NCBI GenBank assembly: GCA_038218895.1
Contig: JBBRJU010000001.1
Span: 1 to 37,707, forward strand
Origin: Burkholderiales bacterium
GTDB taxonomy: Bacteria > Pseudomonadota > Gammaproteobacteria > Burkholderiales > Burkholderiaceae_C
Direction of reading: 5' to 3'
DNA: 37,707 nucleotides
Part shown: positions 1 to 37,707 of the stretch, piece after piece
How positions within the stretch are numbered: position 1 is the stretch's first letter
How the letters are laid out: each line of letters starts with the position of its first letter
The notes under the pieces: generated by a model
The model's database searches: none
What the model was told of the DNA's origin: nothing
Seen by the model: only the letters and a program-made list of their open reading frames with translations
Made by a program: the position numbers and the translations under genes

Positions 1-168
1 ATCAAGTCGAAGGTGCGCTCGCGGGTCGAGCATGTCTTTGCGGTGGTCAAGCGGCAGTTTGGCTTTGCCAAGGTGCGCTACCGTGGCCTGAAGAAGAACG
101 CGACGCGGGCATTTGTGGCGCTGGCGCTGGCCAACATCTACTTGGCGCGTGGCCGCTTGGGAGGATGA
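1..168 (+). CDS. IS5-family transposase, C-terminal part (5' end outside window)
   Basis: Frame +1 reads IKSKVRSRVEHVFAVVKRQFGFAKVRYRGLKKNATRAFVALALANIYLARGRLGG*, the RxxVEHxF...KVRYRGLxKN signature of IS5-subgroup DDE transposases. It is absent from the ORF track. Confidence 0.92.
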   Translation: MKSKVRSRVEHVFAVVKRQFGFAKVRYRGLKKNATRAFVALALANIYLARGRLGG

Positions 169-324
169 GTGCGTCCGCAGCGGGCGCATTGGGCGCCCGG
201 GAGCCCGAAAGGGCCTCGAAATCGAGCGTTCCGGGTCGAATTGGGCGCTGAAATTCCGCATTACGACATTCAGGTGTCTGCGATGCAGGACTTGCCGTTT
301 GGCAGCACCTTCATCAGCGTTGCC
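1..324 (+). mobile_element. IS5-family insertion sequence, right end
   Basis: Transposase tail followed by TTCATCAGCGTTGCC (310-324; reverse complement GGCAACGCTGATGAA), which resembles IS5-subgroup terminal IRs. TTAG (325-328) follows and fits the YTAR target consensus. Confidence 0.8.
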
Positions 325-713
325 TTAGAAAGCTCGCGCTGGGCGGGAATTGACGACCGTCAAAGGCGCCGCTGGCCAGGCGGATTCGATCAACGGTCTG
401 TATGCAACCCTGATCGACGGGCCACGGCTGCCCTGGCAGGCTCGCCGCAGCGTCCGTCTCGAACCACCTGCGCAGCTGGCGCAGGGCCTTCAGCGTGTCC
501 TGGACACCTTGCCCACCGACGTGGGGGCCTGGATCACCCCAACGCGCCGGTGGAAGCCTTGGGCGGGCCCTCCAATCGCCGCGCCTCAATCAGGCAAGCT
601 GTTGACCTTGCGCAGCTTCAGCGCCGTGCGGGGCGCACAGCATGTCTTTGCCGAAAGCAGGCTGGGGCATTTGGTCGGATGCCCGGCTGCGCCGGCAACA
701 GGAGGGTTGAAAC

Positions 714-2207
714 GTGAAACCGCTGACTGGGGTCGATGGCGTCTTCCTGCACCTGGAGACGCCGCAGACGCCGATGCACGTGGCATCGCTGAGCCTGTTC
801 GACCTGCCCCCCGGCGACCGGGGTGACTTCCTCGTCAAGATCAGGAAGCAGCTGGCGCGCCGGCTGCACCTGGCCCCGGTGTTCCAGCGCAAGTTGGCGC
901 CGATGCCGCTGCAGTTCGCCAACCCGGCCTGGATCCACGACAACGCCGTCGACCTCGACCACCACGTGCAGCGGGTGATGCTGCCGCCGCCTGGCACGCA
1001 GGCCCAACTGGAGGACTGTGCCGCCCGCCTGCATTCCGAACTGCTCGACCGCCATCGGCCGCTGTGGCAACTGACAATCATCGAAGGCCTGCAAAGCCGG
1101 CAGGTCGGCTACTACTTCAAGGCCCACCACGCCGTGCTCGACGGCCAGGCCGGCGTGCAGTTGGCGATGGTGCTGTTCGACGTGACGGCCAAGCCGCACC
1201 CGGTGCCACGCCCTCGGTGTCGAGCCGGGGCCGAGCCCGCCGAGCATCCGGGCATGGTTGAACTGGCAGCGGCAGCGCTCAAGCACGATGCCGGCCAGTA
1301 CATCAAGCTGCTGCGCCACCTGCCCGAGGTGGTGAAGACGCTCACAGGCATGCTCGGTCTTTCCGGGGCGCCGAACCCGGGGCGCCTCGGCCAGAACTTC
1401 AGCTTCGGCCCGCACACGCCGCTGAACGTGCCGATCGTGGGCGAACGCGGCTTCGCCGCGCTCTCGATGCCGCTGGACACCCTGAAAAAACTCGCCGCTG
1501 CACATGACGCCAAGCTCAACGACATCGTGCTGGCGCTGTGCAGCGGGACGCTGCGGCACTATCTCGCCAAGCACGGCGGCCTGCCGAAGAAGCCGCTCAT
1601 CGCGGCGATGCCGATCTCGTTGCGTGCGCCCGGCAACACCGAATACACGACGCAGGCAACCATGAGTCTGGTGAATCTGCACACGCACGTGGCCGACCCC
1701 GTGAAGCGGCTGCGCGCCATCCGGGACGCAGCGGGCGCCATGAAGGCACTCGCCCGGCGTGCCAAGGGGATCCTGCCGACCGACTTTCCGTCCATCGCCG
1801 TGCCCTGGGTGCTGCACGGCCTGGCCTCGCTGTACGGCCGCACTGGCCTGGCTGGCGCGATCCCGCCCATCGCCAATGTGATCATCTCCAACGTGCCCGG
1901 CCCGCAGGTGCCGTTGTATGCGGCTGGCGCCCGCATGGCCACCTACTGGCCGATGTCGATCCCCGAGCACGGCGTCGGGCTCAACATCACGGTGATGAGC
2001 TACGCTGGCGCGATGGGATTCGGCTTCACCACCGCCCGCAATGCGGTGCCCGATGCGCGCGAGCTCACGGCGGCGCTGGCGCTGGCCCTCGACGAACTGG
2101 TGGCCAAGTCGCGACCGCCACTGCCACTGCCACTGCCACTGCGACTGCGACTGCGACTGCGCCCCCGCCCGCGCCGCAGAGATACCCGTTCGGCGGCCAC
2201 CGAATGA
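714..2207 (+). CDS. Wax ester synthase/diacylglycerol O-acyltransferase (WS/DGAT) 1
   Basis: GGAGG RBS at 701-705 and GTG start. Contains LTGVDGVFLHLETPQTPMHV, catalytic HHAVLDG (HHxxxDG) and ISNVPGP. Confidence 0.95.
   Translation: MKPLTGVDGVFLHLETPQTPMHVASLSLFDLPPGDRGDFLVKIRKQLARRLHLAPVFQRKLAPMPLQFANPAWIHDNAVDLDHHVQRVMLPPPGTQAQLEDCAARLHSELLDRHRPLWQLTIIEGLQSRQVGYYFKAHHAVLDGQAGVQLAMVLFDVTAKPHPVPRPRCRAGAEPAEHPGMVELAAAALKHDAGQYIKLLRHLPEVVKTLTGMLGLSGAPNPGRLGQNFSFGPHTPLNVPIVGERGFAALSMPLDTLKKLAAAHDAKLNDIVLALCSGTLRHYLAKHGGLPKKPLIAAMPISLRAPGNTEYTTQATMSLVNLHTHVADPVKRLRAIRDAAGAMKALARRAKGILPTDFPSIAVPWVLHGLASLYGRTGLAGAIPPIANVIISNVPGPQVPLYAAGARMATYWPMSIPEHGVGLNITVMSYAGAMGFGFTTARNAVPDARELTAALALALDELVAKSRPPLPLPLPLRLRLRLRPRPRRRDTRSAATE
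2117..2160 (+). repeat. Hexanucleotide tandem repeat (GCCACT)4(GCGACT)3
   Basis: Read directly from the sequence. Encodes PLPLPLPLRLRLRL in the WS/DGAT1 frame. Confidence 0.95.
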
Positions 2208-2233
2208 TTCACCGTCCGCCCACCGAGACCCCC

Positions 2234-3790
2234 ATGAGCGACCCCAGCACCCGGCCGATGACGAGCGTGGACACCGCATGGCTGCGCATGGACACCGACG
2301 TCAATCTGATGATGATTGTCGGCGTCTGGCTGATCGCGCCCGCGATCCGCTACCAGGCGCTGTGCGGGCGCATCAGCGAGCGCCTGCTGAAGTACCAGCG
2401 CTTCAGGCAGAAGGTGGTGCAGGGCACGCTGGGGTGGCTATGGGTGACCGATGACAACTTCGACCTGCACCGCCATGTGGTGACCGAGAAGCTCCCGCGT
2501 CGGCGCGGCCAGAGCGCGCACGCGGCCCTGCAACGGCGCATGGGCGAACTCGCTTCGACGCCGCTCGACCACGCCCACCCGCTGTGGCAGTTCCACTTGG
2601 TCGAGCGTTTCGACGGCGGCAGCGCCTTGGTCTGCCGCATTCACCATTGCGTCGGCGACGGCATCGCGCTGAACTCGGTGATGATGTCGATCGCCGATGG
2701 CGGCCTGCTGCCACCCGAGCTCGACCGGGATTCGTCGGGCCCTGACGCATCGCAGACGTTGCACAAGTCGCACGATTTCCACCCGGGCGGCTGGCTGGCC
2801 AACGAGGTGCTCAAGCCACTCACCGGCGCGGCTGTCAAGGCGATCGGCCTGTACGGCAAAGGCCTGGTGCAAGCCTTGCAGGCGATCGAGCACCCGCGCC
2901 AGTCACTGGGCGATGCAGTCGGCCTTGTCGGCGACGGCCGCCGCTTGCTGGGCGATGCCGCAGCGCTGGCCTTGTTGCCCGACGATTCGCCCACGCCGCT
3001 GAAAGGCCACGGCAGCGGGCGCAAGGTGGTCGCCTGGTGCGAGCCCTTGCCGCTGGACCAGGTGAAGGCTGTCGCCAAGGCACTCGGCGTCACGGTCAAC
3101 GACGTGCTGATCACCAGTGCCGCCGGCGCCATCGGACGCTACCTGCGCGACATCGGCGATGGGAGCGACGACCCCGCCTGCAAGGATATCCGCGCGATGG
3201 TGCCGGTGAATCTGCGCCCGCTGCATGAAGCCTGGCAGCTCGGCAACCGCTTCGGCCTCGTGCCGCTGTTGGTGCCGGTGGGCATCGACAACCCGATCGA
3301 GCGGTTGCAGGTGGTGCACGGGCGCATGGCCGCACTCAAGTTCGGCTACCAGCCGTTGCTGGCCTACGGCGTGCTGGGCCTCTCAGGCCTGCTCAACCGG
3401 TGGGCGCAGCACGCGCTGTCGAACCTGTTCCTCGACAAGACGACTGCCGTGATGACCAACGTGCCGGGCCCGACAGAAGCAATCCGCCTGTGTGGCGCCA
3501 CGGTGCGGCAGAGCATCTTCTGGGTGCCGTCGTCCGGCGATGTCGGTGTCGGCCTGAGCATCAGCTCCTACGCCGGCGGTGTGCAGTTCGCGCTCATCAC
3601 CGATGCGAAGCTGTGCCCGCGACCGAGCCGCATCATCGACCGCTTCGCGCAGGAGTTCGAACAGTTGCTGATGCTCGCGCTGATGCTGCCCTGGCGTGGC
3701 GAGGAGACACCGGCACACAAGCACGGTGATGCAGCGGTCACTTCGACGCGCAGGCGAAAGGCGGCGATCGGCGCGCGGGTCCGGGCGTGA
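2234..3790 (+). CDS. WS/DGAT acyltransferase 2
   Basis: MTSVDTAWLRMD N-terminus, HHCVGDG motif, TNVPGP. The start is ATG 2234, or ATG 2204 overlapping the upstream stop (ATGA). The ORF-track start at 1538 is an upstream extension. Confidence 0.93.
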   Translation: MSDPSTRPMTSVDTAWLRMDTDVNLMMIVGVWLIAPAIRYQALCGRISERLLKYQRFRQKVVQGTLGWLWVTDDNFDLHRHVVTEKLPRRRGQSAHAALQRRMGELASTPLDHAHPLWQFHLVERFDGGSALVCRIHHCVGDGIALNSVMMSIADGGLLPPELDRDSSGPDASQTLHKSHDFHPGGWLANEVLKPLTGAAVKAIGLYGKGLVQALQAIEHPRQSLGDAVGLVGDGRRLLGDAAALALLPDDSPTPLKGHGSGRKVVAWCEPLPLDQVKAVAKALGVTVNDVLITSAAGAIGRYLRDIGDGSDDPACKDIRAMVPVNLRPLHEAWQLGNRFGLVPLLVPVGIDNPIERLQVVHGRMAALKFGYQPLLAYGVLGLSGLLNRWAQHALSNLFLDKTTAVMTNVPGPTEAIRLCGATVRQSIFWVPSSGDVGVGLSISSYAGGVQFALITDAKLCPRPSRIIDRFAQEFEQLLMLALMLPWRGEETPAHKHGDAAVTSTRRRKAAIGARVRA

Positions 3791-4872
3791 CGCTTGCTCT
3801 GCTGCTGCTTGGCGCGGCAGTCGCCCTGGCCTGGGCCGTCGCGAGGTTCCATCTCCAGGGTGAGGATCTGTCGGTGTTCGACACACCGCATGGCGAGAGC
3901 TTTTCGACCGGTGGCAAACCGAGCGCCGCGCACCACGCCGTGGTCGCCTCGCTCTCCGGTGTGCGCGATGCACTGCGAGGCGTGCCGCTCGGTCGGCACA
4001 ATGCCGCACTGCGCCAGTACCTGGATACAGCGTTCAGCGACCGCGTGATCGACGCCACCATCCTGCAGATCGCGGACGCGGGTGTGCAGGGCGAGTGGGT
4101 TCTGGCCCCCGGCGCAGACGGCACCCGACGCACCCTCTACATCCATGGTGGCGCCTTCCGCATCGGCAGCCCGAAGAGCCACCGCACGCTCACCAGCCGT
4201 TTCTCGGCCATGACCGGTGGCGCCGTGCTGGCGCTCGACTACCGCCTGATGCCCGAGCACCCGCGCCGGGCAGGCATTGAGGACTGCCGAGCCGCCTACC
4301 GCTGGATCCTGGAGAACGGTCCGGGAGGTCCGCAGCGCGCACAAGCGGTGTTTGTCGCCGGCGATTCGGCAGGTGGCAACCTGGCGCTGTCGCTGATCGC
4401 CTGGGTGCGCGACCAGGGGCTGCGCGCGCCGGATGCGGCGGTGGCGCTCTCTGCGCTGACCGACAGCACGCTTGCCAGCCCAAGCCTGCGCGCCAACATG
4501 CGCAGCGATGCCATGCTGGGACCGCTGTTCGGGCCCTTGACGAAACTGCCGCAAGCGGTGCTGTTGTGGATCGGCTGGATCCAGAACCGCATCAACCCGC
4601 GCGACCCGATCATCTCGCCCGCCCGCGGCGATCTCTCGAACCTGCCTCCGGTGCTGTTGCAGGCCAGTACAGCAGAAATGCTGCTCGATGACAGCCGCCG
4701 CTACGTGAGCCGGGCGCAGTCCGCCGGGTCACCCGCCAGGCTGCAGACCTGGGGCCACATGGTCCATGCCTGGCAGATCTTCAACCCCGAACTTCCTGAG
4801 GCGTGTGAAGCGCTCGACGAGATTGAGAGGTTCCTGGCGGCTGCGTCGCCGCCCCCAATCCCACCGCGCTGA
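3787..4872 (+). CDS. Alpha/beta hydrolase, HSL-family (GDSAG) esterase/lipase with hydrophobic N-terminus
   Basis: HGGAF oxyanion motif, DYRLMPEH, GDSAGG nucleophile elbow, HAW near the C-terminus. GTGA overlap with the upstream stop. Confidence 0.93.
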   Translation: MTLALLLLGAAVALAWAVARFHLQGEDLSVFDTPHGESFSTGGKPSAAHHAVVASLSGVRDALRGVPLGRHNAALRQYLDTAFSDRVIDATILQIADAGVQGEWVLAPGADGTRRTLYIHGGAFRIGSPKSHRTLTSRFSAMTGGAVLALDYRLMPEHPRRAGIEDCRAAYRWILENGPGGPQRAQAVFVAGDSAGGNLALSLIAWVRDQGLRAPDAAVALSALTDSTLASPSLRANMRSDAMLGPLFGPLTKLPQAVLLWIGWIQNRINPRDPIISPARGDLSNLPPVLLQASTAEMLLDDSRRYVSRAQSAGSPARLQTWGHMVHAWQIFNPELPEACEALDEIERFLAAASPPPIPPR

Positions 4873-5167
4873 TTGCCGCCGCTTCGGCCGCGCAGACAGG
4901 TTTTTCAGACAACATGTGTGCGGTGCCGCAGGGAAGATCCTGCTCGCCCGTCTGAAGAAGCACTGATCGGTCCGAACGATGCAGACCATCCCTAACAATC
5001 AGGGTACCTATTCGGTCAGGGCGCGCCTACCATGGTTTTGCCTTGAACCCGTTGGCGTCGCCGCCAGCCTGCTCAAGTGCAGCGACAGGAGCCGCGCAAG
5101 CCTGGCTCCCAATGAATTGGCCGCTGGCGTGTTGTGAAGCGCGCAGTGATTCGCCTGGAAGGGTCTG

Positions 5168-5779
5168 ATGGCACAGTACGCGGCGATCCGTGCGGTTGGC
5201 GAAAGCGTGTTGGCATTGATGCGCGAGGCTTGCCCGCTGGGCGACTTGCAGCTCGATGCATCGGCCAAGTTCGAACTTGCGTCACTGGGCCGGTTGACTG
5301 ACCCGCAAGCGCCGCCAAGCGACGGCTTCTACCTCGTGTTGTGGCGGGTGGGCATCGGCGGCATGCCGCGCAACCTGCCGCCGCGCCGCCACCGCGACGG
5401 GCGCCTGTTCAAACCATCGTTGCCGGTCGATCTGTATTTTTTGCTGCTGCCGGTTGCCGCGCAGGCTGACAAGCAAACCCAAATGCTCGGCTGGGCACTT
5501 TCTTTCATGCAGCAGCTGCCCACGCTCACCGGCGAAACCATCAACCGCTTCACCAAGGGCAGCCCGGCGGTGTTCGCGCCCGAAGAATCGGTGGAGCTGA
5601 TCGCTGACCCGCTGACCACCGCTGACTATCTCTCGCTGTGGGATCGGGTCAAGAGCGGCTTCCAGGCCGGCATGACCTATGTGGCTCGCATGGTGCTGAT
5701 CGATGCTGACCAGCTGGAGCCCCAGGGCGCGCTGGTCAGCGAGCGGCGCTTTGACCTGGCCGGAAACGGAAGCGCCTGA
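5168..5779 (+). CDS. DUF4255 / Afp16-Pvc16-like tail cap (terminator) protein
   Basis: Pattern AIRAVGESVLALM...SLPVDLYFLL...QMLGWALSFMQQLPTL...LSLWDRV...MTYVARMVLID; first gene of the locus, upstream of the sheath. Confidence 0.85.
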   Translation: MAQYAAIRAVGESVLALMREACPLGDLQLDASAKFELASLGRLTDPQAPPSDGFYLVLWRVGIGGMPRNLPPRRHRDGRLFKPSLPVDLYFLLLPVAAQADKQTQMLGWALSFMQQLPTLTGETINRFTKGSPAVFAPEESVELIADPLTTADYLSLWDRVKSGFQAGMTYVARMVLIDADQLEPQGALVSERRFDLAGNGSA

Positions 5780-6585
5780 TGGCTGCCGTGTTGACCAGCC
5801 TGCGCGACGACTTGGTGCTGCCTGCCAGCGCCGGGCTGCTGTTCATCGATGCTGCCACCGGCCAGCCGGTGCAAGACGGCCTGCATTGCGCGTTGCTGCT
5901 GCGCCGCAACCGCACCGTGCTCGGGCGCGCGGTGCAATCGATCTCGGGCGTGCACCATTGGCCCGAGCTGTCCGCCCGCTGGCGCGATGCGCTGCCCCCG
6001 CTGCTGGCTGATGTGCTGGTCACTGACGCACTCGGGCGCTTCTTGCCCTTGGCCGTGGCCTGGCCGCTGCCCGCCAGCCTGGGTGGCACGCTGGTGGGCA
6101 CGCGGCGCTTGGTGCGGTTGCCGCTGTTGTCGGCACCGGCCCGCACCGCGCCGCCGGGGCAGGCCAGCGTCAACGCGCTGCTGGTGTGGCACGCCACGCA
6201 GCAGCCCGCCGCCTGGGCGCGGGTGCTGCTGACCGATGCTTCCGGCCGCACCAGCCTGGGCAGCTGCGACGCTGCCGGCCGCCTGGCGCTGCACCTGGCC
6301 CTGCCGCGCCCGCAACGCCCGGCTGTCGATCCGCCGCCGCCCGGTGTGGTCACCGCAACGGGCAACCTGCAGGTGTTCTTCGACCCTGGCCTGAGGCCGG
6401 CCGCCGAGCGCCTGGCCGCGCCCGATGTGCTGGCCTTCAACAGCCAACCTGAAGTTCGTGCGCTGGCGCGCGCCGACCAGACCACCGCGCTGGATGGATT
6501 GCGTCTTGAAGTCGGCCAACCGGCCGTGCCCACCACCGCGGGCCTGGCGCCCGCTTTGTCGGAGCTGCGTCTGGTGCCGCTCTGA
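5779..6585 (+). CDS. Hypothetical eCIS accessory protein (possibly a carboxypeptidase-regulatory-like beta sandwich)
   Basis: TGATG coupling to the DUF4255 gene; IDAATGQPV and CDAAGRLALHL strand-like motifs; occupies the usual slot between cap and sheath. Confidence 0.7.
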   Translation: MAAVLTSLRDDLVLPASAGLLFIDAATGQPVQDGLHCALLLRRNRTVLGRAVQSISGVHHWPELSARWRDALPPLLADVLVTDALGRFLPLAVAWPLPASLGGTLVGTRRLVRLPLLSAPARTAPPGQASVNALLVWHATQQPAAWARVLLTDASGRTSLGSCDAAGRLALHLALPRPQRPAVDPPPPGVVTATGNLQVFFDPGLRPAAERLAAPDVLAFNSQPEVRALARADQTTALDGLRLEVGQPAVPTTAGLAPALSELRLVPL

Positions 6586-6628
6586 GCAACAGACCTGACC
6601 ACCGAGCCCACCCGCGAAGGAGAAAGCA

Positions 6629-8665
6629 ATGCCCGAATACCTTGCGCCCGGCGTCTTTGTCGAGGAGGTGTCCTTCAGGTCCAAGTCGATCGAAGGCGTC
6701 AGCACCACCACCACCGGCTTCATCGGCCCCTGCCGTTACGGGCCGGTGACCGAGGCTCCCGACATCCTCACCAGCCTGACCGAGTTCGAACGCAGCTACG
6801 GCGATGGCCAGCAAATGGCCTTCGGCGCCACCGCGCAAACCACTGGCGCCAACTACCTCTGGCAGGCCGCGCGCAGCTTCTTTGAGGAGGGCGGCAAGCG
6901 GCTCTATGTCAGCCGGGTGTTCCGTCCGATCAGCGGGACGTATCCCAGTGACCTGACCGCAACGTTCGGTGCGTCACCGCATGCCGACGGGCATGGCCGC
7001 TTGATGGTGGGCACGGCGCCCGATCAGTTCCGCATCGTTGCCCGCTACCCCGGCGCAGCGGGTAACTTGCAGGTTCGATTCAACATCAGACTCGGACCCA
7101 ATGTGCTCGGTGCGCTGCCAGATCCCGGCGGCGGTGGCGGGCTGGTGCCAACGCTGGCCAATCTTGCGGATGGTGATGTGGTGTGGGTGAGCACGGCCAA
7201 GGCGAAGTTGCCCGTTCCGGCCACCGGCGCAAACCCCCCGGCTGCGGCCCGCCCCATTGGCGAGCTGCCGCTCTACGTTGCGCGGCGCAGTGCGGGTGGC
7301 GTCTGGAGCTTTACCGCCGGCGTGCGGCCTGATGGTGCCGATGCGGCAGCCACTGCGTTCGCCCTCACGGACTTTGCCCTCAATCTTGCCGCCGGCACCG
7401 GAGACGCGATCCGCCCGGCCACGCTGGGCTTGGAAGTCTTGGCGAGTGATGGCCGTTCACTGGGTGCCTGGAGCGGCTTGCCGCTGGAACCCGCGCACAA
7501 GACCGCCGGCGTGCCCGATGGCCTGTTTGATTTGTTCAGCCTGGCCGGCCCCGGCAGTGCTGGGCTGCCGATCGTGCTGCTGAACGCCGGCATCGACAAC
7601 GGCAGCGACTTGCTCAAAGCCCTGGACGCACTCGACACCGGCATCGACTTGAAGATCACCCAGATCGAATGGGACGACGCCGGGCGCGATGAATTGGTGG
7701 CCGTGCGCAAGAAGTTCGAGCGTGGTCTGCGCGCGAGTGGCTTTCTCGTTGGCGCCAACGACGGCCTGTTGCCAGGCCGCAGCGAGTACGAAGGCCGCGC
7801 CGACCCCACGCAAGACTACGCCACGGGCTTCAAGCAGTTCGAGTCGATCGAAGACATCTCCATCGTCGCCGCGCCGGGCTCCACCTGGAAGGCCAGCGAG
7901 CGGGTGGACGACGTGGCCGCAGTCATCAATTTGCTGATCGCGCATGCCGAGAAGATGCGCTACCGCATCGCCATCATCGACCCGCCGGAAGGCCAGAAGA
8001 TCGCCGACGTGAGAAAGCTCAAGGCCAAGCTCGACAGCAAATATGCCGCGCTCTATTATCCCTGGGTGACGGTGTTCGACGGCATCACTCGCCAGCCGCT
8101 GAACCTGCCGCCCTCGGGCTTTGTCGCAGGCATCTATGCCCGCAACGACACCGAGCGCGCGGTCTTCAAGGCGCCCGCCAACGAGGTGGTGCGCGGCGCG
8201 ATCGGCTTTGAGTCGCTGATCAACACCGCGCAGCAAGAGGTGCTCAACCCCGAGGGCATCAACTGCTTCCGTTTCTTCGAAGGCCGCGGCCTGCGCCTGT
8301 GGGGGGCGCGCACGATCAGCTCCGACCCGGAATGGAAATACGTCAACCTGCGCCGCTACTTCGCCTACCTGGAACGCAGCGTCGACAAGGGCACCCAGTG
8401 GGCGGTTTTCGAGCCCAATGGCGAAGCGCTGTGGGCCAATGTGCGCGCCACTGTCCGCGACTTCCTGGTCAACGAATGGGCCAGCGGCGCGCTGCTCGGT
8501 GACAAGCCCGAGAAGGCCTTCTTCGTGCGCTGCGACCGCTCCACGATGACCCAGAACGACCTCGACAACGGGCGCCTGGTCTGCCTGATCGGCGTGGCGC
8601 CGCTGCGGCCCGCCGAGTTTGTGATCTTCCGCATTGGCCAGTGGACGGCCGATCAAAAGTCTTGA
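6629..8665 (+). CDS. Contractile tail sheath protein 1 (Afp2/3-like)
   Basis: AAGGAG RBS; MPEYLAPGVFVEEV start, YAALYYPW, FKAPANEV, WGARTIS, YVNLRR, WAVFEPN, APLRPAEFVIFRI. Confidence 0.97.
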   Translation: MPEYLAPGVFVEEVSFRSKSIEGVSTTTTGFIGPCRYGPVTEAPDILTSLTEFERSYGDGQQMAFGATAQTTGANYLWQAARSFFEEGGKRLYVSRVFRPISGTYPSDLTATFGASPHADGHGRLMVGTAPDQFRIVARYPGAAGNLQVRFNIRLGPNVLGALPDPGGGGGLVPTLANLADGDVVWVSTAKAKLPVPATGANPPAAARPIGELPLYVARRSAGGVWSFTAGVRPDGADAAATAFALTDFALNLAAGTGDAIRPATLGLEVLASDGRSLGAWSGLPLEPAHKTAGVPDGLFDLFSLAGPGSAGLPIVLLNAGIDNGSDLLKALDALDTGIDLKITQIEWDDAGRDELVAVRKKFERGLRASGFLVGANDGLLPGRSEYEGRADPTQDYATGFKQFESIEDISIVAAPGSTWKASERVDDVAAVINLLIAHAEKMRYRIAIIDPPEGQKIADVRKLKAKLDSKYAALYYPWVTVFDGITRQPLNLPPSGFVAGIYARNDTERAVFKAPANEVVRGAIGFESLINTAQQEVLNPEGINCFRFFEGRGLRLWGARTISSDPEWKYVNLRRYFAYLERSVDKGTQWAVFEPNGEALWANVRATVRDFLVNEWASGALLGDKPEKAFFVRCDRSTMTQNDLDNGRLVCLIGVAPLRPAEFVIFRIGQWTADQKS

Positions 8666-8680
8666 CGCAAGGAGTACACC

Positions 8681-9133
8681 ATGGCCGTCCTTCGTGATCG
8701 TCCTTACGTTCAATTCAACTTCCACGTCAACCTCGGCGACGGGGTGACCAACACGCCGCAGGCGGGGTTTCAAGAGGTCAGCGGCATCGGGATGGAAGTC
8801 ACCATCACCGAGTACCGCCCCGGCAACTACGCCTTCAACAACGTCATCAAAACGGCCGGCCTGAACAAGGCCACCGACGTGACCATGAAGCGCGGCGTGA
8901 TCGGCTCGCTCGATCTCTACAAATGGCTGGACGACGTGCGCAACGGTGCCAGCAGCGGCCTGCGCACCGTGACCGTCGAGCTGAAAAGCGAAGACCGTTC
9001 GCAGACCGTGCAGAGCTGGCGCCTGATCAACGCCCGCATCATGAAACACACCAGCGGGCCGTTCAACGCCAAAGGCACGGACGTGGCGATGGAAGAGCTC
9101 ACCTTGAGCTACGAGCGGCTCGAGATGGAGTAG
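8681..9133 (+). CDS. Tail tube protein 1 (T4 gp19-like, Afp1-like)
   Basis: AAGGAG RBS; GFQEVSGIGME, DVTMKRGV, GPFNAKGTDVAMEELTLSYE. Confidence 0.96.
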   Translation: MAVLRDRPYVQFNFHVNLGDGVTNTPQAGFQEVSGIGMEVTITEYRPGNYAFNNVIKTAGLNKATDVTMKRGVIGSLDLYKWLDDVRNGASSGLRTVTVELKSEDRSQTVQSWRLINARIMKHTSGPFNAKGTDVAMEELTLSYERLEME

Positions 9134-9137
9134 CGCG

Positions 9138-11603
9138 GTGGTCCAGGTGGGTGTCCAGATCGTCGATGACCCGTCGCCTGCGGGTGACGGCATGCCAGCG
9201 ATGGACGTGCCCGTGTTCGTCGGCTTTGCAGCCAAGGGGCCGTTGCAGCGGCCGGTGGCGTTGGAGGATCCGAGCCAGTTTGAAGCCGTCTTTGGCCGAC
9301 CCCTGGCGCTGGTGTTGCCGGCCATGGGCACCCAGCCACTGGTCGCCCATTTGCACGCTGCCGTGTTCGGATTTTTCGCCAACGGCGGGCGACGCTGTCA
9401 CGTGATCCGGGTGGCTGCGCGCGGCGCTGCCGACTGGGGCGGGGCCGGCGCCAGCAGCGCCCGTTTTGCGCTGCCGCAGGTGTATCTGGCGCTGCGGGGT
9501 GCCATGGCTGCGCAGCTGCCGGTGCGCCCACCCCATGACACCAGCGCGTGGCGTGTGGCCGACGCGCCGCTGCAGCTGCGTGCCGCCAGCCCGGGCAGCT
9601 GGGCCGACCGCCTGGCGCTGGCCGCCCGCAGCCGCAGCCAGGCCCTGCATGCGGACGACGCCGTGGCCGTGGGCGACCTGCTGCGTGCCAGCTTGCCCGG
9701 GCCGGTGCTTGGCAACCGCAGCGGCTGGCTGCGCACCGACCGCGCCGGGCGCCTGGCGGATGTGCTGGCCGCCAGCCGCCTGGCCGACTGGATCTGGCCC
9801 GCCGGCGGTGCCAGCTTGGTCACGGCCGGTGACTGGCTGGTCGAGCGCGTGCTGGTCGACCTGGCGCTGCGCGATGCCGGCCAGTTGATGCTGCGCCGTG
9901 ACGCGTGCAGGCTGAGCGCGGGCGTCGGCAACCTGCCTTGGTGGGCACCCGATGCAGATGCCATGTTTGATGCAGACCCCGGCGCCACCAACGCCTGGCC
10001 GCTGGCCGGCTCCCCCTGGGCCTTGAGCGCCCCAGGCTTTGATGCCAGCTCGCCCGACTGGCTGCTGCTGCCACTGGGCTTGGGTGACGCCTTCGACGAC
10101 TGGCAGCCTGCGCTGCTCGACGGACGCGACGCGCTCGCCCGCAACGGGCTGGACCGTTTCGACGCCAGCCTGTTCATCGACCCCGCGCTGCGTCCGGGCC
10201 TGCGTGGCCAGGCCCTGCGCGCCTGGGCCGACGACATCCGCTTTTTGGGCAGCGCACCGCGCCGTCTGCAGGGCCTGCACGGCGCGCTGGGCCGTGACGA
10301 CGCCTGCGCGCATGAAGCCAGCTGGGTGCTGTTGCCTGATGCCATCCACCCCGGCTGGGTGTTGACCCCGCCGTTGCCCGATTGCAACGGCACGGTGCAA
10401 GCCGTGGCCGATCCGCCGTGTGACTGCCCGCCGCGTCACTTCGATGGTTGCGCGCCGCCGCCGCCTCGTCCGCCTCGTCCGCCGCGCATTGATTTTTATA
10501 TGCTCAGCCCCGTGCAGCTGCCCGCCGACCGGCCGTGGCAACTGCGCTTGCACGCTGCGACCGAGCTGCCACCGACAGCGGCCATCCGGCTTGAGGTGCA
10601 GCTGGCCAGCCAAGCTGATTTTTCTGACGCTGCGGTGTTGGTCGATGTCCTGCCGCCCCTGGCCGTGTCCCTGAGCCGGCCGGCTGGCGTGTATTGCATG
10701 CGCGCCCGGGCGCACCGGCTGGGCCTGCAAAGCGAGTGGAGCGCCGTCACCGTGCTCGATGTGCGCGGCGTGGCCTGGCAGGCGCTGCCGCCGCAGCCAG
10801 CGGACGGCGTGTGCGCGCAGGTGCACGCCGCGCTGCTCGACCTGTGCGCGGCCAGCCGCGAGCATGTCGCCTTGCTCAGTGCGCCGCCCGATTGGCCGGC
10901 CAGCACCCTGGCCCAGCATGTGCGCATGCTGCGCGCGCATGCCGCAGCAAGCGACCGCGACGCGGTGGCCGCCAGCGCCAGCTTCGCTGCGCTGTTCCAC
11001 CCCGGCGTGTTGCAGCGCGACGGCGACGGCACCTTGCGCCTGCACCCACCCGAGGGCTTGCTGGCTGGCCTGATGGCCCGCCGCAGCCGCAGCCAAGGCG
11101 CCTGGAGCGCGCCCGGCCTTGACCCCCTGGCCGGCGCGCTGCGCACCGAAGGCGCATTGACCGATGTGGCGCAAATCGAATTGCTGGGTGCCAACCCGCT
11201 GGCGCTGCGCGGCGCTGGCGTGTGCGCAATGCGCGCCGCCACGCTCAGCGAAGACCCCGACTGGAGCGCTCTCGGCGTGCGCCGCCTGTTCATCCTGCTG
11301 CGCCGCCTGGCCCGCCGCGAGGGCGAACGCTTTGCCTTCGAACCCAACGATGCGGCGCTGCGCCGCAGCCTGGAGCGCAGCTTCGACGCATTGCTGCAGC
11401 GCCTGATGCAGCGCGGCGCGTTTCGCGGCGTGGATGCCCAGAGCAGTTATGTACTGCGCACGGCCTCTGGCGCGGCCGCTGCCGGTGAGATCGAGCGCGG
11501 CGAGTGCAGCCTGTTGATCCAGGTGGCGCCATCGCGGCCGTTGCGCTTTCTCACGCTGCACCTGCTGCGCGCCGGTGAACAACTGGTGCTCGAGGAACGC
11601 TGA
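9138..11603 (+). CDS. Divergent sheath protein 2 (Afp4-like sheath initiator) with inserted domains
   Basis: DVPVFVGFAAKGP...FFANGGRRCHVIRV N-terminus and LGVRRLFILLRR...FAFEPND...VAPSRPLRFL C-terminus. Confidence 0.88.
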   Translation: MVQVGVQIVDDPSPAGDGMPAMDVPVFVGFAAKGPLQRPVALEDPSQFEAVFGRPLALVLPAMGTQPLVAHLHAAVFGFFANGGRRCHVIRVAARGAADWGGAGASSARFALPQVYLALRGAMAAQLPVRPPHDTSAWRVADAPLQLRAASPGSWADRLALAARSRSQALHADDAVAVGDLLRASLPGPVLGNRSGWLRTDRAGRLADVLAASRLADWIWPAGGASLVTAGDWLVERVLVDLALRDAGQLMLRRDACRLSAGVGNLPWWAPDADAMFDADPGATNAWPLAGSPWALSAPGFDASSPDWLLLPLGLGDAFDDWQPALLDGRDALARNGLDRFDASLFIDPALRPGLRGQALRAWADDIRFLGSAPRRLQGLHGALGRDDACAHEASWVLLPDAIHPGWVLTPPLPDCNGTVQAVADPPCDCPPRHFDGCAPPPPRPPRPPRIDFYMLSPVQLPADRPWQLRLHAATELPPTAAIRLEVQLASQADFSDAAVLVDVLPPLAVSLSRPAGVYCMRARAHRLGLQSEWSAVTVLDVRGVAWQALPPQPADGVCAQVHAALLDLCAASREHVALLSAPPDWPASTLAQHVRMLRAHAAASDRDAVAASASFAALFHPGVLQRDGDGTLRLHPPEGLLAGLMARRSRSQGAWSAPGLDPLAGALRTEGALTDVAQIELLGANPLALRGAGVCAMRAATLSEDPDWSALGVRRLFILLRRLARREGERFAFEPNDAALRRSLERSFDALLQRLMQRGAFRGVDAQSSYVLRTASGAAAAGEIERGECSLLIQVAPSRPLRFLTLHLLRAGEQLVLEER

Positions 11604-12094
11604 TGGCGACTGCGCCTGCCAGCCCCAACAAAGAGCGCCAGGCCATGCAGCCCTTCAGCGCGCTGAATTTCATCGTCGAAATCCTGCCCGACGGCGACAG
11701 CAAACCCCTGGCTGGCGCGGCGTTTTCTGACTGCGAGGGGCTTGAAGTGACCCAGGAAGTCAAGACTCTGCGCGAAGGTGGCAACCCCAACCGCGTGCAC
11801 CGCCTGGCCGGTCCGGTCAGCTACGGCCAGCTCACGCTCAAACGCGGCATCACCCACGGGCTGGATTTGTGGACCTGGTTCGACCGCAGCCTCGCCAATC
11901 CCGCCTTGCGCGCCGGCATCACCGTCAGCGTGCTGCGCCACGACCACAGCGAATGGGGCCGCTTCACGCTCAGCCGCTGCATCCCGGTCAAGTTGAAGGG
12001 GCCGACGCTGAACGCGCGCGACGGCAATGTGGCCATCGAGGAAATCCAGGTCGCCTACGAAACCTTCCGCTGGCAGGATTATTCAAATGCCTGA
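11603..12094 (+). CDS. Tail tube protein 2 (gp19-like, Afp5-like)
   Basis: FSDCEGLEV, LREGGNPN, LTLKRGI, GPTLNARDGNVAIEEI; TGATG coupling (alternative start ATG 11645). Confidence 0.94.
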   Translation: MATAPASPNKERQAMQPFSALNFIVEILPDGDSKPLAGAAFSDCEGLEVTQEVKTLREGGNPNRVHRLAGPVSYGQLTLKRGITHGLDLWTWFDRSLANPALRAGITVSVLRHDHSEWGRFTLSRCIPVKLKGPTLNARDGNVAIEEIQVAYETFRWQDYSNA

Positions 12095-12998
12095 GCTGCA
12101 GATTCAACATGCGCGGCTGATCGAGCTGAAGGGCGACCTCAGCGATGTGCAGCCCAATGGCAAAACCCTCGCGGTGCAGTTCAACCCCGAGTCGCTCAAG
12201 CTCAGCTACGCCAACCAGATTCAGGCGCAGCCGAACGGGGGCTCAGGTGGCGGCGCCGGGCGCAACCAGAGCCAGGGCAGCGCGGCCCGGCAGTTCGTGG
12301 GCACCGGCAGCACCAAGCTGGCGGTGCAGTTGTGGTTTGACGTGAGTGCGGCCACCAGCGCGCCCTTCATCGTTGACGACGTGCGCCGCATCACCGCCCA
12401 GGTGCTGTACTTCATCAAGCCCAAGCCAGCGGCCGCCGGCAGCCGCGATGCAGCCCAGCGCACGCCGCCGGGGCTGCGCTTTTCGTGGGGCAACTTCCTA
12501 TTCGACGGCATCGTGGAGTCGGTCGAGGAAAGCGTTGAATTCTTCAGTGCCAAGGGTGAGGCGCTGCGCGCCAGCATGACGCTGAACATGGTGCAACAAG
12601 ACATCCTGGTGCCCGACTTTTCACAGCGTGGCAGTGGCGCCATGATGGGTGCCCGGCCGCTGTGGTCGGCCGGCGGTGGGCAGGCCTTGCAGGCGCTGCA
12701 AGACAGTGCCTACAACGGCGCCACGCCGTCTGGCGCAGCGCAAGGCAGCGGTGCAGGGGGTACCGGCGGCGGGGGCGGCGGGGGTGGCGGCGGCGGTGGC
12801 GGTTTGGCCGGTAGCGTTGACACGGGCAGCGCAGCCAGCCGCGGCGTGCCGGCGGGCACGCTGCGCGGTGGCCCGGCGTTTCAGTCCGGCGGCTGGCAGC
12901 GGGTCGCGCTCGCCAATGGTGTGGAGAACCCGCGCGCTGTGCCGCCGGGGCAGCTGATCGATTTGTCGGCCACCACACCGCGCATCGTCAGCGGGTGA
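12087..12998 (+). CDS. Afp7-like tube initiator (CIS tube domain plus C-terminal LysM-like domain)
   Basis: VQFNPESLKLSY, PPGLRFSWG...F.A.G..LRA, and LysM-like WQRVALANGVENPRAVPPGQLI. ATG 12087 overlaps the end of the tube-2 gene. Confidence 0.88.
   Translation: MPELQIQHARLIELKGDLSDVQPNGKTLAVQFNPESLKLSYANQIQAQPNGGSGGGAGRNQSQGSAARQFVGTGSTKLAVQLWFDVSAATSAPFIVDDVRRITAQVLYFIKPKPAAAGSRDAAQRTPPGLRFSWGNFLFDGIVESVEESVEFFSAKGEALRASMTLNMVQQDILVPDFSQRGSGAMMGARPLWSAGGGQALQALQDSAYNGATPSGAAQGSGAGGTGGGGGGGGGGGGGLAGSVDTGSAASRGVPAGTLRGGPAFQSGGWQRVALANGVENPRAVPPGQLIDLSATTPRIVSG
12765..12803 (+). repeat. Poly-glycine (GGN)13 tract
   Basis: ggcggcgggggcggcgggggtggcggcggcggtggcggt within the Afp7-like gene. Confidence 0.9.
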
Positions 12999-13011
12999 AA
13001 GCCAGGCCACC

Positions 13012-13185
13012 ATGCCCGTCCTCATCGGTGAGATCGAGATCAGCCAGGCGCCCGCGCCGAGCAGCCCGCCGCCTGCCGCCGCACAAGCCGCGCCGGCCCA
13101 GCCGCTGGATGCCGCCCAGCTTGCTGCCGCGCAGCGCGTGCTGCAGGCCCAGCGCGCGCTGGCCCTGCGTGTTTTCTCCCATTGA
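13012..13185 (+). CDS. Small 57-aa eCIS protein (Afp6-like spike-plug candidate)
   Basis: Translated by hand: MPVLIGEIEISQAPAPSSPPPAAAQAAPAQPLDAAQLAAAQRVLQAQRALALRVFSH*. It fills the gap between Afp7 and gpD and is below the ORF-track cutoff. Confidence 0.72.
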   Translation: MPVLIGEIEISQAPAPSSPPPAAAQAAPAQPLDAAQLAAAQRVLQAQRALALRVFSH

Positions 13186-13194
13186 GCCCTGACC

Positions 13195-14271
13195 ATGCCC
13201 AACGCCCCGATGCCCCTGGCCAGCGCCCGGCCCAGTCTGGTGGTCGAAGGCCAGCTCGCGTCTGACCTGGCCGCGTCGCTGCAGCACATGGAAGTGCGCG
13301 AGCGCAGCGACGGCATGGCGCAGGCCCAGCTCGGTTTCGGCAACTGGGGCCTGCGGGACGGCGCGCCCGGCTACACCCTGTTCGGCCGCGACCGGCTGGA
13401 GTTCGGCAAGAAGATCGAAGTCAAGCTCGGCGACAGCCTGCTGTTCGCCGGCCGGGTGATGGCGTTGCAGGCGCTCTACCCGGTGGGCGGTGCAGGCGAG
13501 GCACAGCTGGTGGTGCAGCTGGAAGACCGGTTGCAAGACCTGCGCATGCAGCGCCGCAGCCGCAGCTTTGCGCAAATGAGTCTGGCCGACATCGCCCGCC
13601 AGATCGCGTCTGACCACGGCCTGCAGGCTGCGGTACAACTCAGCGGCCCTACCCACGCGGTGCTGGCCCAGGTCAACCAGAGTGACCTGGCCTTTTTGCG
13701 TGAGCGCGCCCGCAGCGCCGAGGCCGACCTGTGGGTCGAGGGCGACAGCCTGCACCTGGCCCCGCGCACGCAGCGTGGGGCTGAGCCGATTGCGCTGGAC
13801 TACGGTGGCACGCTGCTGTCCTTCGAGGTGCGTGCCGACCTGGCGCTGCAGCGCACCGCGCTGTCGGTCAGCGGCTGGAGCGTGGCCGACAAGCGGGCGC
13901 TCAAGGAAACAGCGCAGCCCAGCCTGCTCGATGCTGAACTCGACGGCGGGCAGGGCGGCGCCACGCTGCTGCAACAGGCCTTCGGCGCGCGGCCTGATGT
14001 GGTCGCCCACCTGAACCCGGCCAATGCCGACGAGGCCCGCAGCTTTGCAGAAAGCTGGTTCAAGCAGATCGGCCGCCGCTTTGTCGTTGGCCACGGTGTG
14101 GCCCAGCCCCATGCCGGGCTGCGGCCTGGCGCCAATGTCAAGCTTGCTGGGCTCGGCCCGTTGTTCAACGGGCAGTACGCGGTCAGCGCGGTATGCCATC
14201 GCTTTGATCTGGCCGAGGGTTTGCGCAGCGACTTCACGGTCGAGCGCGCCGCCATCGGCAGGGGCAGCTGA
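13195..14271 (+). CDS. Phage late control D / gp27-like baseplate hub (N-terminal half of split VgrG/Afp8)
   Basis: EDRLQDLRMQRRSRSF, QVNQSDLAFLRERA, LRPGANVKLAGLGPLFNGQYAVSAVCHRF. Confidence 0.93.
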   Translation: MPNAPMPLASARPSLVVEGQLASDLAASLQHMEVRERSDGMAQAQLGFGNWGLRDGAPGYTLFGRDRLEFGKKIEVKLGDSLLFAGRVMALQALYPVGGAGEAQLVVQLEDRLQDLRMQRRSRSFAQMSLADIARQIASDHGLQAAVQLSGPTHAVLAQVNQSDLAFLRERARSAEADLWVEGDSLHLAPRTQRGAEPIALDYGGTLLSFEVRADLALQRTALSVSGWSVADKRALKETAQPSLLDAELDGGQGGATLLQQAFGARPDVVAHLNPANADEARSFAESWFKQIGRRFVVGHGVAQPHAGLRPGANVKLAGLGPLFNGQYAVSAVCHRFDLAEGLRSDFTVERAAIGRGS

Positions 14272-14987
14272 TGTCACTCTTCGATCTCACGCCCGCCGAG
14301 GCGCTCTACGCCGACCGCCACCCGCAGGGCTGGGGCGGCCGCTGGTACGGCTGCCATGTCGGCCAGGTGCTCGACTTGGCTGACCCCGACGGCGTCGGCC
14401 GCGTCAAGGTGGCGCTGCCCTGGTCGCCTGACGGCAACGGCCAGCGCTTGGAGGTGTGGGCGCGCATGACGACGCTGTTCGCCGGCAAGGACCGCGGCAG
14501 CTGGTTCATGCCCGAAGTCGATGACGAGGTGCTGCTGGTCTTTCAAGGGGGCGACCCGAGCCACGCCTTCATCGTCGGCGGCCTGTGGAACGGCACCGAC
14601 ACGCCGCCCACAGCGGCCAGCGCGCAGAACAACAAAAAGATCATCAAGAGCCGCAGCGGCGTGGTCATCACCATCGACGACCAACAAGGCACCGAGAGCA
14701 TCAAGCTCGAAACCCCCGGCGGCTGCGCGTTCACGCTCAAAGACGGCCCGGGCAGCGTCGACATCGAAGACAGCAACGGCAACAGCATCAAGCTCGAAAC
14801 CGCAGGCATCACCATCAACGCCTCGGCCAAGGTCACCATCAACGCCAGCCAAGTGGCAGTGTCGGCCGGCATGGTGACGGTGGATGCCGGCATGTCGCGC
14901 TTCTCGGGTGTGGTGCAAGCCGACACGGTGATCACCAACACCATCATTGCGGCCACCTACACGCCAGGCGCGGGGAACATCCTATGA
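14271..14987 (+). CDS. Baseplate assembly protein V / gp5 OB-fold spike (C-terminal half of split VgrG)
   Basis: DPDGVGRVKV.LPW, WAR, GSWFMPEVDDEVLLVFQGGDP, GGLWNG, then beta-helix repeats ending YTPGAGNIL; TGATG coupling. Confidence 0.94.
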   Translation: MSLFDLTPAEALYADRHPQGWGGRWYGCHVGQVLDLADPDGVGRVKVALPWSPDGNGQRLEVWARMTTLFAGKDRGSWFMPEVDDEVLLVFQGGDPSHAFIVGGLWNGTDTPPTAASAQNNKKIIKSRSGVVITIDDQQGTESIKLETPGGCAFTLKDGPGSVDIEDSNGNSIKLETAGITINASAKVTINASQVAVSAGMVTVDAGMSRFSGVVQADTVITNTIIAATYTPGAGNIL

Positions 14988-15108
14988 AGCGCATCGCACT
15001 GCCATCGGCGGCCGGGCCGGGCCGCGTCCAAGCCAGACCAGGCCCGCTCGGCGGGTCAGCTGGCGCACGCGCCGGTCGCGGTTCACAAACGCGTTCGAGG
15101 AGCTTCGT

Positions 15109-17139
15109 GTGAGGAACCCTGGTCATACCTTGCGCTGGGTCGGTGCTGAAGCCTTTGTCGCCACGCCCACCCGTGTCTCGCCCGCCCTGCTGCGCTTTGA
15201 CAGCGACGACTTCATGGACCGCATGCTGGCCCTGCTGGCGGACACGCCGCAGCAGCTGCCGCAGCTGGTGGCCAAGCCCGAGAGCTGGCAAGACCTGGCC
15301 CCACCCACGCCGGCCCCGCCTCCGCCACCACCCCAGCAGCTTGGCCCGCTCCCCGCGCCAGCACAGGCGCTTGCCCGGCGCCGCGCGTTGCTGGGCTTTC
15401 GGCGTGCGGATCAACAGGCGGAAAGCCCGCCGAGCGACAGCCGCACCGCGCTCACCGTGGCGCCGGCGGCGCTGCGCGCCAAGGCCCCCGTGCTCAAGCT
15501 GTTTCAGCCGGTTCACCAGCGCTTTTACCTGGCCGCTGCCCACCTGGTGTGCGAGTTGCCGGGCCTGCCCACGCGCAGCACCAGCGGCGGCGACAAAAGC
15601 GGCATGCTGCTGCGCCGCCTGGTGCGCGACCCGCGCACCCGTGCGCCCACTGAATGCGCCTTCGTCAAGACGCCTGGCCAGCCCGGCCGCTGGGTGCCAC
15701 TGGCGCACAACGACACGGTGCTGCCGGGCGAGGACTGGCTGCCGCTCTTTCCACTTGCCTACGCGCCACCGGCTGGCCCGGCGCGGCGCTTGCTGGCGGG
15801 GCTGATTCCGGTGGCCCGGCACGACGAGTACCGGTTCGCCAGCCTCGGTCTCGCCGCAGCGCCAGCCTGGAGTCGCGCCGACGACTTGAAGGCCCTAGCG
15901 CGCATGAAGGTCATTGCGCCCTGGCAGGGCTTGATCGAACGGGCTGTGCTGGCACGTGACGCCACCGGTGGTGCGCAAAGCAACACGCCCTGGGCCGACA
16001 ACGCCACTGCGCGCAGCAACGCCGCCCGGCTGGCCTACGCCAACGCCAACAACCAGCTCCAGGAAGCCTCCTGGCGTCTGCTGCAAGACATCAGCGAGTT
16101 CCTGGCCGCTGCGCTGCCGGCGGTGTTTGCCAAGCTGGCCAGCGGCACCCTCGAAGGCCAGGCCGGCAAGCTGCTGCTGCTGCTGCAACAAGCGGTGTGG
16201 GGTGACCCGCAGCGCGACGCCGTGCAGGACTGGCTGTCCGACGATGTCAAGGTGCTGGCCCGCTCCACCGCGCCCAATCTGCGCCTGGCGCTGGCGGCCA
16301 TGGGCGGCGCGGGGCTGGGCGTGTCGGATGCACTCGACAACACCGAGCAGCCCTTTCCCAGCGGCAGCGGCTGGCCGGCGTTTTCTTTTCCGATGGTGGT
16401 GGCAACACCGGGTCCCGCTGTCGCCGGGCCTTTCACCGCCTGGGCCGCGCTGCCGCTGCTAGATGCAGCCGACCCGCAGGATGTGGCCCAGCGCCAACTC
16501 GAAACCCTGTTCGCCGCCTTGGGTGAAGCCATCGTCGAAGCCGTGACCCAAGGCCGCGCTGGCACCGGCATGGCCCAGGCCAGCCATGCCGCACGCCTGG
16601 CGGCCGAGCTGGAGGCCACGCTCAAGGCCGATACGGGCGCGCCGCGTTTCGTGCTGCGCTTTGTGCACCAGCGCTGTGACTGCGGGCCGCTGCACCCGCC
16701 GGTGCTGTCGGCGCCCAGCGAGCTGTTCGAGCTTGCCGGCTTCTTCGATACCGACGCGCCGCTGCGCCCGATCCGCATCGCGCTGCCGTTCGACACCTCG
16801 CCTGGCGGCCTGCGCAAGTTCGGCAAGAACAGCGCCTTCATCATGAGTGACCTGCTGTGCGGCCAGATGAAGCGGGTGCGCCGCCTGGGCTTTGGCGACC
16901 TGGTGCTGAGCGTGCTGCCCTGGCCGTTTCACAAAGACCTGGACGTGCGAGCGACAGCGCCTTGCAGCACAAGCCCGGGCAACACCTTCGGCACGATCTG
17001 CACGCTGTCGATTCCGATCATCACCATCGTGGCCTTCATCTTGCTGATCGTCATCGCCACGCTGCTCGACCTGATTTTTCGCTGGCTGCCGTTCCTGATG
17101 GCCTGCTTCCCGGTGCCGGGCTTGAAGGGGAAGAAATGA
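15109..17139 (+). CDS. Hypothetical 676-aa eCIS protein with long hydrophobic, putative transmembrane C-terminus
   Basis: GAGGAG (15097-15102) precedes GTG 15109. C-terminus ICTLSIPIITIVAFILLIVIATLLDLIFRWLPFLMACFPVPGLKGKK; ATGA coupling to gp25. Confidence 0.82.
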   Translation: MRNPGHTLRWVGAEAFVATPTRVSPALLRFDSDDFMDRMLALLADTPQQLPQLVAKPESWQDLAPPTPAPPPPPPQQLGPLPAPAQALARRRALLGFRRADQQAESPPSDSRTALTVAPAALRAKAPVLKLFQPVHQRFYLAAAHLVCELPGLPTRSTSGGDKSGMLLRRLVRDPRTRAPTECAFVKTPGQPGRWVPLAHNDTVLPGEDWLPLFPLAYAPPAGPARRLLAGLIPVARHDEYRFASLGLAAAPAWSRADDLKALARMKVIAPWQGLIERAVLARDATGGAQSNTPWADNATARSNAARLAYANANNQLQEASWRLLQDISEFLAAALPAVFAKLASGTLEGQAGKLLLLLQQAVWGDPQRDAVQDWLSDDVKVLARSTAPNLRLALAAMGGAGLGVSDALDNTEQPFPSGSGWPAFSFPMVVATPGPAVAGPFTAWAALPLLDAADPQDVAQRQLETLFAALGEAIVEAVTQGRAGTGMAQASHAARLAAELEATLKADTGAPRFVLRFVHQRCDCGPLHPPVLSAPSELFELAGFFDTDAPLRPIRIALPFDTSPGGLRKFGKNSAFIMSDLLCGQMKRVRRLGFGDLVLSVLPWPFHKDLDVRATAPCSTSPGNTFGTICTLSIPIITIVAFILLIVIATLLDLIFRWLPFLMACFPVPGLKGKK

Positions 17140-17537
17140 ACGACGAAGCCTCCCTCTATGGCCGTGGTGTCGCCTTCCCGCCCCGGCTCACACCCGAAGG
17201 CAGGCTGGCCTGGTCCAGCGGCGAGGCGAACGTGCGCGAGTCGATCCGCATCCTGCTGCTCACCGCCCAAGGTGAACGCCTGCGCCGGCCCGATTACGGC
17301 GCCGGGCTGGAGCGTTTTCTGTTCGAGCCCAACAACCCCGGCACCTGGCGTGCGATTGAAGAAACCATCCGCCGCCAGCTGGCGCGGTGGGAGCCACGGG
17401 TCAACGTCGAGTCGGTCACGGTGACCGCCGACCCCGACAACGCCGAAGCCGCCACCGCGACGCTGGCCTTCACGCTGGTGGCCACCGGCCAGACGGGCCG
17501 CACGACCTTGAGCATCCCCGTCACCGGCAGGAACTGA
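17136..17537 (+). CDS. GPW/gp25-family baseplate protein (Afp9-like)
   Basis: YGRGVAFPP, ESIRILLLTAQGERLRRPDYGAGL, LARWEPRVNV; ATG 17136. Confidence 0.95.
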   Translation: MNDEASLYGRGVAFPPRLTPEGRLAWSSGEANVRESIRILLLTAQGERLRRPDYGAGLERFLFEPNNPGTWRAIEETIRRQLARWEPRVNVESVTVTADPDNAEAATATLAFTLVATGQTGRTTLSIPVTGRN

Positions 17538-17538
17538 C

Positions 17539-19755
17539 ATGCCCATCCAACTCCCCGCCATCGACGACCGCGACTACGCCAGCCTGGTGCGCGACACCCT
17601 CGCGCTGGCATCGGTGCACACGCCCGAGTGGACGCACACCGGCCCGAGCGACCCGGGTGTCACCTTGGTGGAGCTGTTTGCGTTCATGGCCGAAAGCCTG
17701 CTCTACCGCGCCAACCTGATCCCGGAGCGCAACCGGCTCAAGTTCTTGCAGCTGCTGGGTATCGGCTTGCGGCCGGCGCAGCCGGCGCGGGGCATCGTGC
17801 AGTTCAGCGTGGAGCCGGGCGCGCGGCAGAACGTCACCCTGGCCTCGGGCCTGCCGCTGCTGGCCGGTGCGGTGCCGTTCGTGAACGACCAGGGACTGGA
17901 CGTGCCGCCGGTGGCCGGCGTGGCCATGTTCAAGCGCCTGGCCGGCAGCGCTGACCCGGCCCTGCTCGACTACTACCGCCAGCTGTATGAAGCCACTGGG
18001 CGCGACCTGACGGTGTTCGATGGCGCGTTGGCGCCGGTGCTGTACGACACCGTCGCCCAGCCCGACCTGGCCGGGCCGATCGACGTCGGTGCCGACACCG
18101 TCGACGGCGCGTTGTGGATTGCCGTGCTCGCCGCCGCCAAGCCGACCGAAGCGGACAAGCTGCAGGCCCGCGAACAACTCGCTGGCCGCACGCTCAGCAT
18201 CGGCCTGGTCCCTGCACCGCCCGAGGCCAGCGCGCGGCTGGTGCCCGGGCGCAGCGCCAGCCCGCCAGCGCGCCTGAGCGTGTGGTGCCCGGCCACGACG
18301 GTGGGCAGCACGACCGCGGCCGCGCCCGACTACCGCCGGCTGGATGCGGTGGCACCCAACGGCTTCCCTGAACGGGCCGGCATCCTGCAGGTCACCCTGC
18401 CGGCCAATGCGGGCGAGATCGCCAGCTGGGCCGAGGCCGAGCCGCTGGAAGCCGGCGTGGGCGAACTGCCGCCGCAGCTCACCGACGAGGCCCTGGCCGC
18501 GCGGCTGCTCACCTGGCTGCGGGTCGATGGCCTGGCCACTGCCGGCGTCAAGCTCGCGTGGGCCGGCATCCACTGCGCAGTGGTCACCCAGCGCAGCCGC
18601 GTCGCCCGTGAGCTGCTGGCGCCCGGTGACGGCCAGCCCGAGCAGCGCCGGCGCTTGAGCCGCAGCCAGGTGTTGACCGATTCAATGCAGCTCAGCATCG
18701 CCGGCGCACCCTGGCTGCTGACCGATGCGCTGGAAGCCGCACCGCCCGAGGGCACGGCTGGCGCACGGGTGTTTGCGCTCGATGCCGAAGCGGGCGAGCT
18801 GCGCTTTGGCGACGGCGCGCGCGGCGCCCGTCCGCCTGCAGGCGCTGAAATCGCAGCCGGCTACGACAACTCGATCGGCGCAGCCGGCAATGTGGCGGCC
18901 GGCGCGATCAAACTCGGGCCCACGCTGCCGCCGGGTTTGAAGGTCAGCAACCCGCTGCCCGCGCAAGGAGGCATCGACGCAGAGTCCGCAGCTGACGGCG
19001 AAAAGCGCATTCCGCTGGTGCTGCGCCACCGCGACCGCGCGGTCAGCGCCGACGACTTCGACGCCATCATTCGAGAAACCCCTGGCGCCGATGTCGGTCG
19101 GGTGGAGGTGCTGCCTGCCTGGCACCCCGAGCTGTCGCCCGGCTTGCCCGGCGACCAGCCTGGCGTGGTCACCGCCATGCTGATTCCGCGCGTCGATGCC
19201 CGCCGGCCCGACAACCCCGTGCCCGGCGCCGACTTCATCAACGCGGTGTGCGAGCACCTTGCGCCGCGCCGCCTGGTCACCTGCGAGGTGCTGCTGCGCG
19301 GGCCTGTCTATACAAGCGTGTGGGTCAGCGTGGGCGTGGAGCTGCACGCCGGCCAGAGCGTGGCCACCGTGCGCGAGCGGGTGCGTGCCGCCCTGCGTGC
19401 CCACTTGTCGCCGCTGCCCATGGCGGGCGGTACGCCTGGCATGCCGGGGCTGGAGCATGGCTGGCCACTGTTCCGTGCCGTGTCCGCGCTGGAGCTGGCG
19501 ACGGTGGCGGCGCGGGTGGAGGGCGTGCTCGGCGTGACCGGCCTGCTGCTGGGCGACGCCAGTGGTGCGCAGCGCGACCGCGTGCCGATGCAAGGCCTGC
19601 AGCTGCCGCTGATCGCCGGCCTGTCGGTGGGCGTGGGCGACGCGGTGCCGCTGGGTGATCTGATCGGTCGTCCGGCCGGGTCAGACGGCAGCGCGATGGC
19701 AGCGGCAGCGGCAGCCCGCCGCCTGCCGGTGCCCAAGGTACCCGAGAACTGCTGA
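17539..19755 (+). CDS. Baseplate J-like wedge protein (Afp11-like)
   Basis: LPAIDDRDY, PEWT...SDPGVTLVELFA, LRFGDG, AAGNV, RDRAVSADDF. Confidence 0.94.
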   Translation: MPIQLPAIDDRDYASLVRDTLALASVHTPEWTHTGPSDPGVTLVELFAFMAESLLYRANLIPERNRLKFLQLLGIGLRPAQPARGIVQFSVEPGARQNVTLASGLPLLAGAVPFVNDQGLDVPPVAGVAMFKRLAGSADPALLDYYRQLYEATGRDLTVFDGALAPVLYDTVAQPDLAGPIDVGADTVDGALWIAVLAAAKPTEADKLQAREQLAGRTLSIGLVPAPPEASARLVPGRSASPPARLSVWCPATTVGSTTAAAPDYRRLDAVAPNGFPERAGILQVTLPANAGEIASWAEAEPLEAGVGELPPQLTDEALAARLLTWLRVDGLATAGVKLAWAGIHCAVVTQRSRVARELLAPGDGQPEQRRRLSRSQVLTDSMQLSIAGAPWLLTDALEAAPPEGTAGARVFALDAEAGELRFGDGARGARPPAGAEIAAGYDNSIGAAGNVAAGAIKLGPTLPPGLKVSNPLPAQGGIDAESAADGEKRIPLVLRHRDRAVSADDFDAIIRETPGADVGRVEVLPAWHPELSPGLPGDQPGVVTAMLIPRVDARRPDNPVPGADFINAVCEHLAPRRLVTCEVLLRGPVYTSVWVSVGVELHAGQSVATVRERVRAALRAHLSPLPMAGGTPGMPGLEHGWPLFRAVSALELATVAARVEGVLGVTGLLLGDASGAQRDRVPMQGLQLPLIAGLSVGVGDAVPLGDLIGRPAGSDGSAMAAAAAARRLPVPKVPENC

Positions 19756-19756
19756 C

Positions 19757-22618
19757 ATGGACAGCAACGGCAGCCGCTACCACGCGCTGGTCACCCGCGA
19801 GGACTGGCTCGCGCAGGTGGTGCCACCGCAGCCCGGCGCCGAGCCCAGGCTCGCCTGGGACAGCAGGGCCGGCCTGCTGGCGCTGCGCCCGCTGCTGTTC
19901 GAGTTCCGCGCGCCGCGCGCGGTCGTGTTGGACGAACCCGGCCCACGCGCTGGCGGCGTGTTCGATGCCTTCGGCAATCTCTTCGCCTTGACGCCGGCGG
20001 GCGACGCGATCCGCATTCGCTCCAGCGGCAGTGCTGCCACGTCGACCTTCTGGCCGCTGCCGGTGCTGGACGGTGCCGTGGTCGAGGGCGGGGCGCGCAC
20101 GCCCTTGCCGGTGGCCGGCGGCGCCTTTGCGCCGCTGTCGCCCGACCCCGCCAGCCGCGCGCCGCTGCTTGACAGGCTCACCGTCACCACCGGCCACTAC
20201 CTGGTGGCGGCCAGCGTCGCGGCCGGTGGTCTGCTGATTTTCGACCTGCACGGTGGCGCCCCGCCACTGCGCCAGCCCTGGCCCGGCATGCCCGCGCCCG
20301 AGGCCCTGATCGCCCTGGCCGATGGTGGCCTGGGCCTGCTCAGCGCGGGCCGGCTGCACCGCCTTGCACCTGACCTGCTGCCTTGTGTCGAGGTGCCATC
20401 CACACCTGCTGCATTCGCCCCCCAGGGTGCCGTGCCTGCAACCGCCGCGCCGCCCGACACCGCGCCGGTCTGGGTCATCGACCTGCGGCCCGCACTCGGT
20501 GCTGGTGCCACCGTCACCGCGTGCCTGCGGGTGGCCGACGACAGGCTGGTCGTGCTGGGCAGCCGTGCCGGCGAATCGACGCAGCGCCTGGGCCTGATCG
20601 CGCTCGATGGCACGCCGTTGGCCGTGCAAGGGCCCACTGGCCAGCCGCTCGGCGCGCTGAACACGCTGATCGCGGCGATGGTGGTCACGCCCGAGGGCGC
20701 CACGCGCGCGCCCGACGTGCTGCTGTCGGCCCGCAGCCTCGTCATCGAAACCCGCGCCAAACCGGCCGCCGATGAACCCGACTTCGCGCTGGTGGTGCTG
20801 GCCGCCGGCGGCGACCAGGCCTTTCGCCTGGCGGGCCGCTGGGTCAACGGCGCGCTGCAGCTCAGCGTGCAGCGCGACTACCTGCCGCTGCGCCGCTACC
20901 AGGGCGGCGGCTTCGCCAGCCTGGGCGCTGGCGCGGTGCTGCATGCCTACCCGTCAGCGCGGGTTTTTTACGCCAGCGAAGGCCGCTGGGTGCCGCTGCT
21001 GGCGCTGCCGCAGCCGCGTTGCGAGCGCGAGGCGGTGCTCGAGGCGCCCGCCTGGGACAGCGGCCTGCCGGGCTGCACCTGGCACCGCCTGGTGCTGGAG
21101 GCCAGCCGCCCACCCGGCGGCATGATCACCGTGCAAAGCCGCTGCGCTGACGACGCCGCGCTGCTGGCCAAACTGCCTTGGCGCGACGAGCCCCCACTGC
21201 TGGCCCACCCGGCCGGCAGCGAGTTGCCCTGGCGCAGCCGCGAGGCCACCAGTGCCTGCGCCGATCTGCAAAGCCTCACCGCGTTGCTGCAAGACGCGCG
21301 CGGCCGTTGGCTGCAGCTGCGCCTGCTGCTCAGCGGCGACGGCCAGCAAAGCCCCGGCCTGGCGGCGCTGCGCGTCTGGTACCCGCGCTTCTCGTACCTG
21401 AAGGAATACCTGCCGGCGGCGTACCGGGCCGATGCTGCCAGCGCCTCGTTGCTGGACCGCATGCTCGCGCTGTTCGAGGGCGAGTTCACCCGTTGGGAAG
21501 ACCGCATCGCCGCCGCGCAGCTGCTGCTCGACGCCCGCAGCGCCCCGGCCGACACCCTGGCCTGGCTGGCCCAGTGGGTGGCGCTGGCCTTCGATCCCTC
21601 CACCGGCCCGCTGCGCCGGCGCCTGCTGCTGCGCCACGCGATGAGCGGCCACGCCCGGCGTGGCACCGTGCCCGGCCTGCTTCTGGCCGCCACCCTGGCC
21701 TGGGAGACGGCTGACGCCGACGCGGCCGAAGTCGAGTGCTGGATGCGCAGCCCCGAGCGCCTGCCCGAGCGGCGCCACGGACTGCGGCTGCAAGAACTAT
21801 TCGGCCTGACGCTGCCTTTGCCGCCTGGCGCGTGGGGGCTGGCGCTGGGTGCTGCCGATCTGCTGGCGCGGCTGGGCGGCGACACATCGCTGCTGGCCAC
21901 CGATGCCCGCCTGCCGGTGCTGCAACAGGCGCTGGGCTTCGTGCCACGCGGCGCGCAGGAAGAAGAAAGCCGCCGCGCCGCCTGGCGCCTGCCCGCGCTG
22001 CCCGACGACGAGCCCATCGATTCGGCTGAGCGCGAGCGCTATGCCGCGTACCTGGCCGCAAGCCAGGTCTGCGCACCGCTGCGCCAGCGCTGGCAAGATT
22101 TTTTGAGCCGCCGCTGGCGCCAGGTCAGCGCGCTCAACGCCGCCTGGGGTACACGTTGGCGTGGTTTTGAGCAAGTGCCCAGCGCCACCCGCTTGCCGGC
22201 CAGCCGCGTGGCCCTGGCCGACTGGCATGTGTTCGAGTCGCAGGTGCTGCGCGGTCTGGGCAATGCGCACCGCTTTCGCATCGTGCTGCCCAGCCCGCAG
22301 ACCAACGGCGGCCCGCTCGATGTGGACGAGATCAGCCGCCGCCGCGCAGCGGTGTGGCGCGCGATCGAGCGTGACCGACCGGCCCACACGGTGGCCGAGT
22401 TGCGCTTTGGTTTCGAGCTGTTCCGCGTTGGCGAGGCGCGCTTGGGGCTCGACACCCGGCTTGAACACGGCCTGACCCGCCGGCCCGAGCTGGCCGCGTT
22501 GGGCAACGCACTTTCCCTCTGGTCGCCGATGGTGCTGGGCCAGAACGACCTGGGCGGTGCGCAACTCGCCAGCGCCCGCCCGCTGCCACCTGCCGACCGC
22601 ATCGGTCTGGACCGATGA
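19757..22618 (+). CDS. Phage tail protein I-like (P2 gpI) baseplate wedge (Afp12-like) with large N-terminal extension
   Basis: YLPAAYR...LLDRMLALFE, APADTLAWLAQWV, RRGTVPGL, AHRFRIV, RPAHT, FRVGEARLGLDT. Confidence 0.88.
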   Translation: MDSNGSRYHALVTREDWLAQVVPPQPGAEPRLAWDSRAGLLALRPLLFEFRAPRAVVLDEPGPRAGGVFDAFGNLFALTPAGDAIRIRSSGSAATSTFWPLPVLDGAVVEGGARTPLPVAGGAFAPLSPDPASRAPLLDRLTVTTGHYLVAASVAAGGLLIFDLHGGAPPLRQPWPGMPAPEALIALADGGLGLLSAGRLHRLAPDLLPCVEVPSTPAAFAPQGAVPATAAPPDTAPVWVIDLRPALGAGATVTACLRVADDRLVVLGSRAGESTQRLGLIALDGTPLAVQGPTGQPLGALNTLIAAMVVTPEGATRAPDVLLSARSLVIETRAKPAADEPDFALVVLAAGGDQAFRLAGRWVNGALQLSVQRDYLPLRRYQGGGFASLGAGAVLHAYPSARVFYASEGRWVPLLALPQPRCEREAVLEAPAWDSGLPGCTWHRLVLEASRPPGGMITVQSRCADDAALLAKLPWRDEPPLLAHPAGSELPWRSREATSACADLQSLTALLQDARGRWLQLRLLLSGDGQQSPGLAALRVWYPRFSYLKEYLPAAYRADAASASLLDRMLALFEGEFTRWEDRIAAAQLLLDARSAPADTLAWLAQWVALAFDPSTGPLRRRLLLRHAMSGHARRGTVPGLLLAATLAWETADADAAEVECWMRSPERLPERRHGLRLQELFGLTLPLPPGAWGLALGAADLLARLGGDTSLLATDARLPVLQQALGFVPRGAQEEESRRAAWRLPALPDDEPIDSAERERYAAYLAASQVCAPLRQRWQDFLSRRWRQVSALNAAWGTRWRGFEQVPSATRLPASRVALADWHVFESQVLRGLGNAHRFRIVLPSPQTNGGPLDVDEISRRRAAVWRAIERDRPAHTVAELRFGFELFRVGEARLGLDTRLEHGLTRRPELAALGNALSLWSPMVLGQNDLGGAQLASARPLPPADRIGLDR

Positions 22619-22639
22619 GCCTGCATTCAGGAGACCACC

Positions 22640-25126
22640 ATGCGTTGTTGCACAGGTTCCAACTTCAGTCCCGCGCCGGGCGCCGCGCTCGACCTGAGCC
22701 AGCGGGTCAACTTCAGCTTCGGCATGGTGCTGGGCGTGGACGACTTCCGCCAGGAGCACGCCTACCTGGCTGCCCGGGACGAGCGCGCGTTGCGCGAAAC
22801 CATCGGCTACGGCGTGCTCAGCGGCCTGGCGGTGTCGGCCGGCAAGGCGGAGGAGGCAGCCGACGGCGACCAGGTTCGCGTCGCCCCTGGGCTGGCCTTG
22901 CTGCCCGACGGGCACCTGGTGGGCATCGCCACCGAGCAATGCGCCAACATCAGCGCCTGGCGGGCGGCGGAAATCGCCAACGACGCGGCGGCCGCCACCC
23001 GGCCCACGGTCTACGTGATGCTGCGTTATGCCGAGATCAGCAGCACGCCGGTGCCCATTCCAGGCGAGCCCTGCCGGGACGAAAGCGCGCTGACGGCTGA
23101 CGCCCGCATCAGCGACAGCTTCAGCCTCGACTTTTCCTGGGTTGCGCCGAGCCAGGCCGAAGACAACGCGGTGCGCTCAGTGGTGGCCTGGCTTCGCGGC
23201 ATCAAGGTGCGCAATGTGCTGCCCAGTGCCGTGCCGCTAAAGCAGTTCCAGCACGATGTCGAGGCCGGCTTGCGCGCCGCGATCGCGGCCAACTGGCCCG
23301 CTGACGTCTCGCCCCCGCTGGCCGCCGCGCCAGCCCTGGCCGAGCCCAGCAGCCTGGGCGTGCCGCCGGTTGAACTGGTGATTCCCCGGACCGCTTACGC
23401 CGCCTACCTGAACGCCGCGTTCGAGGTGTGGGTGCGGCAGCTGCGTGCCGAGGTGATGGCCCACCACGGCCCGGTGCCAGCGGCCGAAGCCCTGGCCGAG
23501 CGTGGCCTGCTGCTGGCCGCCGTGGACGTGCTGTCGGTCGGCGGCGTGCCCCCCGCTGCCGAGCTGCCGCGCGCCCGTCTGCTGGGCCGCCCGCAGCTGT
23601 TGCACCTGCGCCTGCTGCAGGAATGGCTGCTGCGCGACGGCAGCCAGGATGCGCCGCGCGAGGCGCACTACCTGCTCGGCAAGGGTGACCCTGCGCTCGA
23701 CCACGCGCAAGACCTGCTGGCCGACTTCAGCGCCCACAACCACGCGATCAGCCGGGTGGACACCGTGCCCGACACCACCGACGGCGGCAACGGCAACAAG
23801 GCGGTGCTGCGTCCAGCCGTCAAGTGGCCTGGTGGCGAACCCGCTGCGGGCGGCCCTGACTACTATGGCCCGGCGATGAGCCAGCCGATTCCTGTCAGCG
23901 ACGGCGGCACGGCCCAGGCCGTCGCGCCGGCGCCGGGGCAACTGCTGGTCGGCGCCCTGACAGTGGGGCGCAGGCCTGCACGCTTCGTGCTGGGCAACCT
24001 GGTCGGCGCGGCCTTGCCGAAGCCGGAGGGCCCGTCGCCCAACATCCTGGTCGATGTGGCGAGCGGCGCGCCCGATATTCGCCTCGACACGGTGCAAGAC
24101 ATCGGCCCCGGCGCCAGCCCGGGGTTTGCCGGCCTGGCGGTGAACGGCCTGCTCAGCGCCGACAGCCTGGCGGTCAGCGCCGACGCGGCGGTGCAAGGCC
24201 AGTTGTCTGTTGCCGGTGCGCTGGTGTTGGGCGAGCCGCTTTCCAGCGTGCTGGCCAGCAACGACAAGGGCGTGGTGGTTGCCGCAGCGGGCTGGGACGG
24301 TGACGAGGCCGCGCTCGGCGCCGAATCGCCTCCGCCCTACGTGTACAAGCCGGGCCAGAAGGCGCCGGTGCGCATCGAAGACGGCGGCACCGGCTTGCGC
24401 GCCCGGCCCCGGCAACTGCAGGTGCTGGTCGGTGTGGAGCCCGGAGAGCGGCGCGGGCGGGCGGGTGGCGCCTACGTGCTGGCCGACCTGGTGGCGGGCG
24501 AAAACATCAAGCTCGACCTGAGCCAGCGGCGCGTTGGTGCGTTGGAGTCGATGGGGTGGCAGCTCAGCATCACGGCGACCGGCGTCGGAGGTGGCCCTGC
24601 CACGCAGGTGTTGGCCGCCGGCAACTCGGACAGCCCGCCGTCGCTCACCGCAGTGACCACTGCCAACCAGGTGTCGATCGACACGGTGCAGCCGCTGCAC
24701 CCGGCCGCCGGCCCGCAGTTCGACAGCCTGCGGTTGGTGAACCCGGGCCGCACCAGCGCTGATGCGATGCTGGGCTGGCACAAGGAAACCGGCGAGTTGG
24801 TGTTGACCGAGGCGCCGCCGCCCGTGGCCACTGACGTGGGCAAATGGCCGATCCGGCTCGCCAAGGCGGCGCCGGAACTGGTGGTGAGCGACAAGGACCA
24901 GGTCATCGTCGTCCTGGTCAGTGGCGAGATCGCCATGCCCGACATCCGCAGGGATCGCATCGGCGACGGCCGGGTGATCGTGCTCAAGGCCGTCAAGGGC
25001 GTCGACGTTTTGCGGGTGCTCAATGTGGACGAACAACCCGACGGCATCCGCCTGGAGCCCGGCAACGCGCTGACCCTGATCGCTTCGCGCGAGATGCGGG
25101 CCTGGCTGGTGATCGGCAGGAGCTGA
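22640..25126 (+). CDS. Putative tail fibre (Afp13-like)
   Basis: AGGAG RBS; N-terminal attachment-type domain RVNFSFGMVLGVDDFRQEHAY...VAPGLALLPDG; two internal DGGT/DTVQ repeats; beta-rich tip domain. Confidence 0.75.
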   Translation: MRCCTGSNFSPAPGAALDLSQRVNFSFGMVLGVDDFRQEHAYLAARDERALRETIGYGVLSGLAVSAGKAEEAADGDQVRVAPGLALLPDGHLVGIATEQCANISAWRAAEIANDAAAATRPTVYVMLRYAEISSTPVPIPGEPCRDESALTADARISDSFSLDFSWVAPSQAEDNAVRSVVAWLRGIKVRNVLPSAVPLKQFQHDVEAGLRAAIAANWPADVSPPLAAAPALAEPSSLGVPPVELVIPRTAYAAYLNAAFEVWVRQLRAEVMAHHGPVPAAEALAERGLLLAAVDVLSVGGVPPAAELPRARLLGRPQLLHLRLLQEWLLRDGSQDAPREAHYLLGKGDPALDHAQDLLADFSAHNHAISRVDTVPDTTDGGNGNKAVLRPAVKWPGGEPAAGGPDYYGPAMSQPIPVSDGGTAQAVAPAPGQLLVGALTVGRRPARFVLGNLVGAALPKPEGPSPNILVDVASGAPDIRLDTVQDIGPGASPGFAGLAVNGLLSADSLAVSADAAVQGQLSVAGALVLGEPLSSVLASNDKGVVVAAAGWDGDEAALGAESPPPYVYKPGQKAPVRIEDGGTGLRARPRQLQVLVGVEPGERRGRAGGAYVLADLVAGENIKLDLSQRRVGALESMGWQLSITATGVGGGPATQVLAAGNSDSPPSLTAVTTANQVSIDTVQPLHPAAGPQFDSLRLVNPGRTSADAMLGWHKETGELVLTEAPPPVATDVGKWPIRLAKAAPELVVSDKDQVIVVLVSGEIAMPDIRRDRIGDGRVIVLKAVKGVDVLRVLNVDEQPDGIRLEPGNALTLIASREMRAWLVIGRS

Positions 25127-25128
25127 AC

Positions 25129-26448
25129 ATGGCCACCACCACCGCCTTGCTGAACCAGCCCGTCGATGCACTCGGCGAGCCGCGCAGCTTTTTCTTCAAC
25201 GGCCGCCTGCTCAGCGCCGAAGACCTGCAGCGCGAACAAGACCAGCGTGCCGGCGGCCAGCGCCGCCTGGCACGGCTGATTGGCTGCGGCGTGGCCAATG
25301 GCTTGCAGGTCAGCCGGCTGAGCACGGCCAGCAAGCTGCGCATCGAGCCGGGCCTGGGCGTGACGCCGTCGGGCGAGCTGATCGAGATTGATCAGCTTGA
25401 TCTCGACCTCAGTGCCGTTGCCCGCGCCGGCCGTCTGGGCGGCTTTGGCAACTGCGCCGCTGGCCTGGCCGACGGGCAGCCGCTGGCCGGCCTGTACCTG
25501 CTGGTGCTCACCCCCGCCTGGACGCCGCAGGGCAGGGCGCAGACCCTGCTCGGCGAGGTGGGGGCCTGCAACCGCCGCACCGAACAGCCAGCGGTGCGTG
25601 CGCGCCTGCTGGAGTTGCTGCCCCCGGCCAGCGCCACCCTGCTCAACCTGCGCAACCTGCTGGCCGTGGGTCTGCTCTCGCCCGGCCAGGGCCTCGTGGC
25701 CACCGGCGCTGGCGAGCGCGTGGGCTGGTGGCCGCGCCAGCGCCAGCGCAGCGACACGGGCGCCAGCTGCCCCACGCTGGGCGCCGACGATCTGCCGCTG
25801 GCAGTGGTGCAGATCGACAGCAGTGCCGGCGTGGTGTTCCTGGATGCCGACGCCGCCCGCCGCCCGCTCGCGCCGCCGCCAGGGGGTGCCGGTGACGTGC
25901 TTTGGCCGCTGTCCTGGGCGGTGGAAATGCAAGCCTTTGGCGCGCAGTTCCTGGCCCAACTTGGCGCCGCCGTGCCGCCACCGGCCAGCGCATTTGACTG
26001 GCTCCCACCTGCCTTGGCGCTGAGCCGCGCGCAACTCGACCGCTTTGTTCAAGTCTTCGACGCCAAGTTTCCCGCCCGCAGCCCCACGCTGGGCCGCGCC
26101 GCGTTTGCCCATGCCTTGCAGGACGGCTGGCTCGACGAGCCCGTGGCCCACCAGCACGCGAACTGGCAGGTGGTCAGGTTGGCCGGGCATGCCGACCGCT
26201 TGCTGCTGCGCATGCAGACCGAAGGGGCAGAGGCCGGCGTGCTGCCTGCCAATCCCCGTCAGGGTCTTGGCGAGCGCACATCGGCCGGCGTCGCCAGCGA
26301 GGCATCCAAGCTGCTGACGGCGGGCCGGCGCGCCAAGCTGCATCCCAACGAAGGCCCGTCGCCGAGCAAGGCGGAGCTGTCGGTGGCCGCGTCTGCCTTG
26401 ACCCAGGCGCCAGACCGGCCCAAGCGTCTTCGCAACAAGCCACCATGA
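25129..26448 (+). CDS. Hypothetical eCIS baseplate/fibre-associated protein, paralogous to the N-terminus of the preceding gene
   Basis: AGGAG RBS and ATG 25129; FFFNGRLLSAEDLQREQ...GCGVANGLQV...IEPGLGVTPSGELI. Confidence 0.78.
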   Translation: MATTTALLNQPVDALGEPRSFFFNGRLLSAEDLQREQDQRAGGQRRLARLIGCGVANGLQVSRLSTASKLRIEPGLGVTPSGELIEIDQLDLDLSAVARAGRLGGFGNCAAGLADGQPLAGLYLLVLTPAWTPQGRAQTLLGEVGACNRRTEQPAVRARLLELLPPASATLLNLRNLLAVGLLSPGQGLVATGAGERVGWWPRQRQRSDTGASCPTLGADDLPLAVVQIDSSAGVVFLDADAARRPLAPPPGGAGDVLWPLSWAVEMQAFGAQFLAQLGAAVPPPASAFDWLPPALALSRAQLDRFVQVFDAKFPARSPTLGRAAFAHALQDGWLDEPVAHQHANWQVVRLAGHADRLLLRMQTEGAEAGVLPANPRQGLGERTSAGVASEASKLLTAGRRAKLHPNEGPSPSKAELSVAASALTQAPDRPKRLRNKPP

Positions 26449-28271
26449 CCGCCAGCCTGCGCATCCAGCGCCTGCACGCCCGCATCGAGTCTGGCGCCCA
26501 GCCGGTGGCGGCCCGGCTGGCGCTGCACAGCCTGGGCGCCGAGTTGGCGGACGTGCTGCCCACCGCGCTGGCACCGCAAGCCCTGCTGATGCTGCGCCGC
26601 GTGCACCTGACGCTGCCGGCCGCCGCGCTGCGCCAATGGCCCGACGCGGCGCTGCGCCAGCAGCTGCGCGACGCCGGCCGCCGCCACCTGGATGACGCCG
26701 CCGCCCAGGCCCGGCGCCCGGCGCTGGAATGGGTTGGCGACGAGGCGGCTGCCGTGCTGTTTGCTGACGAGGCAGAGCTGCTCGCCTGCCTGGCGCGTGA
26801 CGCACTGCGCGGCGGCGGCGAGCGCCTGGCGCACTGGTGGTGGCGCGACCTGCTGCAAGGCACCTGGCCCGATTGGCGCACCGCCTTCACCCAGCGCCCG
26901 CAGGCGGTGCCGGCGGCGTTGCGCCTGCTGGTGCGGGTGGATGCCGACTTGGCGGTTTCACTCGGGCTGGCGTTGGGTGGGGCAGCCGTTGCCCAGGCGC
27001 CCGCGCTGCCTGGGCAAGGCCCGGCCCCGCACAGCGTGCCTCAGGCAGCGGTGGTTCGGGCGCCCAAGCCAAGGCCGCAGCGCGGGCCGATATTGGTGAC
27101 GCCGGCCACCGCCAACAGGCCACTTGCCGATGAAATGGCGTGGCCAGGCACGGCGCGGGTGCACGACCGGGCTGAGCCAGACCCATTGCAGCGTTTCGCG
27201 GCCTTGCCGCAGGGACCGCCGGTTGCCGAGCGGGGGCCAGCGCTGCCGCAAGCTGCGCCGGTTCAGTCAGCTGCTGCTGTACGCGGGGGTGGCGATGCGG
27301 CGCGCCCGGTGGATGCTGCTGCGCTGCCCCATGCGCTGCGGCCTCACGCGCTGCCGCCCCACACGCTGCCAGCCAGCGCCAGCCTGGCCGCAGTTGCAGC
27401 GCCGGGGCCCGCAGCAGCCAACGCCACCGAGCCACTGGCCGGTCGCCAGCGCGCAGGCCGCACTGCAGCGCAGGCGACGATGGCGCCCCAGCCCGCCGCC
27501 ACGCCGGCCACGGCGCCTGGCCTGCCGCCGGTAACCATCCAAGCGCAGCGCGCCGGGCCGCCTGCGTCGTCAGCCAAACCCCGCTCGGCCAAGCGGCTGA
27601 CCCCACGGCGTGCAGCGCGCCCACCGCCCGACGCCAGCGCGCTCGCCCAGCCTGAATCGCCGCCTGAACCCGTGCCCGGACCCGTGCCCGAAATCGCGCC
27701 TGAAACCGCACCAGACTGGCCCCTGCCCCAAGCGCTGACAAGCCCGCAGGCCAGGCTGCTGCTGCTGGTGGGCGCGCTGCAAGACGATGGGCTCTACCCT
27801 GACTTCACCCGCCCGCGCGACGCCGGCTTCCCGCTGCCGATCTGGCACCTGCTGGCTGCCCTGGGTGTGCGGTGGCTGGGCGCTGCCGCGCTGCGCGGCG
27901 ACCCGCTTTGGCAGGCCTTGCGCACCCGCAGCGGCGCCATCCCGCAGCCGAAGCCCGCGCAGCTTGCCGAGTGGTGGCCGCTGGCCGGCGGTGCTCCGGC
28001 CCGCGCCAGCCTGGCCGCCTGGCTGCGCGGCTACAGCATGGCCTTGCGGCAGCGTCTGCTGGCGCGGCTGGCCGTTGACGATGCCGGCTTCACCGCCGCA
28101 CTGACCGCCCAACCCGGTGAGCGGCCGGCGCTGGTCTGGCTGTCAGAAGCCGACATCGTGGCCGAGTTCGACCTGAACCACCACCCGCTCGCCTGGCGCC
28201 TGGCCGGGCTGGACCGTGACCCTGGCTTCCTGCCGAGTGCCGGCGTGTCACTTCGCTACCGGTTCACGTGA
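26445..28271 (+). CDS. Putative CIS tape-measure-like protein (Afp14 position)
   Basis: Lies directly before the AAA ATPase; LRIQRLHAR N-terminus, long Ala/Pro-rich middle, C-terminal LAWRLAGLDRDPGFLP...YRF. The function is inferred from synteny. Confidence 0.62.
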   Translation: MTASLRIQRLHARIESGAQPVAARLALHSLGAELADVLPTALAPQALLMLRRVHLTLPAAALRQWPDAALRQQLRDAGRRHLDDAAAQARRPALEWVGDEAAAVLFADEAELLACLARDALRGGGERLAHWWWRDLLQGTWPDWRTAFTQRPQAVPAALRLLVRVDADLAVSLGLALGGAAVAQAPALPGQGPAPHSVPQAAVVRAPKPRPQRGPILVTPATANRPLADEMAWPGTARVHDRAEPDPLQRFAALPQGPPVAERGPALPQAAPVQSAAAVRGGGDAARPVDAAALPHALRPHALPPHTLPASASLAAVAAPGPAAANATEPLAGRQRAGRTAAQATMAPQPAATPATAPGLPPVTIQAQRAGPPASSAKPRSAKRLTPRRAARPPPDASALAQPESPPEPVPGPVPEIAPETAPDWPLPQALTSPQARLLLLVGALQDDGLYPDFTRPRDAGFPLPIWHLLAALGVRWLGAAALRGDPLWQALRTRSGAIPQPKPAQLAEWWPLAGGAPARASLAAWLRGYSMALRQRLLARLAVDDAGFTAALTAQPGERPALVWLSEADIVAEFDLNHHPLAWRLAGLDRDPGFLPSAGVSLRYRFT

Positions 28272-30172
28272 TGCGTGCCCTCGACACCCTCGACCTGCTC
28301 CCGCCCGAAGCCGCCGCGTTGCGCCCGCTGCTGCTCGCTGCCGCCTGGCGTGTGACACAAACCGCGCTGGAGCAGCTGGGCGGCGAGGCGGGTGTGGCCG
28401 AGCGCTTCCCGTTCTTGCTGGCGCTTGCCGAGGCCTTCGCGGCAGTGGACGACGCACCGCCGCCACATGCGCCGCTGGCCGCGCTGGCGCAGGCTGCGCG
28501 TTGGCCAGCCATCGCCGCCGAGTTGTGGCTGCTGCACGGGTTGGTTGAAGAAGATGCGCGCTTTGCGGCCGTGTTCGAGGCGCTTGACGGCCAACCCGCG
28601 CCCACCCAGGCTTTGCTGCAAGGCTGGTGGGGCAGCCTGCCGGGCGAAGGCTTGCGGCCCGCCTTGCGCGCGCTGACCCAGCTGGGCCTGCTGCGCCCCT
28701 GCCACCCCGGCGCCCAGCGCAGCGAGCAGGTGTTCGAGGTGGAAGAAGCCTGCTGGGCCGCGCTGCGCGGTGAAGCGCAGGCCGAACCGCTGCCCGGCAT
28801 GCGGCTGCAAGCGCCGAGCCGCGCGCCGCGCCTGCGCGAGCTGGTGCTGGATGCCGCCACCCAGGCCTGGCTCGCCGGCCCGGCCGCCGCGCAGTTGGAC
28901 GCCGGCTGGACGCTGATCGTGCGCGGGGTCGAGCACAACGGCCGCGCCAGCCTGCTGGCAGTGCTGGCCCGCCGCGAAGGCCGGCCGCTGCTGAGCCTGA
29001 CGCTGGCACCCGGCGATCAGTTGCCCGCTTGGCTGGGCGCGCTGTGCACGCTGACCCAGGCCCGGCCGCTGCTGCGTGTGCAGCCCACGCCGGGCGAGGC
29101 GCTGCGCTTGCCGGTGTTGACCGGCTACCAGGGCTGGCTGGGCGTGGTCTGTGCTGAAGAAGACGCGCTGGACGGGCTCGACGGCGCCTCGGCGACGTTG
29201 CACTTGCCCCTGCCCGGCCTGGCCCAGCGGCGTGCGCTGATCGACGCGGCCGGGGCCGACGTGGCGCTGGCCGCGCGGGTGCATCTGGCGAGCGGCCACT
29301 TGCACCGCGCGCTGGCCAGCGGCGCCCGAGATGAGGAGGCATTGCGCGAAGCGGCGCTTGCCGGCGGCAGTGCCGCGCTGGCCAGCCTGACCCAGCGCCT
29401 GCCGCTTGACGGCGCAGCCGAAGACACGCTCGTGCTCGACACCGCGCTGCGCCAAGACCTCGACGCGCTGACCGCACGCTGCCGCCAGCGCGATGCGCTG
29501 CGCGCCGCGCTGCCGGCGGCCTTTGGCGCGCGGCTGAATGCAGGCGTGCGCGCGCTGCTGGCAGGTCCGTCGGGCACCGGTAAAACGCTCGCCGCCCAGG
29601 TGCTGGCGCGCCGGCTTGGCGTGCCGCTGTTCCGGCTCGACCTGGGTGCGGTGGTCAGCAAATACATCGGCGAAACCGAACGCAATCTGCACCGCGTGCT
29701 AAGTGCTGCGCAGGCGCTCGACGTGATGCTGCTGCTTGACGAAGGCGACGCGCTGTTGGCACCACGCACCGAGGTGGGTTCCAGCAACGACCGCTATGCC
29801 AACCTCGAAACCAACTTCCTGTTGCAGCGGCTGGAAAGCCACCAGGGCCTGGTGCTGGTGACCACCAATGCCATCGCCCGCATCGACACCGCCTTCATGC
29901 GCCGCTTCGATTTGATCGTGCACTTCCGCGCGCCTGAAGCCGCCGAGCGGCTGCTGCTGTGGCGCGCCCATCTGCCGGCCAACCATGCGCTGGCGCCAGG
30001 CGCGCTGGCCGCCATTGCCGAAGCCTGCGTGCTCGCAGGCGGGCAGGTGCGCAATGTGGTGCTCGACGCCGCGTCGGCCGCGCTGACCCACAGTACGGTG
30101 GTGGACGAAACACTGCTGCTCGCCGCGCTGCGGCGCGAGTACCGGCGCAGCGGCAGCCTCTGCCCGATCTAG
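28271..30172 (+). CDS. AAA+ ATPase (Afp15/Pvc15-like)
   Basis: Walker A GPSGTGKT, pore loop VVSKYIGETERNL, Walker B LLLDEGD, NDRYANLETNFLLQRLE, IDTAFMRRF. Confidence 0.96.
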   Translation: MRALDTLDLLPPEAAALRPLLLAAAWRVTQTALEQLGGEAGVAERFPFLLALAEAFAAVDDAPPPHAPLAALAQAARWPAIAAELWLLHGLVEEDARFAAVFEALDGQPAPTQALLQGWWGSLPGEGLRPALRALTQLGLLRPCHPGAQRSEQVFEVEEACWAALRGEAQAEPLPGMRLQAPSRAPRLRELVLDAATQAWLAGPAAAQLDAGWTLIVRGVEHNGRASLLAVLARREGRPLLSLTLAPGDQLPAWLGALCTLTQARPLLRVQPTPGEALRLPVLTGYQGWLGVVCAEEDALDGLDGASATLHLPLPGLAQRRALIDAAGADVALAARVHLASGHLHRALASGARDEEALREAALAGGSAALASLTQRLPLDGAAEDTLVLDTALRQDLDALTARCRQRDALRAALPAAFGARLNAGVRALLAGPSGTGKTLAAQVLARRLGVPLFRLDLGAVVSKYIGETERNLHRVLSAAQALDVMLLLDEGDALLAPRTEVGSSNDRYANLETNFLLQRLESHQGLVLVTTNAIARIDTAFMRRFDLIVHFRAPEAAERLLLWRAHLPANHALAPGALAAIAEACVLAGGQVRNVVLDAASAALTHSTVVDETLLLAALRREYRRSGSLCPI

Positions 30173-30174
30173 CC

Positions 30175-33100
30175 ATGCTTGCGCCCCGCAGTTTTTCCCG
30201 CCGCGAGGCCAAGCCCAAGACCGACCTGCGCTTTGCTGCGGCCACCGATGCGGCCAAGGTCGGTGCGGCCAGGTTGAAGCGGCACCCGCCGGTGGCGCAA
30301 AAGGCGCGCGAGGCGTCCAAGTCCACCAAGCCGCCGCCCAATGAGCGGCTGGCACGCGCCAAGGCCAAGGTGGTCGATGCGGTCAAGGATGCCCCGGCGC
30401 CCAAGCCCCAGCCCGACGCGTTCAAGGCCCTGCTGCGCGCCGAAATCGACAAGGCCATGCCCAGGACCCTGGGCGATGCCGAAACGTTCATGGACGGCGG
30501 CGCCAAGGGCCGGATGAGCGGTGCGCTCAGCGGCGGTGTGGCCGGTCAGAAGGCCGCAGCGGCCGGCCCGAGCAGCCAGGCCGTGAAAAAGCTGCCCGAT
30601 GCCGCCAGCGTGCCCGAGCAGCCCAGCACCGCGCTGCCGGCCGAGCCGCAGCCCGTGGCGCCCACTGTGCCCGGCGCGCAGGCCATGCCGTTGCCGGCCA
30701 AGGCTGAAGAGGTGTCGCTGCAAGCCACCAAGCAAGACACCGACGACGCGTTGAAGGCCGAAAGGATCAAGCCCGAGAGCCTGCCCAAAGCCAACGATTC
30801 GCGCTTTTCGGGCGTGGCGGCCGCCAAGAGCCAGGTGGCCGCACAGGCCGACCGCGCACCTGCCGGCTTTCGCGCCAAAGAGGCCGGGCTGCTGGGCGCC
30901 GCAGGCAAACAGGCTGGCGGCATTGCACGGCGCGGCGCGCTGCTGATGGGCGGGCAGCGCGGCCAGGGCAATGCCCGGGTGTTGACGCGCCAACAGCAGC
31001 AGGCTGCCAAGGAACAGGCCGAACGGCTGAAGGTGGCCGCCACCGTCGAGGCCATCTACAGCCGCAGCAAGACGCGTGTGGAAGCCAAGCTGGCGGGGCT
31101 CGACACGGAAGTCAGCGCGCTGTTCGACCCCGGCGTGGAAGCCGCGCTGTCGGCGATGAAAACCTTCGTCGACAGCAAGCTCCTCGCCTACAAACTCGAT
31201 CGCTACCTCTCGATTCCGGTCGTCGGCGCTGCCCGCTGGCTTCGCGACCAGTTCCGTGGCCTGCCCGAAGACGTGAACCGCTTCTACACCCAGGGCCGCG
31301 CCGTGTTTCAGCAAGGCATGGGCGCGCTGATCGACCGCATCGCCAACCTGGTTGAAAAGCGCCTCGCCGAGGCCAAGGCCGAAGTGGCTGCAGGCCAGGC
31401 CGAGATCAAGGCCTATGTGGCCGGCCTACCCGCCAGCTTGCAGGCCGCAGGCCAGGCGGCCGAGAAGTCGATGGCCGAGCGCTTCACGGCACTGAGCCAG
31501 GGCATCGAAGACAAGAAGAACGAACTGGCTGCCAGCCTGGCACAAAAGTACAAAGAGGCGTTCGACAAGTCCGACGAAGCGCTCAAGGCCATCCAGGATG
31601 AAAACAAGGGCCTGGTGGCCGGCTTCATCGGCAAGCTGGTCGAAATCGTCAAGGCGCTGCTGGAGTTCAAGGCCAAGCTGCTGAGCCTGCTCAAGAAGGG
31701 CATGGAGGCGATTCAGCTGATCCTGGACGATCCGATCGGCTTCCTTGGCAACCTGCTGGCGGCGGTCAAGGGCGGCTTCCAGGCCTTTGTGAACAACATC
31801 TGGACGCATCTGAAAGCCGGTTTCATGAAGTGGCTGTTCGGCGCGATGGCGGGCATGGGCATCGCATTGCCCAACGACCTGAGCCTGGTGTCGGTCTTCA
31901 AGCTGGTGCTCGACGTGCTCGGCATCACCTACGACAAGATGCGCGCCAGGGCTGTCAGGTTGATCGGCGCGCGTGCGGTGGCTGTGGTCGAGAAGGTGGT
32001 CGATGCCGTGAATGACCTCGTCACCGGCGGCGTGGCCAAGCTCTGGGCGCATGTGAAGGACGACTTGGCCAGCCTCAAAGACATGGTCATCAGCGCCATC
32101 ATGGACTGGCTGATCGACACCGTGGTCAAGCAGGCCGTGACCAAGATCGTCAGCATGTTCAACCCTGCCGGCGCCATCATCCAGGCCGTCATCGCGATCT
32201 ACAACGTGATCATGTTCGTGATTGAAAAGGCGCAGCAGATCATGGCGTTGATCGAAGCGGTGGTGAACTCGGTTTACGCGATCGCGTCGGGCTCGGTTGG
32301 CAGCGCGATCGCCTGGATCGAAAAATCACTGGCCGCGACCATTCCCGTGGTGATCGGCTTCCTGGCGCGCCTGCTCGGCCTGTCCGGCATCAGCGACAAG
32401 ATCCAGGGCTTCATCAAGAAGGTGCAGGCCAAGGTCGACGCCGCCATCGACAAGGTGCTGGCCAAGATCGTGGGCATGGCCAAGAAGCTGTTTGGGGCAG
32501 TGAAGGCGGGGGCCAAGAAGCTGCTGCAGTGGTGGAAGAAGAAACTGCCCTTCACTGGCGGTGGCGAGTCTCACGCACTCGACTTTCACGGCGAGGAAAA
32601 GAGCGCCCAGCTGATGGTGAACTCGAAGAAGAAGCCGGTGGCCGAATTCGTGCTGGACTTCGTCGATGTCAAGGGCAGTGCGGGTGAACAGGCGCAGGCC
32701 AAGGCCTGGGACGTCAAGATCACGGCGACGCAGATGCAATTGCGTGCGGCGAAAGATGCCGACGACGAAGCCAAGCTGGAGAGCCTCTCCACGGTGCTCG
32801 ACGGCCAGCTCGAATCGCTGAGCCTGGTCCTGCAAGGCCTGCTCAACAAAGGTGCGGGCCTGGGCGGCCCGGACAACCCTCTGCTGATCGACTACCCGAA
32901 ACGCCGCGCCAGCGCCTATCCCGTCATCTATGCCGGCCCGCGAGTCGGCGAAGGCCTGCGGATCAACCAGCAGTGGCTCAAACCACTCGTCGGCAAACCG
33001 AATGTCGCCGCCAGGACAACGCTGATGTCGTTTGAGAATCGGCTCAAGAAGAACAACGGCTTCAACGATTGGAATGGCGCAACCGACGTCGTCAACGCCT

Positions 33101-33498
33101 ACAGCCCGCTTGCGCGGACCACCCTGGGCGGCAAGCAGCTCGGGCTCGGGAGCGCGTTCGCCTCGCTCGGGCCAGGCAAGGTTCTCAACTACAGCGTGAA
33201 GGAGGGCACTGGCGGCGGAAGCAAGGTCAACGAAATTTTCCGACCTTATGGCTTTGTCCCGTCCAGCAAGGGTGGCGAAGGATTGGACGGTGACCACGTG
33301 CTGGAGCGACAACTCGGCGGTCCGGATGAGCCTGCCAACCTGTGGCCGCTCGACAAGAGCGAAAACCGCAGCAGCGGCTCCACCATCAAGAGCATGCGTG
33401 TCACGGTGAAAAAGCAGGTCATGACGGTGCACCAGGCCAAGGACGAGCTGAAAAAGAAACAGTCGCTTTACCTCCTCGTTCGAAGCACGAAGGGATGA
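30175..33498 (+). CDS. Putative eCIS cargo/effector: helical scaffold plus C-terminal HNH-type nuclease domain (1107 aa)
   Basis: ATG 3 nt after the ATPase stop; Lys/Ala/Pro-rich N-terminus; helical and hydrophobic core (DPIGFLGNLL, SMFNPAGAIIQA); tip LDGDHVLERQLGGPDEPANLWPLDKSENRSSG. Confidence 0.8.
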   Translation: MLAPRSFSRREAKPKTDLRFAAATDAAKVGAARLKRHPPVAQKAREASKSTKPPPNERLARAKAKVVDAVKDAPAPKPQPDAFKALLRAEIDKAMPRTLGDAETFMDGGAKGRMSGALSGGVAGQKAAAAGPSSQAVKKLPDAASVPEQPSTALPAEPQPVAPTVPGAQAMPLPAKAEEVSLQATKQDTDDALKAERIKPESLPKANDSRFSGVAAAKSQVAAQADRAPAGFRAKEAGLLGAAGKQAGGIARRGALLMGGQRGQGNARVLTRQQQQAAKEQAERLKVAATVEAIYSRSKTRVEAKLAGLDTEVSALFDPGVEAALSAMKTFVDSKLLAYKLDRYLSIPVVGAARWLRDQFRGLPEDVNRFYTQGRAVFQQGMGALIDRIANLVEKRLAEAKAEVAAGQAEIKAYVAGLPASLQAAGQAAEKSMAERFTALSQGIEDKKNELAASLAQKYKEAFDKSDEALKAIQDENKGLVAGFIGKLVEIVKALLEFKAKLLSLLKKGMEAIQLILDDPIGFLGNLLAAVKGGFQAFVNNIWTHLKAGFMKWLFGAMAGMGIALPNDLSLVSVFKLVLDVLGITYDKMRARAVRLIGARAVAVVEKVVDAVNDLVTGGVAKLWAHVKDDLASLKDMVISAIMDWLIDTVVKQAVTKIVSMFNPAGAIIQAVIAIYNVIMFVIEKAQQIMALIEAVVNSVYAIASGSVGSAIAWIEKSLAATIPVVIGFLARLLGLSGISDKIQGFIKKVQAKVDAAIDKVLAKIVGMAKKLFGAVKAGAKKLLQWWKKKLPFTGGGESHALDFHGEEKSAQLMVNSKKKPVAEFVLDFVDVKGSAGEQAQAKAWDVKITATQMQLRAAKDADDEAKLESLSTVLDGQLESLSLVLQGLLNKGAGLGGPDNPLLIDYPKRRASAYPVIYAGPRVGEGLRINQQWLKPLVGKPNVAARTTLMSFENRLKKNNGFNDWNGATDVVNAYSPLARTTLGGKQLGLGSAFASLGPGKVLNYSVKEGTGGGSKVNEIFRPYGFVPSSKGGEGLDGDHVLERQLGGPDEPANLWPLDKSENRSSGSTIKSMRVTVKKQVMTVHQAKDELKKKQSLYLLVRSTKG

Positions 33499-33507
33499 CC
33501 GTCCAAC

Positions 33508-33712
33508 ATGCCGCTGGTGCGCCCCGACCCGGCCGACGGCTGCGGCAAGCTGGTCCGCCTGACGCCTGAAGGCCTGGCCACGCGACAGGCGGCTTGTGGC
33601 CCAGCTGGGCCAGGGTCTGGCCCAGCTGCAGGGCTTGGCCAGTGACACCGCGCTGCGCGACGCGCTGGGCGTGCTGCCCCAGCTGCGCCAGTGGTTCGAC
33701 CAGCACCGCTAG
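33508..33712 (+). pseudogene. MarR-family regulator C-terminal remnant (5'-truncated, frameshifted)
   Basis: LVRPDPADGCGKLVRLTPEG resembles the MarR wing motif (R.PDP.DGR...V.LT..G). It continues in another frame as LAQLQGLASDTALRDALGVLPQLRQWFDQHR*. Confidence 0.6.
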
Positions 33713-34099
33713 ACGCCGCGCGCCGCGTCAGCTGGCCGGCGCGACGATCTGCGCAGCCGGCAGGTCGCGCACCAAGCTGCGCACCAGGCCGGTGGCGGTG
33801 GACACTCGCAGCGGCCGCCACGGGGACCGACTGCGCTGCGACAGTATTTTCCAGTTCAGGCATGCGCCTGAAGCGAGCGGGGCGTGATGCTGTGCGGTGG
33901 TCGAGTTGATCTGGCCAAAAGGGACAGTCTGTCGAAGCGCTGGTTTGCCGAATTCCTCTTGATGAGGCCCTCGCCGGGCCGCCGGAGGCGTCCCGATCAC
34001 GTACATGTACTCATGCGTGACTCCACCCACTCATATAGGTCCTGACGCTTTGATTTCAGCGCCCTGCAGCGGCTTGCATGGGTGGCTCTTGAATTGACC

Positions 34100-34616
34100 T
34101 CAGGCGGCCTTCGTGGGTTGAGTTCGATGTGCGTTGAACAGTCGGAACAACTCAGCCTTCGCGCGTTGCATTCCTTGGGCTGCAGCCAGATCGGTTTTCG
34201 CATCGGCCATCGCCTGTAGTGTTGCCAGCGTCACGCCCGCCTTCAACCGAGCCAGTCCCTTGCCGCAGAGCTGATCGAAGGCCGCCAGCGGTGTCTTCAC
34301 ATCCTCATGGCGATAACGTTTGATGACCTTGCCTTTGGGGTTGACGGCCTCACTGGCGAACATGCAAGGGCGTTGCAGATTCAGCGTTGTCATTGCTGTG
34401 GCGTGCGCGTGAATCGGTCTGCTTCACGAACAACGTCTGCAGCAGCTTGGCCACCCGGCCGTTGATGTACGCCCAGCCGTTGTCGGGGTGAAATCCGACG
34501 ATCTCGAACGGGAACTGCTCCAGGATCAAAGCTAGCACCGGCAGCAAGAATGCCTCGCTGATCCCCTGCACGCAGGCCTGCACCTGCCACTGGCTGACTT
34601 CGTCGATGCAGTTGAT
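34100..34616 (-). pseudogene. Integrase-core (DDE) transposase remnant, ISNCY/IS481-like, internally deleted
   Basis: INCIDEVSQWQVQACVQGISEAFLLPVL...FHPDNGWAYIN...SRARHSNDNA joins out of frame at about 34385 to LNLQRPCMF...KRYRHEDVKTPL. The N-terminus and the final catalytic Glu region are missing. Confidence 0.8.
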
Positions 34617-34712
34617 CCGCCGCGCGAACGTGGCCATCAGGCGGCAGAACCTGCCCACCGTTCAGTCGGGGACACCGACCCTCAGATGCAGCCGAGTCCC
34701 CGAACCCGCCGT

Positions 34713-34907
34713 TCACGTCTTGGCGGACTTCTTCATGTCGCTGACGGCTTCCTTCAGGTCGCCGACACCCTTCTGAATTTTCCCCTTGGCTTGCGTCTTC
34801 AGGCCTTTTGCCTGCTGTGTCTTGTTGCCGGTCAGTTTGCCGGCTTCTTCCTGGATTTTGCCGCCGATGTCTTTCAGCGCGCCCTTGACTTGGTCCTTGT
34901 TCGTCAT
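34713..34907 (-). CDS. csbD: CsbD-family stress response protein (64 aa)
   Basis: MTNKDQVKGALKDIGGKIQEEAGKLTGN...KGKIQKGVGDLKEA; GAGGA RBS upstream. Confidence 0.92.
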   Translation of the reverse strand: MTNKDQVKGALKDIGGKIQEEAGKLTGNKTQQAKGLKTQAKGKIQKGVGDLKEAVSDMKKSAKT

Positions 34908-35024
34908 GATGAGATCCTCAAAAAATAGGTTGATAAAACGTACCTGAACGGCCACCACACCCTGTGCGCCGAAGAACCGGCGCGCCTGCACGATAACCCG
35001 GCGCGTCGGCTCATAGCCAACGCG

Positions 35025-35336
35025 TCACTTGGGCCTCCTGTCGTTCTTGACGGACTTGACGCCGCCCACGCCACGCGTCACCTCGACAGCCTTGTTGATG
35101 TCGGCCTGCGAATTGACGAAGCCGCTCAACTGCACGACGCCCTTGAAGGTTTCAACGTTGATCTCCGCCGACTTGAGCGTGGGCTCGCCGAACACGGCCG
35201 ATTTCACCTTCGCCGTGATGGCCGTGTCGTTAAGATATTCGCCGGTCCCCTCCTGCTTGGAGGTGGACGCACAGCCGATGAATGCAGCCATCACGAGCAT
35301 CAGGATGAAGGTGGTATAGCGCTTGACTTGTGTCAT
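35025..35336 (-). CDS. BON-domain (OsmY-like) lipoprotein (103 aa)
   Basis: GAGGAG RBS; lipobox-like FIGC; GEYLNDTAITAKVK...INVETFKGVVQLSGFV...GVKSVKND. Confidence 0.92.
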   Translation of the reverse strand: MTQVKRYTTFILMLVMAAFIGCASTSKQEGTGEYLNDTAITAKVKSAVFGEPTLKSAEINVETFKGVVQLSGFVNSQADINKAVEVTRGVGGVKSVKNDRRPK

Positions 35337-35621
35337 GACTACGCTCCTCATTTCATCCACCTCGGTCAACCACTCTGATCGTGGCGTCTGCAACAACTTC
35401 AACCAACGTGCCGCACTCGAAGAGTCGCAGATTGATATCTGCATTCAGTGGACTATTTATAGCGCGCTGCACGGCGGCTGCATTGAGCTAAGTCAACTCG
35501 AATTCACGACCAGCGCCTCCGCATCAAAGATAGGAGGGGATATTGAACTGCGATCAAGGCGACGAAGCGCGTCGGCATCCATCGTCGCTGCACATGCTGA
35601 CTGCATGAACAGGAGAAGCGT

Positions 35622-35900
35622 CTGTCCCAGGAACGTCGTGCAAGCCGCAGCGACCTCATCCGCATCGCTGGCGAAGTGATGGAAGAGTGTGGACTGGATC
35701 CAGGAGTATCCGGTCGCTGTCCGGCCCAACTCGCGACGAATACCGGCCCCCGGCGCGACGCGGACTCGCACATCCGCGATCTCACCGCGCTGACCTGGTG
35801 ATCGATCGACAACGACGACCCGTTCGATCTCGATCAACTCACCGCCTGCCAGCCGCTGGTGGCCGGTGCAGCGAAGATCTTCGTGGCGGTGGGCGATGTC
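35622..35900 (+). pseudogene. RNB-domain (RNase II/R-like) ribonuclease N-terminal remnant
   Basis: AGGAG followed by CTG where a start is expected; RSDLIRIAGEVMEECGLDP...IRDLTALTW*SIDNDDPFDLDQLT...KIFVAVGDV with in-frame TGA at 35799. SID..D..DLD is the RNB catalytic motif. Confidence 0.72.
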
Positions 35901-35993
35901 GTGGTCTATGACTTCTGCGCCGGGCGCGGGGGCAAGTATTCCCATGCCTTCCTCAAGGACTGGTCGGGCACGCTGGTGGTGGACGCCTACTCC
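35901..35993 (+). mobile_element. IS66-family transposase (TnpC) internal fragment
   Basis: VVYDFCAGRGGKYSHAFLKDWSGTLVVDAYS resembles the IS66 motif VVYDF..GR.......FL..W.G.LV.D.Y. Confidence 0.72.
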
Positions 35994-36005
35994 GAAGAGC
36001 CTCGA

Positions 36006-37707
36006 TCACGCTGTGCGTTCCCTCGATCCAGAGGCTGAGGAGGGCGGTGCCGGGCAACCGGTGCGAAAGAACCATGCCTTCGCCACTTCTGTCGCAACGA
36101 TGTAGCCGATGAGGATCAGGACGATCCCGATCAACTGACCGCCAGACAGCGGCACGAAGCCGAAGACCGCACTCAGGCCCCCCAGGTAGGGGACCGCGAA
36201 GGCCAGCACCAGGACGGCAAGCGTCGACCACAGCAGGAGCCGGCTGGGGCGGCTGCGGAAGACCGGCCTGTGCGTGCGCAACACGAGCACGACGGCAAGT
36301 TCGGTCAGCAGCGAGATCAGGAACCACGAGGTCTGGAACGTCGCCTCGTCGGCGTGAAAGACCCAGAGCAGCAGCCCGAAGGTGATCAGGTCGAAGACCG
36401 AGCTGATCAGCCCGAACACGATCATGAATTTTCGGATTTCTCGGATGTTCCAGCGCTGTGGCTGCGTCACCCGTTCCGGGTCGACCGCATCGCTGGCAAT
36501 CGCCATCGAGGGCAGGTCCGACAGGAAGTTGTTGAGCAGGATCTGCTTGGCGGCCAGCGGAAGGAACGGCAGCAGCGGCGCCGCCAGCGCCATCGAGACC
36601 ATGTTGCCGAAGTTTGCGCTGGTGGTGATCGCGATGTATTTCAGCGTGTTGGCAAAGGTTCGTCTCCCCTCTTCGACGCCCGCGCGCAGAACGTCGAGAT
36701 CGCGGGTCAGAAGGATGATGTCGGCGCTTTCGCGCGCCACATCCACCGCCTCGGCCACCGAGATGCCGACATCGGCGGCGTGCAGGGCAGGGGCGTCGTT
36801 GATGCCGTCGCCCAGATAGCCGACTGAATGGCCGGTGCGTTGCAGGGCGCGGACGATGCGTTCCTTCTGCTGGGGGTCGATTTCCACGAACAGATCGGTT
36901 TGCGGCGCCAGATGCCACAGCGCCTCGTCGCGCATTGCGGCGATCGCCTCGCCGGTCAACATGGCCTTCGCGTTCATGCCCACGGCCTGGGCCACGTGCG
37001 CGGTCACATGGCGGTTGTCGCCGCTGATCACCTTGACGGCGATCCCCAGCCGCGCCATATCGGCGATGGCCTGCGCGGCCTCGGCCTTGGGCGGGTCCTG
37101 AAAGATCAGAAAGCCGCGAAAGGTCATGGCGCGCTCGTCGCCGCGGTCGTAATCGGGCCGGGGGGCAAAGTTGCGGGTGGCCATCGCCAGCACCCGCAGA
37201 CCCTCGGCGCTGCGGGCCTCGAACAGCGTGTCGAGTGCGGCGCGCCGCGCCGGATCCATCGGCGCATCCGCGCCGTCAGCCTCTACCGCCGTGCAGCTGT
37301 CCAGCACTTCGGCAAACGCGCCCTTGGTCACCATCAGGTGTTGCGCCGCCCCTTCCGGCGCTACAACGATAGTCAGCCTGCGGCGCACGAAGTCGTAGGG
37401 AATCTCGTCGACCTTGGCGTAGCCTGCGGTCGAGAGCCCGGCGCCTTCACCGGCCGCCACGATGGCCGCATCGAGCGGGTTGTCGATGCCGGTCTCGAAG
37501 GCTGCGTTCAGGAACGCCAGATGCCGCGCGCCGTCGGACGGGGCGCCGGTGCCGTCGAGCACATCACGCAGCACGATCGTGCCCTCGGTCAGGGTGCCGG
37601 TCTTGTCGGTGCACAGGACATTCATGCTGCCGAGGCTCTCGATCGCGTCGAGGCGGCGGACGATGACGCCGCGCTTGCTCATCGCCCGCGCGCCGGCCGA
37701 CAGCGTC
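36006..37707 (-). CDS. mgtA: Magnesium-translocating P-type ATPase (5' end outside window)
   Basis: DKTGTLT phosphorylation site, EIPYDFVRRR, KGA, SGDN, GDGINDAPAL, and GRRTFANTLKYI...SANFGNM and FQTSWF, typical of P3B Mg2+ ATPases. Confidence 0.9.
   Translation of the reverse strand, partial: TLSAGARAMSKRGVIVRRLDAIESLGSMNVLCTDKTGTLTEGTIVLRDVLDGTGAPSDGARHLAFLNAAFETGIDNPLDAAIVAAGEGAGLSTAGYAKVDEIPYDFVRRRLTIVVAPEGAAQHLMVTKGAFAEVLDSCTAVEADGADAPMDPARRAALDTLFEARSAEGLRVLAMATRNFAPRPDYDRGDERAMTFRGFLIFQDPPKAEAAQAIADMARLGIAVKVISGDNRHVTAHVAQAVGMNAKAMLTGEAIAAMRDEALWHLAPQTDLFVEIDPQQKERIVRALQRTGHSVGYLGDGINDAPALHAADVGISVAEAVDVARESADIILLTRDLDVLRAGVEEGRRTFANTLKYIAITTSANFGNMVSMALAAPLLPFLPLAAKQILLNNFLSDLPSMAIASDAVDPERVTQPQRWNIREIRKFMIVFGLISSVFDLITFGLLLWVFHADEATFQTSWFLISLLTELAVVLVLRTHRPVFRSRPSRLLLWSTLAVLVLAFAVPYLGGLSAVFGFVPLSGGQLIGIVLILIGYIVATEVAKAWFFRTGCPAPPSSASGSRERTA

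Follow-up and report, generated by a model that had tools for sequence, protein, structure and literature searches.

Among the subtypes of extracellular contractile injection systems surveyed by Chen et al. (2019; PMC6899500), afp10, the PAAR gene, is missing only from eCIS subtype IIb, with Myxococcus xanthus DK1622 and Streptomyces clavuligerus given as hosts; a PAAR-less subtype is already in print. In the portions of that paper considered here, the lineage II subtypes are described as having conserved genes without a known domain, whose role needs experiments, and the authors asked whether the domain-less genes of IIb compensate for the missing PAAR; there, no subtype gene is given a function, a membrane segment or a partner. 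Another article (PMC12998442) concerns subtype IId, and a preprint (10.1101/2024.12.19.629468) deals with a different system. Membrane engagement by contractile injection systems (CISs) has been described through Cis13 in Anabaena (PMC8894136) and CisA in Streptomyces (PMC12237407), and SalCis13/19 of Salmonella are membrane anchors (10.1101/2025.06.01.657177). On the spike side, the T6SS prePAAR effectors are spike proteins bearing transmembrane domains (TMDs) that are thought to enter the target membrane (PMC7773334), and the spike of P2 is taken into the periplasm of its host (PMC12407873).

We analyzed a window of 37,707 nucleotides (the whole stretch of DNA under study), in which the spike gene is split into two ORFs, a gp27-like hub and a gp5 part. 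A sequence-only reading had placed a 676-aa protein between the spike and gp25 genes, and we found it there: the gene, here called X, occupies 15109..17139 on the + strand, starts with GTG behind a GAGGAG-type ribosome site, and is flanked by gpV upstream (PF04717, 14271-14987) and gp25 downstream (PF04965, 17136-17537). It belongs to a complete contractile injection operon, whose features are as follows.

5168..12998, + strand: cap (Pvc16_N), a 268-aa protein without a known family, two sheaths, two tubes and a CIS_tube protein
13012..13185, + strand: 57-aa ORF preceding the hub; its position and size alone make it a candidate Afp6-like plug
13195..14271, + strand: gp27-like hub (Phage_GPD, 358 aa)
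14271..14987, + strand: gpV, the gp5-like spike (Phage_base_V, 238 aa), with the invariant C-terminal tail YTPGAGN
14823-14963, + strand: gpV distal beta-helix, residues 185-231, predicted X-binding face
14988..15108, no strand: GC-rich insertion of 121 nt, from the gpV stop to the X start
15109..17139, + strand: gene X, core gene of a CIS subtype, without Pfam, NCBIfam or PHROG match
17136..17537, + strand: gp25 wedge protein, its start overlapping the X stop
17539..19755, + strand: Baseplate J, Afp11-like, the single Baseplate_J gene
19757..22618, + strand: Cis12/Afp12-like baseplate protein, TIGR02242 above cut-off and NF053768 below
22640..25126, + strand: fibre-like protein with a Cis13-like N-terminus, without a transmembrane-grade stretch
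25129..26448, + strand: second fibre-like protein with a weakly Cis13-like N-terminus, without a transmembrane-grade stretch
28268..30172, + strand: AAA ATPase, Afp15-like
30175..33498, + strand: likely cargo, 1107 aa, with a long helical region and one hydrophobic window (Kyte-Doolittle [KD] 2.25)

The 57-aa ORF matched no family in the family libraries, NCBIfam included, and the C-terminus of the likely cargo was weakly nuclease-like (PF13930, E 0.1, below cut-off). This locus shares with IIb, as far as the published description covers it (PMC6899500), a split gp27/gp5, the lack of afp10, a single afp11 and divergent afp12 and afp13, the last two showing here as CIS12 and CIS13 family matches below cut-off. 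The genera overlap as well: the IIb lists seen include Lysobacter and Mitsuaria (Table S3) and Gemmatimonas (first supplement; PMC6899500), and the overlapping X loci come from Lysobacter, Roseateles and Gemmatimonadaceae. In its gene features and genus overlap the locus fits eCIS IIb, and X is probably one of the domain-less IIb subtype genes. It would offer a concrete candidate for the missing IIb tip, with a predicted binding site in named residues. Openly searchable papers gave no account of the X protein and none of a IIb structure; for the tail motif they gave 0 matches.

Next, we looked into the X family and its gene neighborhoods. A phmmer search returned 519 relatives and a profile search 1,649 clusters at 50% identity (E ≤ 0.001), with no informative name among the relatives listed by the searches. 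X itself matched 0 Pfam families and nothing in PHROGs or NCBIfam, no family was common to 54 members, and the best match to PDB sequences had an E value of 0.43. We found 353 GTDB stretches matching X and took neighborhoods from the best 80, which by their record titles span Proteobacteria, Acidobacteria, Gemmatimonadota, Verrucomicrobia, Chloroflexota, Bacteroidetes and others; a distant X subclass lies in Actinobacteria, where a Rhodococcus plasmid is the monoderm example. The family is thus large and spread over many phyla, diderm and monoderm, and X matches occurred in 9 of 400 genomes evenly drawn from the host's class (own genome counted). At these best 80 of 353 stretches, gp25 lay downstream of X in 80/80 loci and gpV upstream in 77/80, the remaining 3 contigs stopping inside X. 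The gpV-X-gp25 order recurred in 7/7 further genomes from the class-wide draw, from which one unpublished genome was omitted, and 8/8 IMG/VR contigs carrying X showed this CIS gene order as well. In 63 of the 77 related loci, no more than 20 nt separated the X start from the gpV stop. At none of the GTDB, class-draw or IMG/VR loci examined was X seen outside a CIS locus, so that the CIS linkage raised by the sequence-only reading held at every one of them.

We then approached the same question from the spike. The gpV proteins of X loci end in an invariant tail (tail conservation, 0.97), and a DNA pattern for this tail yielded 144 loci, 24 viral and 120 metagenomic (sample of about 2,200). X lay downstream of the tail in 97/144 loci by a first profile and in 114/144 by a broader profile built partly from these same loci; of the rest, 14 offered 600 nt or more yet had no X, and 16 fell short of that length. 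X was present in 46/46 well-covered loci with a tube-like gene upstream, and at none of the gpV-tail loci did gp25 directly follow the spike. The 14 loci lacking X had no CIS genes downstream and fell into orphan pairs of hub and spike, a single long VgrG, truncated spikes, further proteins ending in such a beta-helix and contigs too short upstream for a call. The gpV-type tail also ends unrelated proteins with no X nearby. In 112 of the 114 loci the X frame opened within 100 nt of the gpV tail, leaving no room for a PAAR gene. No PAAR gene lay beside X at the loci examined, as would be expected from the mutual exclusion that the earlier reading had raised, and 0/54 X members matched the PAAR Pfam families. 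PF05488 was absent from the own genome, which is 63% complete; among 5 genomes at least 91% complete, PF05488 occurred in 1 and PF13665 in 2, always on contigs other than that of X. These results indicate that X is real, widespread and unannotated and belongs to the core genes of a contractile injection system without PAAR, in a CIS subtype already known computationally.

The X protein divides into the following parts, of which the fold assignments are model-based.

15109..15834, + strand: residues 1-242, most of a predicted Ig-like beta-sandwich (AF2 model, VIA-align)
15835..16638, + strand: residues 243-510, predicted helical insert, variable (AF2 model, homologue alignment)
16639..16749, + strand: residues 511-547, predicted strands closing the sandwich, with the invariant C525
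16750..16995, + strand: residues 548-629, conserved linker and candidate shield, modeled in the monomer at low confidence
16996..17112, + strand: residues 630-668, hydrophobic stretch, likely a hairpin, between the paired C631 and C666
16999-17001, + strand: C631 codon, paired cysteine at the start of the hydrophobic stretch
17104-17106, + strand: C666 codon, paired cysteine at the end of the hydrophobic stretch
17113..17136, + strand: residues 669-676, basic tail

The hydrophobic C-terminal segment and the lack of a signal peptide, both noticed in the sequence-only reading, were borne out by a hydropathy scan, on which alone, and not on DeepTMHMM or Phobius, the transmembrane-grade call is based. 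The 39-residue stretch (630-668) is the only one of this grade in the protein, with a best 19-residue Kyte-Doolittle mean of 3.08 at residues 635-653; all other windows reached at most 1.6, and no signal-peptide core was present. The stretch holds 23 uninterrupted apolar residues, an aromatic belt and a basic tail, and it looks like a membrane segment in every homologue. The hydrophobic peak (window of at least 1.8) fell within the last 70 residues in each of the 120 homologues listed (121 records with the query counted twice), so the stretch is conserved and chance is ruled out. Within the family, conservation is highest in columns 628-670 (mean top-residue frequency, 0.65 versus 0.31 overall; 54 sequences), and the insert (243-510) is the least conserved long region, measuring 156-328 aa in 46 homologues and 12 aa in 8. 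A further 98-126 aa follow the hydrophobic stretch in 8/54 homologues, which are exactly the 8 without the long insert. The flank after the hydrophobic helix was more basic than the flank before it in 45/54 homologues. C148 and C525 are invariant in the family. Of the cysteine cluster described in the earlier reading, all five motifs are present, but they are spread over residues 523-666 rather than adjoining the helix.

X is the only transmembrane-grade protein of the structural operon here, and among 16 gene families across 80 loci it alone reached a KD of at least 2.2, so that, if the structural operon has an integral membrane contact, X would have to provide it. This is one ground for reading X as a tether in the producer's own membrane, where a re-entrant hairpin with both ends inside would dock the spike tip on the cytoplasmic membrane, either for docking before outward firing or for a Streptomyces-like self-lysis. 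We consider this reading unlikely. It agrees with the missing signal peptide and the basic tail, with the presence of X in monoderms (the Rhodococcus plasmid), and with the existence of membrane-engaged CISs (PMC8894136, PMC12237407, 10.1101/2025.06.01.657177). A hairpin with both ends inside would also agree with the positive-inside rule; as an argument for the choice of membrane we set that rule aside, since a hairpin or a basic-tailed anchor suits either membrane. The tether reading is further helped by the failure to find a chaperone gene, and it is weakened by a conservation of the stretch beyond what, in our judgment, a lipid anchor should need and by the lack of any envelope-crossing partner among the conserved genes of the loci.

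Whether the stretch crosses a bilayer once or folds back was addressed through its cysteines. Among 325 representatives, 312 had both C631 and C666, 12 had neither and only 1 had a single one, and the branching of a subsampled FastTree tree, taken without branch support, spread the double losses over 8 separate clades. In mean-field covariation (516 sequences), C631-C666 ranked 4th overall, and it was the top of 9,226 C-terminal pairs in 4/4 covariation settings. Since a single pass would part C631 and C666 across the membrane, the ends of the stretch most likely meet, and the covariation argues that the stretch is likely a closed hairpin rather than a single-pass tail anchor. The tail anchor of the sequence-only reading thereby loses ground twice, as the cysteine pair would put both ends on one side and 8/54 homologues continue for 98-126 aa beyond the stretch; a CIS tethered to a membrane via a monotopic hairpin is conceivable, though we hold it unlikely. 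The two cysteines may form a disulfide after release or share a metal; disulfide-linked tails exist (PMC10811340), and a disulfide would suit an oxidising place, which speaks against the tether in the producer membrane.

Residues 557-590 also couple to the stretch, a hint of self-shielding that is less stable than the cysteine pair: over the 4 settings, 576-630 ranked 3, 3, 4 and 502 and 587-643 ranked 42, 93, 34 and 274, and pair 638-663 was unstable across settings. Covariation gave no support to a C584-C619 pair. This coupling bears on a structural alternative, in which X binds the flank of the spike and three X stretches pack together or on the gpV tail, forming a buried cone that stands in for PAAR mechanically and never lies in lipid. 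We regard such a tip cap as improbable. Besides the coupling with 557-590, it would account for the strict exclusion with PAAR at X loci and for the very high conservation of both the stretch (0.65) and the gpV tail (0.97). It fits poorly with a stretch that resembles a membrane segment in every homologue (23 apolar residues, aromatic belt, basic tail), and the occurrence of the same gpV tail on unrelated proteins without X suggests that the tail caps itself.

The AlphaFold2 model of X was confident for residues 1-550 (mean pLDDT, 82) and predicted a beta-sandwich formed by residues 5-240 and 513-547 with the helical insert between them. The C-terminal 125 residues were mostly of low confidence, residues 630-666 being modeled as a single unbroken helix, which goes against the hairpin. 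For one extended homologue, the model (pTM, 0.81) had a far C-terminus with a pLDDT of 88-91, which suggests that the chain returns to the soluble domain. The top fold match of the sandwich was a domain of BtaeB in PDB 9JG8 (VIA-align; Z 6.7, rmsd 3.4, 130 aligned), at 7% identity and with a Z equal to that of unrelated Ig-like folds; BtaeB is a T6SS effector (PMC13699834). The Foldseek search proposed with the sequence-only reading produced no hit at E ≤ 0.001 in the PDB or viral structures, and ESM Atlas matches were unnamed clusters, with no usable match for residues 510-676. Residues 548-676, where a pore-forming fold might lie, were of low confidence and barely covered by the fold searches, and a compact homologue gave only a generic coiled-coil hairpin in VIA-align.

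To this model we added a complex prediction with three copies of gpV 131-238 and one copy of full-length X. As in the gpV-trimer prediction put forward with the earlier reading, X was predicted to bind the spike: the runs scored 0.71, 0.72 and 0.69 versus 0.00, 0.24 and 0.00 for the controls, so that 0.71 stands against a best control of 0.24. The score mark, passed by 116/157 solved and 2/215 mismatched pairs, is only roughly valid for 3+1 chains and own alignments, and the controls included no other CIS spike, where close cousins of true partners often pass. The runs shared at least 63% of contacts, with a partner pLDDT of at least 62. On X, the predicted contacts were residues 33-40, 133-141, 211-217, 225-240 and 545, with M36, L141 and F214 among the patch residues; on gpV, they were residues 185-231 in all three chains, forming one side face just below the tail, with contacts spaced about 7 residues apart over alternating chains, as expected for a triple beta-helix face. 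The tail itself (232-238) lay outside the confident contacts, a further point against the tip cap, which the three-fold symmetry of the spike would permit, the model having a single X copy. By the confident contacts, which do not extend to residues 548-676, the X sandwich is predicted to dock on the distal flank of the spike, off the apex, and the "PAAR slot" assigned to X by the sequence-only reading is right for the gene order but not for the predicted site. The moving spike as predicted partner also counts against a producer-membrane tether, because published anchors work via baseplate or fibre proteins.

The 27 X interface positions were more conserved than random sandwich sets (0.55 versus 0.41, P = 0.001), with the caveat that predicted interfaces are drawn to conserved patches. 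In paired X-gpV covariation (128 pairs, about 91 effective), 0 interface pairs were in the top 100, where 2.25 were expected. The VgrG of 9JG8, a Bacteroides fragilis cargo complex, is homologous to gpV (E 2e-28), and BtaeB is there a cargo on a gpV-homologous spike. This likeness may have helped the complex score if the predictor reproduced a structure it had learned. If the spike contact were a modeling artefact, X could be a wedge or baseplate adaptor on gp25 or Baseplate J, anchored to the producer or target membrane. The overlap of the X stop with the gp25 start and the blank paired covariation lean that way, and we nevertheless judge it very improbable, because all three runs of the gpV-X complex passed while the controls of either kind scored low, the predicted spike-binding patch is conserved, and X is start-coupled to gpV and tracks its tail motif.

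The reading that we favor, and to which we give an even chance of being right, is that X is a spike-borne, self-shielded hairpin inserted in the target-cell membrane. As the gene order shows, X is encoded together with gpV, and no PAAR gene occupies that place. Its sandwich would grip a single face of the triple beta-helix to which all three gpV chains contribute, and by the three-fold symmetry of the spike up to three X could ride on each spike. Residues 631-666 would form a hairpin shut by C631-C666 and partly covered by 557-590, as the covariation suggests, and with this partial self-cover a separate chaperone would be unnecessary. Once the fibres bind a target and the sheath contracts, the spike would take X through the envelope and the hairpins would enter the target membrane, with the outcome being bilayer opening for a PAAR-less spike, cargo passage or effector-type membrane damage. 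Three considerations favor insertion in the target. First, the two fibre-like genes, whose products have no membrane segment, are in keeping with a target outside the cell, and they speak against a producer-membrane tether. Second, we reason that a tether on the projectile gives no counter-force and cannot hold the machine during firing. Third, spike-borne TMDs that enter the target are described (PMC7773334), as is a spike carried into the periplasm (PMC12407873). Insertion in the producer membrane keeps some weight, as no Eag-like chaperone was identified and no chaperone gene was found by X; should it prevail, X would give a new route to a membrane-docked CIS, via the spike. Between the docking adaptor and the membrane-inserting spike tip of the sequence-only reading, the spike-borne, inserting option therefore fares better, and the tail-anchor form of that reading fails.

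A bolder version, which we think doubtful, is that IIb traded PAAR for three spike-flank proteins whose cysteine-locked hairpins form an entry pore in the target membrane. The distal beta-helix of the spike would then act as a mobile tag for docking that orphan proteins have reused, and the pore ring would be a chaperone-free, core-encoded penetration module, undescribed for tails, T6SS or eCIS in the literature that we found.

PAAR-type tips are about 100 aa in size. Like the PAAR, Afp10 and gp5.4 tips, X is encoded in the slot from spike to gp25 and is also predicted to ride the spike; it differs from PAAR tips in its 676 aa, its lack of a PAAR match, its predicted flank contact and its hydrophobic stretch. 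The prePAAR effectors, as described in the parts of PMC7773334 considered, resemble X in being spike-borne with hydrophobic segments to be kept from the producer membrane. Their TMDs, however, are N-terminal, joined to PAAR, Eag-dependent and ahead of a toxin domain (PMC7773334), whereas in X the segment is C-terminal. X also lacks a PAAR, a known toxin domain and an identified chaperone, and it belongs to the core genes, not to the variable payload. X neighbors gpV and gp25 with no adjacent Eag gene, unlike the prePAAR/Eag effectors.

Cis13, CisA and SalCis13/19 share with X a hydrophobic segment in a CIS-encoded protein. In what we consulted of their descriptions, they are fibre-position or separate membrane proteins on static baseplates or fibres, in contrast to the predicted place of X on the moving spike; X matched none of them, and the local Cis13-like genes have no membrane segment. 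Tme and Sle1 (PMC11126660; 10.1101/2025.11.06.686954) are, like X, CIS proteins with hydrophobic helices that reach membranes, as predicted for X. They are described in those sources as long cargo with DUF4157 links, for which the better local match is the 1107-aa ORF at 30175-33498 and not X, and the S. davawensis system (PMC11126660) has a PAAR-like tip and hence belongs to a different subtype.

A search for longer fused forms of X found none, which is weak evidence. We set aside an apparent X-gp25 fusion (P0296), since its record has a single member and contains garbled stretches that resemble frameshifts. A phage origin of X was rejected on the CIS gene order alone, which was the same on all 8 IMG/VR contigs. 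In 6 Pelomonas, Roseateles and Burkholderiales loci, X and gp25 are separated by gaps of 600-750 nt; a chaperone or immunity gene in these gaps was considered and rejected, and by eye they look like inserted repeats with ORFs in both orientations. Elements similar to the 121-nt insertion between gpV and X occur at the same place in 4 other loci.

Beyond X, the 676-aa product encoded between the gp5-like spike gene (gpV) and gp25, we looked into the other genes of the contractile injection system (CIS) operon and its surroundings, the intervals on either side of X, and CIS loci elsewhere. The features concerned are as follows.

Window 714-4872: upstream of the CIS operon, two genes for wax ester synthase/DGAT enzymes and one for an alpha/beta hydrolase
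Window 5779-6585: operon gene, 268 aa, no family match
Window 14988-15108: GC-rich insertion of about 120 nt between gpV and X
Window 26445-28271: operon gene, 608 aa, no family match
Window 30175-33498: likely cargo gene, 1107 aa, 3' of the ATPase gene; product helical with one hydrophobic window
G000:C27:4259-10738 (same genome): a second, different CIS with sheath, tube, fused VgrG and gp25
L233:10764-16556: copy of the X-type CIS on Rhodococcus opacus plasmid NZ_CP095404.2

The wax ester synthase/DGAT and hydrolase genes are ordinary. Homologues of the 268-aa gene occur in 31 of 80 loci (the best 80 of 353); it and the 608-aa gene are candidates for further genes specific to IIb, the eCIS subtype without PAAR. 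The likely cargo resembles in layout the tape-measure-related effectors that have been described, and its C terminus gave a weak nuclease-like match (PF13930, E = 0.1).

The same kind of GC-rich insertion lies between gpV and X in L001, L002, L006 and L018, where it is flanked by a duplicated gpV end with an overlapping start codon; in the window this duplication is degenerate, and a single partial copy of the insertion lies on contig C157 of the same genome. Repeat-like insertions of 450 to 850 nt, in which both strands carry open frames, occupy the X-gp25 interval of L001, L002, L006, L010, L013 and L018 and the gpV-X interval of L181 and L183; they look like MITE or REP-type elements.

The distal beta-helix and tail of the IIb spike, the predicted X-binding face, also terminate proteins outside CIS operons. 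Among the ORFs inspected, those ending at a match to the gpV-tail pattern in L118, L137, L166, L169, L160, L119, L142 and L173, two such proteins have signal-peptide-like N termini, one has a coiled-coil-like region and one is a low-complexity protein of 160 aa; carriers also include a long T6SS-type VgrG and spikes without an OB fold. This segment may serve as a mobile module for trimerisation or docking. The fused VgrG of the second CIS lacks the tail motif, and the ORF of about 60 aa in its spike-gp25 gap is not X and has no PAAR match.

In the plasmid-borne CIS, two DUF4157 genes and a HEAT-repeat gene are inserted between sheath and tube. Its X belongs to a compact, mostly actinobacterial subclass (L100, L103, L129, L136, L147, L165, L175, L177 and L233) that lacks the helical insert at 243-510 and has a 70-aa coiled-coil hairpin at a different loop, additional cysteines and a C-terminal extension.
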